Source of the DNA: an uncultured Ignavibacteria bacterium
Lineage (GTDB): Bacteria; Bacteroidota; Ignavibacteria; Kapaibacteriales; UBA2268
DNA length: 64,000 nucleotides
NCBI GenBank assembly: GCA_903862655.1
Contig: CAIOZA010000019.1
Span: 6,960-70,959, forward strand
Direction: 5' to 3'
Numbering within the stretch: the first letter of the stretch is position 1; every line of letters starts with the position of its first letter. Below the pieces are notes generated by a model. The model was not told where the DNA came from and searched no databases. It saw only the letters and a list, made by a program, of their open reading frames with translations. This document shows positions 1 through 64,000 of the stretch, in pieces. The position numbers were made by a program, and so were the translations under genes.

Positions 1-434
1 TCTTTGCCTAAGATGGCTTCATCAGTTGTTTGAAAAACAATATCGTACTCTTTACTCATAACAATTGCCTCTTCGGGGCAAACTTCTTCACAGAATCCAC
101 AGAAGATACATCTAAGCATGTTAATTTCGAATTTGACAGGATATCTTTCTTTTATTCTATCTGTCTCACTAGCTTGTACTTCGATGGCTAGTGCTGGGCA
201 AACTCTTGAGCATAAACCACATGCGACACATCTTTCGCCATCGTCCTCATTAACGAGTACCGGTCTACCTCTGTAAGAACCCTGTGGCTCCCAGCGCACT
301 TCGGGATATTGCCGCGTCACCCTGGGTTTAAACATTTCAATAAAGGTCAGTCCCAATCCCCGTGCAATTTCAGGTATGTATAGTCTTTCCCAAAAATTCA
401 TTCTTTGGGCTTCTGTATTTGCAACTTTATTCAT
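1..434 (-). CDS. nuoI: NADH-quinone oxidoreductase subunit I, partial (C-terminus runs off the window edge)
   Basis: Minus-strand translation from the ATG at 432-434 reads [31 protein letters not shown]...[18 protein letters not shown]...[16 protein letters not shown], with two CxxCxxCxxxCP 4Fe-4S motifs typical of NuoI. It lies downstream of nuoH in the canonical order. Confidence 0.9.
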
Positions 435-487
435 ATCTCAGTCTCAATTATTTCAATTAAATTTCAAAACAATAAATAAATATTCAA

Positions 488-1534
488 TCATTTTAATAAC
501 AGCGAAACTATTCCTGTACCTGCAACATTAGCGATGGCAAGTGGAAGCAAAACTTTCCATCCCAAATTCATTAACTGATCATATCTAAATCTAGGTACTG
601 ACCATCTAACCCAGATAAAGAATAAAACCATGATTTCAATTTTTATAAAAAAGGAAACAAATTGAAGCAGAGCAAGGCCTATTGAACCTGGTTCAAACCC
701 AAACCATCCGCCTGGGACTAATGTTTGCCAACCACCAAAATAAAGCAAAACCATAATGGCAGATGAGGTGCCCATATTTGCATATTCAGCAAGGAAGAAC
801 ATTCCGAATTTCATCCCAGAATATTCAGTATTGTAACCACCAACCAACTCAGGTTCCGCTTCAGGTAAATCAAAAGGAGCTCTGTTTGTTTCAGCAAAGG
901 CAGCAACTAAGAACAAAATAAACCCCAGTGGTTGATAAATGATATTCCAATGATAGTTTGATTGTTGAATGACTATCTGGTTTATAGATAGAGTTCCTGC
1001 TACCATCAAAACTCCAACTAGAGCTAACCCCATTGAGAGTTCATAGGAAATCATCTGTGCAGTTGATCTTAATGCACCTAATAAAGAGTATTTATTATTA
1101 GATGACCAGCCTCCAAGCGTTATTCCATATACACCAACAGAAGTCATGGCTAAAACAAATAGTATTGCGATATTTGCATTAGGAGCAAGCCCTAATTGAA
1201 TATTTCTTCCAGCAATCGTAACATAATCACCAAAAGGAATCACAGCATAAACAGCAACTGCTACACCAAGAGTAATAATTGGAGCCAATCTGTGGAATGT
1301 AGGATTAGCTGCAGTAGGAACGAGATCTTCTTTTAAAAATAATTTCAAGACATCTGCAAATGGTTGCAGAAGACCGAATGGCCCAACTCTATTTGGTCCA
1401 ATTCTGTTTTGTATCCAAGCTGAGATTTTTCTTTCTAGATAAACGCCTAAAGCACCATAAACCAACATAATGAGGGTTAAGATGATGACAGCTTTAATTG
1501 TTGATTCTATTATTACCCACAAAAATTCGGACAT
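488..1534 (-). CDS. nuoH: NADH-quinone oxidoreductase subunit H
   Basis: 348-aa polytopic membrane protein with YLERKISAWIQNRIGPNRVGPFGLLQPFADVLKLF, the NuoH/ND1 signature. Sits between nuoG and nuoI. Confidence 0.9.
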   Translation of the reverse strand: MSEFLWVIIESTIKAVIILTLIMLVYGALGVYLERKISAWIQNRIGPNRVGPFGLLQPFADVLKLFLKEDLVPTAANPTFHRLAPIITLGVAVAVYAVIPFGDYVTIAGRNIQLGLAPNANIAILFVLAMTSVGVYGITLGGWSSNNKYSLLGALRSTAQMISYELSMGLALVGVLMVAGTLSINQIVIQQSNYHWNIIYQPLGFILFLVAAFAETNRAPFDLPEAEPELVGGYNTEYSGMKFGMFFLAEYANMGTSSAIMVLLYFGGWQTLVPGGWFGFEPGSIGLALLQFVSFFIKIEIMVLFFIWVRWSVPRFRYDQLMNLGWKVLLPLAIANVAGTGIVSLLLK

Positions 1535-1576
1535 AGGAATAACTTCATTTATTTATAAATTAATATTTGTCTGAAA

Positions 1577-3349
1577 TCAATTTGGCTTCATATAATGAGA
1601 CTGATAAATTCTTTTTTTTGCTTCAGGATTCGATGCTTTCATACATTTCAATCCCTGGAACTCATCAAGCAGCTCATAGGACATACTTTTGAACTGATCG
1701 TTGTGTTCAACAATAGTATTAAATATTTCTTCTGAAGATGTAAAGCTCCATCCAGCATTCATCATATTAGCTAATTGTTGAAGGATTCTCCAATGCTGTC
1801 GTGAACGCCTTAAATCATGTTGAGTCCAACGATCATTATCGGCTCCGAATTTGTCAAGCCTGCTCATTTTCATTCCCATAAATCTAAGGTTTTCAGCTGT
1901 TATAACTGCCGGCATAAAATGCTGAACTCTATTTTCGAAGTTTGTAAACGTTCCCTCTACCTCTGCAAAAGTTGAAGCAGGGAATACAATATTTGCTTTC
2001 TGGGTTACTACGGATTCATTTTGAGCATGAATAACGAATAATTCTAGTTCATCTAGAACAGATACTAACTCAGGAAATCTATCTAAAGAGTCATCAATAG
2101 TATATAATGCAGTAATCTCACCTGTTTTGATTTTAGTGACCAGGTTATCAATGTTGACATGGTGAGATCCTGGAGATACTCCAACGGCGAAAGCACCGGC
2201 TGAATTTGGAGTACGATCAATGGTTCTTAGTTTATCATCACAGAATAAATTATCTTCATACCTGAAAAAATCAAGGTTTTCAGTTTTTAATACTTTCTTT
2301 GCAAATAGAGAAAGAATAAAATTATCTTCGTTAGTTGCAAATGGAGAACCTAATATCATGATTTGCTTTGAATTAATAGCCGATATTTTCTGATTAGCAA
2401 CAGACAAAGCTTCCTGCCAAGTAGATGACTTTTGGTTACCTTCAAATGTGATTCTTGGTTCAGAAATTCTATTAACATTTGTATTTTGAAATTGTGTCAA
2501 TCTTCCATAATCACACATCCAGAACTTATTTACAAATGGATTGGCTTTGGGCTCTAATCTAAGAATTTCATTGTTTCTAACGCCTATTTTGATATTGCAT
2601 CCTCGAGAACAACCTGGACAAATTGAATCATTAAAGCTCATATCCCATACACGAGATTTGAATCTGAAGTCTTTGCTAGTTAATGCTCCAACCGGACAGA
2701 TATCTATAACATTCATTGAATAAGGGCTATCGAGCTCAGTACCTTCAAAAGTTTTTATAGTAACTTTATCACCACGCTGAACAAAAGTTAATACTGGTTG
2801 TTTGGCTACCTCATTAGTGAAACGAATACAACGCGAACAAGTAATGCAACGTTCACCATCAAATAACACATTCGGTCCCCATGAAACACGTTTGTCCTTA
2901 TGATTTTTTACATCATCAAATCTGCTCTCACCATTAGCATGAATAAATGAATACTCTTGAAGCTTACATTGTCCGGCTTCATCGCAGATTGGACAATCTA
3001 AAGGATGATTAATGAGAATGAACTCCATTACTGATTCTTGTGCATTCACAACAACTTCAGATTTTGTTCTAACATGCATACCATCAGAAATACCAGTAGC
3101 ACAGGCAATCTGCAATTTAGGCATGAAACCGATTAGATTTTTTCCATCATTATCTTTTTCAAATGAGCCATCTGGCATGCGTTTAGGCATCCCGACTTCT
3201 ACAAGGCACATACGGCAATTACCAGAAACAGATAACTCTGGATGCCAGCAAAAATGAGGAATATCCAATCCATTTTCGAAAGCAACTTCAATTATTGTTT
3301 TATTGGGTTCTGCTTCAAAAGTTTTACCATCAATCACAACATGAGGCAT
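1577..3349 (-). CDS. nuoG: NADH-quinone oxidoreductase subunit G (75 kDa subunit, short form)
   Basis: N-terminal 2Fe-2S ferredoxin fold (CWHPELSVSGNCRMCLVEV), His/Cys 4Fe-4S cluster motifs (CPICDEAGQC, CITCSRCIRF) and a truncated molybdopterin-like domain. Gene order is G-H-I. Confidence 0.85.
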   Translation of the reverse strand: MPHVVIDGKTFEAEPNKTIIEVAFENGLDIPHFCWHPELSVSGNCRMCLVEVGMPKRMPDGSFEKDNDGKNLIGFMPKLQIACATGISDGMHVRTKSEVVVNAQESVMEFILINHPLDCPICDEAGQCKLQEYSFIHANGESRFDDVKNHKDKRVSWGPNVLFDGERCITCSRCIRFTNEVAKQPVLTFVQRGDKVTIKTFEGTELDSPYSMNVIDICPVGALTSKDFRFKSRVWDMSFNDSICPGCSRGCNIKIGVRNNEILRLEPKANPFVNKFWMCDYGRLTQFQNTNVNRISEPRITFEGNQKSSTWQEALSVANQKISAINSKQIMILGSPFATNEDNFILSLFAKKVLKTENLDFFRYEDNLFCDDKLRTIDRTPNSAGAFAVGVSPGSHHVNIDNLVTKIKTGEITALYTIDDSLDRFPELVSVLDELELFVIHAQNESVVTQKANIVFPASTFAEVEGTFTNFENRVQHFMPAVITAENLRFMGMKMSRLDKFGADNDRWTQHDLRRSRQHWRILQQLANMMNAGWSFTSSEEIFNTIVEHNDQFKSMSYELLDEFQGLKCMKASNPEAKKRIYQSHYMKPN

Positions 3350-3523
3350 TTGACGTAATCTCCTTTCTAACTATTCGAGGCAACTTTGCCGTTCTATTCT
3401 CTTTTTAGATAAAAAATTGTTTAATCACGAACAGTAAAATTACAAAATTTTTAGGAGTTCTAAAAAAGGAACGTGATATATTATTGATCTTAGATTGAAC
3501 AAATGTAAAATTTTTAACTTTTT

Positions 3524-4264
3524 TTATGAAATATCAATATCAGATTCAATTAATCTCCAAATTTTCTGACAAGAAAAACTATTCTCATAAAATGGTTTAC
3601 CTATAATTAGAGAATCAACTCCATACTTATCAAATTCATTCATTTTAATTAAATCATGATAATCAGTAATATCAGCAGATAAAGTTATGTTCTTGACAAA
3701 GTGTTTTATTATATGAATATTTTCCTTAACATAGAACCTTCTATCCAGTAAATTGGTTTCTTTATAAATAACCCTCATGCCAACGAGAGAATGAATCTTT
3801 TCCAAATAATCGATCAATGGATAAGACTTATTTGAATAACTGAATTTTACAAAATTACCGAAAACAGGTACTGAGAAAATTATTCTGTGATTAGTGTATT
3901 TAAGAAGAAGGTTCCTTAGATCCCAAATATCATAATCATTAACATCATCTAAGACTAATCTATGTATGCCATTGTTTAGCAACTCATTGCAATGTTTAAA
4001 ATTATAGAAATGTGCCTGTAACTGAAATGGTAGAAAAGTAGCTTTGGTAAGTTTAAAAATATTTTCAAAATGATAATCTGGAGTTGAATATGAGTCAAGA
4101 TCAGTTACATGTATGGATTTTACATTTTCTTTTCTAAATAATTTACAGAGTTTTTCTGGATTATTTTCGATTTCTCTATAGAGCATTTCTGTGCCTTGCT
4201 CACCGATTATCTTGGTAACACATTTTCCATTAAATATTTCTATTGAAGGAATAATTAAAAGCAT
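3524..4264 (-). CDS. HisA/HisF-like (beta/alpha)8-barrel protein, divergent and probably non-canonical
   Basis: N-terminus IIPSIEIFNGKCV resembles the HisA IIPAIDL.DG.VVRL start. C-terminus GVDSLIIGKPFYEN resembles the HisA G..VIVGRALLEG C-terminal phosphate-binding loop. The internal GGG(V/I)R motif is absent and no his operon lies nearby. Confidence 0.5.
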   Translation of the reverse strand: MLLIIPSIEIFNGKCVTKIIGEQGTEMLYREIENNPEKLCKLFRKENVKSIHVTDLDSYSTPDYHFENIFKLTKATFLPFQLQAHFYNFKHCNELLNNGIHRLVLDDVNDYDIWDLRNLLLKYTNHRIIFSVPVFGNFVKFSYSNKSYPLIDYLEKIHSLVGMRVIYKETNLLDRRFYVKENIHIIKHFVKNITLSADITDYHDLIKMNEFDKYGVDSLIIGKPFYENSFSCQKIWRLIESDIDIS

Positions 4265-4269
4265 AAATC

Positions 4270-4869
4270 CTATCCTAATGCATATTTTAATGATTTTCTA
4301 ATCAATAAATCGATTGGCAATTTTTCATTAATATTTTCAGTGATTGCCTGTTTAACTGCCTTATCAGCCATTGCGGCATTATAGCCAAGAGCGATCATGG
4401 CTTTTACAGCTTCATCCCGAACAGAAAACTGAGTCATTGTTGAATCAACCTGACTAAATCTTCCAAGCTTGGATACTTTATCTCTCAATTCAACTATAAG
4501 TCTTTCTGCCGTCTTTTTACCAATCCCAGGCATTCTTTGTAATGAAAGAAGATTTCCAGTTATTATATACTCTTGAAGAGCAGCTGTTGTTACAGATGAC
4601 AGAATTCCCAATGCTATTTTGGGTCCAACACCCGAAACAGAAGTGAGAAGATTAAATGCTTCTTTTTCATCTGCATCAAAAAAACCATAGAGATTCAGAG
4701 CATTCTCCCTGGGAACGAGTAGAGTGAATAATTTTGCTTCCTGATTAATTTCAGGTAGTTTTTCACTTGTATTTATCGAAATTGACAATTCATAACCTAC
4801 ACCATTGCAATCAATTATTGCATCTGTTGGTGATTTTGATATTAAAATTCCACGCAAAACTGCTATCAT
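4270..4869 (-). CDS. ruvA: Holliday junction DNA helicase RuvA
   Basis: MIAVLRGIL...GVGYEL...LLTSVSGVGPKIALGILS helix-hairpin-helix domain; 199 aa; typical RuvA architecture. Confidence 0.9.
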   Translation of the reverse strand: MIAVLRGILISKSPTDAIIDCNGVGYELSISINTSEKLPEINQEAKLFTLLVPRENALNLYGFFDADEKEAFNLLTSVSGVGPKIALGILSSVTTAALQEYIITGNLLSLQRMPGIGKKTAERLIVELRDKVSKLGRFSQVDSTMTQFSVRDEAVKAMIALGYNAAMADKAVKQAITENINEKLPIDLLIRKSLKYALG

Positions 4870-4922
4870 ATTATCCTCCTGACTGCAAATTTACGTGGAA
4901 TTAATTTAAAATCAAGCTAAAA

Positions 4923-7900
4923 CTATCTCTTTATTAACTTTCTAATAATTATTTGATCATTAATATATATTTTAATCCAATAAATACCTGTAGGTTTCTC
5001 AGATAAATTAAGAACAAATAATTGATCATTAATAAGTCCATTGGAGCTTAAAATTTCAATTCCAAGAAGATCTGAAACAGTATATCTAAAGTTAGAATTC
5101 CCGATATTTGCTATAGCGATGGTAGCTTCTCCAGTTGTTGGGTTAGGATGTATAGAAATTCCAGTTACAAAACTTGGATCATTGACATCAGTTGTTATAA
5201 TTATTGGATCTGATTTCGCCGGACAACTGTTAGAGTCCGTTATTTGAACAGTATAATTGCCCAAAGTATTAATTATAATATTTCTTTTTGTTTCAGAACT
5301 TAACAATGTATCATTTAAATACCACTGATATGTTCTTGCGAATGAGGATTGTAGTTCTGTACTGGAAAGTCGGTCAATTATTGGTTTAGGTGGCAAAGGA
5401 TTTATTTTAATTTCTAGTTCATATTGAGCCCAGCAATCAGTACTTGTTTTGGTAACTACTTTGTAAATTCCAGGAAGCTTTACTTTAATCTTTCTCGTAC
5501 TGTCACCGGTACTCCATTGGTAAGAACTGAAACCAAGAGAAGCAGAAAGCTCAAGATTAATTGAATCACCTTCGCAAAGAGGATACTTACCGATTGGAGA
5601 TATTTTCAATGAAGGTATAACTGATTTTTCAAGAATTACAGCCTTTGATCTAACTACACAATTTCCATCACCTATAATTGAAAACGAGTAAGTTCCACTA
5701 GTTTTTACTATTATCGATTTTGTTGTTTCCCCAGTAGACCAAGCGACAGAGGCATCAGTTAAAGCAGTCAAAATAACGCTATCACCTTCGCAGATTCTCA
5801 TTTGAGAAGGAGCTTGAATATCAGGTTGAGGTAAATTACAGGTATTTAAATCAATTGACCAAAGACCTCTTCCATATGTACCGCAAATTAATTTTCCGCC
5901 TTTATAATCTATTTTAAGGTCAGAACAAATCACAGTTGGCATTCCAAGTCCATAGGGTTCCCAATATCCAGAGCTATAGTCTGAGTAAAAGACACCAATA
6001 TCTGTTCCAACATATAATCTGTCAGGAGAGTTTTTTTGAAAAACAATAGTATTCACGGGAAAATTAGGCATATTGCCGCTCAAATTCTTCCAGCTAGTTC
6101 CATTGTATTCATAGACTTTTTTTCCTTCAGAAAACCCACCAATAACGATAAAGATTCTTTTAGCATTATTTGGGTCAACTTCGATTTGTTGAACTGATCC
6201 TGGAATATTTGATATTGCTTGCCATAAACCACCATTATTATATGTAACCATGATCGATGAACCATTTGAAGCATAAATCGTATTAGTATCTGCAGGAGAA
6301 ATTGCTAATCTCTGCAATGTTCCAATCGCTAAAGAACCCAATTTCTTCCATAAGGAACCTCCGTCAACTGAACGCCAGACATTTGTATATCCTGTATAGA
6401 TTGTATTGGGATTGATTGGATTCATAACAATTGGTGTGATCCATCCCCCGTTCTCTTGAGTAATACTTGAGTTTAAGACTTCACCGAAAGATGAACCATT
6501 AACTGTTCTAAGAAAATCGCCATTCTGCATTGATACTATAGCTTTATTATAATCAAGCTGGTTTACAACACAATCCATTCCATCGCCACCATAAGCTTGA
6601 GACCATACTCCATCTTTAACTCTAAATGTACCATTATCCTGGCATCCGGTATAAGCAAAACCTGGATAGGTCTGAGCGGATGCAACACGATACATTTGAG
6701 ATATTGACAAACCCTTATTCAGATTAATCCATTTATTTTCAGGATTAGTAGCATAATCTAAGCCACCATCACTACCGCATAGTAAATAGCCGTCCTCAAG
6801 ATCAAATGTAAGATAATGAATATCGGCATGAACATAAGGTTTTGAGTATCCTCCATACCAATGTGTCGTCATACGCCAAGTAGTGCCTCCATCTGAAGAA
6901 CCCCAGATATTAATCCCACCAGCATATAATACTTCATCATCAGCAGGTGACACGGCTAATGCCAAATCGTACCAGGCTTGCCCGTAATACTTATCATTTC
7001 CAGTTCCTTGACCACTACCCATTATGTTTGGTGTTCCACCAGAAAGTGAGGATTTAATTGCCCAGGTTTTACCTCCATCAGCTGAGACTTGAATAGAATG
7101 GAAATATGATCCAGTTGCACAGAGCAAATAAACCAAATCAGTATTACCATAAGCAAAATCAATGCAGGTTCTTGTTATACCGGCTAAAACCTTAGTCTGG
7201 ACCCACGTTTCTCCAGCATCTTCAGATCTAAAAATAGCAGCATTGCCATTACCATTGTAAGTAGAAGCCAGAATGATATTTGGATCATCTCTTTTAATCT
7301 TTATATCTCTAAAATATGCACTTTGAACTACTTTGTTGCGCCAGGATTTGCCGCCATCAATGCTTTTGTATATTCCATCATTTGTACAGGCAATGACTAA
7401 GTCAGGATTACTTGGGAGTACAACAACTTTAGAGACAATTTTTCCATTACCTGGACCAAAAGAAAATGAAGTAGTAGCCCATGACTGACCACCATCAGTT
7501 GTCTTTAGAACACCTACAGAATAAGTCGAATAGGTTGTTCCTGTTCCATCGCAATCACCTGTTGCGACATAAGCGACATTAGGATTTGATTCTGAGAAAG
7601 CTATATCGGAAATACCCATAGATAAAATCTGTGTAAAAGGAAAAACTTTCCATGATTGTCCATAATCCTTGGATTGCCAGACACCGCCTGCTGCTGATCC
7701 AATCCATATTTCCTTTGCTGCATTAGGCTTAATCTTGACTACATTTATTCTGCCAATACCACCCTGATTATTCCCATCGCTTGGGTTTTTGAAAGGACCG
7801 GTCTGACTCCAGATTTTATCATTTCCTTGAGTTAGTTGATTAAATTTATTTTGATAGTTTTGATACTCATTCCAAAGTTCGATACCATTGGGAAATGACC

Positions 7901-8135
7901 CATCAAGATTAATTCTGGATTTCCAAAAATATTCCCATCTCTGGAATTGCTTCCAACCCTTTTTGCCCTTATTTTCGGGAGCAGTCCAATATGTGTTGAA
8001 ATTATTTTTCATGTCAAAGAAATTTAGATTTTCTGTTGATTTGAATTCGATAGCAGGCTGGGCGAAAGATTGGTTTACCAAAAACAAAGGTAAAAAAATC
8101 ATTACAATCAAATATTTAAGACAAGAAGTATGCAT
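4923..8135 (-). CDS. Secreted BNR/Asp-box repeat beta-propeller protein (sortilin/GH74-like) with Cys-paired Ig-like repeats and a T9SS C-terminal sorting domain
   Basis: Signal peptide. Multiple S-x-D-x-G-x-(T/S)-W Asp-box repeats (DGGQSW, DGGKSW, DAGETW, DGGKTW, DGGTTW, DGGSLW). Two repeats with the pattern CEGDS..L......YQWSTG. C-terminal Por_Secre_tail-like segment ending ...GIYWIKIYINDQIIIRKLIKR. Confidence 0.7.
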   Translation of the reverse strand: MHTSCLKYLIVMIFLPLFLVNQSFAQPAIEFKSTENLNFFDMKNNFNTYWTAPENKGKKGWKQFQRWEYFWKSRINLDGSFPNGIELWNEYQNYQNKFNQLTQGNDKIWSQTGPFKNPSDGNNQGGIGRINVVKIKPNAAKEIWIGSAAGGVWQSKDYGQSWKVFPFTQILSMGISDIAFSESNPNVAYVATGDCDGTGTTYSTYSVGVLKTTDGGQSWATTSFSFGPGNGKIVSKVVVLPSNPDLVIACTNDGIYKSIDGGKSWRNKVVQSAYFRDIKIKRDDPNIILASTYNGNGNAAIFRSEDAGETWVQTKVLAGITRTCIDFAYGNTDLVYLLCATGSYFHSIQVSADGGKTWAIKSSLSGGTPNIMGSGQGTGNDKYYGQAWYDLALAVSPADDEVLYAGGINIWGSSDGGTTWRMTTHWYGGYSKPYVHADIHYLTFDLEDGYLLCGSDGGLDYATNPENKWINLNKGLSISQMYRVASAQTYPGFAYTGCQDNGTFRVKDGVWSQAYGGDGMDCVVNQLDYNKAIVSMQNGDFLRTVNGSSFGEVLNSSITQENGGWITPIVMNPINPNTIYTGYTNVWRSVDGGSLWKKLGSLAIGTLQRLAISPADTNTIYASNGSSIMVTYNNGGLWQAISNIPGSVQQIEVDPNNAKRIFIVIGGFSEGKKVYEYNGTSWKNLSGNMPNFPVNTIVFQKNSPDRLYVGTDIGVFYSDYSSGYWEPYGLGMPTVICSDLKIDYKGGKLICGTYGRGLWSIDLNTCNLPQPDIQAPSQMRICEGDSVILTALTDASVAWSTGETTKSIIVKTSGTYSFSIIGDGNCVVRSKAVILEKSVIPSLKISPIGKYPLCEGDSINLELSASLGFSSYQWSTGDSTRKIKVKLPGIYKVVTKTSTDCWAQYELEIKINPLPPKPIIDRLSSTELQSSFARTYQWYLNDTLLSSETKRNIIINTLGNYTVQITDSNSCPAKSDPIIITTDVNDPSFVTGISIHPNPTTGEATIAIANIGNSNFRYTVSDLLGIEILSSNGLINDQLFVLNLSEKPTGIYWIKIYINDQIIIRKLIKR

Positions 8136-8164
8136 AATATCCTCTTTAAAGAAGTAAATAATTT

Positions 8165-11100
8165 TTAATTACTTTCTTTAATAATCTTGTTAATAGACGA
8201 ATTAAATTTGCTTTTTATGTTAACAAAGTAAACACCATCAGACTGCTCATTCAGATTGAGTATTGCTTCATTAACTCCTTCTTGAAGCTCAATAATACTT
8301 ACTTTTTGTCCGAAAATATTTGTTATTTCAATGATTGTTTTAGAATGACTTGGTGGCAATGAAATGTTAAACAATCCTTTACTTGGATTTGGTGAAATTA
8401 CTGCATTGTTAAAGTTTTCCGCTTCAATACCTGTTGTAATTATAAATTCATCTGACAAAGATTTACACCCATTAACGTCAGTGATTTCTACCTGATATTT
8501 CCCATTAGATTTCTGACTGTAGGATTGATTAGTTTCCCCGGTGAGAATTATTCCATCTTTAAACCATTGATAAGCAACAGCAGTTGATGATTTCAGAATT
8601 CCATTAGTCTGACTAATTGTCGGTTTAGCAGGAGCAGGCAACGATGTAAGTGTAATTGAATTGGTTGACGGCTTAACACATCCATCAATAGTAGTGCAAA
8701 CAACAGTATATGTTCCTGGTTTCAAAACTGTTATTTTTTTAGTTGTATCTCCGGTTGACCATTTATAATATTTATAACTAAAGCTATTGACCTGAAGATC
8801 GGCACCTACGCCTTCGCAGAAAGGGTTATTGCCAATTAGTTTGATATTATAATCAGCTGGGTTTGTAACAGTTACATTGATATCGGCAGATGTCGCTGAA
8901 CAGTTTTTCAAATCAGTAACAGTAAGATTAACTTTTGAACTTGCCTTCACCCAGATTGTCTTAGCAGTAGATCCATTAGACCACTTATAAGTTGGATAAC
9001 TATCCTTTGACTCAAGTTTTACACTGTCTCCAAAACAGAATTTAGTTTGACCGGTAACAATTAGTTCCGGAGCAGCTAAATTGCAATCATTAATTTTTGT
9101 TTCCCAAATTCCTCTACCATAAGTAGCCGCAAGCATTTTCGAGGTAGAATTGATGATTTTGAGGTCATTAACGATAACATTAGGCATTCCCTGGTTATAA
9201 GAATCCCATTGTGAAGATGAATTATCCCTGGTAAATACTCCGACATCAGTGCCTATATACAATCGGTCTAGAGAATTCTTCTGGTATTCGATGCAGTTTA
9301 CAGGTACATTCGGCAGACCTGCTGATAAGTTATCCCATTTTGTACCATTGTAGAAAAGGATTTTGTCAGTTGCTGAATAACCCGATAAAGTAACCCAGAA
9401 TTTTGATGGAGAACTTGGATGAACCATAATTGATGTTATATAATCCTGAGTTTGCCCAGCAGAAGTCCAAGTACCTCCACCTGAAGATGTTTTGTATATT
9501 TGATTGTATTTGCTAATATAGATGAAATTTGGATCTGTAGCTGATATTGCCATTGCATTAATTTTTATTGGAGTAGTTTCAGTAAAGTTTGAGATTTTTA
9601 CCCATGTTGAACCGGCATTTGTTGTCTTCCAGACATTCTGCATAGCTACATAAAGAATATTGGAATTTGTTGGATGGATAATATATGGAGTAACCCACGC
9701 TCCTTCCTCCTGAGTTCTATTAGAAGATATAATATTTGTAAAACTGTTTCCTCCATCTATTGATTTATTAATTTGACCATAGTATAAAGATGCATAAATA
9801 ATATTACTGTTGGTTTTGTCGATGATTGTTTCCATACCATCACCACCCATAATATTCTTCCAGTTAGTACCGTCATATTTATGAGTTCCATTATCTTGAG
9901 CGCCGGCTGTAATTATATTGGGATTTTGCTCTGACGAACTCAGACTATAGAACTGAGTTATCTGTAGCCCATTGCTAATGTCAGTCCAGTTTTTGCCCAA
10001 ATTTGTTGATTTATTTATACCCCCATCGGTACAGGCAAAAAGAACATTACTTGAATTAAAAGCTAACCAATGAATATCTGCATGCACCCATGGCAGGCCA
10101 AATCCACCTGTCCACTCTGCTATTGGGCTGAAGGCTTTGCCTCCATTTATTGATTTCCAGATATTAACACCTCCAATATAGACCTCATCTGAACTATTTG
10201 GATTAACAGCGATTGAAAGATCATATAATCCCTGAGCTGCTGTTCCTGAGCCATCAGCATAATAAGTTAAGTAATTTGGGGAAGTTGATTTATCTGAAAC
10301 CTTTAACCAATTAGTTCCGTCAGTAGTTTTCCAAACTGAATGAAAGTTGTAATCAGGCCATTCAGAACAAGCTAAAGCATATAATACCTTCGGTTGTGAT
10401 TTACAGGTTGCTAAATTTACTCGTCCTGCTCCATTTATTTCCAATTGAATAGCCAGATTACCGGCTGATTCAGTATATTTCCTTATTGAGTAAACATTGT
10501 TTGGTGAAATGAAAGTCCCATAAATATTTGTGGGGTCATCTGTTTTGAATTCCAAATCCCTACAAACATCTCCTGTAATCGATAACCATGAAGCACCACC
10601 ATCTGAAGATTTTGAAAAACCTTTATTGGATCCAACATAGACAAGATTTGCATTGGTTGGACTGATTAACAACCGATTAATCAAAACATTTTGCGAAATT
10701 TGATAACTCGATGAGGTGGTATTCCATGTCTGTCCAGCATCAGTTGATTTTAAAATTCCTATGCTATAGCTGAAATTAACTCCAAGAAAACCTGAAGATT
10801 CAGCGTCTCCGGTTGAAGCATATATAATATTCGGATTAGAAGGTGAGATTGCTATATCGGAGATACCAATTGATAGAACACCTGTTAAAGGAAGACTTGC
10901 CCACGAAGTACCTCCGTCAGTTGTTTTCCATATACCACCGGTAGCCGAGCCAACATAAATTATTGAATTATTGGTAGGATGAAAAGCAAGACAGCTTATT
11001 CTGCCGATTCCTGGTTGGGGCAGACCAGACGTTTGTGATGGTTTATTTGTTGGACCAATAATTTTCCAGTCAGCATTAGTCAACATTCTTGGAGATTGTT

Positions 11101-11389
11101 TATCCTGATTGAAATAGTTAATATATTCGGTTCTTAAAGAATTTAAATCAGGTATCTGATTTGTTTTCCACATTCTTGGAGCTAATAGCCATTCCAATCT
11201 TTTAAATTGCTTAAAACCACTTCCTTTTGAAGGCTTTTTATCTTTCCAATAATTGTTGAAAACTAATTGCAATTCTTTAAAATCAAATTCCTTTTGTTGG
11301 TTATAATTTTGAAGCCAATTTTGGGCATTTAAAGAACTGGTCAAAAAGTTAAATATGATGAAAATAATTAAAATTGATGACTTATTCAT
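8165..11389 (-). CDS. Secreted BNR/Asp-box repeat beta-propeller protein with T9SS C-terminal domain (tandem paralogue of 4923-8135)
   Basis: Same architecture and length (1074 aa) as the neighbour: signal peptide, Asp-box repeats (DGGTSW, DAGQTW, DGGASW, DGGNSF, NAGSTW, SGGGTW), CFGDSVKL/CEGVGADL Ig-like repeats with YKWSNG/YKWSTG, and C-terminal ...GVYFVNIKSKFNSSINKIIKESN. Confidence 0.7.
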   Translation of the reverse strand: MNKSSILIIFIIFNFLTSSLNAQNWLQNYNQQKEFDFKELQLVFNNYWKDKKPSKGSGFKQFKRLEWLLAPRMWKTNQIPDLNSLRTEYINYFNQDKQSPRMLTNADWKIIGPTNKPSQTSGLPQPGIGRISCLAFHPTNNSIIYVGSATGGIWKTTDGGTSWASLPLTGVLSIGISDIAISPSNPNIIYASTGDAESSGFLGVNFSYSIGILKSTDAGQTWNTTSSSYQISQNVLINRLLISPTNANLVYVGSNKGFSKSSDGGASWLSITGDVCRDLEFKTDDPTNIYGTFISPNNVYSIRKYTESAGNLAIQLEINGAGRVNLATCKSQPKVLYALACSEWPDYNFHSVWKTTDGTNWLKVSDKSTSPNYLTYYADGSGTAAQGLYDLSIAVNPNSSDEVYIGGVNIWKSINGGKAFSPIAEWTGGFGLPWVHADIHWLAFNSSNVLFACTDGGINKSTNLGKNWTDISNGLQITQFYSLSSSEQNPNIITAGAQDNGTHKYDGTNWKNIMGGDGMETIIDKTNSNIIYASLYYGQINKSIDGGNSFTNIISSNRTQEEGAWVTPYIIHPTNSNILYVAMQNVWKTTNAGSTWVKISNFTETTPIKINAMAISATDPNFIYISKYNQIYKTSSGGGTWTSAGQTQDYITSIMVHPSSPSKFWVTLSGYSATDKILFYNGTKWDNLSAGLPNVPVNCIEYQKNSLDRLYIGTDVGVFTRDNSSSQWDSYNQGMPNVIVNDLKIINSTSKMLAATYGRGIWETKINDCNLAAPELIVTGQTKFCFGDSVKLESKDSYPTYKWSNGSTAKTIWVKASSKVNLTVTDLKNCSATSADINVTVTNPADYNIKLIGNNPFCEGVGADLQVNSFSYKYYKWSTGDTTKKITVLKPGTYTVVCTTIDGCVKPSTNSITLTSLPAPAKPTISQTNGILKSSTAVAYQWFKDGIILTGETNQSYSQKSNGKYQVEITDVNGCKSLSDEFIITTGIEAENFNNAVISPNPSKGLFNISLPPSHSKTIIEITNIFGQKVSIIELQEGVNEAILNLNEQSDGVYFVNIKSKFNSSINKIIKESN

Positions 11390-11585
11390 TTTGAAAACTA
11401 TCCTATATTATATATTTTAAAAATATTAAATAATCCGTTTGTAACTTTGTCTTTATTCTAAGAGTAGTTATCGGTTCAAAAAGTTACAAAGTTAATGAAA
11501 ATTCATTAAATTTCACTTATTTAAACTAATAATTTTTATCATATTTTTGTTATTGTAATTATCATTTAGACAGGAAAATTTGTAA

Positions 11586-13850
11586 ATGGTCAGATCCCCA
11601 ATATCAGTGGCAATGATTGTCAGGAACGAAGAGAAAATGCTTCCAGATTGTCTGCAATCTTTAAAGGATTATGTAATGGAAATTATTCTTGTAGATACTG
11701 GATCTACTGACCGAACCAAAGAAATTGCTCATGAGTATGGATGTAAAATTATCGATTTTCCATGGCAAGATGATTTCGCTATGGCAAGGAATGTGGCACT
11801 TGATAACTGTACACAGCCGTTTATTCTGAGTATTGATGCAGATGAACGATTAATTAATCCTCAAATTCTATCCAAATTGTGTTTGAATTCTCCATTGCTT
11901 ACCGGGGGCTGGCTTGTGCATCTGATTTCTGAAGCTGTTAGACCCGATGGAGCTGTTGATAAATTTGTAACAAATCTGCTTCGATTATTTCGAAATGACC
12001 TAAGAATAAGATTCAGAGGTATTATACATGAACAGATTCATTTCAGTATTCTGGATTTGGGTTTGCAAATACAAAACTCTCCGCTTGAGTTTGTTCATCT
12101 GGGTTATAGTAGCGATAAAAATGACATGCCTGCCAAACAACTGAGAAACCTGGATCTTCTAAATAAAGTCATTCAAAAGAATCCAGATAGCTATAATTAT
12201 TTTCAAAGAGGAAAGACTTATCTGGCCTTAAATGAATTACAGAAAGCTGATAGCGATCTTGCAGAGGCGATGAAATTAATTGACGACAATAATGTTCTTT
12301 TACCTCAGATTCTTAATTTTGGTGCTATAATAGCAACAAGACTTGGATTAAGAGACATTGCAAAACAAAGGGCAGAAATGTCGCTTAAAATCATTCCTAA
12401 ACAGGCATTTGCTTATTTCGCTTTAGCTGAGCTATACTTTGAAGCTAAGATTTTCAAAGAGGCTTTGGATAATTATCTAAAACTTGATGAAATGCAGGCG
12501 TTACAAGATCTACATGCAATGATTGCAGGTGATTATCGAATGCCTGGCGAAGAATTGGCTTATAAAATTGGAAAATGTTACCTTGAATTGAAGGAATTTG
12601 AAACTTCAGAAAAATATTTTCTTGTTGGTAACCAAATTAATCCAGGTGACATTAATAATCTTGCGGGCTTGGCTAACCTATATTTTCTCCATGGGAATTT
12701 TATAGCATCTTTAGAAAAGTTGAACTTGGCATTATCCTTTGATCCATCTAATTTGTCAATCCAGACCTACATTTCTTTAGTTAAATCAAAATTACCAAAT
12801 TCACTTTTGCAAAATTTTTCTAAATCTGATTCCCCGACTAAGCCACTTTTATCACTTAGTATGATTGTAAAAAATGAAGAATCTATGATTACTGATTGCC
12901 TGAATAGTATTGCTGAGTTTGTTGATGAAATAATAATCGTTGATACTGGATCTACAGATAATACATTGAAAATAGCTCAATCGTACGGTGCAAACATATT
13001 TCATTATGAATGGAATGATGATTTTGCCTCTGCTAGAAATGAATCATTAAAACATTGTTGCGGTAAATGGATCTTATACCTAGATGCCGATGAAAGATTG
13101 GAACAATCTTCTATTCAAGATTTAAGATCAATATTAGAAAATGCATCTGATGATATAGGTGCTTATGTCTGTACTATTGAAAGTACTCATCTTCAACTGG
13201 ATAATTCAACAGAATTGCATCGTGGCGGATATCCAAGAATTTTTAGAAATTATGGTTATCCGAATATAAAATTCGAAGGAAGAGTACACGAACAGATTGG
13301 AGAGTCGATTTTTGCATTAAATAAAAGCATTGCTTTCTCCCAAGTTATTATTAAGCATTTGGGGTATGATACAACCCGTGAAGTCATGGAGTCAAAGGTT
13401 AAAAGGAATTATCAATTACTATTAAAGCATATTAATGAAGAACCAACAAATGCTTATGCATGGTTCCAACTTGGACAAACTTTGGCACAGATGCAATTGG
13501 TGGATGAAGCTGAAAAAGCAATTAGATTCTCAATTGAAGTTGGTTCTTTATCTGATTCAGTATATGCCAGTGCCTGCGCCACTCTTTCGCAAATAGTTGG
13601 TGGCAAGAGAAAATTTATCGAAGCTCTAGATTGGGCTGAAAAATCCCTAGAAAAAGCTCCGGAGCAAGTATTTGCACTCAGTCTGAAAGCTTTTGCACTA
13701 TTACTACTTAATCGAAAAACTGAGGCCGAACAAATTTTTCTAACCGCTATTGAAAGGAATATTAACCATAGATCAATACCTCAAACCGGATTCGATGTTC
13801 AGGTTCCAGATAATGAACTTATGGTGGGACTACAAAGATCAAGAAATTAG
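11586..13850 (+). CDS. Tandem-duplicated family 2 glycosyltransferase with TPR repeats (GT2-TPR-GT2-TPR)
   Basis: Two copies of a GT2 core (SVAMIVRNEEKMLPDCLQS...ILVDTGSTDRTKEIA...FPWQDDFAMARN...SIDADERL and SLSMIVKNEESMITDCLNS...IIVDTGSTDNTLKIA...YEWNDDFASARN...YLDADERL). Each is followed by TPR-like helical repeats. Confidence 0.75.
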   Translation: MVRSPISVAMIVRNEEKMLPDCLQSLKDYVMEIILVDTGSTDRTKEIAHEYGCKIIDFPWQDDFAMARNVALDNCTQPFILSIDADERLINPQILSKLCLNSPLLTGGWLVHLISEAVRPDGAVDKFVTNLLRLFRNDLRIRFRGIIHEQIHFSILDLGLQIQNSPLEFVHLGYSSDKNDMPAKQLRNLDLLNKVIQKNPDSYNYFQRGKTYLALNELQKADSDLAEAMKLIDDNNVLLPQILNFGAIIATRLGLRDIAKQRAEMSLKIIPKQAFAYFALAELYFEAKIFKEALDNYLKLDEMQALQDLHAMIAGDYRMPGEELAYKIGKCYLELKEFETSEKYFLVGNQINPGDINNLAGLANLYFLHGNFIASLEKLNLALSFDPSNLSIQTYISLVKSKLPNSLLQNFSKSDSPTKPLLSLSMIVKNEESMITDCLNSIAEFVDEIIIVDTGSTDNTLKIAQSYGANIFHYEWNDDFASARNESLKHCCGKWILYLDADERLEQSSIQDLRSILENASDDIGAYVCTIESTHLQLDNSTELHRGGYPRIFRNYGYPNIKFEGRVHEQIGESIFALNKSIAFSQVIIKHLGYDTTREVMESKVKRNYQLLLKHINEEPTNAYAWFQLGQTLAQMQLVDEAEKAIRFSIEVGSLSDSVYASACATLSQIVGGKRKFIEALDWAEKSLEKAPEQVFALSLKAFALLLLNRKTEAEQIFLTAIERNINHRSIPQTGFDVQVPDNELMVGLQRSRN

Positions 13851-15028
13851 CAAATTTCGCTAAGACTTAAGTCTAAAGCCTCAATAAATTCATTTACTTC
13901 AGAATATGTTACAATAAGTGGTGGCAACATTCTAAGTACATTTCCTGATGCTGCATTAGCAATAACGTTATGCTTTATTAAGGTTTCAACAAGAAGATTA
14001 GCGTCAAAATTAATGACTAAACCAAGCATAAATCCTAAGCCTCTTATCTCCAAGATTATATCAGGATATTTATTTTTAAGCTCAGTCAGCTTTTCAATAA
14101 AAAATGCTCCGACAGTTGTGACGTGCTCCATTAATCCATTTGATAATTCATCCAAAACAACAATTCCCGCAGCACAGGCAACAGAATTACCACCAAAGGT
14201 AGTTCCATGATTACCGATATTCCAGACGTTGGCTACAATTTCTTTCCCCAATATACAGCCCAATGGTAAACCACCACCAATTCCTTTTGCAAGAGTTACA
14301 ATGTCAGGAGTAATTCCAAAATGATTAAAAGCAAAGAATTCGCCTGTTCGTCCAGTTCCAGATTGAATTTCATCGGCTACTATTAGAAAGCCATATTTAT
14401 TTTGAAGTAATTTAATTGCATCTACAAAAGCAGGTGTAACACTTGAAATACCACCTTCACCCTGAATAAACTCAAGCCAAATAGCTGCAGTATTCTCATT
14501 TACAGATTTTTCCAATACACTAATATCATTATATGCAATAACACTAGTGTTATCTAAAAATGGTCCCATGTTGTCTTTGTACAAAGGCTTATCCATTATT
14601 GATAAAGCTCCATAGGTTCTTCCATGAAATCCGCCGGAGAAAGCAATGATATGATTTTTATTTTTATATGATCCCCACTTTCTGACTAATTTGATGGCAC
14701 CTTCGGTAGCCTCTGTACCTGAGTTACACAAAAATACTTTGTCATAACTTGAAATTTCTTTCAGTTTTGTTGCAAATTCAATCTGAGTATCCTGGAAAAA
14801 ATAGTTTGAAACATGCATATATCTTCTGATCTGTTTATCAACAGCGGCAATAATCCCGGAGTGTGAATGTCCTAACACATTAACTGCTATACCTCCCAAA
14901 AAATCGAGATATTCACTTCCATCTTTGCAATATATTCTTGCAGCATCTGCCCTTTCGACAACTAGTGGTAATCTTTTGTAAGTCTGAAAAAACAATTCAT
15001 GTTCAGTATTAATTATATTCTGGTTCAT
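13847..15028 (-). CDS. argD: Class III aminotransferase, probably acetylornithine aminotransferase
   Basis: 393 aa. The N-terminal substrate-binding region and the PLP-lysine region (...TLAKGIGGGLP...) match the ArgD/GabT family pattern. Confidence 0.8.
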   Translation of the reverse strand: MNQNIINTEHELFFQTYKRLPLVVERADAARIYCKDGSEYLDFLGGIAVNVLGHSHSGIIAAVDKQIRRYMHVSNYFFQDTQIEFATKLKEISSYDKVFLCNSGTEATEGAIKLVRKWGSYKNKNHIIAFSGGFHGRTYGALSIMDKPLYKDNMGPFLDNTSVIAYNDISVLEKSVNENTAAIWLEFIQGEGGISSVTPAFVDAIKLLQNKYGFLIVADEIQSGTGRTGEFFAFNHFGITPDIVTLAKGIGGGLPLGCILGKEIVANVWNIGNHGTTFGGNSVACAAGIVVLDELSNGLMEHVTTVGAFFIEKLTELKNKYPDIILEIRGLGFMLGLVINFDANLLVETLIKHNVIANAASGNVLRMLPPLIVTYSEVNEFIEALDLSLSEIC

Positions 15029-15151
15029 AACTTTCCAATCAAAAAAAATAAATTTAATAAAATCACGTTCAATCTTGTAAATAGTACAAGTACTTTAACG
15101 AATATGATTATTTGTTATTCATTTTATCAGTAATTTTTTTTTAGGACATTA

Positions 15152-15448
15152 ATGAATCAATATATGATAGACATAGAAATCCATGAAGATCGTGTTGAGA
15201 ATTTCTTTACAATGGTGCCGGAACAGCGCGATCAAATAAATAAATTGATGACAGAAGGCAGAATATCAAGCGTAACATTATCTTTTGACAGAGCTAGACT
15301 TTGGATTACAATGTTTGCTAATAATGAAGCTCAGGTACATAGTGTCATGGATACTTTTGTGCTTATTGATGCGATGAACTTTAATATCAGACAGGTTATG
15401 TTTCATGTCAGTAATACTCAATTATTTCCCCAGCTTTATTTAAATTAA
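15152..15448 (+). CDS. Hypothetical 98-aa protein, possibly a muconolactone-isomerase-like alpha+beta fold
   Basis: Clean ORF in an intergenic gap. Weak by-eye resemblance to the ~96-aa muconolactone delta-isomerase layout (LW....F.....EA..H..M). No partner catabolic genes nearby. Confidence 0.4.
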   Translation: MNQYMIDIEIHEDRVENFFTMVPEQRDQINKLMTEGRISSVTLSFDRARLWITMFANNEAQVHSVMDTFVLIDAMNFNIRQVMFHVSNTQLFPQLYLN

Positions 15449-15575
15449 AAATAACAAATTTTCCGATTGACGAAATTTGACTATCAAGAATAGCATTAAT
15501 TAATAAATGTTGTTTTTAGGGATGAAGTTTTTCGAAGTGGGATCAATAAAGTTTGGTATGTATCATTAGAAAAAG

Positions 15576-15611
15576 TTAAAGGGATATCAACGAAAAATGA
15601 TATCCCTTTAA
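15576..15611 (-). terminator. Rho-independent terminator downstream of dtxR (end of the feoAB-dtxR operon)
   Basis: Perfect 14-bp inverted repeat TTAAAGGGATATCA / TGATATCCCTTTAA followed, on the minus strand, by CTTTTTCT. Confidence 0.5.
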
Positions 15612-15632
15612 CGCATAGACAAGAAATTGATT

Positions 15633-16283
15633 TTAATTAGTTTTAACATAAATATTGGAAGCAATATTGTACCCAAGTACTTTTTCATTGCCATTCAACA
15701 TAATGGTTATAATGCCATTAAGGGGTTCATTTTCAATAGCCATAATTTTAGTATTAGGAACAAGATTAGACTTTTCCAGATAATTTAACAACTTTGGATC
15801 ATCATCACTTAGCCTGCTGATCGTATATTCACTTTTGTTTTCAGCATTAATAAGAAGTATTTCATTGATGTCAGGAAACTCACCATCAATTGAAGGAATA
15901 GGGTGACCATGTGGATCGAATTTTGGGTCACCTAATTGGGCGGTAATTTTTTCAATGAATTCTGAAGAAATAAAATGCTCGAGTCTGCATGCTTCTTCAT
16001 GGACTTTATCCAATGAAAATCCCAACATTTCCTTGAGATAAGTTTCGAGCAATCTGTGAAATCTAATGATTTCTAAAGCAACTTTTATACCGGCATCACT
16101 TAATTTAACACCTTTGTACGAGCTATAAACAACTAATCCCATAGTGGATAATCTTTTCAGCATTCCGGTTACAGATGCGCCTGATACATTTAGTTCTTTT
16201 GAAATTTCTGTTGTAGAGACAAGCCCAGATTCCTGAAACTTATAAATCACTTTAACATAATCTTGAACAGCCTGACTTAGCAT
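15633..16283 (-). CDS. DtxR/IdeR/MntR-family metal-dependent transcriptional repressor with C-terminal FeoA/SH3-like domain
   Basis: N-terminal wHTH (YVKVIYKF...TTEISKELNVSGASVTGMLKRL), a metal-binding/dimerisation helix region and a C-terminal SH3-like FeoA domain. Located at the 3' end of the feoAB operon. Confidence 0.85.
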   Translation of the reverse strand: MLSQAVQDYVKVIYKFQESGLVSTTEISKELNVSGASVTGMLKRLSTMGLVVYSSYKGVKLSDAGIKVALEIIRFHRLLETYLKEMLGFSLDKVHEEACRLEHFISSEFIEKITAQLGDPKFDPHGHPIPSIDGEFPDINEILLINAENKSEYTISRLSDDDPKLLNYLEKSNLVPNTKIMAIENEPLNGIITIMLNGNEKVLGYNIASNIYVKTN

Positions 16284-16372
16284 AGTGAATCCAAATATAT
16301 ATTAATAATAAAGAAGTTTATTGGTAACATTATTCACCAATTTTGTAATTTAAAAAAAATATTTAATTAAAG

Positions 16373-18301
16373 CTAAAAATTTAATATTATTTTGAAAAAT
16401 AACCCACATAATGTTGCCATTGTTATACTAAATATTGTAGTAAGTACAACAGTTTTTGCTCCGAATTCCTTCCAGAAGACAGCAAATGTTGATATACAAG
16501 GTATATAGAGGATAACAAATATGGTAAAGACTAAAGCTTGTGCTGTGGTCAAACCTAGTTGGGAAAAGGATTTTACACCCATTGCCTGACTTGCCATAAC
16601 GATTATCAATTCTTTTCTAAGAAAACCAAAAATCAAAGTCGAGCCTAATTGTTCAGGAAGACCTAAAACATTAGTAACTAAAGGTGAAAAAAATGAATTT
16701 AATATTTTTGATGCTCCAAAGTATTCAAACCAACCTAAAACAATACTACCTAAAATCAAATAAGGAACTGCAACTTTTAAAAACTCTTTAACTTTAAATT
16801 GAGTTTTCTTGAAAGTAGTTCTTAAAGAAGGAAGTTTCAAATTTGGTATTTCAAGAATTAAACCAGTAGGTTTTGTAAAAAAGTAAGATAAGATTTTTCC
16901 ATTAATAGCGATAATCAACAAGACAAAAAAGAAAATGAAAGCTGTCCAGATGGGTCCTGTAAAAGCTGATGATATAGCAAATATAACTGTAAGCCTTGCC
17001 GAACATGGTATAAAGTTGATCAAGACGCCAGTTATTAATCTATCCCTTTCATTCTCAATAATCCTTGTTGCATAGAGTGCTGGAACTGTACAACCGAATC
17101 CCATGATGAATGGTGCTACAGATTTGCCATGAAGACCTATTCTATGGAAAAGGCCATCAAGTAAGAAAGCTATCCTGGACATGTAACCTGTGTCTTCAAA
17201 CAATGAGGTAAGAATCAGTAATGGTAAAAAATAGGGTAATACAATACCTATTGAACCAGCAATACCTTGAAAAAGACCATCCAGAGTGTACCATAAGAAG
17301 GGAGAGATTAATTTCAAAGGTTCATAATAATGAGGCAATGTTTGCATTGCAGGCTCAATCAAGCCTGAGATAAAAGTACCGACCTGAAAGATTACGATAA
17401 AATAAACTATGAAGAATAAAAGTAAAAAAAAGTAACCCCATAAAGGATGTAGTAATACTGAATCGAGTTTTTCAGCGAAAGGTTGAGCTTTTTTCTTCTT
17501 GAGTTCAGAAACAAGATGAGTGATTTTCATTGCATGATGATGACGTTCATAAGCAATTACTTCGAAACCATCAGTATTGTGTTCAATTTGAATTTGTTGA
17601 GTTGCAAGTTCACTTTTTTTTCTATCAAACGATTTTAGACTTTTAAAAGCAATTTGAGGATTTTCAATCAATTTGATGGCATAAAATCTTGAATCAATAT
17701 TATTTGGAATTTGGGTTTCTTTTAAATCTTCTTGAATAACATTAATACTATTTTCTACGTGTAATGTAAATTTTAGAAATTCTGGTTTTGAATATCCTCT
17801 TGTAATTACGTGATCACAAGTATCTATCAAATCTTTAACTCCTTTACCAAAAAGAGCGATTGTTGGGATAACAGGAATTTTTAAAATATCTTTCAATTTT
17901 TGATTGTAAATTCTAACACCATATCTGCTAGCTTCATCCTGCATATTGAGTGCTATAACCATTGGAATACCAAGCTCGATTAACTCAATAGACAATTCTA
18001 TACTACGAGAAAGCAGAGTTGAATCAACTACGTTAATAATTAAATCAACATGATGATTCAATAAAAAATTGACCGTTACCTCTTCGGCTGGATCATTTGG
18101 ATTTAGAGAATAGAGACCAGGCAGATCAATTATTTTATAGGTGTCGAAGTTAACATTAATAAGAGATTGCTTAATTGCAACGGTAGTCCCAGCAAAGTTG
18201 GAAGTAGAAGATTTTATGTCAGAAAGGACATTAAATAAAGTGCTCTTACCGGCATTGGGCTGACCAACGAGAACAATGGTTTTATGCTGCATAATCAACA
18301 A
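16373..18301 (-). CDS. feoB: Ferrous iron transporter FeoB
   Basis: N-terminal G-protein domain with GQPNAGKST (G1), DLPG (G3), NMQD (G4); followed by a large polytopic permease domain; 642 aa. Confidence 0.9.
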   Translation of the reverse strand: MLIMQHKTIVLVGQPNAGKSTLFNVLSDIKSSTSNFAGTTVAIKQSLINVNFDTYKIIDLPGLYSLNPNDPAEEVTVNFLLNHHVDLIINVVDSTLLSRSIELSIELIELGIPMVIALNMQDEASRYGVRIYNQKLKDILKIPVIPTIALFGKGVKDLIDTCDHVITRGYSKPEFLKFTLHVENSINVIQEDLKETQIPNNIDSRFYAIKLIENPQIAFKSLKSFDRKKSELATQQIQIEHNTDGFEVIAYERHHHAMKITHLVSELKKKKAQPFAEKLDSVLLHPLWGYFFLLLFFIVYFIVIFQVGTFISGLIEPAMQTLPHYYEPLKLISPFLWYTLDGLFQGIAGSIGIVLPYFLPLLILTSLFEDTGYMSRIAFLLDGLFHRIGLHGKSVAPFIMGFGCTVPALYATRIIENERDRLITGVLINFIPCSARLTVIFAISSAFTGPIWTAFIFFFVLLIIAINGKILSYFFTKPTGLILEIPNLKLPSLRTTFKKTQFKVKEFLKVAVPYLILGSIVLGWFEYFGASKILNSFFSPLVTNVLGLPEQLGSTLIFGFLRKELIIVMASQAMGVKSFSQLGLTTAQALVFTIFVILYIPCISTFAVFWKEFGAKTVVLTTIFSITMATLCGLFFKIILNF

Positions 18302-18515
18302 TAATATCGTTAGCTAGAGATTTACTAAGTGCAACTTTTGTAGAGTTAGTAGTCAAATTCTGCACTATTACCCCACCCCAATTCATTTCGAATATTTTAA
18401 TAAGAGAATCATCTGGACGTATGCCCATAGAAAGCAATTTTTTTCGGGTTACCATTTCAGAATTAATTTTTAAAATTTTCAAAGAGATGTTACAAGGTGC
18501 ATCTGATAAACACAT
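18282..18515 (-). CDS. feoA: Ferrous iron transport protein FeoA
   Basis: Small SH3-like protein (LKILKINSEMVTRKKLLSMGIRPDDSLIKIFEMNWGGVIVQ) immediately upstream of, and overlapping, feoB. The first Met of the ORF is at 18545; the internal Met at 18515 gives the typical ~77-aa size. The exact start is uncertain. Confidence 0.75.
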   Translation of the reverse strand: MCLSDAPCNISLKILKINSEMVTRKKLLSMGIRPDDSLIKIFEMNWGGVIVQNLTTNSTKVALSKSLANDIIVDYAA

Positions 18516-18672
18516 ATTTTTGATGTCAATATTTATAAAAAACAATTATTCAACTTTCTTATCTTGAAATAAGCAGACGAATAACATAAATTAGTCGTGT
18601 CTAAATTCAAAAATAGATTTTACTAATTTAATTTCAAAATTATTTAATGATTCTGTAATCAAAATGTAGTAA

Positions 18673-20397
<1,725 letters not shown>

Positions 20398-20436
20398 ATA
20401 GATTCATTAATCAATCAATTATCACATGGTGAAGCA

Positions 20437-20865
20437 ATGAAAATACTATACTCTCTTATAATTTTGGCCTTTGGTTTGTCATTATTTTCATGTTCATCAT
20501 CCAAAGTGTCGAATAATTCACAAGTATCTTATGACAGTACCGAATCAGGATTGAAATTTGTTGATTTATCTATTGGAAAGGGATTATCCCCTAAAAATGG
20601 AAATAAATGTACAGTTCACTTATTGATAACTGACGAAAATGGAGCTGAGATTGAAAACACATATCGTTCAAACCGTCCTGTAGTCTTTACGATCGGCAAG
20701 AGTGACGTAATAAAAGGATTGGAAGAAGGAGTAATGACCATGAAGCTAGGAGGCAAACGAAAATTGTTGGTGCCCCCTGAACTTGGATTTGGAGCCAGAG
20801 CTCTTAAAAATGTTCCGGGTAATGCTTATCTCTTTATAACAACTGAATTAATTAAAGTAGAATAG
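20437..20865 (+). CDS. FKBP-type peptidyl-prolyl cis-trans isomerase (secreted/lipoprotein)
   Basis: Signal peptide with a Cys lipobox (LFSCSSS), then an FKBP domain (SGLKFVDLSIGKG...VHLLITDENGAEIENTY...FTIGKSDVIKGLEEGVMTMKLGGKRKLLVPPELGFG). Confidence 0.85.
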   Translation: MKILYSLIILAFGLSLFSCSSSKVSNNSQVSYDSTESGLKFVDLSIGKGLSPKNGNKCTVHLLITDENGAEIENTYRSNRPVVFTIGKSDVIKGLEEGVMTMKLGGKRKLLVPPELGFGARALKNVPGNAYLFITTELIKVE

Positions 20866-20872
20866 GTTAGCC

Positions 20873-22165
20873 TTGATGAAAATAGATGCAATACTTCTTT
20901 ATGAATCTCCGAATGTTACTAGTCTTTATCCTTTTACAATTATGCATTGCGGGTGGGAAATAAGACTAGGTTCATTTCTTTATTTTGAAAAAATACAGAA
21001 ATTATTCCCTGATGCTAAAATTATTTATAATGGAAGAGAGAAACATCTTGAGTCTTTTTTAAACAGATATTCAACTCATCCTCAAAATCTTGAAAAAGAA
21101 AATATACTAATTCTAAATTCAACCATTCTTCCTGAAAAAGAATTCTTTGATTCTTTATCTGAGTTGTATGACCAACATATTAAGCAAGATTTGATCTCAA
21201 AATCGGCATTATTCGTTCATCAGGGTCAACCTGTTGCAGCTTTTATGACGGCTGAAGATATTATTAATCCATCCGATATTGACAAACACTTCTTGCCTAA
21301 GATTCTAACCGATTTCGGCAGATTGGTTCCTAATATCGAAATCCCAAGACCAAAATTATTAAACTTCTTGTGGGATACATTTGACAATGTTGGTAATGAA
21401 ATAAATGAATCAATTGCATTCTATACATGTCAACCTGATGTACAGAAATTTTTGGATTCTGGAGTAAGATTAGTCAATACAGACAAAATCCGTATATGCG
21501 ATACAGCTCACGTATCTCCCGGGGTAGTTCTTGATGCATCAGGAGGTTGCATAATTATTGATAGAAACGCATATATTATGGCTAATGCTGTAATCATGGG
21601 ACCTTGTTATATTGGAGAGAATTCTACAATAAAAATAGGTGCCAAAATTTACGGTAATACCGCAATAGGTCCACATTGCAAAGTCGGTGGTGAGGTGGAA
21701 AATTCTATTATACAGGGTTATTCGAACAAACAGCACGAAGGATTTTTAGGGCACTCCTATATTTCCGAATGGGTAAATCTAGGTGCAGATACCAATACTT
21801 CAGATTTGAAGAATACTTATAGCAACATTAGCGTGAATTTTTATAAACAGGAAATAGACACAGGCAGAATGTTTGTAGGTCTTTTATGTGGAGACCATAC
21901 TAAAACTGCTATCAACACATCATTCACAACAGGAACAGTTGCCGGGATTTGCGGAATTATTGTAGCTGATGGTTTTCTGCCAAATTACATCCCATCATTC
22001 GCATGGCGTGGAGTTAAGAGTTGCTCATTTTATAAACCAGATAGAGCTATTGAAACTGTTAAAATTGTAATGGCTCGCAGAGGCAAAGAACTTACGCAAA
22101 TTGAAGAAACTCTTATAAGAGAAGAATTCGAAAATGCTAAATCTCTTTTCTACAATCTCGTATAA
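20873..22165 (+). CDS. Left-handed beta-helix (hexapeptide-repeat) protein, putative GlmU-like sugar-phosphate nucleotidyl/acyl-transferase
   Basis: C-terminal half is a run of hexapeptide repeats (IIIDRNAYIMANAVIMGPCYIGENSTIKIGAKIYGNTAIGPHCKVGGEVENSII...). The 430-aa family is common in Bacteroidetes/Chlorobi. Confidence 0.6.
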   Translation: MMKIDAILLYESPNVTSLYPFTIMHCGWEIRLGSFLYFEKIQKLFPDAKIIYNGREKHLESFLNRYSTHPQNLEKENILILNSTILPEKEFFDSLSELYDQHIKQDLISKSALFVHQGQPVAAFMTAEDIINPSDIDKHFLPKILTDFGRLVPNIEIPRPKLLNFLWDTFDNVGNEINESIAFYTCQPDVQKFLDSGVRLVNTDKIRICDTAHVSPGVVLDASGGCIIIDRNAYIMANAVIMGPCYIGENSTIKIGAKIYGNTAIGPHCKVGGEVENSIIQGYSNKQHEGFLGHSYISEWVNLGADTNTSDLKNTYSNISVNFYKQEIDTGRMFVGLLCGDHTKTAINTSFTTGTVAGICGIIVADGFLPNYIPSFAWRGVKSCSFYKPDRAIETVKIVMARRGKELTQIEETLIREEFENAKSLFYNLV

Positions 22166-22212
22166 ACTGATTTAACAATATATTACAACGATTTCGTCTT
22201 AAATTTTTACTT

Positions 22213-22572
22213 GGGGATGAAACGGATTCGACGGGGTGATGGACGTCGGTCGCGGCATGTCGTGCTCAATCGGTGGTGCACGTAAATTCAACCGGTAGGC
22301 TTATAAATGCCGAAAACAATTACGCTTTAGCTGCATAATAACCAAAAGCAACTACATCTTATGATAAGTTTGCCCCTCGGCTAATCATTAGGTGTCGCAA
22401 ACAGATGGGCTGGTTCCAAATCTTGCTGTGGGAAGCGGAACAAGACAACACACAGATAAGCTTTTTCGACCTGCCGAGCGGTTAAGAAATTGACGAAAAT
22501 TATAGATCGGCTAAACATGTAGAGGCATCGAAAGAAGCTCTTCGGACGCGGGTTCAACTCCCGCCATCTCCA
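22213..22572 (+). ncRNA. ssrA: tmRNA (transfer-messenger RNA, SsrA); encoded tag peptide (A)ENNYALAA
   Basis: 5' end GGGGATGAAACGGATTCGACGGGG with G3:U wobble. 3' tRNA-like end GGACGCGGGTTCAACTCCCGCCATCTCCA (T-arm plus acceptor stem complementary to the 5' end). Internal tag ORF GCC GAA AAC AAT TAC GCT TTA GCT GCA TAA ends in the canonical YALAA-stop. Confidence 0.85.
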
Positions 22573-22585
22573 CTTTCTAAATCAT

Positions 22586-22630
22586 AACGCCCTTGTAAAT
22601 CAATTACTTACAAGGGCGTTATTTATTTTT
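22586..22630 (+). terminator. Rho-independent terminator of ssrA
   Basis: Perfect 13-bp stem AACGCCCTTGTAA / TTACAAGGGCGTT with a 9-nt loop, followed by ATTTATTTTT. Confidence 0.6.
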
Positions 22631-22681
22631 CCTACACTATTCCTACACTTTTGTTTATTCAAGAGGTTAATTTGTATTGGA

Positions 22682-23383
22682 TTATTTCAAAAGCCCATTT
22701 TTTGCGAAACTAAAATATTTGTCTCCAGCGACTATAATATGATCTAGAACTTCAATAGCAATAATCTTACCTGATTCTTTTAACTGTTTTGTGATTGCAA
22801 TATCCTCTTTAGAAGGGTAAGGATTTCCAGAAGGATGGTTGTGCAATAAAACAATACTTGCCGATGAATTTGTTATTGCCTCTCGAAAAACCTCTCTGGG
22901 ATGCACAATGCTTGCATTTAAACTACCTGTGGAAATTAATACTTCCTTGAATATCTGATTTGATGAGTTCAGGAGCAAAACTCTGAATTGTTCTTGCATA
23001 ATACCACGATATTTTGATATATAGTAATCAGTAATGTCGTCGGGCGTTCTCATAACCCTTAGTTCATCAAAAGGAGCGGACTTCAGCCTCTTGTTTAACT
23101 CGAATGTTGCTGCAAGTGTGATAGCTTTGGCGGGACCGATACCTGAGATCTTAGTAAACTGAATTAGATCACATTTGGCAAGATCTGTAATGGTATTGTA
23201 CTTTTCTAGTAGCTCCCTTCCAAGATCAACAGCTGATTTATTCTTAGTCCCATTGCCAATCAGAATAGCGATTAACTCTGCATCAGATAGTGAAGATGCA
23301 CCATTACGCAATAATCTTTCTCTGGGCCTTTCGTCGCTTCGCCAATCTTTGATCGATTTGAAAATTGATTTTTCTGAATCCAT
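22682..23383 (-). CDS. radC: RadC-family JAB/MPN-domain protein (UPF0758)
   Basis: N-terminal HhH region (LSDAELIAILIGNGTKNKSAVDLGRELL) and C-terminal JAMM motif (HNHPSGNPYPSKEDIAITKQL). Confidence 0.85.
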   Translation of the reverse strand: MDSEKSIFKSIKDWRSDERPRERLLRNGASSLSDAELIAILIGNGTKNKSAVDLGRELLEKYNTITDLAKCDLIQFTKISGIGPAKAITLAATFELNKRLKSAPFDELRVMRTPDDITDYYISKYRGIMQEQFRVLLLNSSNQIFKEVLISTGSLNASIVHPREVFREAITNSSASIVLLHNHPSGNPYPSKEDIAITKQLKESGKIIAIEVLDHIIVAGDKYFSFAKNGLLK

Positions 23384-23392
23384 AAGTCATCC

Positions 23393-25534
23393 TTATTTAT
23401 CAATTAACTTAAGTTCAATCTTTCTTTTTTCGAAATTAACGCGGATAATTTTTACTTTGATTCTATCACCAAATCTATAAATCTTGTTAGTTCTTCTGCC
23501 TATTAATCTGAAATATTTTTCATCGAAAATATAATAATCATCGAGTAAATCTCTTATGTGAAGCATACCTTCAGCATAAATATTATCAAGAATTACAAAT
23601 ATCCCAAAAGAAGTAACTCCCGAAATTGTTCCGTCAAAAATTTCACCAACATATTTTTTTGCTAAAGCAATTTGAGCAAGTTTTACCGAAGCACGTTCGG
23701 CCTCCATTGAGTTTCTTTCGGTAGTGGTAGTTTGTTCACCAATTTCCTCCAGATAGGAATTTAAATATTCTATTCTGTTGGCTATTGGCTTTTGTTCGGC
23801 ATATTCCTTCAATAATCTGTGAACAACTAAATCTGGATATCTTCTGATTGGTGAAGTAAAATGAGAATAGTTTTTGAAACCAAGACCATAGTGTCCAATA
23901 TTATCTGGATGATATTCAGCTTTAGGCATTGCCCTAACTAACATTTGGTTTACAATTGGTTTTTCCTGTCTGTCTTCAAATTGTGCCAGCAGTTCATTGA
24001 TAGCTTTAGCTGTACCGCTACGGGCATCACCTTTGTGACCAAGCATCATTATAAATTCAAGAACAGAATTGAGTTTGTCGGGATTCGGCACACTATGTAT
24101 TCTGTAGAGGAAAGGCAATTTCTCTTTTAATTTATAGATCTTAGTAAGCTTGAGAACATGCTCAGCAACTGTTTTATTCGCCACCAACATACATTCTTCC
24201 ACAAGACTAGTAGATTTAGTTGTTTTCTTTTGTGTGGCTCCAAGTGGATCTTGATTTTCATCTAGTTTAAACTTGATTTCGACAGTTTCAAAATTGATAC
24301 CGCCAGATTTCAATCTTATAGCTTTTAGTTTTGTAGCCAATTCATGTAGCTTTAAAACCAGATCTTGATGGGGTCCGGATTTACCCTCAATAACTTTTAG
24401 AACCTCATCATAAGTAAATCGCTTTTTACTTTTTATGATTGATTCTGCTATTTTGTAATCCTTTAATACGCAATCTTCAGTAAACTCCATAAATACTGAA
24501 AATGTTAATCTTACTCTATTGGGCTTTAAAGAACAGATATCATTAGATAATTTTTCGGGGAGCATTGGGACAACTTGATCTACCAAATATGTACTGTTGC
24601 CTCTTTTACTAGCTTCATTGTCAATAACAGAGCCATGCTTGATAAAATGAGAGACATCAGCTATGTGAACACCAAGATAATAGTTACCATTTTCTAATAT
24701 CTTTAATGATAATGCATCATCAAAATCCTTTGCATCATCTGGATCAATTGTTATAATTTCCTCTGCACGAAGGTCAATTCTTTGTTTAATTGTGTCGGTA
24801 TCCAAAGAGATTTCAATTTTCTCTGCTTCCTGATTGAGCTTTTTTGAAAATTCTGAAGGTAAAGAAAACTCATCAAGAATACATGAGTATTCAACTTTAT
24901 TAATTCCAGACGAGCCCAAGATTTTAATTATTTCAGCTTCAGGACTTTTTAATGGGTCTTCCCAGCACAGAAACTTGCACGTTACCTTATCCCCAGGTTT
25001 AGCACCATTTAACTTTTTTGGGGGTATAAGAAAATCAACATAATATTTTGGTTCATCAGGCACGAGGAATGAAAAATAACCATCATTTTCTAGTTTTCCG
25101 GTGATAAGCTTTTCAGATCTTTTTATTATTTTATTAACAAAAGCCTGAGGCTTCTTCCCAATTTTTTCTGCTAGAGGTTTAATTTCAACTATGTCTGCAT
25201 CTAATGCAGTGTTAAGATTTCTATGTTTAATAATATACTTGATTCTGGTTTTAGGGTCTAAGATAGTTCCTCTTTGCTCCTCGATCTTGATTTGTCCCTG
25301 AACAACAAAGGACTTTTCAATAACTGATTCTTCAACAGAATTAAGTGAATATCTTCTTTTAGAATGTTTGAATATTTTGCCATCTGCCAATAATTCATTG
25401 AGATTATTTCTAAGCGTATCATAGCTATCTGTTTCAGATTTAACTTTTAGAAACTTAGCAAAATCATAAATCTTCATTGATGATGGTGAAGTACTTAGAA
25501 TTTTTAGGATTCTGTCTTTATAGTTTGGTTGCAT
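23393..25534 (-). CDS. rnr: Ribonuclease R (3'-5' exoribonuclease, RNB family)
   Basis: N-terminal HTH, cold-shock/OB domains, RNB catalytic domain (...IDPDDAKDFDDALS...) and C-terminal S1 domain. The ORF could start 20 codons upstream at 25594; the Met at 25534 (MQPNYKDRILKIL) fits the RNase R N-terminus better. Confidence 0.9.
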   Translation of the reverse strand: MQPNYKDRILKILSTSPSSMKIYDFAKFLKVKSETDSYDTLRNNLNELLADGKIFKHSKRRYSLNSVEESVIEKSFVVQGQIKIEEQRGTILDPKTRIKYIIKHRNLNTALDADIVEIKPLAEKIGKKPQAFVNKIIKRSEKLITGKLENDGYFSFLVPDEPKYYVDFLIPPKKLNGAKPGDKVTCKFLCWEDPLKSPEAEIIKILGSSGINKVEYSCILDEFSLPSEFSKKLNQEAEKIEISLDTDTIKQRIDLRAEEIITIDPDDAKDFDDALSLKILENGNYYLGVHIADVSHFIKHGSVIDNEASKRGNSTYLVDQVVPMLPEKLSNDICSLKPNRVRLTFSVFMEFTEDCVLKDYKIAESIIKSKKRFTYDEVLKVIEGKSGPHQDLVLKLHELATKLKAIRLKSGGINFETVEIKFKLDENQDPLGATQKKTTKSTSLVEECMLVANKTVAEHVLKLTKIYKLKEKLPFLYRIHSVPNPDKLNSVLEFIMMLGHKGDARSGTAKAINELLAQFEDRQEKPIVNQMLVRAMPKAEYHPDNIGHYGLGFKNYSHFTSPIRRYPDLVVHRLLKEYAEQKPIANRIEYLNSYLEEIGEQTTTTERNSMEAERASVKLAQIALAKKYVGEIFDGTISGVTSFGIFVILDNIYAEGMLHIRDLLDDYYIFDEKYFRLIGRRTNKIYRFGDRIKVKIIRVNFEKRKIELKLIDK

Positions 25535-25736
25535 AAATCTCCTGTTCGAAATTTTTACAAATTTAATTAAATATTCAATAAAAACACTATTCATACAATA
25601 TTATTCAATTATTATCTTCTCAGCAAAGGTATTATTCACAATTCGGATGCTCCATAATAATTTTTTTACCTCAATGATCAGAAAGATCTTCATACTTATC
25701 AGACTTATTTTTTAACTCACTTAATTGGAGCTTTTG

Positions 25737-27308
25737 ATGAATTCGAAAGGCAAAATTCTTTGGATTGATGACGAGATTGAACTATTGCGAGCACACATCA
25801 TCCTTCTTCAACAAAGAGGTTATTCTGTAGAAACCGCATCTAATGGAGAAGATGCAATTGAGCTATACAGAACCAATCACTATGACCTGACTTTTCTCGA
25901 TGAATCAATGATTGGTATATCCGGACTGGACACACTGCCACTTTTGAAAGAGATAGATCCATCAACACCTGTAGTTATGGTTACAAAAAATGAAGCTGAG
26001 AGTGTTATGGAAGATGCTATTGGCAAAAAGATTGATGATTATCTTACAAAACCTGTTAATCCTGCGCAAATACTTGCTGCTTGCAAGAAGTATCTGGAAT
26101 CAGAAAGAATCAGTCAAAATAAAATTACTCAGGATTATATACAGGGATTAGGTGTGATTAATTCCAGATTAAATGAAACTTTATATTGGGATGACTGGCT
26201 CGATATTTATCAAAAGCTTGTGAATTGGTCAATTGAACTTGACAAGTACCCTCAGATAGGCTTTCAGCAAACATTGCAAGATCAATTTCGGGAATTTAAC
26301 TCAGCATTTTCAAAATTTGTCGAAGATAATTACCACGACTGGATATTCAATGAAAAAGATGAATTTACTCCTACTCTATCTCCAGGTATAGTAGAAAAAC
26401 ATTTGGTTCCTTTCCTGAAATCAGGAAAGCCAGTCTTCTTTATTGTTATAGATTGTATGAGAATCGATCAATGGCTCATGATGGAAGAATTATTGAGACC
26501 ATTCTATACATTCAAGAAAGACTATTATAGTGCCATTCTTCCAACAGCAACACCTTATGCAAGAAATGCTATTTTTGCCGGTCTTTTTCCACAAGATATT
26601 CAGAAACACTACCCTCAATATTGGGTGAACGAATTGAATACTGAAGAGACTAAGTTGAATGCTTTTGAGAAGGAGTTACTTGATGAACAATTGAAACGAA
26701 AGAAAATAGATTTAAGAACGCCTTTAAATTATATTAAGATACATGACACGGATTTTGGAAAAAAGATTGAAAATGATATTGGAAAATATACTAAAAGTCA
26801 TCTTACTGCAATAGTTATCAATGCTGTAGACATGATTGCGCATTCAAGGTCTGATTACGCAATTCTTAAAGAAATAGCACCTGATGAATCAGCATATAGA
26901 AGTCTTACACAATCTTGGTTTCAACATTCAAGTATATTTGGAATGCTGAAAACAATTTCAGAAAATAAGGATATTAAAGTTGTGATTACAACCGATCATG
27001 GTTCTATCAGATGCATGAGGGGCATAAAAGTAATTGGGGATAAAGACACGTCAACAAATCTTAGATACAAATTCGGAAAGAATGTAAAAGCTGAAGAGCG
27101 TTATGCAGTTCAGATAAAGGATCCTACAGAGCTAAGACTTCCCAAATTGGGCTTAACCGTAAATAACATAATAGCTAAAGAAGACTATTATTTTGTTTAC
27201 CCAACGGATTATCATTACTTTCTTCAAAGATACAGAGATAGTTTCCAGCATGGAGGCATTTCAATGGAAGAAATGATTGTTCCCGTAATCGAAATGGATC
27301 CAAGATAG
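25737..27308 (+). CDS. porX: PorX-like response regulator: CheY-like receiver domain fused to a PglZ (alkaline-phosphatase-superfamily) domain
   Basis: Receiver motifs (ILWIDDE...; DLTFLDESMIGISGLD phospho-acceptor region; VVMVTKN; K at ...DYLTKP) followed by a ~400-aa PglZ domain. This is the architecture and size of the T9SS regulator PorX. An in-frame TTG at 25725 is an alternative start. Confidence 0.75.
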   Translation: MNSKGKILWIDDEIELLRAHIILLQQRGYSVETASNGEDAIELYRTNHYDLTFLDESMIGISGLDTLPLLKEIDPSTPVVMVTKNEAESVMEDAIGKKIDDYLTKPVNPAQILAACKKYLESERISQNKITQDYIQGLGVINSRLNETLYWDDWLDIYQKLVNWSIELDKYPQIGFQQTLQDQFREFNSAFSKFVEDNYHDWIFNEKDEFTPTLSPGIVEKHLVPFLKSGKPVFFIVIDCMRIDQWLMMEELLRPFYTFKKDYYSAILPTATPYARNAIFAGLFPQDIQKHYPQYWVNELNTEETKLNAFEKELLDEQLKRKKIDLRTPLNYIKIHDTDFGKKIENDIGKYTKSHLTAIVINAVDMIAHSRSDYAILKEIAPDESAYRSLTQSWFQHSSIFGMLKTISENKDIKVVITTDHGSIRCMRGIKVIGDKDTSTNLRYKFGKNVKAEERYAVQIKDPTELRLPKLGLTVNNIIAKEDYYFVYPTDYHYFLQRYRDSFQHGGISMEEMIVPVIEMDPR

Positions 27309-27312
27309 AATT

Positions 27313-27352
27313 AAACAAGAAATTCCGGTTGAAAAATCGGAATTTCTTGTTT
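27313..27352 (+). terminator. Stem-loop (probable terminator) immediately after porX
   Basis: Perfect 15-bp inverted repeat AAACAAGAAATTCCG-N10-CGGAATTTCTTGTTT beginning 5 nt after the porX stop. The T-tract is weak (TAATCGTTTATTTC). Confidence 0.5.
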
Positions 27353-27710
27353 AATCGTTTATTTCAATATTTCTAAATTACTACTAAACATTCGCTGATA
27401 CCTGGCATTGGTAAAATTTTTGCGGTTTTTTTTCATTCTCCTCCTATTTTTCAGATCTACTTTGATCAATTCTTTGTCAACAGATCAGACAACCACTTTT
27501 TAATTCATCTATTAATTAAATTAAAATCTATTTTTAGTGTTCGTTCACATGGAAAGTGTTTCTTAAAGCATTTTTTTTGTAATATGCTATTCTTTTGGGA
27601 AATGTTTTCATTTTTTTGGGTAAACATTTAATCTTTAAATAGTTATAAAGACTTTCACTTATTAATTTGCGACAGAATGATACATATTTAAGCTAAAACC
27701 GAAAAAACCA

Positions 27711-27738
27711 CATAGTGTGTAAATTTTAACACACTATG
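27711..27738. promoter_or_regulatory. Perfect 10-bp-arm palindrome CATAGTGTGT-N8-ACACACTATG in the 0.8-kb AT-rich leader of the IPT/TIG gene
   Basis: Seen directly in the sequence: both arms are exact reverse complements. The element lies ~400 bp upstream of the 28121 start codon in an unusually long non-coding region. Confidence 0.3.
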
Positions 27739-28120
27739 AAGATAATTACACAAGTTCTAAAAAATAAACAGTAAAATTATTGACATATTAAAAAATAAAT
27801 TCAGGATAATTTGAATAAATATCTTCCCATATTTAGATAATAGCCAAGGTTATATTATTGTAAAATTTAGACTTACTAAATCCTTGTATTAACCATTAAT
27901 GTACTTTTTCAATTTTGTAACGGATACCTCACTTTCGGAACATAAATATATCATGAAGATCGATATTAGAATTTTGTTTTGATTGAGATATCAACAAGTT
28001 GCAATTTTTGGGAATATATGTAACATATCATTTCTTCTTGTTTCAAATATTGATTTATTAAAATGCTAAAGTTAATCTTCAATTTGATTTTTTTACATCA
28101 TAATATGCAAAGGTGGCATT

Positions 28121-30955
28121 ATGAAAAAAACTATTCTACTTCTGGCATTTCTTTTTTGTTCTACGTTACTTTTTGGGATAGAGTTTAAAGTAAATATTTT
28201 AATGACTGATGGCAGTTCAAAATCATTTAAACTTTCTGATATTGATAATATCAAAATCCTCGCAGGAAAAGATAATTGCATGATGAAGATTTTCTACGAA
28301 CATATATTAACCGATAATTTCCTAATCAAAAATATCGATTCGATAAGATTTGATGTTTCTCAATCACAACTACTGATAATTAAACTGACGAACCAATTGA
28401 AGAGTTATAAAGTTGCTGACATTGATAGTCTCAATTTTTTTATTCCGGCTACTCCAATACCACAAATTACAAGTATAAATCCAAATTCAGGAAAAGTTGG
28501 AGATGAAATGACAATCACAGGCACAAATTTTGGAGCAATAAAAGATAGTAATTTCCTATCATTCAAGAATACAAATGCTTCTATCTATTCTTCCTGGACT
28601 GATACTGAGATTAAAGTAAAAGTTCCTGCAGGTACATCCACTGGTCCAGTTTCAGTTACTATTGGTGGAGTAAAGAGCAATGAATTAAATTTCACATTGA
28701 TACATTACATTACATCAATTTCTCCAGTTTCTGGGAGATATGGGGATATCGTGACTATTAAAGGAATGAGTTTTGGCTCAGCTCAGAATCGAAATCTTGT
28801 AGTTTTTAATGGCATTAACGCTAAAGATTATACTTTATGGACAGATACAATTATTAAGGTGAAAGTTCCAAATGGAGTTAAAACAGACAAATTGTATGTA
28901 GAGGTTGATAGTATAAAAAGTAATGGGATTCTTTACACAATTTTACATAGTTTGTCTAGTATCTCGCCAACAGCTTCAAGAATTGGAGACACTATATCAA
29001 TCTCCGGAATTTCATTTGGAACCAAAAGGGATTCAAGCTATATTAGTTTCAATGCATTAAATGTAAAAGATTATATTTCATGGAGCGATACATTAGTAAA
29101 AGTTAAAGTTCCAATTGGAACTTTAACAGGGAAAGTATCTCTCACTTTAAATATGATTAAAAGTAATGAGATTGTGTTCTCGGTTGTACCTCAGATAATC
29201 CAATTGTCACCTGATTCAGCTGGAATTTCTCAGAATATCAGCATAATTGGAAATGGTTTCGGAAAACCTCAAGGAATCGGGATTGTTTCCTTTTCAGGAG
29301 TAAATGCAAAAGATTACCTTATTTGGGACGACACAGAAATAAGAGTTACAGTGCCTGATGGAGCAAAAACAGGCAATGTGTCGGTAACAGCAGGTGGCAA
29401 TATCAGCAACGAATTGAAATTTACCATAAAACCATTCATTACATCTATTAACCCATCATTCGCCAAACTTGGTGAGCAAATCACAATTAGCGGGTCAAAC
29501 TTTGGGAACACACAAGATGCAAATTTTGTTTCATTTTCTAAAGCAAATGGAAGCAATTATCTAAGTTGGAGTGATACTGAAATTAAATTATTAATTCCAA
29601 GTGCTGCCAATAGTGGAAAAGTATCGGTAACAATCGGTAATGTAAAGAGCAATGAAGTAATTCTTTTGATTATTCCTGAGATCACTAATATTAGTCCAAC
29701 AGCTGAAAAAATAGGTGAACTCGTGACAATAACAGGTAGAGGGTTTAATGATGGAATTGGGACAAGTTTCGTATCATTTTCCGGTGCAAATGCAATAGAT
29801 TATCAAAGTTGGTCTAGTACATCAATTTCAGTTAGAGTTCCATCAGGCGCAAGAACAGGAAAAGTATCGGTCACATCCAGTAACCAAAAAAGCAATGAAG
29901 TTGACTTTTCTATATTGCCTTCAATTTCAAGCATCATGCCTGGCAATGGATTAGTAGGTGATATTATTTTAATTACCGGTGCTAGCTTTGGAACAGTACA
30001 AGGAACTAGTTATGTTTCTTTCAATGGATCCAATGTTACCAATTATCAAAGTTGGACAGAATCAGAAATAAGAGTTTTTGTTCCTCAAGGTGCTACCAGT
30101 GGTAAAGTATATGTAATGGTTGGATCTGTAAAAAGTAATGAAGTTGATTTCACCATGACACCACAGATATCAAATATAACTCCCGATAGATCAAATCTTG
30201 GTGGACAGATTACAATTTCCGGGGCTAATTTTGGAGCTAGCAGAGGATCTAATTTTGTTTCATTCAATACTTTAGCTGCAACATCATATCAGAGTTGGAG
30301 TAATACATCTATAGTTGTTACTATTCCCAATGCTGCAGTTTCTGGGAAAGTATCTGTCACAGTAAGCAATATTAAAAGTAATGAAGTTGATTTCACTATT
30401 ACATCAGTTTTGATTGGAAACCAAGAGTGGATGACAAGAAATTTAGATGTTAGCACTTACCGAAATGGCGATCAAATACCCGAATGTACTGATGCAACAG
30501 AGTGGGAAAATCTTACAACTGGTGCTTGGTGCTATTATGCTAATGAATCCTCAAATGGTACTGTATATGGTAAACTATACAACTGGTTTGCAGTTAATGA
30601 TTCACGAAACTTGGCACCTTCAGGCTGGCATGTAGCGACAGATGCTGAATTTTCTACTCTTAGTGCAACTCTTAATGGTGATGCTATTTCAGGTGGAAAG
30701 ATGAAAGAAACCGGCAATACCCATTGGGCAAGTCCAAATACTAATGCAACGAATGAAAGTGGATTTACTGCGTTAGGGGCTGGATACAGATCAAATGGAT
30801 TTGCTCGCATAAATGAGGTTCTTGTTCTTTGGTCTTCTACTCAAAATGATGCAACCACTGCTTGGGCTAGAAATTTTTCCTATAATACAGGAGCTTTAGC
30901 TAGGAATGCACAATGGAAACAGGTAGGATTTTCAGTTAGGTGTCTTAAGGATTAA
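28121..30955 (+). CDS. Secreted protein with eight tandem IPT/TIG domains and a C-terminal Fibrobacter-succinogenes-major-paralogous (FISUMP) domain
   Basis: Signal peptide. Eight ~85-aa repeats, each starting I(T/S)SI(N/S)P..G..G(D/E)..TI.G..FG and ending GKVSVT....KSNE(V/L).F. C-terminal ~170 aa reads GNQEWMTRNLDV..YRNGD...WCYY...GKLYNW.A......APSGWHV.TDAEF.TL....G......GGKMKETG..HW..PNT.ATN.SGFTALGAGYR...G........LWSST.........AR.F.Y......R....K..GFSVRCLKD, the FISUMP signature. Confidence 0.8.
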   Translation: MKKTILLLAFLFCSTLLFGIEFKVNILMTDGSSKSFKLSDIDNIKILAGKDNCMMKIFYEHILTDNFLIKNIDSIRFDVSQSQLLIIKLTNQLKSYKVADIDSLNFFIPATPIPQITSINPNSGKVGDEMTITGTNFGAIKDSNFLSFKNTNASIYSSWTDTEIKVKVPAGTSTGPVSVTIGGVKSNELNFTLIHYITSISPVSGRYGDIVTIKGMSFGSAQNRNLVVFNGINAKDYTLWTDTIIKVKVPNGVKTDKLYVEVDSIKSNGILYTILHSLSSISPTASRIGDTISISGISFGTKRDSSYISFNALNVKDYISWSDTLVKVKVPIGTLTGKVSLTLNMIKSNEIVFSVVPQIIQLSPDSAGISQNISIIGNGFGKPQGIGIVSFSGVNAKDYLIWDDTEIRVTVPDGAKTGNVSVTAGGNISNELKFTIKPFITSINPSFAKLGEQITISGSNFGNTQDANFVSFSKANGSNYLSWSDTEIKLLIPSAANSGKVSVTIGNVKSNEVILLIIPEITNISPTAEKIGELVTITGRGFNDGIGTSFVSFSGANAIDYQSWSSTSISVRVPSGARTGKVSVTSSNQKSNEVDFSILPSISSIMPGNGLVGDIILITGASFGTVQGTSYVSFNGSNVTNYQSWTESEIRVFVPQGATSGKVYVMVGSVKSNEVDFTMTPQISNITPDRSNLGGQITISGANFGASRGSNFVSFNTLAATSYQSWSNTSIVVTIPNAAVSGKVSVTVSNIKSNEVDFTITSVLIGNQEWMTRNLDVSTYRNGDQIPECTDATEWENLTTGAWCYYANESSNGTVYGKLYNWFAVNDSRNLAPSGWHVATDAEFSTLSATLNGDAISGGKMKETGNTHWASPNTNATNESGFTALGAGYRSNGFARINEVLVLWSSTQNDATTAWARNFSYNTGALARNAQWKQVGFSVRCLKD
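28442..30430 (+). repeat. Eight in-frame tandem ~255-bp coding repeats (IPT/TIG domain array) inside the 28121-30955 CDS
   Basis: Protein-level periodicity of ~85 aa with conserved anchor residues. The repeats are diverged at the DNA level, so this is not a CRISPR or satellite repeat. Confidence 0.6.
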
Positions 30956-31062
30956 CAATCAAAAAGCTGTCTAAAAGAATTTAGTTTTCTTAATTTAAAC
31001 TTTTTAAGCTCTTTTTTAAGAGATAAATACATAAAATTTAAATAATTTTTCAGGGAGCTCTA

Positions 31063-31521
31063 ATGAAAATATTTTTAATGTACTTTATTATGACAATTTC
31101 TTCCTGCATAATAGCGAATGCTCAGAGCGACACGTTGGTTATTACTAAGAAGAATTCGATAATTGAAAGATATTCTGTTTCACAGATTCAAAAGATTATA
31201 TTTGAGAATATTACAGATGTTCTAGAACATCAGTTCATTAACAAAAGCCTTCTATTGACAGGTAATTACCCTAACCCTTTTGCTGAAATGACAAATATCG
31301 ACTTTGAAATTTCAAGTGCTGGTAATGTTGAAGTCATTATCTTTGATAATTCTGGAAGCCAGATACAAATATTAAAATGTGAGAATTGTTCTTCAGGAAA
31401 GAATTCATTACTGTGGGATGGTTTTGACCTAAAAAAGAATAAAGTTCAATCCGGTATATATTACTATGAGGTGTGTTCCAAAAATGAAATCCTTAGCAAA
31501 CAAATGATTTTGGCAAAATAG
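31063..31521 (+). CDS. Minimal T9SS cargo: signal peptide, ~45-aa segment and a T9SS C-terminal sorting domain
   Basis: N-terminal signal peptide (MKIFLMYFIMTISSCIIANAQ). C-terminal ~85 aa (LLLTGNYPNPFAEMTNIDFEISSAGNVEVIIFDNSGSQIQIL...SGIYYYEV...) matches the Por_Secre_tail / T9SS type A CTD pattern (NYPNPF ... GIYFY...). Confidence 0.65.
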   Translation: MKIFLMYFIMTISSCIIANAQSDTLVITKKNSIIERYSVSQIQKIIFENITDVLEHQFINKSLLLTGNYPNPFAEMTNIDFEISSAGNVEVIIFDNSGSQIQILKCENCSSGKNSLLWDGFDLKKNKVQSGIYYYEVCSKNEILSKQMILAK

Positions 31522-31782
31522 TCGGCAATATTACGGAGTAAAAATATTTGAAATACTTAATGCACAATGGCCAAGTCATATGGGAAAGTTGTTATTGAGT
31601 TTATTCGCTAATGCTCATTGAACAGCATTCATGTTTTATGTGATACTTTTTATATATTTTCTAATAATTGATCTTAATTACTGAGTAAACATTTGTAGAG
31701 TTTTAAGGAGTATCTACAATATATAAAATTTGAATTTGTCATTAATTAAAAACAAATACTTTTTTATACAATTAGGAGATTA

Positions 31783-32517
31783 TTGATGAAATGGACTAAG
31801 CTACAACTCATTCTTGCCTTTATGGTATCAGTTTTAATGATTAATTCATGTCAAGATGATCCAGTTAATCCTGGAGACGATACAGCCAGTTATTTTCAAT
31901 TTAAAACAGGCAATTACTGGGTTTATAAAATTGATTCTCTTGATGCTAATCAAGCCATTGTTGTTGGGACTTCATCAACTGATTCAACTGTAGATGTCGG
32001 TGTTGAAATGAAATCCGGTAAATCAGCAAATAAGTTTGCAAATTATTATTCTGATGGCTCTAATGATGATGGCTATTTTGCTTTAGATGGTAAGAAACTA
32101 TATTCATTAATAGCAGATGTATCATCTGGAGGAGTTTCCCTACCAATTTCAGGATGGGTATTAATTTCAGACTTTGATGCTGCCACATGGACTGTCCTTG
32201 ACACTAGTCTTCCAATTCAGACTAATATGGGAGAAATAAACGCTAAAGTAACCGTTGTTGGTTCTAAAGGAATCCTAAAAAACATTACAGTAGGAACTTC
32301 TAGTATTTCATGCCAGGAATTTATTCAGACCATTTCTATTACAGCACAAGTAAGTGGTTTTACAATCCCAATAACCTTAAAGATTAAGTATTATTTTGGT
32401 AAAAATGTTGGTCTAGTACAAGTATCACAAGAAACTGCAAAGTATACAATTCCTTTACTGGGTGATCAATATCTTTTTGGCTTTATTAGATCATTGCAAA
32501 GATATAAAATCTCCTAA
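31783..32517 (+). CDS. Hypothetical lipoprotein
   Basis: Signal peptide with a lipobox Cys (LMINSCQDD); Ser/Thr/Gly-rich; no recognisable catalytic motifs. Confidence 0.6.
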   Translation: MMKWTKLQLILAFMVSVLMINSCQDDPVNPGDDTASYFQFKTGNYWVYKIDSLDANQAIVVGTSSTDSTVDVGVEMKSGKSANKFANYYSDGSNDDGYFALDGKKLYSLIADVSSGGVSLPISGWVLISDFDAATWTVLDTSLPIQTNMGEINAKVTVVGSKGILKNITVGTSSISCQEFIQTISITAQVSGFTIPITLKIKYYFGKNVGLVQVSQETAKYTIPLLGDQYLFGFIRSLQRYKIS

Positions 32518-32537
32518 AAACCATAATTTTCAATACT

Positions 32538-32570
32538 AAGCCTTTATTTTTCAAAATAAGGGCTTTTTTA
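32538..32570 (+). terminator. Probable rho-independent terminator after the lipoprotein gene
   Basis: Imperfect 11-bp stem AAGCCTTTATT / AATAAGGGCTT (one mismatch) followed by TTTTTATT. Confidence 0.4.
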
Positions 32571-32780
32571 TTAAAGTTTATTGCGAAATGTACGATAAAA
32601 ACTGTATTGGAGCGAAATTTAAAGAAATAATAATATGTTAAAATCGTTTCTATTAATGTATTTTTAGTTATTTGATTTGATGATTAGACAAACAATGATT
32701 AACTTTGTATGATTTGTTTGACAAGTGAATTAATCGGATTTTATAATTATCTTTTGATTATCAATTTTTAGAAAGCAATA

Positions 32781-33476
32781 ATGGAAGCCACTATAAAAAT
32801 ATCGTTAATAATCCTTTTTAGTTATTTAGTCGGATCTTTCCCAAGCGCAGTAATCATAAGCAAAAGATTTTTTGGGTTTGACATCAGGGAAAAAGGTAGT
32901 GGGAACATGGGAAGCACAAATGCTTTTCGTATTCTGGGCTGGAAATGGGGTTTGGTTGTTCAGATTTTGGATATCCTCAAAGGTATCATTGCTGTTTCCT
33001 TGATAGCTTCAGTTATTGGACAAGGTATTGATTTAGGAAAGCATACCTGGTTCGAAGACATAACGTTAATTAAGATGGGTGCAGGTATTGCAGCTGTAAT
33101 AGGTCATATCTGGTCACTATTTGTCAACTTCAGAGGTGGCAAAGGTATCAGCACCGCAGCAGGAATGTTAGTAGCTATTGCCCCTATTGATGTTTGTATA
33201 GCATTGGGAATATTTATTCTGGCAGTCATTTTTTCCGGTTACATCTCTCTCGGCTCATTATCGGCAGCTTTTGCGATTCCATCATCAATGTTTTTCAGGT
33301 ATAATATCCTACATGTAGATATACCGGGATATCAGATTATAATATATTTTTCTATAGCCTTGGCTTTGATGATTACTTATGCTCACAGAGCTAATATAAA
33401 ACGTCTTTGGGAGGGTAAAGAGAATAAGTTCTCTAAACTACAGTTAATTAAAATCAGATCTCGCAATAATCGCTAG
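32781..33476 (+). CDS. plsY: Glycerol-3-phosphate acyltransferase PlsY (acyl-phosphate dependent)
   Basis: LFSYLVGSFPSAVIISKRFFGFDIREKGSGNMGSTNAFRILGWKWGLVVQILDILKG matches PlsY conserved motifs; 231-aa membrane protein. Confidence 0.9.
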   Translation: MEATIKISLIILFSYLVGSFPSAVIISKRFFGFDIREKGSGNMGSTNAFRILGWKWGLVVQILDILKGIIAVSLIASVIGQGIDLGKHTWFEDITLIKMGAGIAAVIGHIWSLFVNFRGGKGISTAAGMLVAIAPIDVCIALGIFILAVIFSGYISLGSLSAAFAIPSSMFFRYNILHVDIPGYQIIIYFSIALALMITYAHRANIKRLWEGKENKFSKLQLIKIRSRNNR

Positions 33477-33485
33477 CAACAGAGT

Positions 33486-34493
33486 TTGAATTCAAAAAAA
33501 AATAGAATTGGCATATTTGGTGCTGGTGGCTGGGGAACATCCCTCGCGGCTTTGCTTTCTAATAATCATCATTCGGTTACTCTCTGGACGCATGAAGAGG
33601 ATGTTAACCAAGAGATCAATCAATACCACACAAATTCTACCTACATTAAAGGTGTAGAACTACCCCAAAGTCTAGCGAGCACTCTAAATCCAGCTGATTT
33701 AAATGATTCCGATATGATTGTGATAGCCATTCCAACCCAATATATTCGCGAAACAATTACCAAATATGACATTAAGCTAGAAAATAAAATTGTGGCTAGT
33801 GTGGCAAAGGGAATAGAAAAGAACACATATTTCAGAGTTTCTGAGATATTAAATGATGTTGCTGGGATAAGTGCAGAACAATATGTGATTCTAACTGGGC
33901 CTTCTCATGCTGAGGAAGTATCAAGAAACCTTGCGACTACAGTAGTTGCAGGATCAGCATCTCATTCATCGGCAGTCATGGTTCAACATACTTTTACAAC
34001 TCCAAATTTTAGAGTCTATACGACTGATGACGTTATTGGTTGTGAGGTTGGCGGTTCGCTTAAAAATGTGATAGCTATCGCAGCCGGAATCATTGATGGA
34101 TTGCAAATGGGTGACAACACAAAAGCAGCTCTGATAACTCGAGGACTTGCAGAAATGTCACGTCTTGGAGTTGCCCTAGGTGCTAATCCTCAGACTTTTT
34201 CAGGATTATCCGGCTTAGGTGATCTTTACGTAACGTGCAGCAGCAAATTCAGCAGGAACCGATTTGTAGGAGAAGAAATTGGAAGAGGAAAGAAAATTAG
34301 TCAAATTACAAATGAAATGAAAATGATAGCTGAAGGTGTTACCACTACCAAATCGGCTCATTTCCTAGCTCTTAAACACAATGTGGAATTGCCAATAGTA
34401 AACCAGGTATACAAAATACTCTTTGAAGAAGTTGCCCCTCTTGACGCTTTAAGAAAACTTATGACAAGAGAAACCAAACGTGAATGGTGGTAA
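33486..34493 (+). CDS. gpsA: NAD(P)H-dependent glycerol-3-phosphate dehydrogenase
   Basis: TTG start. Rossmann GIFGAGGWGTSLA at the N-terminus; ...GSLKNVIAIAAGIIDGL...NTKAALITRGLAEM... GpsA core. Adjacent to plsY, a common pairing. Confidence 0.9.
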   Translation: MNSKKNRIGIFGAGGWGTSLAALLSNNHHSVTLWTHEEDVNQEINQYHTNSTYIKGVELPQSLASTLNPADLNDSDMIVIAIPTQYIRETITKYDIKLENKIVASVAKGIEKNTYFRVSEILNDVAGISAEQYVILTGPSHAEEVSRNLATTVVAGSASHSSAVMVQHTFTTPNFRVYTTDDVIGCEVGGSLKNVIAIAAGIIDGLQMGDNTKAALITRGLAEMSRLGVALGANPQTFSGLSGLGDLYVTCSSKFSRNRFVGEEIGRGKKISQITNEMKMIAEGVTTTKSAHFLALKHNVELPIVNQVYKILFEEVAPLDALRKLMTRETKREWW

Positions 34494-34495
34494 AA

Positions 34496-34527
34496 AAAAT
34501 TCCATCTTGAATGTGATGGAATTTTTA
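34496..34527. terminator. Bidirectional rho-independent terminator between convergent gpsA and the SPFH gene
   Basis: AAAAAAAATTCCATC-TTGAATGT-GATGGAATTTTT: 9-bp perfect stem flanked by an A-run on one side and a T-run on the other. Confidence 0.6.
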
Positions 34528-34544
34528 ATAAGATCATTCTATTT

Positions 34545-35468
34545 TTAAGGCTTTTCAATATGAGTCAGCATTTCCTTAATACCTCCCAACGAACTTAATA
34601 TACCGGAACTCTCATAGGGCATAAAAACTATCTTCTGTGCATTATTAGAAATATCTTTAAGTGCTTCAAGATATCTCATAGCAATCAAGTATGAACCCGG
34701 GTCGCCAGTCCCGGCCTTAAGTACTTCTGCAATCATGTGGATGGCAGAGCTTTCGGCTTCAGCAACTTTCAATCTTGCAAGAGCCTGACCTTCAGCTTGA
34801 AGAATTGCGGCTTCTTTCTGGCCTTCAGCAGAAACAATAGCGGATTGCTTTTGTCCTTCGGCTCGTAATATCTGTGATTGTTTTTCACCTTCTGCCTGAA
34901 GTATAGTGGCTCTTCTATTCCGTTCAGCAGTCATCTGCTTTTCCATAGTAATTCTTATATCTTCTGGTGGAATTATATTGCGAACTTCCACTCTCATTAC
35001 CTTTACACCCCATTTGTCAGTAGCCTGATCGAGAGAACTACGCAATTTTGTATTAATAGTATCTCTGCCAAATAAAGTATGATCAAGATCCAATTCGCCG
35101 ATAACAGCCCTAAGTGATGACTGCGTCAACTGCTCCACACCCCATCTGAGATTAGAAATTTCATAAATACTCTTAACTGGATCAGTAATTTGAAAATAAA
35201 CTACACAATCCACATTCATTGTCACATTATCTCTAGTAATAACAGCCTGAGGCAGAATATCGATAAACTGCTCACGTAAATCAATTGTAGCCCTTACCTT
35301 ATCAATAAATGGCACTATAATATTTAACCCCGAGACAGCTAATTTGTGATATTTACCTAAACGTTCAATCAATTTGACTGTCGCCTGACTGACCATCTTA
35401 ATACTGCTAGCAGCTACAACAATAGCGAAGAAGACAATAATAAAAACAAGAACGGCTCCACCTTCCAT
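34545..35468 (-). CDS. SPFH/band-7 (stomatin/prohibitin-like) membrane protein
   Basis: N-terminal TM, SPFH domain (VKLIERLGKYHKLAVSGLNIIVPFIDKV...) and a C-terminal coiled coil with repeated LQAEGEKQS/LRAEGQKQS/VSAEGQKEA/LQAEGQA. Confidence 0.85.
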   Translation of the reverse strand: MEGGAVLVFIIVFFAIVVAASSIKMVSQATVKLIERLGKYHKLAVSGLNIIVPFIDKVRATIDLREQFIDILPQAVITRDNVTMNVDCVVYFQITDPVKSIYEISNLRWGVEQLTQSSLRAVIGELDLDHTLFGRDTINTKLRSSLDQATDKWGVKVMRVEVRNIIPPEDIRITMEKQMTAERNRRATILQAEGEKQSQILRAEGQKQSAIVSAEGQKEAAILQAEGQALARLKVAEAESSAIHMIAEVLKAGTGDPGSYLIAMRYLEALKDISNNAQKIVFMPYESSGILSSLGGIKEMLTHIEKP

Positions 35469-35499
35469 ATTTACCTCAAATTATTGATGAAAAAACAGA

Positions 35500-35940
35500 T
35501 TAATTATTTTTTTTAACTATTAGCTTTGCACCTTCAAATCCCACAACACTTATAAGCTCCTCCTTGTCAATAATTGAATCATCTAATGAACGAGCAGACC
35601 AATCTTGTCCTTCGACAGTAACCCTTCCTTCACTAAGCATATTATCAATTTTTGTAGTGACTAGCCCTGTCTTCCCTGACATTACATCCATATTTGTTTT
35701 AAATTGTTTACCCGGAGATCTTTGGAAAACATTTTTAAAAAATATTTTTGATAATGTCACTAAAATGAGAGATAGAATAACAAATATTATCACTTGAAGG
35801 TTTAAATTATGAATTCCAAGAAGATCCAGTACGCCAACAATTCCTGCTGATATTCCAAACCAAAGAATAACGAAACCAGGTGTAATAATTTCTATCACAG
35901 ATAGCACTAATGCAAGAATAAACCACCAATAGTATTCCAT
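35500..35940 (-). CDS. NfeD-family membrane protein (partner of the SPFH protein)
   Basis: Two N-terminal TM helices and a C-terminal OB-fold-like beta domain (GKTGLVTTKIDNMLSEGRVTVEGQDWSARS). Sits immediately upstream of, and co-oriented with, the SPFH gene. Confidence 0.75.
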   Translation of the reverse strand: MEYYWWFILALVLSVIEIITPGFVILWFGISAGIVGVLDLLGIHNLNLQVIIFVILSLILVTLSKIFFKNVFQRSPGKQFKTNMDVMSGKTGLVTTKIDNMLSEGRVTVEGQDWSARSLDDSIIDKEELISVVGFEGAKLIVKKNN

Positions 35941-36011
35941 ATAGATGTTACATATTAGTTATACAATAAGTAAAATTATGAGAAAAAAACAAGAAAACAA
36001 AGAAGAAAAAA

Positions 36012-37493
36012 TTAAATTTCAGGATATTTAGGATTATTTGAATGGAGAGGTGAATGATTCCTACAAATATAAGTATTTAAAACTGTTTTAATTGGAATTT
36101 TGACAAGCCGAAATGATCTTGTATTTATATTCATTCTAAGGTAAGTAAAATTTATAACCGACAAAACGAGTCCTATAGGAAGCCAAAAGTTAGGTGAACT
36201 AAAGTTATTGCCAGAAATAAAATTTATAATAATTTGTACGATTATTATATAATATAATAATCTGATTAACCTCTGCTCATATTCACTGAAGTAGCTCAAT
36301 ATTTTTTCATTTTTGGTTAATTTGATCGTTACAACAATTAAGCTAGTAAAAAAAGAAAACAGGAATATAACTCCAATTGTGCCTAATTCCGCCAGAACAG
36401 TAGAAAGAGTAAAATCAGAGAATACTAATTCTGGGTGAATTTTGTTGCAAGAAGTTAAACCCAATCCGATACCTTGAATTGGATAATGCTTCCAGATATC
36501 AATAGATTGTTGATAGGTATTTAATCTTGATCCAAATGACTCACCAAAAACCTGTTTATCGTCATTCCCGGCATTAGTAGCAAAATGAAAGATACCTTCT
36601 ATTCTCTGCTGAAATAATTCGATTACACTTACTCCTACATATTCTGAAAAAAGCAGATCAGCTAGAGTAATAATTACAACAAATGAAAGAATTAATGTTG
36701 AGTATCTAATGATATGTTGTTTTTTTTGAACTACTAGCATACCAGCAAAAATAAGAATTACTCCTACGAATCCTGTCATTGAAAAAGCAAGTAACATCCC
36801 AATAGACGCAAAGACAAGCATAGTAAAAATAATTATTTTACTTTTAAAAAAGTGTTTTTGTTTATTAATAATCGGGACTATTAAAAAAGCCAGCATGTAT
36901 GTATTGAAAGTACCTAAAGCTGATGGTTCAGAGAATATTGAGGTAGCTCTAAAAAAATCACCATAATGAAGACTCAATTGATTGAAAGAATCTACTCCTT
37001 CTTCTGCCGCTCTCGACATGAAACTAACATTATTGTAAACTATCCAAGCCAGGGGTAAATCCAAAGCTCTTGCAATAATCTGGTAAATCCCAAAAATATT
37101 AATAAGTAAACCTAGAATAAGCCATGTTTTAATTACCTTATCCCATTTTGATATATCAATTGGCAAAAAGATGCAAATAATTCCGAATAAAAAGAGTTCA
37201 ATAAAGTGAACAAATGATTTAAAAAATTGGAAAATCATATCGGTCTCGCCATAATATATGGCTGTAGTTGAGGATATAATAATGGAAACAAATAGTCCGA
37301 ATAATATTAAATGAAAGATATTATAGGAATATTTAACTTGAATACCATCCCAAATCAGTTTTTTAAGAGCATATATATAAAAGGCCAGAAGTGCAAAATC
37401 GAGAATAGTTACTCCATATCCACTTATCGAGAAGAATTGAAAGCCTGTAAAAAAGAACCCTATAAATATTATTTGGAGAAGAAATATTTGCAT
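36012..37493 (-). CDS. O-antigen ligase / Wzy-like polytopic membrane protein
   Basis: 493 aa with about 12 predicted TM segments and a large extracytoplasmic loop (...RAAEEGVDSFNQLSLHYGDFFRATSIFSEPSALGTF...) reminiscent of the Wzy_C / O-antigen ligase domain. Confidence 0.55.
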   Translation of the reverse strand: MQIFLLQIIFIGFFFTGFQFFSISGYGVTILDFALLAFYIYALKKLIWDGIQVKYSYNIFHLILFGLFVSIIISSTTAIYYGETDMIFQFFKSFVHFIELFLFGIICIFLPIDISKWDKVIKTWLILGLLINIFGIYQIIARALDLPLAWIVYNNVSFMSRAAEEGVDSFNQLSLHYGDFFRATSIFSEPSALGTFNTYMLAFLIVPIINKQKHFFKSKIIIFTMLVFASIGMLLAFSMTGFVGVILIFAGMLVVQKKQHIIRYSTLILSFVVIITLADLLFSEYVGVSVIELFQQRIEGIFHFATNAGNDDKQVFGESFGSRLNTYQQSIDIWKHYPIQGIGLGLTSCNKIHPELVFSDFTLSTVLAELGTIGVIFLFSFFTSLIVVTIKLTKNEKILSYFSEYEQRLIRLLYYIIIVQIIINFISGNNFSSPNFWLPIGLVLSVINFTYLRMNINTRSFRLVKIPIKTVLNTYICRNHSPLHSNNPKYPEI

Positions 37494-37656
37494 TAATTTA
37501 AATTTATGAATTTCTGATTAGAAAAGTGATTTTTATTAATTAATTTTTTCATTGACAAAAACATAATCCGTGCAGACATTCCCTAAAATATAGTAGGATA
37601 TGCATCCAGAAAGACATAAAAAAAAAGCAAAACTGAATCCTATTATTCCAAAATTA

Positions 37657-38631
37657 TTAAATCAATGCATTTTGGTGTTTAATTTTCAATTTTTCTAACA
37701 TATCCCTTGTCATTGAGTCAAGATCATAAGAAGGCATCCAGCCCCACTCCTCACGAGCAGATGTATCAACTACAGTATCAGGCCATGAATCAGCAATACT
37801 CTGACGAAAATCCGGCAAATAATCAATTTCAAATCCTGGCATATATTTTTTGACAGAGTCTGCCAGAGTTTTTACATTAAAACTCATTGATCCAAGATTA
37901 AAGCTACTGTGATGTTTAAGATTCTCAACTGGAGCTGCCATCAAATCTATTACTGACTTTAGACAATCCGGCATGTACATCATAGGTAACTTGGTATCTT
38001 CGCGTACAAAGCATGTATATTTATTATTCTTAACTGCTTCGTAAAATATTTCTACTGCATAATCCGTAGTTCCGCCACCCGGTGGAGTTTCTGCAGATAT
38101 AATCCCCGGGAATCTAACACCACGTACATCTAACCCATATTTATTGAAATAATAATCGCAAAGAACTTCTCCTGCAACTTTAGTAACGCCATACATAGTT
38201 GTTGGATGCAAGGGTGAATCCTGCAAAGCATTTTTTGGACAGTCTGGTCCCCAGACAGCAATAGAACTGGGAATAAATATCTGAGCCATTTCATATTTCA
38301 AGCCGAGATTAAGGACGTTGATAGATCCATTCATATTGACATCCCAAGCAAGAGCGGGATTTTTTTCTCCCACACCTGATAGAATTGCTGCCAGATGAAC
38401 AATAGTGTCTATTTTGTAATCATTAATAAGCTTTTCAAAAGTAGCAATATCCTTAATATCCAGAATATGGAAAGGACCTTTGTTCTTCATACTGTCAGAT
38501 GCATCGTGCATATCTGATGCAACTACATTATTTGCACCATACTTCTTTCTCAATTCACCAATTAATTCAGAACCAATCTGCCCCAATCCACCAGTTACTA
38601 ATATGTTCTTAATATCTTTTTTCATAAACAT
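37657..38631 (-). CDS. tdh: L-threonine 3-dehydrogenase, NAD-dependent epimerase/dehydratase (extended SDR) type
   Basis: ILVTGGLGQIGSEL Rossmann motif and Y..K catalytic pair (YGVTKVAGE). Lies 25 bp downstream of kbl in the same orientation. Confidence 0.75.
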   Translation of the reverse strand: MFMKKDIKNILVTGGLGQIGSELIGELRKKYGANNVVASDMHDASDSMKNKGPFHILDIKDIATFEKLINDYKIDTIVHLAAILSGVGEKNPALAWDVNMNGSINVLNLGLKYEMAQIFIPSSIAVWGPDCPKNALQDSPLHPTTMYGVTKVAGEVLCDYYFNKYGLDVRGVRFPGIISAETPPGGGTTDYAVEIFYEAVKNNKYTCFVREDTKLPMMYMPDCLKSVIDLMAAPVENLKHHSSFNLGSMSFNVKTLADSVKKYMPGFEIDYLPDFRQSIADSWPDTVVDTSAREEWGWMPSYDLDSMTRDMLEKLKIKHQNALI

Positions 38632-38656
38632 TGTCCGATACTTATATAATAAATTC

Positions 38657-39901
38657 TTATAACATACCTAATTCTTTACCTACTTTAATAAATGCAGCAA
38701 TTGCTGTATCGACCTGCTCAGGACTGTGCCCTGCTGAAAGTTGCACCCTGATTCTATCTTTTCCTTTAGGAACTACAGGAAATGAAAAAGCGACAACATA
38801 AATACCCTCATCAAGCATTTTATTCGAGAAATCAACTGCAAGCTGTGAACAGTTGGGATATTTTCCAAACATAATCGGGACAATAGGATGCACTCCGGGT
38901 ATAATATCAAATCCAGCTTCCGTTATTGCATTTCTGAATTTTTTTGTATTCTCTTCGAGTTTATCACGCAATTCTGTAGAAGCCATTAATATATCCATGA
39001 CTTTTAGTGTTGCACCAACTGTGGAAGGAGGGACTGTATTTGAAAATAAATATGGTCTTCCTTTATTACGTAACCACTCTACAATTTCTTTATGTCCAGA
39101 AATACATCCACCAGAAGCACCTCCCAATGCCTTGCCAAAGGTAGTTGTTATAATGTCAACTTTACCCATAACATTGTGATGTTCATGTGTGCCACGACCA
39201 GTTTTACCCATGAAACCAGTAGAATGGCTATCATCGACCATCACAATAGCTTTATATTTTTCTGCTAATTCCACAATCTCATTCAGCCTGGCAATATCTC
39301 CATCCATTGAGAAACAGCCATCAGTTGCAATCATTTTGAATCTGCAGCCTGCTGAATCAGCTTCTTTCAGGCATCTTTCCAAACCTTTCAACTCTTTTCC
39401 TGTGGCTTGATCTTCACCAATTTCATCACTCATATTGTTGTGACTGTAAATCCACCTTTGTGCCTTGCAAAGTCGTATTCCATCAATAATTGAAGCATGG
39501 TTAAGTGCATCTGTTATAATTGCATCCTGCTCATTTAAAAGTGGCTCGAATACGGCTCCATTTGCATCAAAGCATGATGAAAACAAAATCGTGTCTTCTG
39601 TTCCCAGAAACTCAGATACTTTGCTTTCCAATTCTTTATGAATATCCTGAGTACCACAAATAAATCTAACAGAAGATAAGCCATACCCCCTGCTATCTAT
39701 TTGATTATGAGCTGCTTTGATTAAATCCGGATGGGATGAAAGACCTAAATAATTATTTGCACAAAAATTTAAAACTTTTTTTCCATTTACAGAAATTTCG
39801 GCTCCCTGAGGACTTTCGATAATTCTTTCGTGTTTGTAGAGTTTTTGATCGTGAAGGCTGGATATTTCATTAACCAAAAATTGCTTTAATGTACCATACA
39901 T
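38657..39901 (-). CDS. kbl: 2-amino-3-ketobutyrate CoA ligase (glycine C-acetyltransferase)
   Basis: 414-aa alpha-oxoamine synthase, class II aminotransferase fold; PLP-lysine region (...TTFGKALGGASGGCISG...). Confidence 0.9.
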   Translation of the reverse strand: MYGTLKQFLVNEISSLHDQKLYKHERIIESPQGAEISVNGKKVLNFCANNYLGLSSHPDLIKAAHNQIDSRGYGLSSVRFICGTQDIHKELESKVSEFLGTEDTILFSSCFDANGAVFEPLLNEQDAIITDALNHASIIDGIRLCKAQRWIYSHNNMSDEIGEDQATGKELKGLERCLKEADSAGCRFKMIATDGCFSMDGDIARLNEIVELAEKYKAIVMVDDSHSTGFMGKTGRGTHEHHNVMGKVDIITTTFGKALGGASGGCISGHKEIVEWLRNKGRPYLFSNTVPPSTVGATLKVMDILMASTELRDKLEENTKKFRNAITEAGFDIIPGVHPIVPIMFGKYPNCSQLAVDFSNKMLDEGIYVVAFSFPVVPKGKDRIRVQLSAGHSPEQVDTAIAAFIKVGKELGML

Positions 39902-40038
39902 AAGTTAACTCATCAGTAAATATAAAAGTATAAATGTTCATTTTAATAAAATCCAATAGCAAAATTAATTAACAATAGTCTTCTAACAAAATTTTTATTA
40001 AGTATTCGACGAATTGTAATCAAGAATTTAATAATTTC

Positions 40039-41952
40039 TTAAAAAAATCTATCAGACCACAGCGATAGTTCTAATAATTGAAACAATTTCAGACCATTGT
40101 TTTGTTTTCCGGATTTATGGTTTTTAAATAACTGTGTTATGTATTCTGTATTAAAGTATTCATTTATCAGTGGTGATGTATTCACGTTATTCAGAGCATA
40201 ATCATACCATTGACCTTTCATCCATTCGTTCACAGGTGCCCAGAAACCCTGCTTGGGCCTGTTGATTATCTCTTTTGGAAGAATTGTTTCAACTGCTTTT
40301 TTAAGTAAGTATTTTGTCGTTTTTTTATCAGGAATCTTCTTATCTGGAGGAATACTCATAACGAATTCAATTAATCTGTAATCAAGAAATGGCACTCTTG
40401 CTTCAATACTATGAGCCATTCCAATTTTATCAACCCTCATTAATAATATTTCAGATAATCGTTGAGCTAATTCTACATAAAAAATCCTCTGCAGGTAGTC
40501 CATATCTGGTTTTTGCTTCAATGCTTCCTGGTGTAGCTCAGAAACATAGTCGGGAGTGATGCTGAGCAAGTTATGGAATCCATTCTTCAACAGTAATTCT
40601 TGCTGAACCGGAGGAAATATAGGCATACCAGCCCAATAATGTTCGTTACCAAATGCAGCTCTGCGGATATAATCCAATTGACCGAATTTTCCCATTGATT
40701 TTAGCATTGGAGATGCTAATTTGAAAGTTGACATCCTGACAGATTGTGGCAGAGCCACAAACCACTTCCAATAACTATGGTAAAAATTATATTCTCTCAT
40801 CATCCAAGGATATCCAACAAAAAGTTCATCACTGCCTTCTCCAACTTGAACAACTGTTGTACCGCTATCTCGAGTAAGCTTACTAAGAAAGAATAATGGA
40901 ATACAAACAGGATCACCATTTGGTTCGTCTTCATACCAAGTCAAATCTTGCAAAACACTAAAGGAGTCGCGCTCATTGATCAAAATTTCATGGTGATGGG
41001 TCTGATAACGATCAGAAATAATTCTTGCATATTTCAGTTCATTATATTTTTCAAGCTCTTCAAATCCGACTGTAAATGTATCAATTGGTCTATCCATTAG
41101 CTCAGCCATTAAAGCAACATTCAAACTTGAATCAATGCCGCCACTAAGAAATACACCAAATGGGACATCACTCATCATCCTGTCTTTTATGGATAATCTT
41201 AAGATTCTCAATATTTCTGATTGAAGTTCAATCTCGTTCAAATCATTGTATCCAGTAAACGAGGATATTGGACTCCAGTATCTTTCAATTTTTAAGTCAC
41301 CATCTGCTGCAAGATGAAGGGAACAACCAGCTGCTAATTTTTTTATTCCTTTGAATAAACTCTCTCGTCGACTGGACATACACCAATTCAGGTAGTTAGG
41401 TAGTTCATTCTGATTAAATTCCTTTTTTACATTTGGATGAAGTAAAATAGATTTTATTTCAGAACTGAATACGAAATGTCCATCCTGATGAGAATAGTAG
41501 AATGGCTTCTTCCCTACCCTATCTCTAGCAGCAAACAATTCTTGCTTATTTGAATCCCAAATAGCAAAAGAAAACATTCCACTTAGTTTGTGAACAATTG
41601 CAGAACCCCATTGTTTGTATCCATTTAAAATTGTTTCTGTATCAGTCTTGGAATGATACTTATATCCAAGATTCTCTAATTCATTTCTAATTTCTAGATG
41701 ATTATAAATCTCACCATTAAAAACTATGGTATATTTGCCGTCTGAAGAAACCATTGGTTGATTCCCAGCTGAGCTCAAATCAATAATGGACAATCTACGA
41801 AAGGCTAATCCACATAATCTATCTTCAGACATCCACATTCCGTCAGAATCCGGACCACGATGCTGAATAATATCACTCATTTTCTTAAGAATATCCGGTG
41901 AGACACTTGAGTTAATATCATTTCTGCTTACTATACCTGCTATTCCGCACAT
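40039..41952 (-). CDS. asnB: Asparagine synthase (glutamine-hydrolysing)
   Basis: N-terminal MCGIAGIV (Ntn Cys2) glutaminase domain and a C-terminal synthetase domain with the SGGIDSS PP-loop; 637 aa. Confidence 0.9.
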   Translation of the reverse strand: MCGIAGIVSRNDINSSVSPDILKKMSDIIQHRGPDSDGMWMSEDRLCGLAFRRLSIIDLSSAGNQPMVSSDGKYTIVFNGEIYNHLEIRNELENLGYKYHSKTDTETILNGYKQWGSAIVHKLSGMFSFAIWDSNKQELFAARDRVGKKPFYYSHQDGHFVFSSEIKSILLHPNVKKEFNQNELPNYLNWCMSSRRESLFKGIKKLAAGCSLHLAADGDLKIERYWSPISSFTGYNDLNEIELQSEILRILRLSIKDRMMSDVPFGVFLSGGIDSSLNVALMAELMDRPIDTFTVGFEELEKYNELKYARIISDRYQTHHHEILINERDSFSVLQDLTWYEDEPNGDPVCIPLFFLSKLTRDSGTTVVQVGEGSDELFVGYPWMMREYNFYHSYWKWFVALPQSVRMSTFKLASPMLKSMGKFGQLDYIRRAAFGNEHYWAGMPIFPPVQQELLLKNGFHNLLSITPDYVSELHQEALKQKPDMDYLQRIFYVELAQRLSEILLMRVDKIGMAHSIEARVPFLDYRLIEFVMSIPPDKKIPDKKTTKYLLKKAVETILPKEIINRPKQGFWAPVNEWMKGQWYDYALNNVNTSPLINEYFNTEYITQLFKNHKSGKQNNGLKLFQLLELSLWSDRFF

Positions 41953-41970
41953 TTCTACATTTCCGTTTGA

Positions 41971-42684
41971 TTAATTCATTAATTCAAGCATTTCCATAAT
42001 TGCTTGTTCCAAACCCACAAATACAGCCCTTGAAATGATAGAGTGACCTATACTTAATTCATTTATCTCTGAGATTGAACTTATCAGTTTAGTGTTCTGA
42101 TAGTTCAATCCATGCCCGGCTGCTATTAAGAGACCATTCTTATGTGCATATTTAGATGATGACTTGACTTTTAAAAACTCAGAATCCATATCGACTTGAT
42201 TAATAGCATTAGCATAAATTCCAGTGTGGAATTCAACCATATCGCCACCTGATGCCAAAACAGCATCGATCTGCTTCATTTCAGGCTCGATGAAAAAGCT
42301 TACTTTAATTGCTTTTTCATGCATTCTATCAACAAGTTTAGTGAATCTATCAATATCACCACTTACATTCAAGCCACCTTCAGTAGTTAGTTCCATTCTA
42401 TTTTCAGGAACTATGGTAACAAGTTCAGGTATGGTTTTTAGGGCAATCTGAATTATCTCCTCATTTGCACCCATCTCCAAATCAAGCTTTGTTGTAACGA
42501 TTTCCTTAAGACGTCTTAAATCTGCATCCTTAATATGCCTTCTGTCTTCTCTCAAATGAGCGACTATGCCCTCAGCTCCAGCTCGTTCCGCAATCATAGC
42601 TGCTTCTACCGGATCCGGTTCAAATCCACCCCTAGCATTCCGAACAGTTGCAACATGGTCTATATTGACATTCAATCTTAACAT
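41971..42684 (-). CDS. pdxJ: Pyridoxine 5'-phosphate synthase
   Basis: MLRLNVNIDHVATVRNARGGFEPDPVEAA...AHLREDRRHI: canonical PdxJ TIM-barrel motifs; 237 aa. Confidence 0.95.
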   Translation of the reverse strand: MLRLNVNIDHVATVRNARGGFEPDPVEAAMIAERAGAEGIVAHLREDRRHIKDADLRRLKEIVTTKLDLEMGANEEIIQIALKTIPELVTIVPENRMELTTEGGLNVSGDIDRFTKLVDRMHEKAIKVSFFIEPEMKQIDAVLASGGDMVEFHTGIYANAINQVDMDSEFLKVKSSSKYAHKNGLLIAAGHGLNYQNTKLISSISEINELSIGHSIISRAVFVGLEQAIMEMLELMN

Positions 42685-42800
42685 AATTTCTCAAATTAAC
42701 TGAATAACATATTACAAAATTAAGATATTTATTGATTTGAAAGGATTAAATCTAAACAAAGTAACAACTCAAATTTTCAGAATTGAAAGTAGCGAGACTA

Positions 42801-44792
42801 TTAATAAAAGATATATTCAACTCTACGATTTTGCTGACGGTAGATTTCTGTTGAGTTTGGACAAATTGGTTTAGATTTACCTAGTCCAACTGTCTTAATT
42901 CTCGACTGATTTATTCCTGATTTTATTAAATATTCTTTTACAAAATTTGCTCGCTTTATTGACAATTGAATATTATCATTATCAGACCCAATATCATCTG
43001 TATGACCAAATAATTCAATACTTATTTCTGGAAAATTCGTAAGATAATATACGATGCTTTCAAGTTCTGGAATATATTTATTTGGTAGCTCATATTCAGC
43101 TAATTGAAATAAAATGTATTTCAATCTATAAACTGAATTAGGTTTAACTCTGGACATAATTAAATTTCTTTCAAAACTTACAGAATCTGATTCAGTCAAA
43201 TCGAATATTTCTGTTATAGGCAGAAAACCAGATTTGAAAGCTTGCAGCACAAATTGCCCTGAATGTTCAAATCTGCATTTATATACGCCGTTTATCTTAT
43301 CAGCAAGAGCTTTTCTAATAACTTCATTTCCATCTAAACTTCTAATAATTATCTCTGATTCAATTGGTTTTCCGGTTGAATCATCTTTAACTATTCCATT
43401 TATTGAAATTAATTTAAAAAGAGATGATTTATCTATAATTTTTGATTTGAAGATATCAGCGTCCCCAATCGAATTATGGTATGAAGATAAATAAACGAAA
43501 TCTCTGTTTGGAGAAATCCTGAAGTACGCATCCCATAATGATGTGCTTATATTTGGACCCAAGTTTTGAGGTATTGACCACTTTGTCCATGACTCATCTA
43601 ATCTTGTTGAAACAAAAATATCCTGCGATCCAAAACCACAGTGACCTTTACTTGAGAAATAGAGAGTTTTATTGTTCGTGTCCAGATAGGGAGTTATTTC
43701 GTCATCTGCAGTATTAATCACATCTCCTAGATTTAGAGGTTCCGACCAGGATGAATCGCTTTCAAGAAAACTGACATATAAATCCATACCACCTGTAGTG
43801 TTCTCTCCTTCTATTGACATCAATAGATATTTTCCATCTGATGAGATAAAATAATCAGCATTTGAATTTATATTCTGATAATTCTTGATGAGCATTGACT
43901 TTGGAGCTAGCCAATTTTTATCGAAAAATATTGAGTATGAAATTCCTTTGGTTACAGAACCATTGTCGTGATATGCATTTGTTAGAAATAATCTTCTTCC
44001 ATCTGGGGTTATCGAAAATGCAGAATTATTAAAAGAATTATTGATTGGTTCTCCCAAATTTTCAGCCATTAAGAAATTACCTTTTCTGTCTATTTTAGAA
44101 ATCCAAACATCTTGTTTATGCGCTGTTCCAAGGTTTTCAGGATGTTTGTCCCTAGTGAAATAAATATATTTTGAATCAGGAGAAATGATTGGTGTTATTT
44201 CAGCGGATTCAGAATTAATATTTGATCCTAAGCTCTCTGATTTATCGAATTTCTTAAAATCCTTTACTAAGTTGATATCCCAGCTTATCAAGTTATTATT
44301 ATCAGACATTCCAACCGCATCTATTTGAGGAATTTTTAAGCTGTCAAATACTAGTTCTAATTTCATACCTTTGACAAAGTAGCCTGTAAGTTCAAATGAT
44401 ATGTTGAATGCACCTGACTCACAATTATTCGATCTGTCGGGATTATTCATAACAATATGCTCGTTTCCTTCAGTATCTATAAGTATTATTTTTTTTACCG
44501 CACCAGGATAGTGATTTTCTACGATGCATATTTGACGTACTTGTTGGTATTTTGAGAATTCAACTTCTATCCATTCTTTTTGATGAATATCTTTCTTTTC
44601 CGGCATCCAAGCACATGGTGTAGTACCAAAACCTGATAAAACGCTCGGACTTCCTAGTATTTGTTTAGCTGCAAATTGCTTATCACCGGCTTGAGATGAA
44701 AAGCCTATGACTTTACTAGCCCACAAAACTTCTGCTTTGGAAAAGTGGTTAAAAATTATCAGAATTAGAATATATTTCAGAAATAATTTCAA
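42801..44792 (-). CDS. OmpA-family outer-membrane/peptidoglycan-associated protein with TolB-like (PD40) beta-propeller repeats
   Basis: Signal peptide. Repeated PD40-like blades (ISPDSKYIYFTRD, ITPDGRRLFLTN, ISSDGKYLLMS, ISPNRDFVYLSS). A carboxypeptidase-regulatory-like beta-sandwich. C-terminal OmpA domain (...ELFGHTDDIGSDNDNIQLSIKRANFVKEYL...). Confidence 0.75.
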   Translation of the reverse strand: MKLFLKYILILIIFNHFSKAEVLWASKVIGFSSQAGDKQFAAKQILGSPSVLSGFGTTPCAWMPEKKDIHQKEWIEVEFSKYQQVRQICIVENHYPGAVKKIILIDTEGNEHIVMNNPDRSNNCESGAFNISFELTGYFVKGMKLELVFDSLKIPQIDAVGMSDNNNLISWDINLVKDFKKFDKSESLGSNINSESAEITPIISPDSKYIYFTRDKHPENLGTAHKQDVWISKIDRKGNFLMAENLGEPINNSFNNSAFSITPDGRRLFLTNAYHDNGSVTKGISYSIFFDKNWLAPKSMLIKNYQNINSNADYFISSDGKYLLMSIEGENTTGGMDLYVSFLESDSSWSEPLNLGDVINTADDEITPYLDTNNKTLYFSSKGHCGFGSQDIFVSTRLDESWTKWSIPQNLGPNISTSLWDAYFRISPNRDFVYLSSYHNSIGDADIFKSKIIDKSSLFKLISINGIVKDDSTGKPIESEIIIRSLDGNEVIRKALADKINGVYKCRFEHSGQFVLQAFKSGFLPITEIFDLTESDSVSFERNLIMSRVKPNSVYRLKYILFQLAEYELPNKYIPELESIVYYLTNFPEISIELFGHTDDIGSDNDNIQLSIKRANFVKEYLIKSGINQSRIKTVGLGKSKPICPNSTEIYRQQNRRVEYIFY

Positions 44793-44863
44793 TATTAATA
44801 AATATTAGTTACTAAAAACCATAATTTTCGTTTAATTTAGTGTTTTGTTAAAACGAAAATATA

Positions 44864-46783
44864 ATGACGATGAAGATAATATCTAAATTGAATCTATCGA
44901 TTATTCTCTTTCTAACAGCCATTACAATATACATAATGACTGCCGCACCGGATCTCATGTTTACAGATTCAGGTGAACTCGCCGGTGTATGCGTAACCTT
45001 GGGTATAGCTCACCCAACAGGTTATCCACTATTCGCCATTATCGGACATTTATTTTCTCTTATTCCTATGGGTTTGAGCAAAATATATCAGCTCAATTTA
45101 ATGGCTTCGTTCTTCACGGCACTATCTTCGGTAGTTTTTTTTCAAACATTACTTATTGTTTTTGAATTAGTCAACAAAAAGAAAAATCAGCAGAAAACTA
45201 AGAATAAACAAAGTCAGGTAAATGAATCAAACCTTTTAGAAAATAGAAATATTCTGCTCATTTCTTTTTTCACATCTTTAATATATTCTTTTGCCACAAC
45301 TGTCTGGCAACAAGCTAATGCTATTGAAGTTTATTCATTACAAGCTATGATGTTTAATCTTGTAATCTGGTCAATTTTAAAATCATCCTCAGCCAAAGAA
45401 AATCAATTCAAATTTTATATTTTTACTGAATTTTTATTGGGGTTAAGTTTTACAAACCACATGCAAACAGTCCTGCTGATTCCGGGAGTCCTATATTTAT
45501 ACTTATTCGGTATCGGAGATTCACATAAATTTGATAAGTTAAAATTTAAAGAAATCCTTTGGTTATTTATCCCATTTGTTATTGGATTGAGTCTTATATT
45601 GTATCTTCCTCTGAGAAGTATGTCTATGCCTGATTTTAACTGGGGCTTTGTTTCAAGAGGCTGGAGTAAGTTCATATATCATGCATCTGGCAAGCAATAT
45701 CAGATTTGGATGTTCTCTGATAGTGCCTCCATATCAACAAATCTTGGTAAATTTTTCTCCCTACTTCCTTACCAGCTTGGCTGGATTGGGCTAGTTCCTT
45801 TTTTGCTCGGAATTTACTTTTTATTCAAGCAGAACAGAAAGTTACTTTTCTTTCTTCTAATTTTATTATTCACTTGTCTATCCTATAGTGTTAATTATAG
45901 TATTCATGATATAGATTCATATTTTCTTCTTGCTTTTATTTCGATTATCCTATTAACTGGGACAGGATTATTTTTTGTAATTTCTAAGTATCCAAAATTA
46001 GTTGCAGCAATTGTAATAATTCCAATAATTTCGCTAATACAAAATTTCGATTCAAATGATAATTCTAAAAATTATCTAGTTCCAGAATATAGCAGAATTC
46101 TTGGAGATAACCTTGAACCAAATGCTATTATTATTTCAGCTCAATGGGATTACTGGTGTTCTGCTTTTTGGTACAAGCAGAAAGTTGAAGGTTACCGACC
46201 TGATGTTGTTCTTCTTGAAAAGGAATTGTTACGTAGAACATGGTATCTAGAGCAATTCAAGAAATGGTACCCAGCAACAGCTAAAACAGTTGAGAATGAA
46301 GTAAATTTGTATCTGGGACAACTTGAATTATTCGAATCTGAGAAGGAGTATAATCCTGTCCTGATTCAGCAGTATTATGTAGGACTAATAAATGCTTTGA
46401 TAGACAAGAACTTTGGTAAAAGACCAATTTATGTTACCATTGATGTGGTAGAGAATCCTACAGATGCAGACATTGCTTCAAAATATCAAAAAATCCCACA
46501 GGGTTTTGCATTTCGACTCGAGAAAGATAATAAAATTTACCAACCTAATCTCGACAAAATTGATATTTCTAAATTCCTTGAATTCAAAAAAGACAGAAAT
46601 AATCATCTTGTAGAGGGCATTTTGAGTGTTGCATCATTAAACGTTACAAACATTGGTCGCTATGCCCAAGCAACGAATAATACAGTAACAGCACGTAAGT
46701 CCTATGAAATGGCTCTGAAGATTGATCGGTCGAATCAAAATGCGCAAATGGGGTTGCAGCAGTTATCGAATATCAGGCAATAG
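44864..46783 (+). CDS. DUF2723 / TMEM260-like polytopic membrane protein (GT-C-fold glycosyltransferase-like) with C-terminal TPR region
   Basis: N-terminal loop APDLMFTDSGELAGVCVTLGIAHPTGYPLFAI is the hallmark of the DUF2723 family (acidic DxGE loop after TM1, then GIAHPxGYPL). About 11 TM helices, then a soluble ~240-aa C-terminal domain. Confidence 0.7.
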   Translation: MTMKIISKLNLSIILFLTAITIYIMTAAPDLMFTDSGELAGVCVTLGIAHPTGYPLFAIIGHLFSLIPMGLSKIYQLNLMASFFTALSSVVFFQTLLIVFELVNKKKNQQKTKNKQSQVNESNLLENRNILLISFFTSLIYSFATTVWQQANAIEVYSLQAMMFNLVIWSILKSSSAKENQFKFYIFTEFLLGLSFTNHMQTVLLIPGVLYLYLFGIGDSHKFDKLKFKEILWLFIPFVIGLSLILYLPLRSMSMPDFNWGFVSRGWSKFIYHASGKQYQIWMFSDSASISTNLGKFFSLLPYQLGWIGLVPFLLGIYFLFKQNRKLLFFLLILLFTCLSYSVNYSIHDIDSYFLLAFISIILLTGTGLFFVISKYPKLVAAIVIIPIISLIQNFDSNDNSKNYLVPEYSRILGDNLEPNAIIISAQWDYWCSAFWYKQKVEGYRPDVVLLEKELLRRTWYLEQFKKWYPATAKTVENEVNLYLGQLELFESEKEYNPVLIQQYYVGLINALIDKNFGKRPIYVTIDVVENPTDADIASKYQKIPQGFAFRLEKDNKIYQPNLDKIDISKFLEFKKDRNNHLVEGILSVASLNVTNIGRYAQATNNTVTARKSYEMALKIDRSNQNAQMGLQQLSNIRQ

Positions 46784-47438
46784 CCAAGCAGGCACAATCT
46801 ACACGTCTTGCTCCTGCTTCGAGAAGTATTGAAGCACAAGCGTTAATAGTTGATCCTGTTGTTAGAACATCATCAACAACCAAATAATTTTTAAGTTTAA
46901 GATCATTTTTTTTTCTTGAAAGCTCAAAAACATCGATGACATTGCTCTGTCGTTCATTCTTGCTCAATTGCGTTTGTGTCTGTGTGTATTTATTTCTTTT
47001 AACTAAAGTTTGAACGGGCACATTTAATTCTTTTGATATAGCTTTTGATATAATTTCAGCCTGATTAAATCCTCTTTCTCGCTTTTTAGCCGAGTGAAGA
47101 GGCACAGGCACAATAGCTGAATAAGAAACGTCAGTATTTTTTATTAGCTCTTTTCCAAGAGTTGAACTGAACTCTTTTCCCACTTTAGTGAATCCAAAAT
47201 ATTTGAGTCCATGAATGATCTGGAGAAAATCTTTTTCATCGTGAACAGAAAATAAGCCATAAACTTTAGAAATAGCGATAGAATCTTTATCAAAGTTTTG
47301 AATAAATCTATCAAATGCTTGATCCACCGTAGGTGGTGATGGAAGAAGAAATTCACATTTTCTGCAAATATGTGAGTAATTCCCTCTTGAATTTTCAATT
47401 AAACAGCCACAAACCTGACAAACAGCAGGTGCCATCAT
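46773..47438 (-). CDS. comF: ComF-family protein (phosphoribosyltransferase domain, competence/GntX-like)
   Basis: N-terminal zinc-finger Cys pairs (CQVCGCL...CRKCEF) and a C-terminal PRTase motif (YLVVDDVLTTGSTI). The start is taken at the internal Met (MMAPAVCQVCG) because the longer ORF to 47552 would overlap the doxX-like gene. Confidence 0.7.
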   Translation of the reverse strand: MMAPAVCQVCGCLIENSRGNYSHICRKCEFLLPSPPTVDQAFDRFIQNFDKDSIAISKVYGLFSVHDEKDFLQIIHGLKYFGFTKVGKEFSSTLGKELIKNTDVSYSAIVPVPLHSAKKRERGFNQAEIISKAISKELNVPVQTLVKRNKYTQTQTQLSKNERQSNVIDVFELSRKKNDLKLKNYLVVDDVLTTGSTINACASILLEAGARRVDCACLAIA

Positions 47439-47464
47439 CTCAAATATAGAGTCCAATATAATTT

Positions 47465-47938
47465 TTACTGGATTGAAGTTTTTTCCAAATTTTTCTGATT
47501 TATATTTTCTACAGAAAATTTCTGCACAGGAAAAAGAAATATATATAAGCACCCAATGAACATCATGGTATTCTCTATAATCTTAGGCCATCCTACTAAT
47601 ACAATTTTTCCGGTAAAACAACCACAGTTAATATTTAATCCCCTTACCATAGCTGAGAAAACGGCAACGATAAAAATTAGCATCAATCCTCCGGTAATCA
47701 TAGCATTTGCTTTTATTCTTACTCCTGCAATAAGTAGAATTCCGACAACAAGTTCAATCCAAGGCATTGCTAACGCCATAACATTAACTATCGATACCGG
47801 CATAATGCTATAATTCATAATTTCTTTTGCAAAAAAAGCAGGATCAGCAGCTTTCCCAAGTCCTGCTAATATAAACAGAAATCCGATTACCAGTCTAACA
47901 ATTAAACTCAGATATTGATTTTCAAATATTTTTTGCAT
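47465..47938 (-). CDS. DoxX/MauE-family membrane protein
   Basis: Four TM helices; LAGLGK motif in the first helix and a conserved C-terminal CGCF motif. Confidence 0.7.
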   Translation of the reverse strand: MQKIFENQYLSLIVRLVIGFLFILAGLGKAADPAFFAKEIMNYSIMPVSIVNVMALAMPWIELVVGILLIAGVRIKANAMITGGLMLIFIVAVFSAMVRGLNINCGCFTGKIVLVGWPKIIENTMMFIGCLYIFLFPVQKFSVENINQKNLEKTSIQ

Positions 47939-48078
47939 TTATTTTCCCTTTAAATAAAATTAGTTAGACACTTAAAACAACAATATATTTGTTGTATTTT
48001 TATACAAAAATATTCAAAATTTCACTATTTAATAAATAATAAGTAATTTTGTTCTTTTGAAACATTTAAACATAAATA

Positions 48079-48885
48079 ATGGATAACACACCAAATACAT
48101 TAAAAGAAGATGTTAAGGATTACTGGAATCAACAGGCTTGTGGCACTCAGTTTACCGATAAAGATAAATATACTTTAGAATATTTCGAAGAAATTGAAAA
48201 TAACAGATATATAGTAAGTCCTGAGATATTTTCTTTTGCACAATTTACTCGCTATCGTGGTAAAAAAATTCTCGAGATCGGCGTAGGCGCAGGGACTGAC
48301 TTTCTTCAATGGGTAAGAGCCGGAGCAGATGCGTATGGAGTTGATTTAACTGAAGAGGCAATCGATCACGTTAAGCACAGACTGAGTCTATACGATCTTC
48401 AAGCATCTGGTTATGCTGTTGCAGACAGTGAGAATCTCCCATTTGATGACAATACTTTTGATTTGGTTTACAGCTGGGGAGTTATCCATCATACGCCGAA
48501 TACAATCAAAGCTCTTGATGAAATAATTCGCGTTATGAAGCCTAACGGACAGGCTAAGATAATGATCTATCATAGACATTCTTTGCTTGCCTATTTTTTC
48601 TGGATAAAGCATGCATTATTAAAAGGTAAACCTTTTAAGTCAATTGCCGATATACTATGGTACAATATGGAAAGTATTGGAACAAAAGCTTATACCATTA
48701 ATGAAGTTGACAAAATATTGAAATCGCGAAATGTAAATATATCAGAGATAAAACCCATACTATCTTATTATGATAAACTCGAGAGATTTAACACATTCTT
48801 TAGGTTTATTGCTTCTATAGCTTCAAAGCTTTTAGGAGGTGATAAGGTTGGTTGGTTCCTTACATTTCAGTTTTCAAAAAAGTAA
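48079..48885 (+). CDS. Class I SAM-dependent methyltransferase
   Basis: Motif I ILEIGVGAGTD, motif II GVDL (acidic residue), motif post-I/III DLVYSWGVIHHTP. Confidence 0.8.
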   Translation: MDNTPNTLKEDVKDYWNQQACGTQFTDKDKYTLEYFEEIENNRYIVSPEIFSFAQFTRYRGKKILEIGVGAGTDFLQWVRAGADAYGVDLTEEAIDHVKHRLSLYDLQASGYAVADSENLPFDDNTFDLVYSWGVIHHTPNTIKALDEIIRVMKPNGQAKIMIYHRHSLLAYFFWIKHALLKGKPFKSIADILWYNMESIGTKAYTINEVDKILKSRNVNISEIKPILSYYDKLERFNTFFRFIASIASKLLGGDKVGWFLTFQFSKK

Positions 48886-48905
48886 ATTAACATAAAAGGG
48901 AATAT

Positions 48906-50279
48906 ATGCCTATAATTCGTTCTATCTCCGGCTTAAGAGCAACTTTGACTGACTTTCTTACCCCCGAATTAATATCAAAATATGTACTTTCTTTTTCATA
49001 TCTTTTGCCAGAAGGTCCAATTGTTGTTGGTCGCGATGGACGTCCTTCAGGTCAGTGGATAGAACAAATTATTGTTGGCTCTTTGATTTCAGCTGGGAGA
49101 GAAGTATTTATTCTTGGAACGGCTCCAACCCCAACAGTTCAGCTTATGACCGAGTTAAGTGAAGCAGTTGGAGGTATTGCAATTACTGCGTCACATAATC
49201 CCAAAGAATGGAATGGTCTAAAATTCATTGATTCAAATGGTGTTTTCCTGAATGGAGAGACAAATTCTAAACTTTGGGAACAATTTGATAATTTTCAATT
49301 TCTTCCAATAGCTTCTGATGTCTATTACAAATCAGTAAGTATGATGAATGCTATAGATGACCATATCGACAACATTCTGACCATACCTGTCGTAAGTAAT
49401 AACTCATTTATTCAGAAATTAGCTGAAAAACGTTACAAGGTTGTTGTTGATGCGGTTAATGCTTCAGGATCAGTAGCAATTCCGCTATTGTTGCGTAAGC
49501 TTGGATGTCAGGTGATTCCACTACACTGTGATGGATCTGGAATGTTTCCCCATACACCTGAACCTCTTCCTGAAAATCTTATCGAATTGGCTCAAGCAGT
49601 TAAAAACAACAAAGCAGACCTTGGTATAGCCGTGGATCCGGATGCAGACCGCTTAGTACTGATAGATGATAATGGCGAAGCTATTGGTGAAGAAAAAACT
49701 ATCTGTCTTGCAATTGAAGCGGTTCTTTCAAATTTTTCAGCCTTTGAGATTGGTGTTGAGCCTGCAGTTGTAGTAAATTTTTCAACTACAAGATTAGCTA
49801 AGGACATTGCAGATAAATATCTCGCAGAATTTTATCGTTCTCCGGTCGGGGAAATAAATGTTATCAACAAGATGATTGAAGTTGATGCTGTTATTGGCGG
49901 TGAAGGAAGTGGTGGCGTTATTCTACCGACATGTCATTACGGAAGAGATTCTTTGGTTGGCACTGCATTAATTTTATTCCTGATGGTAAAAAGAAATCAG
50001 TCTTTAAGTCAGATTATTGATTCGATGCCCAAATACCACATGATTAAATATAAGCAAAACTTTAGTGGAAACTTTGACGAGCTAGTTGGAAAAGCTAGAG
50101 CAGAATTTCCTGATACGGAAATCAATCTTGAAGATGGAATTCGAATAGATATTGAGATTAACAAGAGCTGGGTACAAATGAGAACTTCTAATACTGAGCC
50201 AATAGTCAGGATAATTGCTGAAGCACCAGAATTATCCGATGCTCAAAATCTAATCGATAAGATGATATCTTTGCTTTAA
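48906..50279 (+). CDS. glmM: Phosphoglucosamine mutase (alpha-D-phosphohexomutase family)
   Basis: Active-site phospho-Ser loop TASHNPKEWNGLKF; metal-binding loop (DPDADR); sugar-binding region (GGEGSGG). The N-terminus IIRSISGLRA is typical of the Bacteroidetes GlmM type. Confidence 0.8.
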   Translation: MPIIRSISGLRATLTDFLTPELISKYVLSFSYLLPEGPIVVGRDGRPSGQWIEQIIVGSLISAGREVFILGTAPTPTVQLMTELSEAVGGIAITASHNPKEWNGLKFIDSNGVFLNGETNSKLWEQFDNFQFLPIASDVYYKSVSMMNAIDDHIDNILTIPVVSNNSFIQKLAEKRYKVVVDAVNASGSVAIPLLLRKLGCQVIPLHCDGSGMFPHTPEPLPENLIELAQAVKNNKADLGIAVDPDADRLVLIDDNGEAIGEEKTICLAIEAVLSNFSAFEIGVEPAVVVNFSTTRLAKDIADKYLAEFYRSPVGEINVINKMIEVDAVIGGEGSGGVILPTCHYGRDSLVGTALILFLMVKRNQSLSQIIDSMPKYHMIKYKQNFSGNFDELVGKARAEFPDTEINLEDGIRIDIEINKSWVQMRTSNTEPIVRIIAEAPELSDAQNLIDKMISLL

Positions 50280-50330
50280 CAAGTTTGAAAGATTTGATCA
50301 CATTAGCATTTTATCAAAACAATTCGAAAA

Positions 50331-50362
50331 ACCCCGTCAATTAGATATTGACGGGGTTTTGC
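50331..50362. terminator. Bidirectional rho-independent terminator between convergent glmM and the amino acid permease gene
   Basis: AAAAACCCCGTCAA-TTAGATAT-TGACGGGGTTTTG: 9-bp GC-rich perfect stem flanked by A- and T-runs. Confidence 0.65.
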
Positions 50363-50406
50363 ATTTAATAGATTACCATTTATTTATATTGTGCTATTTG
50401 TTTGAT

Positions 50407-51933
50407 TTACTTTGTGAAATTTGCTATTTTTGAGTGATAACGTCCATAAGTAAAATATATAATAAATCCGATAGCCATCCATACGATTAATCTTAGCCAA
50501 GTATCCCAAGGTAATGCTAGCATTTGAGCAAGACATACGAAGGCTCCCAATGCAGGAATCCATGGCACAAGCGGTGTACGGAACGGTCTTTTGAGATCTG
50601 GACTTGTTTTCCTGAGTACAATTATACTAATACAAACAATTGCAAAAGCAAGAAGAGTTCCAATAGAAACCATTTCACCGAGAATACTTATAGGGAGAAT
50701 ACCAGCCAGAATCATTGCAACAATTCCGGTTATTATAGTACTGAAATAAGGTGTCTGGAATTTTGGATGTACTTTGGAGAATACACTAGGCAATAAACCA
50801 TCTTTTGCCATCGAGTAAAATATTCGTGGTTGCCCCATTAGCATAACTAGTATAACAGAGCTAAGTCCGGCTATTGCTGCTAGTTTAATAATTGGACGAA
50901 GCCAGATAAGTTTTTCACCCATAGCATTAACACCGACAGCTACTGGATCGGAAACGTTCAAAGCAGTATAACTTACGATTCCGGTTAGAACTAATGCTAC
51001 TAATATATATAGAATAGTTGAGATGGTTAAAGAACCTAATATGCCGATAGGCATATCTTTCTGCGGATTCTTAGCCTCCTGAGCAGCAGTAGAAACAGCA
51101 TCAAATCCAATATAGGCAAAGAAAATAACACCCGCCGCTCTGAGAATGCCGCTCCAACCGAAGTGTCCCCATTCACCTGTATTCGGTGGAATAAATGGTG
51201 TCCAGTTAGCCTGATTAATAAACATGTAACCAATTGCAATAAATACTATTATTACCGTGACTTTGATTACAACCATTACTGAGTTAAATCCTGCTGATTC
51301 CTTTATTCCAATCACCAGAAGGATAGTTATCATTGCAACAATAAACATAGCTGGCAGATTCAGTATTGCAGTGACATGTGGAAGAGATTGAATGTTAATC
51401 CCCTTTGTTAGAAGCTCACTTGATAACTGGGAAGTCATCTCCTTCCAGCCAATACCAGGAACATCCGCCAGCACAGTACCTGTCGCTGAAGAAAGATAAG
51501 CAGGAATGTTAATTCCGAAATCTTTTAAAAAGCTAACAACATAGCCGCTCCATCCTACAGAAACAGTAGAAGCAGCGAATAGGTATTCGAGAATTAAATC
51601 CCATCCGATGATCCATGCAAAGAATTCGCCCAGAGTAGCATAAGAATAAGTGTAAGCACTTCCGGCAATTGGTATCATAGATGCAAATTCAGCATAGCAC
51701 AAGCCTGCAAATGCACAAGCCATACCTGAAATAATAAACGATATTACTATAGCAGGACCAGCATATTGAGCCGCTGCTTGTCCTGTCAGTACAAAAATAC
51801 CTGCCCCGATAATTGCACCTATTCCCAATGTGGTTAATCCACCGGGACCAAGAACTCTTTTCAGACTCTTCTCGGTGGTTACTTCATGCATCAAAACATC
51901 CATGGATTTTTTTTGAAGAAGATTATATCCCAT
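50407..51933 (-). CDS. Amino acid permease (APC superfamily)
   Basis: 508 aa with 12 TM helices; N-terminal consensus LKR.LG...LTTLGIGAIIGAGIFVLTG... Confidence 0.85.
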   Translation of the reverse strand: MGYNLLQKKSMDVLMHEVTTEKSLKRVLGPGGLTTLGIGAIIGAGIFVLTGQAAAQYAGPAIVISFIISGMACAFAGLCYAEFASMIPIAGSAYTYSYATLGEFFAWIIGWDLILEYLFAASTVSVGWSGYVVSFLKDFGINIPAYLSSATGTVLADVPGIGWKEMTSQLSSELLTKGINIQSLPHVTAILNLPAMFIVAMITILLVIGIKESAGFNSVMVVIKVTVIIVFIAIGYMFINQANWTPFIPPNTGEWGHFGWSGILRAAGVIFFAYIGFDAVSTAAQEAKNPQKDMPIGILGSLTISTILYILVALVLTGIVSYTALNVSDPVAVGVNAMGEKLIWLRPIIKLAAIAGLSSVILVMLMGQPRIFYSMAKDGLLPSVFSKVHPKFQTPYFSTIITGIVAMILAGILPISILGEMVSIGTLLAFAIVCISIIVLRKTSPDLKRPFRTPLVPWIPALGAFVCLAQMLALPWDTWLRLIVWMAIGFIIYFTYGRYHSKIANFTK

Positions 51934-52063
51934 TTCTACCCCACTATCATAAAAAAAATTAAATATTATTATCTATAATTTGTATTTTAATTGACATCAA
52001 TTTATTTGTTTTAACAAATATATGATTTTTACTATATTTTTTTCGAAATATTAAGAATTATTT

Positions 52064-53668
52064 GTGAAATTTCGCCAAAATCATATTTCTCAATACTTAT
52101 TAATCATTCTTACCACATCCATCATACCTTTGATGGTACTTTTTTTCTATCCGGATAAGATCGTAAATCTTTTCTATAATGATGCATTCTACTATTTTAC
52201 AATAGCGACTAATTATCTTCATAAAGGTGTTTTCTCATTTGATGGAATAAATCCCACCAATGGATTCCATCCTCTTTGGCAAATAATTACTATAGTGCTA
52301 TTTAAAATAGCATCAAATAGTGACTTTAAGATTATTCTTACATTGTTGGTTTGTATTGTTCTTACATCATCAGCAAATATTCTTTTTTTCAGTTCTGCTT
52401 ATAAAATAACTAAGTCTAAACTTTTAGCATTTATAACAATCATTCCCGGATATTTTTATTTAATTTTTGGACTTGCAATTGGTAAGCACTATTCAATCAT
52501 ATCTCCTGTAAATGGCATGGAGACTTCTATTTCGTTATTTTTATTTTCTTTGCTCCTGTACTTTTTAATAAGATGTTCCGAAGGAAAGCAGTTTTATAGA
52601 TTTAAATATTACACTATTTCTTTGCTAGTTTCATTGCTTTTTCTGAGTAGACTGGATGAAATATTTATTATTTACACATTACTTTTGTATGTCTTCTTCA
52701 GTTCGGATAAATCGAATAGATTATTGAATTCGATTAAGTTTTTAGTCTTTCCTATTCTAATGATATCCGGATATTTAATTTATAATCAATTATCAACTGG
52801 TATGCTCTTACCTGTTAGCGGATTGCAGAAATCAGGGTTTTCATTTGATAATGTTGTGCATATTATCCGTGGACTATTCTTAGGACGTTCTTTTAATTAT
52901 TTCTGGGGAGAGCATTTGTATTCAAGAATTCTACCCATTGTTTATGTATTAATTGCTACTGGCTTTTTCCTAGTATTATTTTTTAAAAAGTCATTTAACA
53001 AAAATAATTCTCTTATTGCTCCACTTGCATACATTGCGATGGCTTCAATATTAAAATTAACCTATCATATATTCTTTACTAATCTCTGGGATCAGGGACA
53101 ATGGTACTACAATATTGACATAATAACTAGTAATATTATTGTTGCTTATTTTATCATTACAAGGTATCCATCAATTTTGAAAATAAAGTACATAAGCATT
53201 TACTCAGCTATTTTGATATTATGTGTGTTATTTTGGAATGCATTCGCGAATTTGACAACTGAAACCAGAAATGAAATGTTATGGAGAAATAGAGAAAAAA
53301 TCAAAAATGAAATCATCAAAATAGATAAATTCCCAAAAATAATTGAAATGGATGACGGGATAGTTACTTATGCCTTGGGATTTCGGGCATTATCTGGTTT
53401 TGGGTTATGTATGGATAAAGAAGCATTCAAAGCAAAAAATTCTGGAAAGTTATTTGACCTAGCATATAAAAGAGGATATAGGTACATAGCGTCGTTAAAT
53501 TATTTTAAAAATCCTGATAATATTCCAAATACATTGAATAATTATAAGGATTTTGTTTCAATCCCATTTTTTGCATTAGAAAAACAAGACCTTGATTTTT
53601 GGCAATTTCAGTCAATCTACTCTAACAATTTAACAGGATTTGTACTAATAAAATTTGAAAAAAAATAG
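52064..53668 (+). CDS. Hypothetical polytopic membrane protein; candidate GT-C-fold glycosyltransferase
   Basis: GTG start. About 11 TM helices in residues 1-390, with a short acidic/aromatic first external loop (NLFYNDAFYYFTIA) right after TM1. Followed by a ~145-aa soluble C-terminal domain. This is the general layout of GT-C enzymes. No specific family recognised by eye. Confidence 0.5.
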   Translation: MKFRQNHISQYLLIILTTSIIPLMVLFFYPDKIVNLFYNDAFYYFTIATNYLHKGVFSFDGINPTNGFHPLWQIITIVLFKIASNSDFKIILTLLVCIVLTSSANILFFSSAYKITKSKLLAFITIIPGYFYLIFGLAIGKHYSIISPVNGMETSISLFLFSLLLYFLIRCSEGKQFYRFKYYTISLLVSLLFLSRLDEIFIIYTLLLYVFFSSDKSNRLLNSIKFLVFPILMISGYLIYNQLSTGMLLPVSGLQKSGFSFDNVVHIIRGLFLGRSFNYFWGEHLYSRILPIVYVLIATGFFLVLFFKKSFNKNNSLIAPLAYIAMASILKLTYHIFFTNLWDQGQWYYNIDIITSNIIVAYFIITRYPSILKIKYISIYSAILILCVLFWNAFANLTTETRNEMLWRNREKIKNEIIKIDKFPKIIEMDDGIVTYALGFRALSGFGLCMDKEAFKAKNSGKLFDLAYKRGYRYIASLNYFKNPDNIPNTLNNYKDFVSIPFFALEKQDLDFWQFQSIYSNNLTGFVLIKFEKK

Positions 53669-53795
53669 CATTATACAAGTCCAATCCTTATATTTGTAAT
53701 ACTTATCTTAGCATAAAATTTGAAATATAAAGCTTTTATGTTATTACAACCGTCAAATAAATAACTGTTTATTATTCATTTATAGTTAAAGTATT

Positions 53796-54524
53796 ATGGG
53801 AATATTAAGTTACTTACAATCATCGATCCTGAGTAAAATCGTGATGGCAGTAACCGGAGCAATGCTTGTTGGATACATTGTTATTCATACAGCAGGAAAC
53901 TTACTGATTTATAGTGGACAAGATGCGATTAATTCTTATTCGCAATTCCTACATAGTCTCGGACCAGTACTCTGGATTGCTCGTATTGTTTTACTCCTGG
54001 CATTAATTCTGCATATTTGGACATCCATTGTCCTCAAGGTTTCAAGCAACGAAGCAAAACCTGAGAAATATGCTGTAAAAAATTATTTTAAAGCAAAACT
54101 GACATCCAGAACAATGCTCTGGACAGGTGTTGCAGTTTTTCTGTTTGTTGTCTATCATGTCTCACATCTTACATTGCACATTACAAATCCTGAGCATGTT
54201 GTCAATCAGATGTATTTACCTCACGGTTTACATTTGTCTTCAGCAGCTTCGGCTTTATCTTATGAGAGAACTGATGTTTACAGAATGGTAATTCTTGGTT
54301 TTCAGAATCCACTGATATCATTAGTGTATATGATAGCTGTTACAATTGTAGGATTCCATCTAAATCATGCAGTTCAGAGTATGTTTCAGACACTAGGCTT
54401 GAATCATCCCAAGTATTTTCCTACAATTCAGAAATCTAGTGTGGCTTTGTCATTTATTATTATTTTTTGCCTTATATCAATTCCCATTTCCGTTTTATTA
54501 AAACTAATTGGAGGTAATTTATGA
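53796..54524 (+). CDS. sdhC: Succinate dehydrogenase / fumarate reductase dihaem cytochrome b subunit (Bacteroides type)
   Basis: 242-aa, five-TM cytochrome b with His ligands spaced as in the single-anchor type B SQR/QFR enzymes (...[12 protein letters not shown]...; ...ILHIWTS...; ...VYHVSHL...; ...GFHLNHA...). Precedes sdhA and sdhB. Confidence 0.8.
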
Positions 54525-56434
54525 ATTTAGATGCTAAAATACCTTCAGGGCAAATCAAGGATAAATGGGACAAATACCGTTTTGACATGAAATTAATAAA
54601 TGCAGCAAATAAAAGAAAATATAAAATCCTTGTCGTAGGAACCGGCCTTGCAGGAGCATCTGCGGCTGCTTCCATGGCAGAATTAGGTTATCAGGTTGAA
54701 GCTTTTACTTATGCAGATAGCCCTCGTAGAGCTCACAGTATAGCAGCACAGGGCGGTATAAATGCCGCTAAAAACTACACAAATGATGGTGACAGCGTTT
54801 GGCGTTTGTTTTACGATACTGTTAAAGGCGGAGATTTCAGAGCCCGTGAAGCCAATGTTTACCGACTTGCTCAGGTAAGCAATAGCATTATAGATCAGTG
54901 TGTTGCTCAGGGAGTTCCTTTTGCACGCGAATATGGTGGATTGCTTGACAATAGATCTTTTGGGGGTGCACAGGTTTCTCGTACATTTTACGCTAGGGGT
55001 CAAACAGGACAGCAATTACTTTTAGGAGCATACTCAGCATTATCCCGCCAAATCGGTAAAAAAGCTGTTACTCAACATCTTAGAAAGGAAATGCTAGACG
55101 TAGTTATCATTGATGGCTACGCAAGAGGAATAATAACACGTGACCTTGTGACAGGCAAGATAGAATCACATTGGGGTGATGCTGTTGTGTTAGCTACAGG
55201 AGGTTATGGTAACGTATTTTATCTTTCTACAAATGCTCAGGCTTGCAACGTAACGGCTACTTACAGAGCTTATAAAAAAGGCGCGGCTTTTGCCAATCCA
55301 TGTTATACACAAATACATCCTACATGTATTCCTGTAAGTGGTGATCATCAGTCTAAACTAACATTGATGAGTGAATCCCTCAGAAATGATGGCAGAATCT
55401 GGGTTCCTAAGAAACAGAACGATAAGCGAGCACCCAGCCAGATTCCTGAAGATGAAAGAGATTATTATCTCGAAAGAAAATACCCCAGTTTTGGGAATTT
55501 ATCACCTCGCGACATTTCGTCCAGAGCGGCAAAAGAAGCCTGTGATGATGGTAGAGGAATTAGTTCAACAGGATATGGTGTTTACCTTGACTTTGAAGAT
55601 GCCATTAATCGACTTGGTAAAAATGTTATCGAAGAACGTTATGGTAATCTTTTCGAGATGTACGAAAGAATCACAGGAGATAATCCTTACGAAACTCCAA
55701 TGATGATATACCCTGCTTCCCATTATACAATGGGTGGTTTGTGGGTTGATTACAATCTTATGAGTACAATTCCTGGTCTCCACGTAATCGGTGAGGCAAA
55801 CTTCTCCGACCATGGAGCTAATAGACTTGGTGCGAGTGCTTTGATGCAGGGCCTTGGCGACGGTTATTTTGTTCTTCCATATACAATTGGGCATTTTCTT
55901 GCTACAAACAAACTCGAAAAAGTATCTACTGATCATCCTGAATTCAAAAAAGCAGAAAGTGATGCCAATCAAAAGATACATAAACTGCTGAATATAAATG
56001 GCAAGAAGACTCCATCTGAATTCCACCGTGAATTAGGAAAGACAATGTGGGACTTATGCGGAATGGGACGTAACGAAGAACGTTTGAAAAAGGCACTAGA
56101 AATTATTCCTCAGATTCGTAGTGAGTTCTGGGAAAACTTAACAATTACAGGAGTTAACGAGGATTACAACATTGTTCTTGAAAAGGCTCTACGCGTAGCA
56201 GATTTTCTGGAATTTGCTGAAGTTCTGGTTTGGGATGCTCTCGAACGTGATGAATCCTGTGGTGCACACTTTCGCGAAGAGCACCAGTATCCGGATGGTG
56301 AAGCAATGCGTGATGATGAAAAATTCTGTCACGTAGCTGCTTGGGAATATCAGGGTGACAGTACAAAGCCTATTAGACACGTTGAACCACTTGTATTTGA
56401 AGATGTGAAATTAGCAGTGAGGAGTTATAAATAA
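54521..56434 (+). CDS. sdhA: Succinate dehydrogenase / fumarate reductase flavoprotein subunit
   Basis: [14 protein letters not shown] dinucleotide fold, the covalent-FAD His region ([14 protein letters not shown]), the active-site R and H-P-T motifs and a C-terminal helical domain; 637 aa. Confidence 0.95.
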
Positions 56435-57183
56435 TGAAACTGAAACTACACGTATGGAGACAGAAGTACGGCAAATCAAAGGGTTATTTCGAACAGCATG
56501 ATGTTGATTATGTTTCGGAAGATATGTCATTCCTAGAAATGCTAGATGTTCTTAATGAAAAACTTCTAAAGTCTGCCAAAGAACCTATTGCATTCGATCA
56601 CGACTGCCGCGAAGGTATCTGCGGTTGCTGCTCTCTTACAATCAATGGCAATCCTCACGGACCAGAGAAAGCAACAACAACATGCCAATTGCACATGAGA
56701 AAATTCAAAGATGGCGAAACTGTTTATATCGAACCATTCAGAGCTAAGGCATTCCCTGTAATCAAGGATCTTGTTGTGGACAGGACTTCACTCGACACAA
56801 TCATTCAGTCAGGTGGATTCATTAGCGTCAACACTAATCAACCTCAGGATGCAAATGCACTTCCTGTTGACAAGAAACAGGCTGATCTGGCAATGGATGC
56901 TGCCTCATGTATAGGTTGCGGTGCGTGTGTTGCATCATGCCCCAATAGTGCCGCTATGCTCTTTGTTTCTGCAAAGGTATCTCACATGGGTCTTTTACCT
57001 CAGGGACAACCAGAACGAAAGAAAAGAGTTTTGGCAATGGTAAACACTATGGATGCCGAAGGCTTTGGTACCTGCAGAAACTTCTATGAATGTGAAGCCG
57101 CATGTCCAAAAGAAATTTCGGTACGATTCATTGCGAGGATGAACAGAGATTTTCTGAAGGCTAGTTTGTCAAAGGAAGATTAA
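56434..57183 (+). CDS. sdhB: Succinate dehydrogenase / fumarate reductase iron-sulfur subunit
   Basis: 2Fe-2S ([10 protein letters not shown]), 4Fe-4S ([12 protein letters not shown]) and 3Fe-4S ([12 protein letters not shown]) Cys motifs. Confidence 0.9.
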
Positions 57184-57214
57184 TTCCAGTTTAAATATAT
57201 TTTTTATTTATAAG

Positions 57215-57240
57215 GTGGCTTCAAATGCCACCTTTTTTTG
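57215..57240 (+). terminator. Rho-independent terminator of the sdhCAB operon
   Basis: GGTGGC-TTCAAAT-GCCACC followed by TTTTTTTG. Confidence 0.7.
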
Positions 57241-57266
57241 TGCGACATCTATAACAAATGTAATAA

Positions 57267-58172
57267 TTAGCTACTAAATACACCTTCTTTTCCTGATTTT
57301 ATTTTAGGCAAAAGGATCCCACCGATTATTAATATTAAACCAAAGAATGTTGACTCTAGAATACTTTCTCCTATTACCAAACTGATAAAAAATAAAGATA
57401 AAAAAGGAGACAAATAGACGAAAGCACTAACCTTTGCCGTATTTTCTGATAAACTTAATGCTCTAAGCCAAAAGACAAATGTTAGCCCCATCTCAAACAG
57501 GCCGATATAAAATGAACCAATTATTCCCGAAAAACTAAAATTTTGTAAGAATAAATCCCCATTAATTAAAACTAAAATTAAACAAAAAATAAAACCAAAA
57601 AAAAAGCTCAGAAATAGTTTAAGAGTGCCATCCTGTTTCATTTTTAAATTAAGTATCCAGAATGTTGACCAGATTAGAGAACTAGAAACAGCGAGAATTG
57701 TTCCTAATAAATTATTAAATTTTAATGCAAATAAATCTCCTTTTGTTCCAATTAATACAACTCCGAAAAAACTTAAAATCAGACCAATAAGAGTAAGCGC
57801 ATTTATCTTTTGTTTTAAAAATACTGCAGAGAATATCACTATGCTCATTATCCATGTGTAATTTAGAGTCAGTGCTTCCTGAGCAGGTAATAGTTCGTAA
57901 GCTCTAAATAACACGAGATAATAGAGAAATGGGTTCAGAAACCCAATCAACGCAAATACTAAAATATCCTTGAAATTCAATTCTTTGAATAACTTAATCT
58001 TACCTGTAAAGATAAGAATAAAAAGTAAAGCAACAGATGCTATAAAAGAAGATTGGAGAAGAAGATGAGTTGAATTTAATTCATTAAGTGAGAGCTTAAA
58101 AGCTGTAGCTACTGTTGACCATAAACAGACTGAGATCAATGCATAAACATAAGCTTTATTGCTGTTATTCAT
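57267..58172 (-). CDS. EamA/DMT-superfamily transporter, last gene of the polyprenyl-P-arabinose operon
   Basis: 301 aa, 10 TM helices, duplicated EamA halves. Starts 7 nt after the stop of the dprE2-like gene on the same strand. Confidence 0.8.
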   Translation of the reverse strand: MNNSNKAYVYALISVCLWSTVATAFKLSLNELNSTHLLLQSSFIASVALLFILIFTGKIKLFKELNFKDILVFALIGFLNPFLYYLVLFRAYELLPAQEALTLNYTWIMSIVIFSAVFLKQKINALTLIGLILSFFGVVLIGTKGDLFALKFNNLLGTILAVSSSLIWSTFWILNLKMKQDGTLKLFLSFFFGFIFCLILVLINGDLFLQNFSFSGIIGSFYIGLFEMGLTFVFWLRALSLSENTAKVSAFVYLSPFLSLFFISLVIGESILESTFFGLILIIGGILLPKIKSGKEGVFSS

Positions 58173-58179
58173 ACTTAAC

Positions 58180-58914
58180 CTAGAGATTCATTTTTTTAAA
58201 TATTGCTTCAGGAATATGCATAACTATAAACATTACTATTCTCCAAAAACCAGGAACGTAAGCTATGTCCTTTTTTTTCTCTATAGCATTAAAAATATGT
58301 TTACCGACAATTTCCGATGATGAAAATAATGGATTCTTTGGGATATCAGCTGTCATTGGAGAATCAACAAGACCAGGTTTAATTGTAATAATTGTTACTC
58401 CAGTTCCGGACAAACGATTTCTTAATCCTTGTAGGAAAATTGATAATCCCCCTTTTGCTGAGCCATATATATAATTACTCTTTCGTCCTCTATCCCCTGC
58501 TACAGATGTTATAACAGCTAGAATTCCTGAATTTCTCTTTTCAAAATATTCAGCAAATATTGAACTCAAAGTAGCAGCTGAAATAAAATTTATACTTAAT
58601 TGCTTTTGTATTTCGTTTGGCTTATTTAATATATCCTCTTGATTAGGTAATGTCCCGTATGCAATAAACGCTACATCGAAATTTCCAAAATCCTGTATAA
58701 TTTTTTCAAAAAGTTGTTCCTGCATATTAATATTTGAAATCTCCCATTCAAAAATTGAAGGAAGTACACCAGTCGCAACAAAAATATCATTCTTAACAGA
58801 TTCAAGTCTGTTAAAATTAATATCAACCAGTAAAACTTCAAGGTCTTTTTTAGCAAACTGCTTTATCGTTGCGACTGCGATTGCTGAGGTTCCGCCTATA
58901 ACTACTAACTTCAT
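58180..58914 (-). CDS. dprE2: DprE2 homologue: short-chain dehydrogenase/reductase, decaprenylphospho-2'-keto-D-erythro-pentofuranose 2'-reductase family
   Basis: Collinear match to mycobacterial DprE2 (Rv3791) over the full length: VVIGGTSAIAVAT vs LLLGGTSEIGLAI; FDVAFIAYGTLPN vs VDVAIVAFGLLGD; YGSAKGGLSIF vs YGSTKAGLDGF; C-terminus WRIVMFIVMHIPEAIFKK vs FRYVMMVLRHIPRSIFRK. Confidence 0.8.
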   Translation of the reverse strand: MKLVVIGGTSAIAVATIKQFAKKDLEVLLVDINFNRLESVKNDIFVATGVLPSIFEWEISNINMQEQLFEKIIQDFGNFDVAFIAYGTLPNQEDILNKPNEIQKQLSINFISAATLSSIFAEYFEKRNSGILAVITSVAGDRGRKSNYIYGSAKGGLSIFLQGLRNRLSGTGVTIITIKPGLVDSPMTADIPKNPLFSSSEIVGKHIFNAIEKKKDIAYVPGFWRIVMFIVMHIPEAIFKKMNL

Positions 58915-58927
58915 AGTTTAACTTTCA

Positions 58928-60229
58928 TTAATTATTTACTCTTCTCCAAAAAGAAGATGAAAATTTTGGATCAATATATTTTGAGAATTCTTTTACTTCG
59001 GGATAGAAGTGCATAAAATCAGATCCTGACATTCTGGAATCCTTTGCTGGATAGATCACTCCCCTATGTTCCTTAACAATGTCATCTAATGAAGTTAGAA
59101 AATCAAGAGTTCGTTTACCAGTCATCCTGAAATCGATAGCCAGAGTAATACCAGGTCTGGGGAATGATAACATCCCAGGTGATTTAATGTTACCGAATGT
59201 TTTTAAAACTGTCAGGAAAGAAGATAAGCCAGAATGATTAATCCTGGTGAGAATCTCTTTGAGTGCTTCTTTACCATTATTAAATGGTAAAACAAACTGA
59301 TATTGAATGAAACCATTTTTACCATAAGCATTATTCCATTTTCCTACAGCATCTAATGGATAGAAGAATGGCTCGTAATGAATTAATGAATTTAATTTTT
59401 TGTCAAATTGTTTTTGATAATACAGAACATTAAATAGATTAACACTGAGCTCATTTATGAAACTGGATTTGAATGGAAAATCAATTGAATGTTTAGTGTT
59501 GGCATACTTTGGTCCTGATTTTGCAAAATTCCCACTGGAATAAATACCTCTTCCTGATCTGGTTCCGGTTGATGTGCAATCAATCCATGAGACAGTAAAA
59601 TCATTTGTTAGATTGGCAAAATCATTAATTTCAAAGAAATCATTCAAACAATCAAATTTAACAAATTCAGCATCAATCATGCTGGAGTCTATTCTAAATA
59701 ATTTAATTTCAGCCCAGGTGATGATTCCCGTTAATCCAAGTCCACCTATTGTTGCTCTGAATAATTCCTGATTCTCGGAGTTGCTGCAAATTAATCTTTC
59801 ATTAGTAGATCTTAGCAATTCGAAGCAATTTACATGGCAACCGAAGGTACCCATTTTATGATGGTTTTTTCCATGTACATCATTAGCAATTGCTCCTCCT
59901 AATGTTACGAATTTTGTGCCGGGAGTAACAGCAAGAAAAAATCCTTTAGGTACAATTAATTTCAATATTTCATCAAGTGATACTCCTGCTTCAGCTCTTA
60001 GAACACCTTTATCCCAATCAACTGAGATAAATTTGTTCAAACCAGAACAATCGACTAATGTCCCATTTGAATTAAGACAGCTATCACCATAACTACGGCC
60101 TAAACCGAAGGGCAATACATTTCCGATTACGGTTGCTAAATCAGGAGCTTCGTTTATCCAACTATAATTAATGACTTGTTGATATTCAGGGGTCGGATAC
60201 TTACCCCATGATTCATAAATACTTTTCAT
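58928..60229 (-). CDS. dprE1: DprE1 homologue: FAD-dependent decaprenylphospho-beta-D-ribofuranose 2'-oxidase family
   Basis: [11 protein letters not shown] vs Mtb DprE1 [34 protein letters not shown] vs [37 protein letters not shown] vs FWATVGGNGLTGII; C-terminal [25 protein letters not shown] vs (R)[24 protein letters not shown]. Confidence 0.85.
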   Translation of the reverse strand: [433 protein letters not shown]

Positions 60230-60232
60230 AGA

Positions 60233-61690
60233 TTATAAACTCAAAAACAAAAATACAATCATTAGAAGACCCATAAGATAACTCATTTTGTCCTTTGCAG
60301 TGAATACAATAGGATCATTATGCATTTCGCCACGGAAAGTCAGAAGCCACATTCTAGATATCCAGAGTAAAAGAACAAGACCGACAGGTAAAAGTAACTC
60401 AGGTTTCGAGTATAATCTTGTAATCTCAGGACTAAAAATGTATAACATGAAAACCAGAGTTGAGAGATAGCCACTTGTAATTCCCAATGGGAGTAAAAAG
60501 CTCAAATCATTGGTTTGATAACCTCGGCCATCAGTTCTTTGTTCACTGATTTCCTTTAGCGAATAAAGCTCCTGATATCGTTTTATAATTGCCAAACTTA
60601 AAAACAGAAAAATAGAAAAAGCAATCAACCATTTTGAAATTCCTACATTGGAAGTAATTCCGCCTGCTATCAATCTTATTGTATAAAGCAGGGAGAGTAC
60701 CATTATATCGATCAGAATTATTTTTTTTAAGCGAAATGAATATAAGGTTGTTAGCAGGAAATAAATCAGTAGTAAAAGTGAAAAATTATTAGGTAAAAAA
60801 TTAAGAGATAAAAACCAACCTATTATGAATAATACTTTGGCCACAATAAAAACAAGAATTGGATTAAGATTTCCTGAAGCTAATGGCCGACTTTTCTTTA
60901 TAATATTCTTTCTGTCTGATTCAAGATCCACCAAATCATTAATAATATAGACAAAAGATGCAATGAATGAAAAGCTTACAAATCCAATAACATTATTAAA
61001 AATAGAATTGAAATTCTTTATATCATGAGCAAGCAAGAAAGGCAAAAAAATTAGAATATTTTTTATCCACTGATATACTCTAAGCTCCTTGAAAATCTGA
61101 GATAATGAATTTTGCTTTTCATCTGAGTAAATAAAATCAACATTGCCACTTACTTTAATTACTTTATTTTTTAATGATGGAGATGGATTTACCAGATAAC
61201 TTTTTCTACAGCTTTCAAATACTGGCAAATCAGCCGTGCTATCTCCAATATAATCATATCCTTTATGTCCAAATAATTCTTCAAGTTTTCTAGCTTTATT
61301 GTTTGCTCTGTTATTATGATCTCTTTTACTAAAAATGACCTCGTCGAATATTGGTAGATACTCTGATACAGATTTAGCAATATTCTCAGTTGTAGCCGTA
61401 CTTAGAACAATTTTTCTGCCGATTGCCTTATTTTTATTTAATAAGCTTATAACATCAGAATTATAAGGGAATAAGGAAGCATTTAGTTTGGAATGATCAG
61501 TTACAAAATTCTTTAAATGATTCTTTCCTTTTAGAATAAGGAAAGGAATAACAAAGATATTGAATATATTAGATTTAATACATAAAATAGTGGATTCAAA
61601 TATACTATCAATTTTTATAAGAGAGCCATCAAGATCTGTTACCAATGGTATAGATATATCATGACTATTTGTATTATTTATCTGATTCAT
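60233..61690 (-). CDS. Fusion protein: N-terminal HAD-IB-like phosphatase domain plus C-terminal UbiA-family polyprenyl-phosphate 5-phosphoribosyltransferase (DPPR synthase-like)
   Basis: N-terminus has HAD motif I LVTDLDGSL, motif II LSTAT, motif III K...KARKLEELFG and motif IV GDSTADLPV. After a linker, an 8-9 TM UbiA domain with NDLVDLESDRKN (NDxxDxxxD) and a second D-rich region (HNDPIVFTAKDK). Start and stop overlap the neighbouring genes. Confidence 0.8.
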   Translation of the reverse strand: MNQINNTNSHDISIPLVTDLDGSLIKIDSIFESTILCIKSNIFNIFVIPFLILKGKNHLKNFVTDHSKLNASLFPYNSDVISLLNKNKAIGRKIVLSTATTENIAKSVSEYLPIFDEVIFSKRDHNNRANNKARKLEELFGHKGYDYIGDSTADLPVFESCRKSYLVNPSPSLKNKVIKVSGNVDFIYSDEKQNSLSQIFKELRVYQWIKNILIFLPFLLAHDIKNFNSIFNNVIGFVSFSFIASFVYIINDLVDLESDRKNIIKKSRPLASGNLNPILVFIVAKVLFIIGWFLSLNFLPNNFSLLLLIYFLLTTLYSFRLKKIILIDIMVLSLLYTIRLIAGGITSNVGISKWLIAFSIFLFLSLAIIKRYQELYSLKEISEQRTDGRGYQTNDLSFLLPLGITSGYLSTLVFMLYIFSPEITRLYSKPELLLPVGLVLLLWISRMWLLTFRGEMHNDPIVFTAKDKMSYLMGLLMIVFLFLSL

Positions 61691-62823
61691 ATGGTAGTTG
61701 CTATTTTTTTGTCAAATATCTGTAAAGCTACACCAATTACTTGATCCATATTGTAATATTTATAATCTGCAAGTCTCCCAGCAAAAATAACACTTCCGTT
61801 TAATTTGTCAATTTCATTTAAATACTGTTTAAATATTATTTCATTTTCAGGTTTAGGTATTGGATAATAAGGATCATTTTGACCAGGTATGTGGGCCAAA
61901 GAAAACTCCTTTGCTATTACTGTCTTACTAATATCTTTAATTTGGTTTCTATAGAAATGTTTAAACTCGGTGATTCTTGTAAAATCATAGTTATTAGGGT
62001 AATTTACCTGAGATACTTCCTGAAAACTTTCTAGGTTGAATGATTCTAGTTCAAATCTAAGACTTCTATATGGAAGTTGACCATGCACATAGTCAAAAAA
62101 GGAATCAATTGGACCAGTAAAAATAAGCTTATTAAACTTAATATTATTTATATCTGATTTAAATTCAGTGTTGAGCCTAAGTTCAATATTAGGATGATTG
62201 AGCAATTTTTCAAATATTGAAGAATATCCTTCTTTTGGTAATCCCTGATAAATATCCTGAAAGTATCTGTCATCTCGACTAATATTGACAGGAATTCTTG
62301 AAGTTACTGAATGATCCAGTTCTTCTGGTTTGAATTCCCATTGCTTTAAAGTATATCCCAAGAAGATATTTTTATATATGTAATCGGCGAGATAGCTTAA
62401 TTCAGAATTTTGGGAATCCTTAAGCTTTAGAATTGGAATCTTTGTGCCAAAACCATAGGTATTAATTAAAATTTCTTCTAATTTTGAAGCATAATGATTT
62501 GGGAAAACCATGTAAAGTGAGTTCAAATTAAACGGTACAGGAATCTTTAAACCCTCCACAGCTGCCAGGACCTTGTGAAAGTATAATTCCCAGTCAGTAA
62601 ATTGAGATAGATATTCCCAGACTTTGTGATTACTAGTATGAAATATATGAGGCCCATATTTATGAATTAGAATTCCATTAACATCTTTGTAATCGTAGCA
62701 ATTACCACCAAAGTGCTCCCTTTTGTCAATAACAAGTACTTTTTTATTAAGCTGATTTGCTATTCGCTCTGCAAGGACTGAACCGGCCAATCCCGCCCCT
62801 ACTATTAGATAATCATAGTTCAT
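61687..62823 (-). CDS. glf: UDP-galactopyranose mutase
   Basis: MNYDYLIVGAGLAGSVLAERIA...KVLVIDKREHFGGNCYD...IHKYGPHIFHT...YEYNGR-type UGM motifs throughout; 378 aa. Confidence 0.95.
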   Translation of the reverse strand: MNYDYLIVGAGLAGSVLAERIANQLNKKVLVIDKREHFGGNCYDYKDVNGILIHKYGPHIFHTSNHKVWEYLSQFTDWELYFHKVLAAVEGLKIPVPFNLNSLYMVFPNHYASKLEEILINTYGFGTKIPILKLKDSQNSELSYLADYIYKNIFLGYTLKQWEFKPEELDHSVTSRIPVNISRDDRYFQDIYQGLPKEGYSSIFEKLLNHPNIELRLNTEFKSDINNIKFNKLIFTGPIDSFFDYVHGQLPYRSLRFELESFNLESFQEVSQVNYPNNYDFTRITEFKHFYRNQIKDISKTVIAKEFSLAHIPGQNDPYYPIPKPENEIIFKQYLNEIDKLNGSVIFAGRLADYKYYNMDQVIGVALQIFDKKIATTI

Positions 62824-64000
62824 TTTCTAATATAACCTTTAATTTCTTCAACTGACGTTATTTTAAAAAGAAAAATAAATCCTCCAAATAATATAAAAGA
62901 CGCAATAGAAGAAATTATCTCATGAATTTTGAAATAATGATTCAATCCATATCCTCCCAAGCACGAGATGGCTGATATTGCAATACCTTTGAGCAAAGTC
63001 AAAAGAAAAGTAATATTGATTTCGTTTTTGATAATCCTAACCAACCCAAGGAATACCATAAATTCGCTAACAACTGTAGACCAAGCAGCACCAACAGCTC
63101 CATACTTAGGAATCAGAATGAAATTCAGTATGATATTGACTATTGCTCCTGCTCCAATTGCATACATTACTATTTTTTCTTTTTTCCAGGCTACAAGTGG
63201 TGGATAATAGGCTGTATTCATATACATAATTAATACAGTAAGCATCAGAACTTGCAGAACTATTATTGAATCTGTATAATTGCTACCAAAAGCAAATGTA
63301 ATGAAAAAAGATGAAAAAGTAAAAAACAGAAAAGAAAGAAAAGTACCAACATAAAATATAGCCTTAGAATAATTTCTTAAGGCATTTCTTTTTTCATCAA
63401 TAGATTGAGCCCTGGAAACATGCGGAAAAAATGCTAAATTTAATATATAAGATGGAGCAATTACTAATCCAACAAACCTAAATGCTGCAGCATAGATGCC
63501 GGTTTCAGCATCAGACTTCATAAAACCAAGCATTATAATATTCAATGAATTATAAATAGTAATGAAAAAGCTTGAAAACATTATTGGAATTGATGAGGTA
63601 AGAAGTTCTTTCATCATTGACTTATCGATATATAACCTGAGTTTTCCATATATTTTGTTGTATAGAGCCAGCATCCAGATAGCATTGAGTAATGTCGAGA
63701 TTACAGTAATAATCATAGCTGTGACAACATCTGAAGCAGTTTTAACAAGGAAAAGCACACCTATCAAATTCAAAGAGCTTGTCAGAACCTGTCGGATAGC
63801 TAGGATTCCCATTTTTTCGGTACCCTGATAAACCCAATCCATCATTATAGCCTGTGAAAATAAATTCACACCGGAAATAATTATCACAAGTTTTACTTCA
63901 AATGGTTTATCAATTAGCACGGCAAAGATAACCATAGCTACACAGGAGAAGATTGCGAGGATTAATCTATAAGTTGTTATCTGATCGGCGTATTTTTTTA
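62820..64000 (-). CDS. wzx: Wzx-like polysaccharide flippase (MOP superfamily), partial; the N-terminus lies beyond the window
   Basis: Polytopic membrane protein with the MOP/PST flippase arrangement. The reading frame stays open to the window edge (upstream residues ...KKYADQITTYRLILAIFSCVAMV...). Its stop overlaps the glf start (ATGA). Confidence 0.7.
   Translation of the reverse strand, partial: KKYADQITTYRLILAIFSCVAMVIFAVLIDKPFEVKLVIIISGVNLFSQAIMMDWVYQGTEKMGILAIRQVLTSSLNLIGVLFLVKTASDVVTAMIITVISTLLNAIWMLALYNKIYGKLRLYIDKSMMKELLTSSIPIMFSSFFITIYNSLNIIMLGFMKSDAETGIYAAAFRFVGLVIAPSYILNLAFFPHVSRAQSIDEKRNALRNYSKAIFYVGTFLSFLFFTFSSFFITFAFGSNYTDSIIVLQVLMLTVLIMYMNTAYYPPLVAWKKEKIVMYAIGAGAIVNIILNFILIPKYGAVGAAWSTVVSEFMVFLGLVRIIKNEINITFLLTLLKGIAISAISCLGGYGLNHYFKIHEIISSIASFILFGGFIFLFKITSVEEIKGYIRK

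What the first reader, a model, noticed from the sequence alone, without database searches (positions are those of the whole stretch)
28121..30955. Unusual architecture: eight tandem IPT/TIG domains capped by a FISUMP domain, without a T9SS CTD
The FISUMP (Fibrobacter succinogenes major paralogous) domain normally occurs as a short lipoprotein module. Here it terminates a ~750-aa stalk of eight diverged IPT/TIG Ig-like repeats, each with strictly conserved anchors (I.SI.P..G..G..I.I.G..FG ... GKVSVT ... KSNE). This is an extended adhesin/receptor-like design. Neighbouring secreted proteins carry T9SS CTDs but this one does not, implying a different export or anchoring route. The ~255-bp coding repeats could also permit copy-number variation by recombination.
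Basis: seen in the sequence. Interest (0 to 1): 0.55.

Follow-up and report, generated by a model that had tools for sequence, protein, structure and literature searches.

The report
Stalked lectin protein with separate secretion tag
This gene encodes a long-stalked, lectin-headed surface-type protein that is common in Ignavibacteria-like bacteria and has no type IX secretion tag of its own, but it almost always sits beside a tiny gene that is little more than such a tag, which suggests (unproven) that the tag is supplied by a partner protein.

Summary
ORF 28121-30955 (+, 944 aa) contains a signal peptide, a 93-aa N-terminal module, eight IPT/TIG domains at a rigid 81-aa period, and a full-length FISUMP domain that ends at the last residue. 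It has no T9SS CTD.

Two parts of the interpretation fail.
- The architecture is not unusual. TIGxN+FISUMP recurs in dozens of Ignavibacteria/Kapabacteria proteins, and more than 10 orthologues (47-75% identical) all keep exactly eight TIG units.
- Copy-number variation by recombination is unlikely. The units share 48-61% nucleotide identity, the period is 243 bp rather than 255, and units are positionally orthologous.

It is also not a lipoprotein: the consensus signal peptide ends LFA|Q and the Cys is not conserved.

The N-terminal module has no Pfam family and always lies at residues ~20-113. It defines a small clade-specific family (181 representatives) whose members end in binding heads, and about 95% lack a CTD. 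These genes are adjacent to a 152-aa gene, "s" (window 31063-31521), made of a signal peptide, one N-module-like unit and a T9SS CTD: 14/20 loci versus 1/60 controls. Rare proteins fuse the N-module, the s-unit and a CTD in one chain.

My best guess is that "s" docks to the N-module and supplies the export and anchoring signal in trans. This is inferred from genomics only. No diversity-generating retroelement is present.

The parts
28121..28177 (+). Signal peptide (aa 1-19, MKKTILLLAFLFCSTLLFG). It looks like an SPase I type and has no conserved lipobox.
   Evidence: Read from the sequence. The orthologue alignment A1 gives the consensus ...LFA|Q, and Cys13 is not conserved. No signal-peptide predictor was available.
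28178..28456 (+). N-module (aa 20-112): three tandem ~31-aa beta units (h.h..DG..K.Y.L.DID.I.F). It has no Pfam family and is proposed to be the docking/anchoring module.
   Evidence: No Pfam hit. hhalign self-comparison finds an internal repeat shifted ~31 aa, P=1.5e-5. The AF2 model has pLDDT 83.9 with 8 strands and no PDB fold match. An exhaustive search finds 181 representatives, always at aa ~20-113.
28457..30400 (+). Stalk of eight IPT/TIG Ig-like domains (aa 113-760) with an exact 81-aa / 243-bp period. Unit boundaries are 28457, 28700, 28943, 29186, 29429, 29672, 29915 and 30158.
   Evidence: Pfam TIG x8, E=3.7e-74. Period and identities come, and positional orthology.
30401..30952 (+). 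C-terminal FISUMP (Fib_succ_major) head, aa 761-944. It has a C-type-lectin-like fold and is the putative ligand-binding domain. It ends at the stop codon, so there is no CTD.
   Evidence: PF09603 full length and TIGR02145 above cutoff. AF2 pLDDT 96.1. Nearest solved fold is the Legionella Lcl C-terminal domain 8q4e, prob 0.98, followed by C-type lectins. Phage FISUMP and DUF1566 proteins match in BFVD.
31063..31521 (+). Partner gene 's' (152 aa): signal peptide (aa 1-20), one N-module-like unit QSDTLVITKKNSIIERYSVSQIQKIIFENIT (aa 21-53), a variable linker, and a type-A T9SS CTD (aa ~66-152).
   Evidence: Por_Secre_tail, TIGR04183 and FlgD_ig hits. Adjacent on the same strand to N-module genes in 14/20 loci versus 1/60 controls, p=3.5e-10. 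Reciprocal look-ups give 3/4. hhalign aligns the s unit to N-module unit 1 with P=6e-5.
27309..28120 (.). An 812-bp AT-rich non-coding gap between PorX and the gene. It holds a strong terminator-like hairpin after PorX (27310-27355) and a 93-bp stretch (27713-27804) conserved with a relative.
   Evidence: No Rfam family matches.

Best explanation
The gene encodes a Sec-exported 'lollipop' binding protein of an Ignavibacteria/Kapabacteria-type bacterium that carries a T9SS.

Shown:
- It has an SPase-I-type signal peptide.
- A 93-aa clade-specific N-terminal module is built from three ~31-aa beta units.
- A rigid stalk of eight TIG Ig-like domains follows. By my own estimate, not computed here, eight units would span roughly 25-30 nm if extended.
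- A C-terminal FISUMP head has a C-type-lectin-like fold.
- The protein has no CTD.
- It belongs to a modular family with the plan [N-module]-[0-12 TIG]-[binding head]. The head can be FISUMP, FGE-sulfatase-like, Lcl_C, Laminin_G, LRR or CBM96.

Inferred:
- The head binds a glycan or another surface ligand. The most variable segment among orthologues is the last ~40 residues, which is where related DGR-diversified lectin folds place their binding site.

Inferred, and the key hypothesis:
- The N-module docks, probably by beta-sheet augmentation, onto the single homologous unit of the co-encoded 152-aa protein 's'.
- 's' is essentially a cargo-less T9SS CTD. It would provide the T9SS signal in trans, allowing co-export of the folded complex, and/or provide a surface anchor once PorU-type processing has linked its ~45-aa remnant to the cell surface.
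- The CTD-less lectin would thereby be displayed on the cell surface.
For: Architecture.

Head fold and a ligand-recognition role:
- The AF2 model has pLDDT 96.
- The best solved match is the Lcl C-terminal domain (prob 0.98). PMC11162425 describes that domain as C-type-lectin-like, glycosaminoglycan-binding, and sitting on a stalk with an N-terminal surface-binding region.
- Phage proteins carry FISUMP or DUF1566 heads.
- Fib_succ_major is grouped with DUF1566 as a lectin-fold DGR target (PMC5758913).
- Alternative heads in the same family are all binding modules.

Partner hypothesis:
1. 's' lies within 192 bp on the same strand as an N-module gene in 14/20 distinct loci versus 1/60 loci whose FISUMP genes lack the N-module, Fisher p=3.5e-10. 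The gene order can flip while the pairing is kept.
2. Starting from independently found s homologues, 3 of 4 are adjacent to N-module genes.
3. Rosetta-stone fusions exist. P0254, P0266, P0216 and P0193 carry an N-terminal N-module and a C-terminal [s-unit + CTD]. P0262 is the N-module fused directly to a CTD.
4. The s unit is homologous to N-module units: hhalign P=6e-5 against unit 1 and 4e-4 against unit 3.
5. About 95% of N-module proteins lack their own CTD.
6. The genome uses a T9SS: PorX, a PorE-like protein and several CTD cargoes are in the window.
Against: - There is no direct evidence of a physical s/N-module interaction.
- The hhalign probabilities are modest (65% and 35%).
- 6 of 20 N-module loci lack an adjacent s gene, and one s gene (P0130) stands alone. 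This is compatible with action in trans but weakens strict pairing.
- Co-export of a CTD-less partner through the T9SS has not been described in the literature I could search.
- No ligand can be named.
- The signal-peptide type was judged by eye only.
Confidence: 0.45

Rival explanations
1. Lcl-like route. The protein leaves the cell by another pathway (T2SS, vesicles or lysis), and the N-module itself binds the cell surface (LPS or outer membrane), as the N-terminal region of Legionella Lcl does. Under this view 's' is merely a co-regulated small T9SS substrate, for example a related matrix or adhesion peptide, and not a carrier.
For: Lcl has the same logic: an N-terminal surface-binding region, a stalk and a DUF1566 lectin-like head. 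It is T2SS-secreted and then re-binds the surface (PMC11162425). The N-module is always N-terminal. Some N-module genes lack an adjacent s.
Against: This does not explain why s shares a homologous unit with the N-module. It does not explain why N-module, s-unit and CTD are fused in single proteins. It does not explain the highly specific adjacency (p=3.5e-10). No T2SS genes were seen in the window, although 64 kb cannot exclude them.
Confidence: 0.25
2. Periplasmic protein. With a Sec signal and no outer-membrane targeting signal, the protein stays in the periplasm, and its lectin-like head binds peptidoglycan or periplasmic glycans.
For: The protein has no CTD, no lipobox and no beta-barrel. 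Strictly, only Sec export is supported by the sequence.
Against: By my own estimate, not computed here, an extended 8-TIG stalk would be about as long as, or longer than, a typical periplasm is wide. Family heads (LRR, Laminin_G, CBM96, FGE-like lectin, phage-type FISUMP) are typical of extracellular recognition. There is genetic and fusion linkage to a T9SS CTD.
Confidence: 0.12
3. The gene is a target of a diversity-generating retroelement. The FISUMP C-terminus would be a variable region that is hypermutated to change ligand specificity.
For: Fib_succ_major/DUF1566 domains are a recognised class of DGR variable-protein domains (PMC5758913).
Against: No template-repeat-like copy of any part of the last 555 nt exists anywhere in the 64-kb window; blastn with word size 7 returns only chance matches of 16 nt or less. 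No reverse transcriptase appeared among the 38 window proteins that were domain-scanned, which does not cover every ORF in the window. Orthologue alignment shows ordinary divergence.
Confidence: 0.02
4. One reading: a contingency adhesin whose stalk length varies between strains by recombination among the ~250-bp coding repeats.
For: Across the wider family the TIG number ranges from 0 to 12, so units have been gained and lost over evolutionary time. Lcl repeat numbers do vary among Legionella strains.
Against: Nucleotide identity between units is 48-61%. TRF detects no repeat. The longest shared exact run is 23 nt, found once, and the next longest is 15 nt. All orthologues from 47 to 75% identity have exactly 8 positionally orthologous units.
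Confidence: 0.03

Closest known systems
Legionella pneumophila collagen-like adhesin Lcl (DUF1566/Lcl_C head; PDB 8q4e; PMC11162425)
   Same: Both follow the 'lollipop' design: an N-terminal region that holds the protein on the bacterial surface, an elongated repetitive stalk, and a C-terminal C-type-lectin-like head. Lcl-CTD is the best solved structural match to the FISUMP model (prob 0.98). One N-module family member carries an Lcl_C head in place of FISUMP.
   Different: The Lcl stalk is a trimeric collagen triple helix, not monomeric TIG domains. Its N-terminal anchor is an amphipathic helix, not a beta-repeat module. It is exported by the T2SS. Sequence similarity is undetectable and the structural match is distant (TM 0.33-0.44).
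Canonical FISUMP / Fib_succ_major proteins (TIGR02145, PF09603) of Fibrobacter and Bacteroidota
   Same: The C-terminal domain is a full-length match above threshold. It has an inferred extracytoplasmic location and conserved Cys residues.
   Different: The literature describes these as short proteins that often have a lipoprotein signal (PMC5758913; PMC4704652). Here there is an SPase-I signal, an extra N-module and an 8-TIG stalk. In the loci from Chitinophagaceae, Flavobacterium and similar taxa, the FISUMP genes lack both the N-module and the s partner.
[quoted passage not shown] P. gingivalis RgpB; Por_Secre_tail TIGR04183)
   Same: It occurs in the same organism group and the same genomic setting: PorX is next door and CTD cargoes are nearby. 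The partner 's' is a bona fide Por_Secre_tail protein, and rare family members carry the CTD in cis.
   Different: The defining C-terminal CTD is absent from this protein. If it uses the T9SS, the signal would have to be supplied in trans, which the searched literature does not describe.
Tat 'hitchhiker' co-export (e.g. E. coli PaoABC, HybOC) as a mechanistic analogue only
   Same: A folded, signal-less subunit is exported by binding a partner that carries the targeting signal (PMC4273604, listed).
   Different: It involves a different membrane, machinery and signal. It is cited only as a precedent for the logic, and there is no homology.
DGR variable proteins with CLec2-type (DUF1566/Fib_succ_major) domains, e.g. 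Legionella LdtA
   Same: They share the domain class for the C-terminal ligand-binding head (PMC5758913).
   Different: No template repeat, and no reverse transcriptase among the proteins scanned, is present in the window. LdtA is a lipoprotein.

Membership tests
IPT/TIG domain (PF01833) | Match to the Pfam profile above the gathering score, as repeated ~80-90-aa Ig-like units | tested here: met
   245 bits against a cutoff of 20.9, with 8 stretches at an exact 81-aa period.
FISUMP / Fib_succ_major (PF09603, TIGR02145) | Full-length match above the curated cutoffs | tested here: met
   PF09603 scores 147 bits (cutoff 33.9) over profile 1-187/187. TIGR02145 scores 90 bits (cutoff 41.65).
FISUMP / Fib_succ_major (PF09603, TIGR02145) | Typical context: a short protein with a lipoprotein signal peptide | tested here: not met
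   The protein is 944 aa. There is no lipobox, Cys13 is not conserved, and the orthologue consensus is LFA|Q. This feature is typical of the family but not defining for the domain.
C-type lectin-like fold (CLec; DUF1566/Lcl_C relatives) | Structural similarity of the head to solved CLec-like domains | tested here: inconclusive
T9SS type-A cargo | C-terminal Por_Secre_tail / TIGR04183 domain | tested here: not met
   No CTD hit was found, and FISUMP ends at residue 944. The neighbouring gene s does meet this feature.
T9SS type-A cargo | Secretion dependent on the T9SS, with CTD cleavage and surface attachment | not testable with these tools
   This needs genetics and proteomics in a cultured relative.
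DGR target (variable protein) | A nearby template repeat nearly identical to the 3' variable region, with adenine-specific differences, plus a reverse transcriptase | tested here: not met
   No repeat of the last 555 nt occurs in the 64-kb window. No RT appeared among the proteins scanned, which do not cover every ORF.
N-module / s gene-pair family (defined here) | A three-unit N-module directly after the signal peptide, and an adjacent same-strand ~152-aa gene encoding one unit plus a T9SS CTD | tested here: met
   The N-module spans aa 20-112. s lies at 31063-31521, 108 bp downstream.
LIC10067 family lipoprotein (NF047769) | Score above the equivalog cutoff | tested here: not met
   129.7 bits against a cutoff of 200. 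The match is to the TIG repeats only.

The most novel reading that the evidence does not exclude
The 152-aa 's' protein is a dedicated carrier/anchor. It is a cargo-less T9SS CTD preceded by a single docking unit that binds the three-unit N-module of CTD-less lectin-headed proteins. It would take them through the type IX translocon as a folded complex and then tether them to the cell surface. This would be the first case of a T9SS secretion signal supplied in trans ('hitchhiking'), and it would define a new docking pair (N-module/s-unit) analogous to cohesin-dockerin.
Probability: 0.3. Interest if true: 0.8.

Novelty: new variant of a known kind. Interest (0 to 1): 0.55.

Why it matters
Taken on its own, the protein is one more uncharacterised multi-Ig, lectin-headed surface protein. 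That is useful for annotating Ignavibacteria/Kapabacteria genomes but not surprising.

What could matter is the conserved pairing of CTD-less binding proteins with a mini-protein that is essentially a T9SS signal plus one docking unit, together with fusion proteins that join the pieces. All T9SS cargo is currently thought to carry its own CTD. A trans-supplied CTD would change how T9SS secretomes are predicted, because CTD-less proteins would be missed. It would also reveal a new modular surface-display system and offer a small docking pair for engineering display in Bacteroidota-like hosts.

The hypothesis is directly testable with AlphaFold-Multimer and simple pull-downs.

Tried and rejected
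1. Co-folding s with the N-module as a linker fusion with 14 paired sequences (A3).
3. The word-indexed homologue search with the N-module profile returned nothing. The exhaustive representative search replaced it.
4. Sequence searches of the FISUMP domain against PDB, with a single sequence and with a profile, gave no relatives.
5. The DGR hypothesis was rejected because no template repeat exists in the window.
6. The recombination/copy-number hypothesis was rejected.
7. The lipoprotein hypothesis was rejected from the alignment.
8. PorX adjacency as a functional link was rejected. PorX is upstream only in the window, and relatives have other genes there.
9. I looked for remnants of the beta-lactamase-CTD and TIG3-FGE genes, which flank the pair in relatives, in the window's intergenic gaps. 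None were found.
10. Rfam on the whole window found only the tmRNA and nothing in the 812-bp upstream gap.
11. An exact look-up of the window protein's own contig found nothing on record, so the source organism is inferred from relatives only.
Full report
**1. Observation**

The stated coordinates match an ORF exactly: 28121..30955 on the + strand, 944 aa.
- Pfam finds IPT/TIG (PF01833) in eight stretches (E=3.7e-74). It also finds a full-length Fib_succ_major domain (PF09603) at residues 763-943, covering profile 1-187/187, E=8.5e-43.
- NCBIfam confirms FISUMP (TIGR02145) at 90 bits against a cutoff of 41.65. It also matches the TIG-like 'choice-of-anchor Z' repeat.
- No T9SS C-terminal domain (CTD) model matches. 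FISUMP ends on the last residue, so there is no room for one.

The repeat starts fall at residues 116, 197, 278, 359, 440, 521, 602 and 683.
- Units share 36-54% amino-acid identity (mean 45%) and 48-61% nucleotide identity (mean 55%).
- About ten positions are invariant across all eight units.
- Tandem Repeats Finder sees nothing at the DNA level.

- The gene immediately upstream (25725-27308) is PorX, at 689 bits against a cutoff of 300.
- The gene immediately downstream (31063-31521, 152 aa) has a Por_Secre_tail CTD.
- Two ~1070-aa BNR/sortilin proteins with CTDs lie at 4.9-11.4 kb.
- A PorE-like OmpA protein lies at 42.8-44.8 kb, although it scores below the family cutoff.

**2. Is the architecture unusual? 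No**

A search of 5.8 billion proteins returned 297 hits. About 36 of the top 40 contain both TIG and FISUMP, with lengths of 548-1354 aa. Where named, they come from Ignavibacteria, Kapabacteria or 'Bacteroidota bacterium' MAGs. The exact protein is already in NCBI/ENA, unannotated.

I built my own HMMs for each module and found these architectures:
- N-T3..12-F, where N is the N-terminal module described in section 5
- multi-head forms such as N-F-T-F-T-F
- N-T3 followed by an FGE-sulfatase domain

FISUMP always terminates the protein.

The 8-TIG form is an orthogroup. Ten members at 48-75% identity to the window protein align end to end, each with exactly eight units.

**3. Copy-number variation? 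Unlikely**

- Same-position units are more alike between orthologues (53%) than units at different positions (43%).
- No orthologue shows homogenised repeats; the highest within-protein unit identity is 60%.
- The longest exact nucleotide run shared by any two units is 23 nt, found once between units 7 and 8. The next longest is 15 nt.

The array is therefore ancient and stable in this lineage, although unit numbers have changed across the wider family over long timescales.

**4. Not a lipoprotein and not a DGR target**

The orthologue consensus signal peptide ends ...LFA|Q, and the window protein has ...LLFG|IEF. Cys13 lies inside the hydrophobic core without a lipobox and is replaced in most orthologues. 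A +1 Gln after SPase I cleavage fits the Bacteroidetes Q-rule, which is also high in Ignavibacterium (PMC5837995).

Fib_succ_major/DUF1566 domains are a recognised class of lectin-fold targets of diversity-generating retroelements (PMC5758913), so I checked for one.
- The window contains no template-repeat-like copy of any part of the last 555 nt.
- No reverse transcriptase appeared among the window proteins I scanned, which do not cover every ORF.

**5. The N-terminal module**

Residues 20-112 are not TIG. They have no Pfam family even at E=10. They consist of three ~31-aa units, each a beta-hairpin followed by an 'x-D-I-D-x-I-x-F' strand. The profile self-comparison gives off-diagonal hits shifted by ~31 residues, P=1.5e-5.

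AlphaFold2 with a 32-sequence alignment gives an all-beta domain (8 strands, pLDDT 84, pTM 0.70). It has no meaningful match in the PDB; the best E is 0.5.

An exhaustive HMMER search of 1.84 billion representatives finds only 181 proteins (110 at E<=1e-10). The module always lies at residues ~20-113, directly after the signal peptide.

What follows the module varies:
- FISUMP alone is the commonest form, at about 300 aa.
- Other forms have TIG arrays plus FISUMP, FGE-sulfatase-like domains, Laminin_G_3, LRR, Lcl_C or CBM96.
- Of 110 representatives of at least 200 aa, 59 end in FISUMP and only 5 carry a Por_Secre_tail.

The N-module therefore marks a family of binding-headed proteins, about 95% of which lack a CTD.

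**6. The conserved partner gene**

In the window and in four orthologous loci, the only conserved neighbour is a 152-aa gene on the same strand. It lies downstream in two loci and upstream in three, while all other neighbours differ.

This 's' protein consists of:
- a signal peptide
- a highly conserved 32-aa segment, QSDTLVIKLKNNQVEKIAVSQIQKIKFENIT
- a variable linker of ~10 aa
- a type-A CTD

Evidence for the pairing:
- Among 80 distinct loci fetched from species-representative genomes, 14 of 20 with an N-module gene have a full-length s gene within 192 bp on the same strand. Only 1 of 60 loci whose FISUMP genes lack the N-module does, Fisher p=3.5e-10.
- Starting instead from independently retrieved s homologues, 3 of 4 look-ups found s directly adjacent to an N-module gene: TIG8-FISUMP, a 311-aa FISUMP protein, and TIG3-FGE. 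The fourth stood alone.
- Profile-profile comparison aligns the mature part of s in register with N-module unit 1 (P=6e-5, probability 65%) and with unit 3 (P=4e-4).
- An HMM of the s unit hits the s family (36 hits in proteins of 180 aa or less, duplicates not removed). It also hits a position 84-102 residues from the C-terminus, immediately before the CTD, in four large proteins that also start with the N-module: P0266, P0216, P0193 and P0254. P0262 is simply the N-module fused to a CTD.

These last proteins are classic Rosetta-stone fusions linking the N-module, the s unit and the T9SS CTD.

**7. The head**

The FISUMP domain models with very high confidence (pLDDT 96.1, pTM 0.91).
- The nearest solved structure is the C-terminal domain of the Legionella collagen-like adhesin Lcl (8q4e): probability 0.98 but E=0.018 and TM 0.33/0.44.
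- Next come a Bdellovibrio fibre-tip domain and then animal and snake C-type lectins at low probability.
- The Lcl paper describes its head as C-type-lectin-like and glycosaminoglycan-binding, on a stalk, with an N-terminal region that holds the protein on the bacterial surface (PMC11162425).
- In the viral structure library the model matches FISUMP domains in long phage proteins (46% identity, TM 0.93), then phage DUF1566 proteins.

All of this fits a ligand-recognition head, but no ligand can be named. In Fibrobacter the domain has only been proposed to act in cellulose binding or as a cohesin analogue (PMC4704652).

**8. Mechanism**

Shown: the domain plan, Sec-type export, the absence of a CTD, family membership, the gene pairing, the fusions, and unit homology.

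Inferred:
- (a) The TIG stalk projects a lectin-like head that binds a glycan or surface ligand.
- (b) The N-module docks onto the s unit.
- (c) Through s, the protein is exported by the T9SS and/or tethered to the surface after CTD processing.

I put about 0.45 on the overall picture and about 0.3 on true co-export or anchoring through s.

The main rival (0.25) is an Lcl-like route in which the N-module binds the surface directly after export by another pathway. Periplasmic retention (0.12) is disfavoured by the stalk length, the types of head domain and the CTD linkage. The DGR and copy-number ideas are essentially excluded for this locus.

**9. Comparison and novelty**

The two named domains are known, and their combination is already abundant though unannotated in databases. 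The finding as written is therefore an ordinary new member of a known kind.

The N-module (no Pfam family, no PDB fold match) and its pairing with a cargo-less CTD protein were not found in the literature I could search. They would be a new variant of T9SS cargo handling if confirmed.

**10. Context**

The window is ordinary chromosome:
- NADH dehydrogenase subunits, RuvA, FeoB and CTP synthase
- a tmRNA at 22213-22575
- RadC, PlsY, GpsA and succinate dehydrogenase

G+C content is 29-39%.

The nearest relatives (L011, L004 and the P0122 locus) are collinear from the gene through PlsY, GpsA and Band_7. They differ in carrying a beta-lactamase-CTD gene upstream and a TIG3-FGE-sulfatase gene just after s, both of which the window lacks without remnants.

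Noticed in passing
window 27309-28120: An unusually long (812 bp) AT-rich non-coding gap lies between PorX and the TIG-FISUMP gene. It contains a 20-bp-stem terminator-like hairpin right after PorX (27310-27355). It also contains a 93-bp stretch (27713-27804, including hairpin 27711-27738) that is 81% identical to intergenic DNA in relative L004 (3952-4043). No Rfam family matches. It could be a regulatory element or a small RNA.
   Followed up: partly
window 31521-31783, compared with L004 9209-11035, L011 8432-10258 and the P0122 locus: Close relatives carry a 608-aa N-module/TIG3/FGE-sulfatase gene between 's' and the 244-aa gene. The window lacks it cleanly and no remnants were detected. 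The beta-lactamase+CTD gene found upstream in relatives is also missing here.
   Followed up: yes
window 31783-32517: A 244-aa protein with a lipoprotein-like N-terminus (…MINSC|QDD) and no Pfam or NCBIfam family. It is conserved in synteny immediately after the pair in L004, L011 and the P0122 locus.
   Followed up: no
window 4923-8135 and 8165-11389 (- strand): Two tandem paralogous ~1070-aa BNR/sortilin-Vps10-like proteins, each with a Por_Secre_tail CTD, so they are ordinary T9SS cargo.
   Followed up: partly
window 42801-44792 (- strand): A 663-aa PD40/OmpA protein matches PorE (T9SS) and the CHU_0125 OmpA family at about 190 bits, well below the curated cutoffs of 600-620. It may be a divergent PorE of this lineage.
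   Followed up: no
window 22213-22575 (+): A tmRNA gene (Rfam RF00023, 168 bits, full length).
   Followed up: no
window 52064-53668 (+) and 44864-46783 (+): A 534-aa ORF has no Pfam or NCBIfam match. It lies in the lowest-GC segment of the window (28.5% at 52-54 kb). Separately, a 639-aa TMEM260-like putative protein O-mannosyltransferase is present.
   Followed up: no
loci L006, L009-L013, L019, L025, L036, L062, L064 (records CAZSHX01, CAYXFU01, CAZXYS01, CAZSWR01): Several MAG records titled 'uncultured Hyphomicrobiales bacterium' carry Ignavibacteria/Kapabacteria-type genes (N-module proteins, T9SS CTD proteins). The titles look like automated mislabels.
   Followed up: no
P0151 (495 aa) and locus L015 3490-13834: P0151 has N-module, FISUMP, an s-type unit and then ~144 more residues with no CTD hit, which is an odd intermediate architecture. 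L015 has one s gene followed by four consecutive N-module genes (NFTF, NF, NFTFTFFTF, NFTFTF), suggesting that one s may serve several clients.
   Followed up: partly
BFVD hits A0A6J5LVS1, A0A6J5N676, A0A1B1IUD2: FISUMP domains occur in long proteins of uncultured tailed phages, with up to 46% identity to this head. They may be receptor-binding proteins, which hints at exchange of head domains between phages and these bacteria.
   Followed up: no
JGI annotations of s homologues (P0125, P0126, P0129, P0131): The 152-aa s proteins are auto-annotated as 'flagellar hook assembly protein FlgD' because the CTD resembles the FlgD Ig-like domain. This is a systematic misannotation.
   Followed up: yes

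Follow-up and report, generated by a model that had tools for sequence, protein, structure and literature searches.

What does a bacterium of the FCB group make with an operon whose enzymes resemble those of the mycobacterial DPA pathway? In the window, that is, the whole 64,000-nt stretch of DNA analyzed here, six tightly packed genes occupy positions 57267 to 64000 on the minus strand, in the order Wzx-like flippase, Glf, HAD::UbiA fusion, DprE1-like oxidase, DprE2-like reductase, and EamA transporter. Sequence comparisons suggest that the operon most likely makes a lipid-linked D-arabinofuranose (Araf) donor, together with UDP-galactofuranose (UDP-Galf), for the decoration of a surface glycan. 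An ORF check reproduced the arrangement given in a preliminary description of this DNA to the coordinate and junction letter: ATGA overlaps join wzx to glf (62820 to 62823) and glf to the fusion gene (61687 to 61690), and gaps of 3 nt (TAA-TCT-ATG, fusion/dprE1), 13 nt (dprE1/dprE2), and 7 nt (dprE2/eamA) separate the remaining genes. The two overlaps and the short gaps indicate translational coupling, which we counted in favor of a donor operon.

The six genes form a genuine, tightly packed operon. Their order and tight spacing are repeated in independent metagenome contigs, at 72 to 93% amino acid identity in L018 to L020 and about 54% in L021. Of 17 genome loci at greater distance, 13 have the HAD::UbiA, DprE1, and DprE2 genes side by side; among the rest, L014 has HAD::UbiA-DprE1 alone and three loci are short or cut. 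This recurrence in close relatives and distant loci shows a conserved arrangement that chance does not explain. A G+C-rich, terminator-like hairpin (57212 to 57234), with its T-run on the plus strand, lies between the convergent ends of sdhB and eamA and marks the 3' boundary of the operon region. At the other end the operon runs past the window edge, as the preliminary description had stated. The reading frame of the MOP-superfamily Wzx-like flippase (62820 to 64000, minus strand) is still open there; the Pfam Polysacc_synt match (3.7e-21) begins at profile position 97 (97 to 273), and the fragment aligns to the C-terminal 392 residues of the 469-aa L018 orthologue (91% identity), so that about 77 N-terminal residues lie beyond the edge. 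In the close relatives (72 to 93% identity), where the operon can be seen complete, its first genes encode an unannotated GT-C-fold transferase and a GH57 enzyme.

Judged by sequence, the three core proteins are nearest to DprE1, DprE2, and Rv3806c, with their catalytic motifs intact. The HAD::UbiA fusion (60233 to 61690, minus strand) scored 539.6 bits as a whole against NF006088/PRK08238, exceeding the cutoff of 351. Its N-terminal HAD domain (residues ~1 to 190; 61121 to 61690), a predicted polyprenyl-P-ribose-5-P 5'-phosphatase (PRP domain), was matched by Pfam HAD (2e-4) and TIGR01490 (3e-6) and carries motif I (D19-x-D21) and motif IV (GDSTAD). The C-terminal UbiA-fold domain (residues ~193 to 485 plus stop codon; 60233 to 61114), a predicted polyprenyl-phosphate 5-phosphoribosyltransferase, scored 115 to 139 bits on three decaprenyl-phosphate phosphoribosyltransferase (DPPR synthase) models and at most 48 bits on other prenyltransferases, retains N251-D-x-x-D-x-x-x-D259 and K-R371-x-x-E, and had Rv3806c (8j8j; 1.1e-28) as its sole PDB match. 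Domain order and catalytic motifs are like those of Citrobacter youngae ORF15, in which the HAD domain lies N-terminal to UbiA, the PRP nucleophile is D18, and mutagenesis showed that residues of HAD motif I DxD and of UbiA NDxxDxxxD and RxxE matter (Kelly et al., PNAS 2024, PMC11127046).

The predicted FAD-dependent polyprenyl-P-ribose 2'-oxidase (58928 to 60229, minus strand) had the DprE1 model NF053785 as its best NCBIfam match (2.6e-103, 346.7 bits; next family, 55), aligned with the M. smegmatis and M. tuberculosis DprE1 structures in the PDB at 1e-69 across residues 38 to 421, and conserves HGKNHH and AKDSR. For the putative 2'-keto reductase that would finish the ribose-to-arabinose epimerization (58180 to 58914, minus strand), the family with the highest score was PRK07102, an unnamed SDR family (254 bits against a cutoff of 267), and the DprE2 model NF053786 gave 3.3e-51 (174 bits, under its cutoff of 250); the GGTSxI and YxxxK motifs are present, and the only PDB match below 1e-10 was DprE2, over the full length (2.4e-28). 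Glf (61687 to 62823, minus strand), the UDP-galactopyranose mutase that makes UDP-Galf, scored 434.8 bits against TIGR00031 (cutoff, 303.75) and 1.7e-71 against Pfam GLF. The gene identities and the polyprenyl-phosphate D-Araf donor proposed in the preliminary description are borne out by these comparisons, and the comparison that it had named as able to refute them, with unrelated FAD-oxidase and SDR families and quinone prenyltransferase clades, came out in favor of its assignments by large margins.

We consider it probable that the operon provides donor synthesis and export, one half of a three-component extracytoplasmic pentofuranose glycosylation system that here serves D-arabinofuranose. 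From the homologies we infer that the UbiA domain would use PRPP to load a polyprenyl phosphate (undecaprenyl-P, presumably) with ribose-5-phosphate; the fused HAD domain would remove the 5'-phosphate, the DprE1-like flavoenzyme would oxidize the 2'-OH, and the DprE2-like SDR would reduce the ketone with inversion, yielding polyprenyl-P-D-Araf at the cytoplasmic face. The pathway had been called complete with no mention of 5'-dephosphorylation; the term is fair, the HAD domain being the predicted source of that step. The donor would then be flipped by an operon-encoded membrane transporter, and in the periplasm a GT-C-fold transferase, that of the operon head in relatives, would place Araf on an acceptor glycan. 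Glf may supply UDP-Galf for assembly of this acceptor in the cytoplasm, and the Wzx-like protein may flip the lipid-linked acceptor glycan. Periplasmic Araf decoration of a glycan is the likely function.

By analogy with ArnE/F-type DMT flippases, the most likely candidate for the polyprenyl-P-Araf flippase is the 10-TM EamA (DMT superfamily) transporter encoded by the last gene (57267 to 58172, minus strand; two Pfam EamA domains, 1.4e-34). Its gene is retained after dprE2 in L018 to L021, and on a Vibrio plasmid a 122-aa EamA-family protein is encoded directly 3' of the HAD::UbiA gene; pairwise similarity between the two EamA proteins was not significant. The more distant loci lack EamA and keep only Wzx beside the pathway (upstream of glf in L001, L002, L007, and L011), so the donor flippase could instead be the MOP protein.

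The operon-head protein, known from the relatives and expected just past the window edge, has about 520 residues and an invariant N-terminal DD motif and belongs to an unannotated family with no Pfam match; all of the top 30 PDB matches of its AF2 model (pLDDT 92.5) are GT-C enzymes, including AftB, AftA, ArnT, and PglB. In L022 the GT-C/GH57 pair stands without adjacent DPA genes. Within the window, positions 52064 to 53668 on the plus strand encode another unannotated GT-C-fold membrane glycosyltransferase, which had no match in Pfam or NCBIfam; for its AF2 model (pLDDT 90.2) Foldseek ranked AftB first (9dlh, 3e-5), then DPY19, AglB, and ArnT. It matched the operon-head family at 75% hhalign probability. 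In relatives its gene keeps company with sdhCAB instead of the Araf operon, to which it has no genetic link, but the enzyme could use the donor.

The preliminary description had envisaged an actinobacterial-type pathway feeding an arabinogalactan-like polymer, i.e., polymeric D-arabinan and galactan in a Gram-negative cell. The mycobacterial trio of donor-pathway enzyme families does share one operon with Glf, and AftB and AftA are among the GT-C matches of both models; such a polymer is nevertheless unlikely, given the makeup of the locus and the failure of Foldseek to tell AftB from OST or ArnT (E-values within ~10-fold, TM ~0.5). The term actinobacterial-type is not supported either: the synthase is an N-terminal HAD::UbiA fusion, as in the Gram-negative side-chain systems and C. 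youngae ORF15, and not separate Rv3806c and Rv3807c proteins (PMC11127046). Neither the operon nor its full version in relatives holds an Emb/Aft-type set, Galf transferase, initiating transferase, or polymerase, and GlfT-like or Emb/Aft-family Pfam matches were none. With a single GT-C candidate and no polymerizing set, side-chain or terminal decoration fits better.

It is also improbable that the transferred sugar is not Araf, the pathway ending at or diverting to another polyprenyl-P-pentofuranose (Ribf or the 2-keto intermediate) or the oxidase/reductase pair using a different lipid-linked sugar. The DprE1-like (346.7 versus 500), DprE2-like, and phosphoribosyltransferase scores are all under the NCBIfam equivalog cutoffs, so identical substrates and products are not guaranteed. 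The HAD::UbiA module serves several sugars, as it occurs without DprE1/2, adjoining GT-C genes, in Ferruginibacter locus L013 and makes use of an unrelated epimerase in C. youngae O2, where the sugar is Xylf (PMC11127046). Against this, C2' epimerization of polyprenyl-P-ribose is the sole characterized activity of a DprE1/DprE2 pair, full-length alignments preserve the catalytic residues, and DprE1/E2 homologues are the auxiliary epimerases found specifically with Araf-containing glycans (Kelly et al., PMC11127046). A misreading of generic metabolism, with a 4-hydroxybenzoate/quinone prenyltransferase beside unrelated redox enzymes, as the source (JGI) annotations "4-hydroxybenzoate polyprenyltransferase" and "FAD/FMN-containing dehydrogenase" would have it, is contradicted by the profile and PDB searches of the core proteins (at most 25 bits for UbiA/COQ2-type models and at most 55 for alditol/lactone oxidase families, with Rv3806c the only structure matched by the UbiA half) and by synteny with glf and wzx, and is very improbable.

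An Araf-donor operon of this kind is best compared with the C. youngae O1/O2 prototype ORF15-ORF14-ORF12 and with the Araf systems of Stenotrophomonas maltophilia and Rathayibacter, which have DprE1/E2 homologues (PMC11127046). Shared features are the DprE1/E2-type auxiliary epimerase, a transporter gene adjoining the synthase, and a GT-C-fold transferase within the operon (here known from relatives), although of an unannotated family. In place of a 4-TM EmrE/ArnE-like or GtrA-like protein, the window operon has a full-length 10-TM EamA transporter; glf, the Wzx-like flippase, and GH57 (relatives) are additional, and no O-antigen cluster surrounds the operon. The mycobacterial pathway (Rv3806c, Rv3807c, DprE1 Rv3790, DprE2 Rv3791, Rv3789, and Emb/Aft transferases) has homologous transferase, oxidase, and reductase, the best PDB matches, and the common logic PRPP to lipid-P-ribose-5-P to lipid-P-ribose to lipid-P-Araf. 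It differs in its PAP2 phosphatase, GtrA-like Rv3789, decaprenyl carrier (presumably undecaprenyl for the window operon), benzothiazinone-target Cys (Ala in the window protein), Emb/Aft set, and arabinan/galactan polymerization genes. Pilin arabinosylation in P. aeruginosa Pa5196/PA7 (PsPA7_6245-6251 plus TfpW; bioRxiv 10.1101/2020.04.19.049825) likewise combines a Gram-negative lipid-linked D-Araf pathway with DPPR synthase, DprE1, and DprE2 homologues and a periplasmic GT-C-like transferase, but has a separate phosphatase (6245), a GtrA-like protein (6247), and TfpW in a pilin locus, a context not seen here. The ArnE/ArnF-ArnT system for lipid A aminoarabinose also pairs an undecaprenyl-P-pentose donor and DMT-superfamily flipping with a GT-C user (ArnT is a structural match of both GT-C models); its sugar, however, is the pyranose L-Ara4N, its donor is made from a UDP-sugar by the GT2 enzyme ArnC, and ArnE/F are half-size proteins.

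The pathway had been described as essentially confined to Corynebacteriales, with rare excursions, a view that is not supported. We found more than 2000 HAD::UbiA fusion homologues and 81 plasmids bearing them, and at least 150 DprE1-like 50%-identity clusters score above 300 bits and are therefore closer to the window protein than mycobacterial DprE1 itself (230 to 238 bits). An annotated, uncharacterized cluster of like kind lies on plasmid NZ_CP111066.1 of the cultured Chondrinema litorale (Bacteroidota, Cytophagales), also of the FCB group, with DPPR synthase, FAD oxidoreductase, and SDR in a row and GT-C genes alongside; its 295-aa synthase is unfused, with no HAD domain, and it has several GT39/DUF2723 GT-C genes and acyltransferases but no glf, wzx, or eamA. 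The host's label as T9SS-bearing holds at the cargo level, with T9SS C-terminal sorting domains in ORFs 4923 to 8135 and 8165 to 11389. Three-component pentofuranose glycosylation systems have been described as widespread in bacteria, and the host's lineage is not named in that work (Kelly et al., PNAS 2024, PMC11127046). The operon thus carries a known, widespread class of system, described in 2024, into a new lineage and is no oddity borrowed from mycobacteria.

Homologues of every enzyme of a polyprenyl-phosphate-arabinofuranose (DPA) donor pathway are encoded by six minus-strand open reading frames (ORFs) at positions 57267-64000 of the window, which lie where the preliminary description had placed them: wzx (62820 to the edge), glf (61687-62823), a gene for a HAD::UbiA fusion protein (60233-61690), a dprE1-like gene (58928-60229), a dprE2-like gene (58180-58914), and eamA (57267-58172). 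The close packing described for them was also found, with ATGA overlaps at 62820-62823 and 61687-61690, a 3-nt TAA-TCT-ATG junction between the fusion and oxidase genes, 13 nt between the oxidase and reductase genes, and 7 nt between the reductase gene and eamA. As had been suggested, the operon runs past the window edge: the wzx frame is open to base 63998, its Pfam match starts at profile position 97, and the product in the window represents the last 392 of the 469 residues of an orthologue. At the 3' end, a G+C-rich hairpin (57212-57234) stands between the operon and sdhCAB, which converges on it. Within the cluster, 30 promoter-like sites were counted, against 35.6 expected from shuffles, so that there was no enrichment. 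The GC content of the operon (31.5%, against 33.9% for the window) is close enough to that of its surroundings to give no compositional sign of recent transfer.

Neither the profile nor the PDB searches returned unrelated oxidase, SDR, or quinone-prenyltransferase families as best matches, and because such matches are absent, the enzymatic reading of these genes stands. Glf scored 434.8 bits, above the TIGR00031 equivalog cutoff of 303.75. The 485-aa fusion protein scored 539.6 on the HAD::UbiA fusion family NF006088/PRK08238 (cutoff, 351); three models of decaprenyl-phosphate phosphoribosyltransferase gave its C-terminal half 115-139 bits, while those of other prenyltransferases gave at most 48 and that of true UbiA about 23, and Rv3806c was the sole PDB match of the protein (8j8j, 1e-28). 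HAD motifs I (D19xD21) and IV (GDSTAD) are present, as are the UbiA motifs N251DxxDxxxD259 and KR371xxE. The 244-aa SDR scored 174.4 bits on the DprE2 model, which was outscored only by the unnamed SDR family PRK07102, while ordinary SDR families reached no more than 104; DprE2, over its full length, was the only PDB match below 1e-10. The 433-aa flavoprotein scored 346.7 bits on the DprE1 model, against 55 bits for the next family, and its residues 38-421 align with the DprE1 structures from M. smegmatis and M. tuberculosis in the PDB (E 1e-69). These scores fall below the NCBIfam equivalog cutoffs for DprE1 (346.7 against 500), DprE2 (174.4 against 250), and decaprenyl-phosphate phosphoribose (DPPR) synthase (115-139 against 207-474); judged by sequence, the three core proteins are clear homologues of the mycobacterial enzymes over their full length rather than curated equivalents.

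The motifs HGKNHH and AKDSR, both kept in the flavoprotein, contain the catalytic residues of DprE1 (the His and Lys of the former and the Lys of the latter); covalent inhibition takes place at a separate cysteine. At the position of this benzothiazinone-target cysteine the protein (58928-60229, minus strand) has an alanine (residues ~365-372, GITLAIDF). Alanine at this position is also seen in naturally benzothiazinone-insensitive enzymes, and the DprE1-like enzyme would be predicted to be insensitive to benzothiazinones. Some of the DprE1-like cluster representatives recovered in our searches (P0248, P0291, P0352, P0370, P0378, P0379, and P0392) are 660-725 aa long, which suggests that in nature the oxidase is sometimes fused to a further domain, possibly the reductase.

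The architecture of the operon has a characterised counterpart in Citrobacter youngae, in which ORF15 combines an N-terminal HAD phosphoribose phosphatase with a UbiA-fold polyprenyl-phosphate phosphoribosyltransferase and makes lipid-P-ribofuranose from PRPP (Kelly, Duong, Nothof, Lowary, and Whitfield, PNAS 2024, PMC11127046). ORF15 activity requires residues that match D19, N251, D252, D255, and D259 of the window protein; in such three-component systems, a small transporter flips the donor, a GT-C enzyme uses it in the periplasm, and auxiliary epimerases change the sugar (PMC11127046). Since this architecture was characterised by Kelly et al., the window operon belongs to a described kind of system. 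The fusion protein has the synthase signature (UbiA NDxxDxxxD and RxxE, HAD DxD), and the DprE1/DprE2 pair corresponds to the auxiliary epimerases for arabinofuranose (Araf). A gene for a GT-C-fold protein comes first in the orthologous operons of four related contigs (L018-L021). The transporter of the described systems is small (EmrE/ArnE-like or SMR/GtrA-like), and the one encoded in the window operon is a 10-transmembrane (TM), two-domain EamA protein. In the sequence that we propose, the UbiA domain would join PRPP and polyprenyl-P to give lipid-P-ribose-5-P, which the HAD domain would dephosphorylate; the FAD-dependent DprE1-like protein would then oxidise the 2' position, and the DprE2-like protein would reduce the product to the arabino configuration. 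The donor would be flipped across the membrane by a candidate EamA or Wzx-like protein, and a GT-C enzyme would transfer the sugar in the periplasm.

Dephosphorylation is carried out by a separate enzyme in mycobacteria and P. aeruginosa (PMC11127046; bioRxiv 10.1101/2020.04.19.049825). The PAP2-type Rv3807c and the GtrA-like Rv3789 of the mycobacterial pathway are both absent from the operon, all six genes of which are otherwise assigned, and the role of Rv3807c would here be taken by the fused HAD domain, a predicted phosphatase. The earlier view that the donor pathway is complete was thus right as to genes and pathway, and the fused domain supplies the dephosphorylation step that it had left unmentioned.

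The region upstream from wzx was read from the four related contigs, which stand in for the window genome; the six proteins are 72-93% identical in the three close relatives (L018-L020) and about 54% identical in L021. In all four, the complete operon consists of genes for a GT-C protein, a GH57 protein with a BE_C domain, Wzx, Glf, the fusion protein, DprE1, DprE2, and EamA, with 1-nt or overlapping spacing and with TPR and DUF3467 genes upstream. The operon-head protein (L018, 4231-5745; L019, 4165-5745; L021, 3167-4726; a family member also in L022, 8001-9635) is a membrane protein of about 520-545 aa with no Pfam match, a GT-C fold, and a DD pair near the N terminus that is invariant across the family. 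The top 30 PDB matches of its AlphaFold model (pLDDT 92.5) are all GT-C enzymes (STT3/PglB, AftB, ArnT, AftA, ALG9, Pmt4, and EmbA/B), among which Foldseek cannot separate arabinosyltransferases from other GT-C enzymes. Because the operon-head protein has this fold, the orthologous operons would contain candidates for all three components together with the epimerase. We infer that the corresponding gene of the window genome lies beyond the edge, where it is out of view because the operon runs off the window. In L022, the GT-C and GH57 genes form a pair with no DPA genes beside them, and a PMT_2 GT-C gene comes next.

Among 17 more distant loci taken from species-representative genomes, 13 have the DprE1-like and DprE2-like genes directly after the fusion gene, and four have Wzx and Glf ahead of it; in one further locus (L014), only the DprE1-like gene follows the fusion gene. 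In five Kapaibacteria loci (L005, L006, L010, L012, and L016), what follows the triad is not EamA but a gene for a second, separate HAD hydrolase (246 aa), with mnmA after it. A Ferruginibacter metagenome-assembled genome (MAG; L013, 10001-16495) has a HAD::UbiA gene followed by genes for a GT87 GT-C enzyme, a methyltransferase, a GT2 enzyme, and a PMT_2 GT-C enzyme, with no DprE1 or DprE2, and probably represents a Bacteroidota form of the system of the ribofuranose type. Several MAG contigs labeled "uncultured Hyphomicrobiales" (L001, 12145-13137, and other loci) encode proteins with type IX secretion system (T9SS) sorting domains, which makes these labels doubtful; their closest matches are Kapaibacteria/FCB genes.

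EamA and the Wzx-like protein are both candidates for the donor flippase. EamA belongs to the DMT superfamily, as do ArnE/F, and is kept in the close relatives of the window; in Vibrio, a 122-aa EamA-family gene lies directly 3' of the fusion gene, sharing only Pfam-family membership with the window EamA, and BLASTP between the two gave no significant match. Against EamA as the flippase, the protein is confined to close relatives of the window, whereas in more distant loci it is the Wzx-like transporter gene that stays beside the pathway. Those loci yielded no small flippase ORF; one was looked for in the 515-nt gap between the DprE1 and DprE2 genes of L002.

The window encodes further candidates for glycan assembly. 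The 534-aa membrane protein at 52064-53668 (plus strand) has no Pfam or NCBIfam match and a GT-C fold (AF2 pLDDT 90.2), with mycobacterial AftB as its top Foldseek match; its distant relatives include the operon-head family (hhalign probability, 75%) and PMT_2/GT39 proteins, and its own family has an invariant N-terminal D..FYY / NGFHPLW signature. In relatives its gene stays immediately upstream from sdhCAB rather than with the Araf operon; we therefore rejected it as the transferase of the system itself and regard it as only a possible user of the donor. A TMEM260-like/DUF2723 GT-C protein is encoded at 44864-46783 (plus strand; Pfam, 1.6e-37), and an 11-TM protein with a Wzy_C domain, resembling O-antigen ligases, at 36012-37493 (minus strand), about 20 kb from the operon; tblastn of the window GT-C and Wzy candidates against the related loci gave no co-located homologues. 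The operon shares only the Wzx-like gene with Wzx/Wzy O-antigen or exopolysaccharide clusters, and no initiating phosphoglycosyltransferase, Leloir glycosyltransferases, Wzy polymerase, or chain-length regulator was found in it, here or in the full versions of the relatives. Glf implies galactofuranose (Galf) in the acceptor or in a related glycan. Because genes for a Galf transferase, an initiating transferase, and a polymerase are all missing from the operon, the arabinogalactan-like polymer first proposed as the product lacks specific support; side-chain or terminal decoration by a single GT-C enzyme fits better.

The preliminary description was sound on the genes and the donor pathway and went astray on the product and on the evolutionary framing, in which the pathway was nearly confined to Corynebacteriales. 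The fusion protein has more than 2,000 homologues at E <= 1e-20 among the matches listed, with source names that include Kapabacteria, Ignavibacteriae, Bacteroidota, FCB group, Ferruginibacter, Gammaproteobacteria, and Legionella, and full-length copies occur on 81 plasmids (Rhizobium, Vibrio, Burkholderia, roseobacters, Granulicella, and others); in the phage collection, a single match turned up, and it was weak and partial. When the DprE1-like protein was used as the query of an exhaustive search, 1,654 representatives of 50%-identity clusters were found at E <= 1e-30; the top 150 all score above 300 bits, compared with 230-238 bits for mycobacterial DprE1. Automatic annotation hides these systems, labeling the homologues "4-hydroxybenzoate polyprenyltransferase," "FAD/FMN-containing dehydrogenase," or "hypothetical protein." A plasmid of Chondrinema litorale, a cultured member of the Cytophagales, carries an arabinose-donor-like cluster (NZ_CP111066.1, 8019-13884) in which an unfused DPPR synthase, an FAD oxidoreductase, and an SDR are encoded in a row, together with an acyltransferase and a GT39 enzyme; further GT39/DUF2723 GT-C genes lie nearby. 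This species would be a tractable test organism. In the literature searched, we found no report of a DPA pathway or of D-Araf glycans in Bacteroidota or the FCB group.

At the level of cargo, the window genome is T9SS bearing, as had been noted: two Sortilin/BNR-repeat proteins of about 1,070 aa each (4923-8135 and 8165-11389, minus strand) have T9SS C-terminal sorting domains. The assignment to the FCB group is based on such domains together with how related loci are labeled. The two Sortilin/BNR-repeat products and a 944-aa protein with eight TIG domains and a Fibrobacter "Fib_succ_major" domain (28121-30955, plus strand) are probably secreted or surface proteins. We put forward only tentatively the idea that in this T9SS-bearing bacterium the eight-gene operon of the FCB lineage (GT-C family, GH57, Wzx, Glf, HAD-UbiA fusion, DprE1, DprE2, and 10-TM EamA) builds a so far undescribed D-Araf/Galf surface glycoconjugate, using a family of transferase and a kind of flippase that are absent from described three-component systems. 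The gain is incremental, since the type of system was defined in 2024, and the minor novelties are the 10-TM EamA partner, the unannotated GT-C family, the coupling to glf, wzx, and GH57, and the FCB-group host. If that glycoconjugate exists, it would be the first glycan containing D-arabinofuranose from outside Actinomycetota and Pseudomonadota; it might also be part of what anchors or decorates T9SS cargo. Should the prediction hold, the unannotated GT-C family would be a candidate arabinofuranosyltransferase, nature would offer DprE1 variants without the benzothiazinone-target cysteine, and D-arabinan-type epitopes and substrates for D-arabinan-degrading enzymes would have wider environmental sources. 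D-Arabinofuranose would then not be a mycobacterial speciality but would also be made by uncultured FCB bacteria, both of Kapaibacteria/Ignavibacteria-like lineages and of Bacteroidota.

Follow-up and report, generated by a model that had tools for sequence, protein, structure and literature searches.

A HAD phosphatase-UbiA transferase fusion beside DprE1 and DprE2 homologues in an uncultured FCB-group bacterium, probably starting arabinofuranose donor synthesis

Described systems for lipid-linked pentofuranoses

Proteins that join a HAD phosphatase to a UbiA-fold transferase are already known as a widespread curated family, and both activities were shown biochemically in 2024 for ORF15 of the C. 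youngae O1 locus (AWU66546.1, PRP-PPPRS) (Kelly et al., PNAS 2024, PMC11127046). This enzyme converts PRPP and farnesyl-P to farnesyl-P-Ribf; in its D18A variant farnesyl-P-ribose-5-P builds up, identifying the HAD aspartate as the residue that removes the 5-phosphate (PMC11127046). Some dephosphorylated product is still formed by D18A (PMC11127046), and the phosphatase step is therefore partly redundant in vivo. In the UbiA domain, activity is almost abolished by changes at N247, D248 or D255, and is severely reduced in D251A (PMC11127046). In the three-component system proposed for periplasmic pentofuranosylation, ORF15 comes first, a role that we likewise propose for the protein described here, but its product serves as a source of Ribf in O1 and, once an SDR epimerase is added, of Xylf in O2. 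The published family spans Ribf, Xylf and Araf variants, and its DprE1/E2 homologues are linked with Araf-containing glycans; Kelly and colleagues had themselves pointed out DprE1/E2-containing versions of the fusion for arabinofuranose (PMC11127046).

In the DPA pathway of M. tuberculosis (Rv3806c, Rv3807c, DprE1, DprE2), the chemistry is like that predicted here at each step, whereas the 5-phosphate is removed by a separate membrane PAP2 protein, Rv3807c, and not by a fused cytoplasmic HAD domain; Kelly and colleagues describe Rv3807c as an unrelated phosphatase for the same step (PMC11127046). The two also differ in the carrier (decaprenyl-P in mycobacteria, probably undecaprenyl-P here) and in the transporter (GtrA-like Rv3789 versus a candidate of the EamA type). 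Gram-negative versions of the pathway, in which a UbiA transferase and DprE1/DprE2 homologues are used in the decoration of surface or secreted molecules, are known from P. aeruginosa PA7/Pa5196 (D-Araf on pilin) and from the rhizobial noeC(N)HOP genes (Nod-factor arabinosylation). In P. aeruginosa, transferase and phosphatase are two unfused proteins, the latter from another family (PMC11127046). Rhizobium sp. IRBG74 carries a separate candidate phosphatase gene, noeN, in contrast to the fused HAD domain studied here, and deletion of noeN in rhizobia reduces arabinosylation without abolishing it (PMC5080398). Yet another arrangement occurs on the Lactococcus cremoris plasmid pF27D, where a transferase gene is followed by a HAD-IB phosphatase gene and then by GtrA, all as separate genes. 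Unlike the locus described below, this arrangement is devoid of DprE1/E2 genes, and ribofuranose is thus presumably its final sugar.

Architecture of the fusion protein

The window, by which we mean the whole stretch of 64,000 nucleotides analysed, comes from an uncultured FCB-group bacterium of low GC content (about 33%), whereas ORF15 is from an enterobacterium. It carries a gene starting with ATG that very probably encodes a HAD phosphatase fused to the membrane phosphoribosyltransferase that starts lipid-linked arabinofuranose donor synthesis (Table 1). In NCBIfam profile searches, the protein is matched end to end by NF006088/PRK08238 (539.6 bits for a curated cut-off of 351; residues 6-483 on model positions 4-478 of 482), and its AlphaFold2 model shows two domains with high confidence (pLDDT 93.8, pTM 0.89). 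Together with the motifs, this upholds an earlier sequence-only reading of the locus, according to which a HAD domain is fused to a UbiA domain resembling DPPR synthase. As the fusion family is curated and both of its activities were published in 2024, the window protein is an ordinary further member of it. That reading also had the domains fused in pathway order, which turned out to be wrong: the phosphatase acts second yet is N-terminal, as in ORF15, and the domain order thus reverses the reaction order. The gene order of the operon follows the pathway, but the order of the domains inside the polypeptide does not.

Table 1. Features of the fusion gene and of the surrounding operon; functions are predicted.
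Feature	Coordinates	Strand	Remarks
Wzx/Polysacc_synt-type flippase	62820..64000	(-)	first of six-gene block; 5' part beyond window end
UDP-galactopyranose mutase Glf	61687..62823	(-)	378 aa; TIGR00031 and Pfam GLF
Fusion gene: HAD phosphoribose 5-phosphatase (N-terminal) and UbiA-fold polyprenyl-phosphate 5-phosphoribosyltransferase (C-terminal)	60233..61690	(-)	485 aa
HAD domain	61127..61651	(-)	residues ~14-188; motif conservation, model, Foldseek, partial Pfam PF12710 and TIGR01490 matches
HAD motif I DLDGS	61622..61636	(-)	residues 19-23; coordinates checked by translation
HAD motif II T98 (S-T98-A)	61394..61402	(-)	coordinates checked by translation
HAD motif III K132	61295..61297	(-)	coordinates checked by translation
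HAD motif IV GDSTAD	61229..61246	(-)	residues 149-154; coordinates checked by translation
UbiA-fold phosphoribosyltransferase domain	60236..61114	(-)	residues ~193-485; about 9 TM helices
Asp-rich motif NDLVDLESDR	60911..60940	(-)	residues 251-260, UbiA domain
KRYQE motif	60569..60583	(-)	residues 370-374, UbiA domain
DprE1-like FAD-dependent oxidase	58928..60229	(-)	433 aa; predicted polyprenyl-P-ribose 2'-oxidase
DprE2-like short-chain dehydrogenase	58180..58914	(-)	244 aa; predicted 2'-keto reductase, to polyprenyl-P-arabinofuranose
EamA/DMT transporter	57267..58172	(-)	301 aa; two EamA repeats, ~10 TM; last operon gene

The N-terminal domain had been said to retain all four HAD motifs, and translation confirms each of them. 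In an alignment of 119 sequences with 40-84% identity to the window fusion protein, the catalytic residues are conserved throughout (D19 and D21 in 118/118 each, T/S98, K132 and D154 in 119/119 each), position 150 being D or N. The catalytic aspartates, whose loss among orthologues would have spoken against a phosphatase, are thus conserved in all orthologues examined, and at the level of the sequence the motifs are no chance occurrence. D19 takes the place of D18 in ORF15, the two proteins being compared via published residue numbers and their shared architecture. In the AlphaFold2 model, the domain adopts a C1-capped HAD fold with a Rossmann-like core, whose alpha-helical cap is inserted between motifs I and II, a stretch of about 75 residues of which most are in helices. 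Its Foldseek neighbours are SerB/PSP structures and other HAD phosphatases (E 1e-4 to 1e-3, probability 1.00), which speaks against a HAD-like fold of non-phosphatase type, another objection that had been foreseen. Family models give lower scores: Pfam PF12710 matches residues 76-158 with 22.3 bits (E 2e-4), short of its gathering score of 27 bits, and TIGR01490 reaches 27.6 bits (cut-off 98.3), in both cases with the C-terminal half of the model alone. We therefore base the HAD assignment on motifs, fold and profile comparison. Searches of PDB chain sequences with the N-terminal domain, either as a single sequence or as a 24-sequence profile, gave marginal HAD matches only, and no solved PRP domain was recovered by them.

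The C-terminal domain is matched by Pfam UbiA over residues 230-450 (E 2e-18). Its best phmmer match in the PDB is M. tuberculosis Rv3806c (8j8j, E 1e-28), to which the domain is also structurally similar (8j8j_A in Foldseek: TM 0.83 on the target, 28% identity). Eight residues (N251, D252, D255, D259, R260, K370, R371, E374) are identical throughout the alignment (119/119). The first four show the same spacing as N247/D248/D251/D255 of ORF15, which form its NDxxDxxxD motif in cytoplasmic loop II, as do R371/E374 with respect to R366/E369 in the loop IV RxxE of that protein. Scores against the decaprenyl-phosphate phosphoribosyltransferase models stay below cut-off (NF008977, 139 bits vs 234; NF008978, 130 bits vs 207), these NCBIfam equivalog cut-offs, like those for DprE1 and DprE2, being trained on actinobacterial enzymes; by this measure the window transferase is a homologue and not an equivalog of the decaprenyl-phosphate enzyme. 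Rv3806c binds PRPP on the cytoplasmic side, in a cleft outside the membrane (PMC10994848), and a soluble N-terminal domain preceding TM1 would face this same cytoplasmic side as the PRPP site.

The six-gene operon and related loci

The fusion belongs to a block of six tightly packed or overlapping genes, in the order Wzx-like flippase, Glf, fusion, DprE1-like, DprE2-like and EamA transporter; the coordinates place the Glf stop over the start of the fusion gene. Glf is recognised by TIGR00031 (434.8 bits, cut-off 303.75) and by Pfam GLF (E 2e-71). In the Wzx gene, the Pfam Polysacc_synt match begins at profile position 97. An N-terminal truncation of the encoded protein (371 aa) was considered and rejected: the reading frame runs on without a stop as far as base 64000, and locus L081 has an orthologue of 469 aa. 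Within 57000..64000, promoters and terminators were predicted no more often than in shuffled sequence, apart from one terminator-like hairpin (57212..57234) past the convergent sdhB.

The setting in the DPA pathway, which the sequence-only reading had claimed, is supported by the two genes directly downstream, whose products find their best solved-structure matches in DprE1 and DprE2 of mycobacteria. The DprE1-like protein has mycobacterial DprE1 as best PDB match (4aut, E 1e-69) and keeps the Lys equivalent to Mtb K418, although Cys387, the benzothiazinone (BTZ) target in M. tuberculosis, is replaced by Ala. DprE2 (21gq_C, E 2e-28) is the sole PDB match of the DprE2-like protein at E<=1e-10. 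Both score below the equivalog cut-offs mentioned above (NF053785, 346.7 bits for a cut-off of 500; NF053786, 174 bits for a cut-off of 250), and PRK07102 gives 254 bits (cut-off 267) with the DprE2-like protein.

The EamA gene (Pfam EamA, E 1e-34) probably encodes the candidate flippase for polyprenyl-P-pentofuranose. Small DMT/EamA-type transporters are present in both this locus and that of ORF15, where ORF14 is described as ArnE/F-like, but the one in the window is a full-length, two-repeat protein. In seven other loci the fusion or DprE2 is directly adjoined by a half-size EamA gene, and half-size EamA or GtrA genes recur beside the cassette elsewhere. The complete six-gene block is also found in a relative whose fusion is 84% identical (P0003, locus L081), with EamA in the same position.

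Across related genomes, DprE1 lies immediately 3' of the fusion in 57/80, from many phyla, and is followed by DprE2 in 53/80. The fusion-DprE1-DprE2 cassette occurs in at least 57 species-level genomes of Pseudomonadota, Acidobacteriota, Bacteroidota, Nitrospirota, Chlorobiota and others. The remaining 23 of the 80 related loci are without DprE1/E2, some of them with an NAD-dependent epimerase beside the fusion instead, and in about 20 loci DprE2 is followed by an additional epimerase and by a flavoprotein that resembles amine oxidases. These variants, together with the sub-cut-off scores of the DprE1- and DprE2-like proteins and the Ribf and Xylf members of the published family, could be taken to mean that the end product is not arabinofuranose, the DprE1/DprE2-like pair acting on another substrate or towards another product (e.g., a keto-pentose that undergoes further modification), or ribofuranose itself being transferred. 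We regard this as very improbable, since the mycobacterial enzymes are by far the best solved matches of the pair, the catalytic Lys has been retained, both genes come straight after the fusion in the window and in most genomes, the published survey ties DprE1/E2 homologues to Araf-containing glycans, and the window operon has no extra modifying enzyme. In contrast to the Ribf and Xylf systems of C. youngae, the DprE1/DprE2 homologues of the window predict Araf, and a fusion followed by such homologues can serve as a marker of D-arabinofuranose synthesis.

The phosphatase step and the predicted pathway

The HAD domain had been proposed as a non-orthologous replacement of the PAP2 phosphatase. 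A PAP2 gene immediately upstream would have argued otherwise; Glf and the Wzx-like flippase were found there. The operon and the six-frame translation of the whole 64-kb window gave no PAP2 signature, nor did the sequence up to 10 kb from the fusion at 84 related loci, and jackhmmer seeded with E. coli PgpB and YbjG retrieved no PAP2 from the window or these loci. Both E. coli proteins, used as positive controls, were picked up by the relaxed PAP2 pattern; as the search relied on this pattern and two E. coli seeds rather than on a Pfam model, a very divergent PAP2 could escape it. Each of the refuting outcomes named in the sequence-only reading was checked, and each check favoured that reading. 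The conserved Asp, the HAD phosphatase fold and the adjacent DprE1/DprE2-like genes support the replacement as well, as does the HAD-IB protein of pF27D, which adjoins an unfused transferase and is a remote homologue of the window N-terminal domain (hhalign probability 91%, E 9e-7, 150 columns). This relationship was found by profile comparison alone, BLASTP of the HAD domain against the Lactococcus protein giving no match. The survey widens the 2024 description to a cassette present in at least 57 species-level genomes with no PAP2 gene detected nearby, which suggests that arabinofuranose-containing glycans are far commoner outside Actinobacteria than structural data show.

Alternatively, the HAD domain might act on another substrate, such as a soluble sugar phosphate or polyprenyl diphosphate, whose recycling would provide the acceptor, or be a non-catalytic appendage, with an unlinked enzyme performing the 5-dephosphorylation. 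The family scores under curated cut-offs would fit with this, and so would the partial redundancy seen elsewhere: ORF15 D18A keeps some dephosphorylated product, so that another phosphatase can act, and the noeN deletion only lowers arabinosylation (PMC5080398). Against a dead domain, however, stand the four catalytic motifs conserved across 119 homologues, and the farnesyl-P-ribose-5-P that accumulates with ORF15 D18A in vitro identifies the substrate for this architecture. The HAD-IB gene is, moreover, also the immediate neighbour of the unfused transferase in Lactococcus. We therefore find this alternative very improbable and retain phosphoribose 5-phosphatase as the function of the HAD domain.

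An aromatic prenyltransferase with a phosphoserine-type phosphatase and no glycan role, as implied by the JGI name of several homologues ('4-hydroxybenzoate polyprenyltransferase/phosphoserine phosphatase') and by weak UbiA/CyoE-type NCBIfam matches (E 1e-5 to 1e-3), is hardly credible and already contradicted by the far better match of the decaprenyl-phosphate phosphoribosyltransferase models (E 1e-40), by Rv3806c as best solved structure, by DprE1/DprE2, Glf and flippases as neighbours, and by the biochemistry of the same architecture in ORF15. Public records use this wrong name or 'UbiA family prenyltransferase' for the family, and the main value of the analysis lies in annotation: the family can be named bifunctional polyprenyl-phosphate phosphoribosyltransferase/phosphoribose 5-phosphatase. 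The window fusion itself overturns nothing and raises no new question.

Taken with the architecture, motif conservation, fold and gene context seen here, the biochemistry of the homologue, from which we adopt both enzymatic steps, suggests that the protein would make polyprenyl-phosphate-beta-D-ribofuranose in two steps at the cytoplasmic face of the inner membrane. The UbiA-fold domain would first move ribose-5-phosphate from PRPP onto polyprenyl phosphate (the Rv3806c reaction), the carrier presumably being undecaprenyl-P. The HAD domain, tethered on the cytoplasmic side, would then strip the 5-phosphate with Asp19 as nucleophile and Asp21 as general acid/base, the job of the unrelated PAP2 enzyme Rv3807c in mycobacteria. 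Oxidation by the DprE1-like and subsequent reduction by the DprE2-like protein at C2' would give polyprenyl-P-D-arabinofuranose, which the EamA transporter probably flips to the periplasm, where a GT-C glycosyltransferase would add arabinofuranose to a putative surface glycan. This acceptor glycan probably contains galactofuranose too, because Glf and the Wzx flippase share the operon. It seems doubtful to us that one can go further and see in the operon a self-contained supply of Galf and Araf for an arabinogalactan-like surface glycan of a Gram-negative FCB-group bacterium, in EamA a new fused form of flippase, and in the fusion the channelling supposed by the sequence-only reading, with a HAD site that would receive the 5-phosphorylated intermediate straight from the UbiA cavity of its own or a neighbouring protomer within a trimer like that of Rv3806c.

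No GT-C of the GT136 type adjoins the fusion cassette in the window. At distances of 3.6 and 10.5 kb there are two GT-C genes, 52064..53668, for which the GT-C fold was shown, and 44864..46783 (PF11028). The former encodes a 534-aa membrane protein that we rejected as the glycosyltransferase of the system: in relatives at 70% and 39% identity its conserved neighbour is sdhCAB rather than the cassette, and a homologue is found near the fusion in only 1/80 loci. A stronger case can be made for a 526-aa protein encoded at 4165..5745 of locus L082, whose counterpart in the window genome would lie past the window end; a homologue of this protein sits between the fusion and DprE1 in locus L006.

The HAD-UbiA fusion and its characterised homologue

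Pfam recognises a UbiA domain in the fusion at residues 230-450 and, below threshold, a HAD match at residues 76-158. The NCBIfam model NF006088/PRK08238, whose 482 positions cover both the HAD and the UbiA halves, is matched end to end (539.6 bits versus a cut-off of 351); the fusion is therefore real and already a curated family. The open reading frame and both databases thus agree with the sequence-only reading that the two domains share one polypeptide, and more than 2,000 homologues, almost all of about 480 residues, were found by database search. The four HAD motifs reported as intact are all present: DLDGS (residues 19-23), T98, K132 and GDSTAD (residues 149-154). In an alignment of 119 homologues (40-84% identity to the query), the catalytic aspartates are conserved: none of the 118 sequences that reach this site lacks D19 or D21. 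T/S98, K132 and D154 are found in 119 of 119, and either D or N occupies position 150. The same alignment shows no variation in the UbiA signature N251-D252-x2-D255-x3-D259-R260 and K370-R371-x2-E374.

The AlphaFold2 model, built with the 119-homologue alignment, is confident (mean pLDDT 93.8, pTM 0.89) and consists of an alpha/beta domain (residues ∼14-188) with a helical insertion between motifs I and II, followed by a short helix and about nine transmembrane helices. Foldseek matches against the PDB separate cleanly between the two domains. The soluble part resembles phosphoserine phosphatases and other HAD phosphatases, in keeping with a phosphatase fold for the N-terminal domain. The membrane part is closest to Mycobacterium tuberculosis Rv3806c (8j8j, TM-score 0.83 on the target, 28% identity), followed by other UbiA-fold enzymes; among solved structures, sequence comparison recovers Rv3806c alone (E 1e-28). 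Rv3806c binds PRPP in a cleft outside the membrane, on its cytoplasmic side (PMC10994848), and by analogy the soluble domain preceding the first helix of the fusion would share that side with the newly formed 5-phosphorylated product.

A homologue, ORF15 of Citrobacter youngae O1, has been characterised by Kelly, Duong, Nothof, Lowary and Whitfield (PNAS 2024, PMC11127046). ORF15 combines an N-terminal HAD "phosphoribose phosphatase" with a C-terminal UbiA-family "polyprenyl phosphoribose synthase", and membranes containing it convert PRPP and farnesyl-P to farnesyl-P-ribofuranose. The 5-phosphate intermediate builds up in the D18A variant, changes at N247, D248 and D255 nearly abolish activity, and D251A reduces it severely; these residues (D18, N247, D248, D251, D255) match D19, N251, D252, D255 and D259 of our fusion position for position. 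The authors describe Rv3807c as a phosphatase that performs the same reaction but is unrelated, note that the HAD domain is missing from the transferases of mycobacteria and P. aeruginosa, and attribute arabinofuranose (Araf)-containing glycans to systems with DprE1/E2 homologues. Given this biochemistry, the earlier interpretation that the HAD domain replaces the PAP2 phosphatase is right and already published, and the fusion adds one more member to a family that is known, curated and biochemically characterised. Channelling of the intermediate and a HAD site that faces the UbiA cavity would be speculative additions to this reading. The domains are not fused in pathway order, as had been suggested, since the second-acting phosphatase comes first in the polypeptide.

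Operon, recurrent neighbours and the phosphatase step

The fusion is the third of six tightly packed genes, separated by gaps of 3-13 bases or overlapping by 4 bases (Table). The same six-gene order, with different flanks, is found in a relative from another metagenome whose fusion is 84% identical. The flippase is listed with 371 residues, but it is not a truncated gene: its frame stays open right up to the end of the window and the orthologue in this relative has 469 residues. The DprE1-like protein finds its best solved match in mycobacterial DprE1 (E 1e-69); it retains the lysine equivalent to M. tuberculosis K418 and carries Ala at the position of Cys387, the covalent benzothiazinone (BTZ) target. 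DprE2 is the sole strong solved match of the DprE2-like protein (E 2e-28).

Relatives of the fusion occur in at least 527 loci from many phyla (one genome per species), of which 80 were kept for neighbourhood counts. A DprE1 homologue lies directly downstream in 57 of these and a DprE2 homologue after it in 53; 23 have no such pair within 10 kb, some of them with an NAD-dependent epimerase adjoining the fusion. Also found repeatedly in the neighbourhood are GtrA proteins, half-size EamA proteins that directly adjoin the cassette, and large multi-helix proteins with no Pfam match.

When the window and 84 related loci were translated in six frames and searched with a relaxed pattern, no PAP2 signature was found; the pattern recovers both positive controls, E. 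coli K-12 PgpB and YbjG, and a very divergent member could escape it. Neither jackhmmer seeded with these two proteins (window and 84 related loci) nor Pfam scans of 27 window proteins gave a PAP2 match. No PAP2 gene was found upstream in the operon or near the fusion in the 84 related loci, and DprE1/E2 downstream without PAP2 is the majority context of the family.

On the Lactococcus cremoris plasmid pF27D, an unfused transferase gene is immediately followed by an annotated HAD-IB phosphatase gene and then by GtrA. Compared with a profile of the fusion's N-terminal domain, the stand-alone HAD-IB protein gives an alignment of 150 columns in which every motif is included (hhalign probability 91%, E 9e-7). 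Judged from sequence, this split pair is independent support for a functional pairing of transferase and phosphatase, and it predicts a lipid-linked ribofuranose donor in Lactococcus.

In about 20 genomes, including Burkholderiales, Xanthomonadales, Methylococcaceae, Chlorobiaceae and Nitrospiraceae, a fixed gene run follows fusion-DprE1-DprE2. It often starts with a multi-helix protein of 577-710 residues that has no Pfam hit, continues with an NAD-dependent epimerase (PF01370), an amine-oxidase-like flavoprotein (PF01593) and GtrA, and in some cases includes an LPG_synthase_TM protein. The extended module, whose product may be a further modified pentofuranose, is absent from the window and is not mentioned in the available part of PMC11127046.

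Features of the window and of compared loci
Feature	Location	Strand	Remark
Wzx/Polysacc_synt flippase	62820..64000	-	operon gene 1, cut by window end
UDP-galactopyranose mutase (Glf)		-	operon gene 2
HAD-UbiA fusion	60233..61690	-	operon gene 3, 485 residues
DprE1-like flavoenzyme	58928..60229	-	operon gene 4
DprE2-like short-chain dehydrogenase		-	operon gene 5
Two-repeat EamA transporter		-	operon gene 6
534-residue, ∼10-helix membrane protein	52064..53668	+	GT-C fold, predicted structure
TMEM260/DUF2723-like GT-C protein	44864..46783	+	PF11028, E 2e-37; among housekeeping genes
Wzy_C/O-antigen-ligase-like protein	36012..37493	-	among housekeeping genes
ComF-like ORF	46773..47552	-	GTG start
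MauE/DoxX membrane-protein ORF	47465..47938	-
Candidate arabinofuranosyltransferase family, ∼526-569 residues, membrane proteins	L006 (Blastocatellia) 11400..13109; L082 (close relative) 4165..5745	+; +
Split transferase/HAD-IB pair	L089 (pF27D) 7013..8730		Gram-positive exopolysaccharide locus, without DprE1/E2
Extended module	L002, L003, L005, L009, L016, L027, L031, L034-L036, L038, L051		about +3.4 to +9 kb from fusion start

Proposed pathway and candidate glycosyltransferases

In the pathway we propose, the UbiA domain would condense PRPP and polyprenyl-P to polyprenyl-P-ribose-5-P and the HAD domain would strip the 5-phosphate, using Asp19 as the nucleophile; both steps have been shown for the homologue. 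The DprE1-like enzyme would then oxidise C2' and the DprE2-like enzyme reduce it, giving polyprenyl-P-arabinofuranose. By its position, the EamA protein is the candidate exporter of this donor, analogous to the ArnE/F-like ORF14 of C. youngae and to the half-size EamA genes that adjoin the cassette elsewhere. A GT-C enzyme would finally move the sugar onto an acceptor.

Two GT-C genes lie in the window. The 534-residue protein has no Pfam or NCBIfam family match; its confident model (pLDDT 90.2, pTM 0.92) retrieves only GT-C enzymes with Foldseek, e.g. DPY19, STT3/PglB, ArnT, AftB and AftA, its distant homologues bear PMT_2, and D40, N66, G67, E153, R196 and D198 are invariant. It was rejected as the enzyme of the cassette because its conserved neighbour is sdhCAB instead, always directly downstream in relatives that share 70% and 39% identity with it, an odd conserved pairing. 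As for the DUF2723-like protein, a plasmid of Chondrinema litorale carries an unfused transferase-DprE1-DprE2 cassette flanked by one gene for a DUF2723 protein and two of the GT39 family, so in Bacteroidota the arabinofuranose donor may serve enzymes of the DUF2723 type; no direct similarity was found between the plasmid's proteins and those of the window. The best candidate, stronger than either of these, is a family of membrane proteins of about 526-569 residues with no above-threshold Pfam match and only a weak match to DUF6020. In the Blastocatellia genome its gene separates the fusion from DprE1, and in the closest relative of the window it encodes 526 residues and lies two genes upstream of the Wzx flippase; its place in the source genome would be past the window end, beyond base 64000.

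Among the remaining genes, the ComF-like phosphoribosyltransferase-domain ORF shares about 90 bases with the 3' end of the MauE/DoxX ORF, and its GTG start may have been mis-assigned by the mechanical ORF call.

Follow-up and report, generated by a model that had tools for sequence, protein, structure and literature searches.

An operon predicted to supply both galactofuranose and D-arabinofuranose donors in an uncultured FCB-group bacterium

UDP-galactopyranose mutase (Glf) was found to be encoded in one operon with the enzymes of a D-arabinofuranose (D-Araf) donor pathway and a Wzx-like flippase, at the end of the window, the whole 64,000-nucleotide stretch of DNA that was analysed. Judged by the families of its products, the operon is predicted to yield activated galactofuranose (Galf) and D-Araf, two rare five-membered-ring sugars. 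The host is an uncultured Gram-negative, diderm bacterium of the FCB group. Every operon member belongs to a known family, and the novelty lies in the combination only. Our preferred reading, with a probability of about 0.6, is that the operon joins a wzx-glf pair to a three-component pentofuranose system that has DprE1/E2 epimerases, and that it would provide a Galf unit to which Araf is added after export. The six genes follow in operon order, with a hairpin and a candidate transferase gene outside the operon.

62820 to 64000, minus strand: Wzx-like flippase of the MOP/PST family, 5' end cut by the window edge (PF01943, PF13440)
61687 to 62823, minus strand: Glf, the gene of the finding, 378 aa (TIGR00031 and PF03275)
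60233 to 61690, minus strand: fused HAD/PRP phosphoribose phosphatase and UbiA-type polyprenyl-phosphate 5-phosphoribosyltransferase, PRP-PPPRS (NF006088)
58928 to 60229, minus strand: DprE1-like FAD oxidase, predicted polyprenyl-P-ribose 2'-oxidase (NF053785; DprE1 structures)
58180 to 58914, minus strand: DprE2-like SDR reductase, predicted 2'-keto reductase giving polyprenyl-P-D-Araf (NF053786; PRK07102)
57267 to 58172, minus strand: EamA/DMT transporter with 10 TM segments, last operon gene, 301 aa (PF00892, two repeats)
57212 to 57234, no strand assigned: G+C-rich hairpin between the convergent sdhB and eamA genes, marking the operon 3' end
52064 to 53668, plus strand: unannotated GT-C-fold glycosyltransferase, mem534, a candidate polyprenyl-P-Araf-dependent transferase outside the operon (AF2 and Foldseek)

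The junctions were read directly from the sequence. The MOP stop codon and the glf start codon share an ATGA, a 4-nt overlap, and so do the glf stop and the PPPRS start. The gaps further down are 3 nt (PPPRS to the DprE1-like gene), 13 nt (DprE1-like to DprE2-like) and 7 nt (DprE2-like to EamA). The ATGA overlaps at both ends of glf, together with the family scores given below, bear out the first-pass annotation in describing Glf as coupled to genes of the DPA pathway and to a Wzx-family flippase. Both furanose-donor pathways, one leading to UDP-Galf and the other to polyprenyl-P-D-Araf via PPPRS and DprE1/E2 homologues, do share one operon in a diderm FCB-group organism. The hairpin is terminator-like, with 8 pairs, and was called on the plus strand; on the minus strand it has no T-run after it. 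Sigma-70-like sites between 57000 and 64000 were fewer than in shuffled sequence (30 vs 36.5), counted with a tool that does not cover FCB promoters.

By homology, Glf would convert UDP-Galp to UDP-Galf in the cytoplasm, the UbiA domain would transfer ribose-5-phosphate from PRPP to polyprenyl phosphate, the fused HAD domain would strip the 5-phosphate, and the DprE1-like and DprE2-like enzymes would epimerise C2 to give polyprenyl-P-D-Araf. UDP-Galf is the donor for cytoplasmic Leloir transferases. Known pathway topology suggests that such transferases, encoded elsewhere, may use it to build an Und-PP-linked unit that the Wzx-like protein would flip. Polyprenyl-P-Araf may be flipped separately, possibly by the EamA protein, and a periplasmic GT-C enzyme would then add Araf from it. 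Candidates for this last step are an unannotated GT-C encoded two genes upstream of MOP, and co-oriented with it, in the close relatives L108 and L019, and its distant paralogue at 52064-53668. Should Galf and D-Araf end up in one glycan, D-Araf would decorate or extend a Galf-containing unit that had already been exported; the two furanoses would not be assembled into a repeat unit in the cytoplasm.

Predicted donor-forming enzymes

Glf scored 434.8 bits against the equivalog model TIGR00031 (cutoff 303.75) over residues 3-374 of 378, and it matched PF03275 GLF at E 1.7e-71 and NAD_binding_8 at E 1.9e-21. The N-terminal FAD-binding Rossmann motif, GAGLAG, is found at residue 9. The protein aligned at full length with solved UGMs, 13 of them at E <= 1e-66, the best being that of D. 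radiodurans (3HDQ, E 5e-105). It is nearer to the D. radiodurans enzyme (355 bits) than to C. jejuni 4MO2 (243 bits). This last comparison only hints at a UDP-Galp to UDP-Galf mutase as opposed to a UDP-GalNAc or dTDP-fucose variant. Horizontal transfer from Actinobacteria was considered and is unsupported, since Glf is nearer to the Deinococcus UGM than to the mycobacterial and corynebacterial UGMs and since the cassette keeps one chromosomal site across a deep clade. An apparent frameshift in the glf gene of one related locus (L007) proved to be a stretch of N at a scaffold gap.

PRP-PPPRS consists of a HAD/PRP domain (about residues 10-175) and a UbiA-type PPPRS domain (about residues 195-485). 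It scored 539.6 bits against NF006088, above the cutoff of 351, and matched DPPRS models at E 1.6e-40; its best solved homologue is the DPPRS of M. tuberculosis (8J8J, E 1e-28). The motifs DLDGS at residue 19 and NDLVDLESD at residue 251 contain D19/D21 and N251-D252-D255-D259, which correspond to the catalytic DxD and NDxxDxxxD and are invariant across 16 homologues. Fused PRP-PPPRS was also found on 102 plasmid records, those listed including Rhizobium, Vibrio, Burkholderia and Granulicella, and a phage collection searched with PPPRS gave one weak partial match only. The view that D-Araf synthesis is exceptional in Gram-negatives does not hold up, as it is known from P. aeruginosa pilin and from the three-component systems of 2024.

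The DprE1-like protein matched NF053785 at E 2.6e-103 with 347 bits, below the 500-bit cutoff, and M. smegmatis DprE1 (4AUT) at E 1.3e-69. It keeps the motifs GKNHH and AKDSR and has Ala at the position of the Cys targeted by benzothiazinones. The DprE2-like protein scored 174 bits against NF053786 (E 3.3e-51; cutoff 250) and 254 bits against PRK07102 (cutoff 267), with YGSAK at residue 150. DprE2 follows DprE1 in 54 PPPRS loci. Because the scores lie below the NCBIfam equivalog cutoffs, we only infer the functions of these two proteins. The same scores would allow that the pair makes no Araf and that the cassette delivers ribofuranose or another pentofuranose, and other epimerases do yield Xylf in C. 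youngae O2 (PMC11127046). This is very unlikely, given that the M. smegmatis and M. tuberculosis DprE1 structures match residues 38-421 at E 1e-69 to 1e-67, far ahead of the next-best solved family (E 2e-07), that the catalytic motifs are kept, and that a published survey pairs DprE1/E2 homologues with Araf-containing glycans (PMC11127046).

Recurrence of the cassette and its surroundings

About 100 independently fetched PPPRS loci were compared. In 15 of them PPPRS is immediately preceded by Glf, with PPPRS identity down to about 41-50%; all 15 belong to one deep FCB-group PPPRS clade and share a conserved chromosomal site, TPR-DUF3467-GH57. The adjacency of Glf and PPPRS is not accidental. 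The entire six-gene order recurs in the close relative L108, at 72-93% protein identity.

L108 also served as a proxy for the region beyond the window end, where the first-pass annotation had pointed for the missing transferases, PGT and Wzy. Its MOP gene has upstream of it a GH57 branching-enzyme homologue, an unannotated GT-C, a DUF3467 gene and a TPR protein gene, and no PGT, Wzy or GT2. The region beyond the window end thus probably holds, as in L108, a GH57 gene, an unannotated GT-C of about 505-526 aa, and DUF3467 and TPR genes, without PGT, Wzy or GT2. The upstream question is therefore largely answered by proxy.

The same picture was obtained across the relatives. PGT, Wzy and repeat-unit glycosyltransferases are absent from the upstream flank of L108, L019, L020, L021 and L055. 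Neither in the window nor in any relative does the cassette contain or adjoin a Galf-transferase, PGT or Wzy gene, and no GT2 was found in it or next to it in the window and the 15 related loci. The part of the operon visible in the window likewise holds no initiating PGT, Wzy or repeat-unit glycosyltransferase. The only GT2 within the window (11586-13850) is 48 kb from the cassette. The cassette is flanked by sdhCAB in the window, and by GH57, DUF3467 and TPR genes in relatives, which places it outside any biosynthetic locus of the glycan that it would modify.

These results bear on the repeat unit proposed in the first-pass annotation, in which Galf and D-Araf would both be built in the cytoplasm into one Und-PP-linked unit, flipped by Wzx and polymerised by Wzy. 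A Wzx-family gene does head the operon, and a protein with a Wzy_C domain is encoded 25 kb away (36012-37493). The proposal is nevertheless hardly credible, because its chemistry does not fit: polyprenyl-P-Araf is a periplasmic donor for GT-C enzymes, so Araf cannot enter a cytoplasmic Wzx repeat unit. The characterised users of polyprenyl-P-Araf and polyprenyl-P-Ribf are all extracytoplasmic GT-C enzymes, including that of P. aeruginosa pilin, and polyprenyl-P-pentofuranoses are used at the periplasmic face and added after export (PMC11127046). In addition, no cytoplasmic pathway to a D-Araf nucleotide donor is encoded here, and the relatives' cassettes lack flanking PGT, Wzy and GT genes. 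The suggestion that a glycan with both furanoses would be new to Gram-negatives fared better: none with Galf and D-Araf was found described in the literature searched, which is not proof of absence.

The modules of the cassette also occur separately at this site. L024 and L025 have GH57-Glf-PPPRS without MOP and keep PPPRS-E1-E2, L047 and L073 have GH57-PPPRS-E1-E2 with neither Glf nor MOP, and L021 has GH57-MOP-Glf without PPPRS. The two sugars therefore need not share one polymer. Another possible explanation is thus that they go to different glycoconjugates, Galf to a Wzx-dependent polysaccharide or general O-glycan and D-Araf elsewhere, for example to protein O-arabinosylation, with the shared operon reflecting co-regulation or hitch-hiking at a conserved site. 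P. aeruginosa applies the same donor pathway to pilin with an unlinked GT-C, and a TMEM260-like GT-C encoded in the window would be in keeping with protein glycosylation. We consider separate destinations somewhat unlikely, since the ATGA overlaps flanking glf imply co-translation with both neighbours, the fused order persists to the lowest PPPRS identities given above, and neither a pilin gene nor another specific protein target lies nearby.

Transporters and candidate arabinofuranosyltransferases

The frame of the Wzx-like MOP protein is open to the window end, with about 393 of about 469 codons visible, and the protein is 91% identical to its full-length 469-aa counterpart in L108. It matched PF01943 Polysacc_synt at E 3.7e-21 and also PF13440. 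Its L019 orthologue has 27% identity (E 2e-19) to RfbX, the Wzx of E. coli K-12 O16. An HMM of the family matched only Glf-linked loci and L091, and Glf co-occurs in 11/12 matches. In a Kryptonia relative, Wzx-Glf heads a GT2/Wzy_C/GT4 cluster.

Alternatively, the MOP protein could flip polyprenyl-P-Araf, as the "third component", rather than serve as a Wzx for an Und-PP-linked unit, which would make Glf a passenger gene. In other lineages PPPRS is accompanied by small flippases, GtrA-like or EmrE/ArnE-like, which the cassettes of this FCB clade lack; a GtrA-like gene is absent from the window's cassette as well. Moreover, PPPRS in L004 is directly preceded by a divergent Polysacc_synt gene, without Glf, and in L091 a MOP-family member adjoins PPPRS. 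Even so, this role is improbable: the family keeps company with Glf in nearly all of its matches and with Glf alone in L021, PPPRS-E1-E2 is retained without a MOP gene in L024/L025 and L047/L073, and the sequence resembles O-unit Wzx. We know of no MOP-family protein that flips polyprenyl-monophosphate sugars.

For the preferred reading, in which the MOP protein exports the Galf unit, the EamA protein is a possible but unproven polyprenyl-P-Araf flippase. Its gene keeps the same position in L108, and elsewhere PPPRS does have small EamA-family transporters as partners, such as one encoded on a Vibrio plasmid. An ORF14-type role is retained as a possibility only, since the protein does not significantly resemble that 122-aa Vibrio-plasmid partner and shows no specific likeness to known polyprenyl-P-sugar flippases, no homologue of it was found in the other ~100 PPPRS loci, and it belongs to a very widespread DMT family.

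No GT-C gene lies inside the visible part of the operon. The mem534 gene is 3.6 kb from the operon 3' end, across sdhCAB, and its product had no Pfam or NCBIfam match. The AF2 model (pLDDT 89, pTM 0.91) was searched against the PDB with Foldseek, and the best 30 matches were all GT-C enzymes, including AftB and AftA; the fold is also common to EmbB. The best PDB profile match was AftB, at a non-significant E of 0.14. The family adjoins PPPRS-DprE1-DprE2 in L078, L103, L100, L062, L019 and L108. It comprises about 4,800 representative clusters at E <= 1e-30. Its frequency in a library of 1.84 billion representatives is ~9e-6. At this frequency ~0.01 chance matches would be expected among the ~1000 ORFs of PPPRS-centred loci, where 5-6 members were found. 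The mem534 gene itself was dropped as a cassette member because in close relatives it travels with sdhCAB, be it next to the cassette or away from it. It is kept as a candidate, a distant paralogue of the operonic GT-C. The window carries yet another GT-C, the TMEM260-like one, whose family is named after protein O-mannosyltransferases.

Comparison with known systems

D-Araf pathways in Gram-negatives, wzx-glf pairs and the periplasmic three-component logic are already known; the fused Wzx-Glf-PPPRS-DprE cassette and the associated GT-C family are a new variation on them. The conserved coupling of both donor pathways in environmental Gram-negatives suggests that Araf/Galf glycans reach beyond Corynebacteriales. 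The large unannotated GT-C family offers candidate arabinofuranosyltransferases, and the compact fused enzyme set (HAD-UbiA, DprE1/E2, Glf) could serve glycoengineering.

Three-component pentofuranose systems consist of a PRP-PPPRS, a flippase and a GT-C, with DprE1/E2 homologues where the sugar is Araf, and they act in the periplasm after polymerisation (Kelly et al., PNAS 2024, PMC11127046). Examples are ORF15-ORF14-ORF12 of C. youngae O1/O2 and Araf versions with DprE1/E2 homologues, as in S. maltophilia (PMC11127046). The window shares with them the HAD (PRP)-UbiA fusion of ORF15 with the same catalytic motifs (PMC11127046), DprE1/E2-type epimerases, a DMT-type transporter gene in the operon and a predicted GT-C partner. 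It differs in that the cassette lies outside O-antigen and EPS loci and carries Glf and the Wzx-like MOP gene, that the transporter is a full-length 10-TM EamA protein and not a 4-TM one, and that the GT-C, whose visible member stands apart from the operon, belongs to an unannotated family that is not GT136/EpsG-like.

The pilin system of P. aeruginosa Pa5196/PA7 (PsPA7_6245-6251 and TfpW) is likewise a Gram-negative polyprenyl-P-D-Araf pathway with PPPRS, DprE1 and DprE2. Pilin arabinosylation there depends strictly on 6246 (PPPRS), DprE1 and DprE2. The GT-C TfpW is encoded apart from the sugar genes, so that linkage of the GT-C is not needed. Its phosphatase is a separate protein, in contrast to the fused one of the window; it has a GtrA-like protein and neither Glf nor Wzx, and its target is pilin.

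The mycobacterial arabinogalactan locus, which we take to comprise Rv3806c ubiA, Rv3807c, glfT2 and glf together with Rv3789-Rv3795 (dprE1/E2, aftA, embCAB), is to our knowledge the only well-studied system that clusters glf with DPPRS and DprE genes. Its polymer is made on a decaprenyl-phosphate carrier, attached to peptidoglycan and mycolylated. The window shares this clustering, and its PPPRS and DprE1-like protein have their best structural homologues in the solved DPPRS and DprE1; for the GT-C the likeness stops at the non-significant AftB match. The cassette lacks a GlfT1/GlfT2 galactan polymerase and, by sequence, Emb/AftA homologues, its phosphatase is a fused HAD and not of the PAP2 type, and its host is a diderm FCB bacterium with a Wzx-type flippase. 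Animals lack both D-Araf and Galf, and the pathways to these sugars are drug targets in mycobacteria. A bolder and rather unlikely proposal is that the deep FCB clade (Kapaibacteria/Ignavibacteria-like MAGs) makes a furanosidic arabinogalactan-like surface glycan. The Wzx-like protein would export its Galf-containing chain, and the unannotated, distantly AftB-like GT-C family would arabinosylate that chain in the periplasm. If so, the glycan would match the mycobacterial cell-wall polymer by convergence, and the family would be a new class of D-arabinofuranosyltransferases.

The E. coli K-12 O16 cluster (rfbX/wzx-glf-wbbH/wzy-wbbI) also has wzx directly upstream of glf, but there glf is followed by Wzy and the Galf-transferase WbbI, whereas in the window it is followed by PPPRS-DprE1-DprE2. 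In the Salmonella T1 antigen, a Gram-negative glycan too, Galf occurs together with a PRPP-derived pentofuranose, in this case Ribf and not Araf; the two form tandem homopolymer domains, made by an ABC-transporter pathway and linked to lipid A-core (PMC11294581).

Layout of the glf operon and its enzymes

The 378-aa ORF at 61687-62823 (-) was identified as UDP-galactopyranose mutase (Glf) from its match to the equivalog model TIGR00031 (434.8 bits, cutoff 303.75), and it also matched Pfam GLF and NAD_binding_8. Thirteen solved UGMs aligned with Glf from one end to the other, D. radiodurans 3HDQ being the best (E 5e-105). Glf comes second among the visible genes of a packed array on the minus strand, which is listed here in order of transcription.

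62820 to beyond 64000 (-): Polysacc_synt/MOP Wzx-like protein (MOP), frame open at the window edge
61687-62823 (-): Glf, matching TIGR00031 and Pfam GLF
60233-61690 (-): 485-aa HAD+UbiA fusion, a polyprenyl-phosphate phosphoribosyltransferase (PPPRS), matching NF006088
58928-60229 (-): DprE1-like FAD oxidase, matching DprE1 structures
58180-58914 (-): DprE2-like SDR, below the NCBIfam equivalog cutoff
57267-58172 (-): EamA/DMT transporter, last gene of the array

ATGA overlaps were found at both the MOP/Glf and Glf/UbiA junctions, and the remaining gaps (PPPRS/DprE1-like, DprE1-like/DprE2-like and DprE2-like/EamA) are 3, 13 and 7 nt. A hairpin at 57212-57234 lies between the array and the convergent sdhCAB genes. 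The match above cutoff, the overlaps and the 3-13 nt gaps bear out the coupling of Glf to a Wzx flippase and to genes for polyprenyl-P-D-Araf (DPA genes) that was proposed in the first-pass annotation.

The fusion scored 540 bits against NF006088, above the cutoff of 351, and its sole solved homologue was M. tuberculosis DPPRS (8J8J, E 1e-28). Its NDxxDxxxD active-site motif and HAD DxD nucleophile are kept and are invariant across 16 homologues. The DprE1-like oxidase matched DprE1 structures at E 1e-69, with the next family at 2e-07, and retains the GKNHH and AKDSR motifs. Both the DprE1-like and DprE2-like proteins fell under the NCBIfam equivalog cutoffs and, therefore, their functions are treated as putative. 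Around residue 370 of the DprE1-like protein (GITLAIDF), alanine occupies what we take to be the position of the mycobacterial DprE1 cysteine attacked covalently by benzothiazinones. From this residue, the protein would be predicted to be intrinsically insensitive to these drugs.

Conservation of the Glf-PPPRS linkage

A set of 17 genome loci and 80 metagenome loci was picked solely by similarity to the UbiA fusion, and extra loci were added via Glf, the GT-C and EamA. In 15 loci, the window among them, Glf was immediately upstream of PPPRS, and the same arrangement was seen in L108, a close relative reached later through EamA. In a neighbour-joining tree of PPPRS, all the Glf-PPPRS loci grouped in a single deep clade, to which a few loci without Glf also belong. 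Except for the near relatives L018 and L108, their PPPRS identity to the window was 41-50%.

The site of the cassette (TPR-DUF3467-GH57) is conserved, and the cassette is modular there. Variants included GH57-MOP-Glf-PPPRS-E1-E2 (E1 and E2 being DprE1 and DprE2) and, in L024/L025, an otherwise identical form that lacks MOP, while PPPRS-E1-E2 stood by itself in L047/L073 and MOP-Glf in L021. Matches to an HMM of the MOP protein were restricted to Glf-linked loci plus L091 and, thus, MOP-Glf is the tightest pair. Beyond the Glf clade, PPPRS had its canonical partners, namely a GtrA-like 4-TM protein, a GT-C either of PMT_2 type or without annotation and, in many cases, DprE1/E2. Fused PPPRS was also present on 102 plasmid records, with Rhizobium, Vibrio, Burkholderia and Granulicella among the listed hosts.

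In L020 (12005-15046 and 17178-17969), TPR- and CHAT-domain genes are inserted between dprE1 and dprE2, with a reverse-transcriptase (RVT_1) gene just downstream, which suggests mobile or defence-type insertions into the cassette. In another lineage (L036, L041, L049, L058, L063, L072 and L089), PPPRS is recurrently followed, whether or not E1/E2 are present, by an extra module. It consists of an NAD-dependent epimerase (~313 aa), a FAD/NAD_binding_8 amine-oxidase-like protein (~430 aa) and then, usually, a GtrA-like protein, and could be a source of a further modified pentofuranose donor.

The window (G+C ~33%) is ordinary chromosome, with genes for NADH dehydrogenase, RuvA, FeoB, RNase R, PdxJ, AsnB and SdhCAB. 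It also codes for several type IX secretion C-terminal-domain proteins and an OmpA-family protein, which is consistent with a diderm of the FCB group. Among named sequences, Glf and the fusion had their closest relatives in MAGs under the labels Kapaibacterium, Chlorobiota, 'FCB group' and Ca. Chrysopegis. Type IX tails occur on two adjacent paralogues of ~1070 aa with Sortilin/BNR repeats (4923-8135 and 8165-11389, both -) and on a third protein (31063-31521). A 527-aa fusion of response-regulator receiver and PglZ domains (25725-27308, +) adjoins a 944-aa TIG-repeat/Fib_succ_major protein (28121-30955).

A GT-C family and the region upstream of the cassette

A 534-aa protein of the window, mem534 (52064-53668, +), gave no match in Pfam and NCBIfam searches. 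Its AlphaFold model, built from 27 homologues and of high confidence (pLDDT 89, pTM 0.91), has a GT-C fold, as all 30 of the 30 best Foldseek PDB matches were GT-C enzymes. These included DPY19, STT3/AglB/PglB, ArnT, ALG9/12, PMT and the mycobacterial arabinosyltransferases AftB, AftA and EmbB. AftB was also the top PDB sequence-profile match, at a non-significant E of 0.14, and distant homologues matched PF13231 (PMT_2). Residues D40, Y44, N66, G67, W72, E153, R196 and D198 are invariant. The family holds 4,824 representative clusters at E <= 1e-30 and 15,993 at E <= 1e-3 (of 1.84 billion), a share of ~9e-6 of proteins.

Family members were found beside PPPRS-DprE1-DprE2 in L078 (directly upstream), L103 (divergent neighbour), L100, L062, L019 and L108. 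Chance would give ~0.01 matches in the ~1000 ORFs of these loci, a rough figure in that library clusters are not abundance-weighted. The family is likely a partner of the Araf donor pathway. Members occur in L022 and L023 as well as in L078, L100 and L103. The nearness of mem534 itself to the operon is probably incidental, since in close relatives this copy is directly upstream of sdhCAB whether or not the cassette is adjacent.

The region beyond the window edge, where the first-pass annotation would have looked for PGT, Wzy and transferase genes, was read by proxy from L108. Identities to the window were 91% (MOP), 86% (Glf), 84% (PPPRS), 93% (DprE1), 80% (DprE2) and 72% (EamA); Glf, PPPRS, DprE1 and DprE2 were of equal length and EamA was 302 vs 301 aa. 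On this strand of L108, every gene abuts or overlaps the next, in the order TPR, DUF3467, polytopic protein, GH57, MOP, Glf, PPPRS, DprE1, DprE2, EamA. The polytopic protein (505-526 aa), in the GT-C position, matched the mem534-family profile (E 4e-18) and is orthologous to that of L019 (38% identity, E 4e-91), which shares the order GT-C-GH57-MOP-Glf-PPPRS-E1-E2. This flank is the best available answer: it held GH57 and GT-C, and no PGT, Wzy or GT2 gene was found in the L108 upstream region. An operonic mem534 paralogue is expected just past the window end.

GH57, a 1,4-alpha-glucan branching-enzyme homologue, is directly upstream of the cassette throughout the clade (L108 2234-3949 and L019 6879-8597; also L020, L021, L024, L025, L047, L055 and L073). 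In L108 it lies between GT-C and MOP, its stop overlapping the MOP start. It may be just a glycogen gene that happens to occupy a conserved site, or it may contribute to the glycan pathway.

Predicted pathway and known systems

The family of each protein, the catalytic motifs, the operon layout, the conserved gene order and the GT-C fold can be read directly from the sequence. By homology, Glf would supply UDP-Galf, while polyprenyl-P-ribose would arise by PRPP-dependent formation and dephosphorylation, and C2 epimerisation would yield polyprenyl-P-D-Araf. Going by pathway topology, cytoplasmic Leloir transferases would put Galf on a unit linked to Und-PP, the Wzx-like protein would flip this unit, and a GT-C on the periplasmic face would transfer Araf. 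EamA as flippase of the Araf donor is speculative, as is the presence of Galf and Araf on one glycan. Because the established topology places Galf use in the cytoplasm and Araf transfer by GT-C in the periplasm, it is unlikely that both furanoses are assembled into one Wzx-dependent repeat unit, the new glycan class previously suggested. The proposal of a coupled supply of Galf and D-Araf in this organism stands. We put at about one in four the probability that the cassette reflects a true furanose glycan of arabinogalactan-like type in Gram-negative bacteria.

In its combination of genes, the cassette is most closely paralleled by the M. tuberculosis arabinogalactan locus, where glf-glfT2-Rv3807c-ubiA cluster near dprE1/E2 and aftA/embCAB. 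In E. coli K-12 O16, wzx is immediately upstream of glf, as in the cassette, and its Wzx shares 27% identity with MOP (E 2e-19). In Ca. Chrysopegis, Wzx-Glf instead starts a GT2/Wzy_C/GT4 cluster, and the DPA genes are absent there. Galf occurs together with Ribf in the Salmonella T1 antigen (PMC11294581). The family of every part is already known, and published work covers the periplasmic logic: once the polymer is made, side chains of alpha-pentofuranose are added to it in the periplasm by a HAD-UbiA PPPRS together with a small flippase and a GT-C, and DprE1/E2 homologues accompany the Araf versions (Kelly et al. PNAS 2024, PMC11127046). In P. aeruginosa Pa5196/PA7, PPPRS, DprE1 and DprE2 serve pilin arabinosylation, and the gene for the GT-C TfpW is not linked to theirs. 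New here are the joining of a wzx-glf pair to the PPPRS-DprE1-DprE2 module, conserved across a deep FCB clade at one fixed location on the chromosome, the full-length EamA gene closing the operon and the link with a large unannotated GT-C family.

Other glycan-related genes were seen in the window. The only Wzy-like gene, for a Wzy_C/O-antigen-ligase-domain membrane protein (36012-37493, -), adjoins an NAD-dependent sugar epimerase/dehydratase gene (37657-38631, -), at a distance of 20-25 kb to the cassette. The window has no GT2 other than a 754-aa protein that combines two GT2 domains with TPR repeats (11586-13850, +), which makes this protein a remote candidate for a Leloir transferase, possibly one for Galf. 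The second GT-C, a 639-aa TMEM260-like protein (PF11028, E 1.6e-37; 44864-46783, +), might draw on lipid-linked donors as an alternative user, or act as a protein O-glycosyltransferase.
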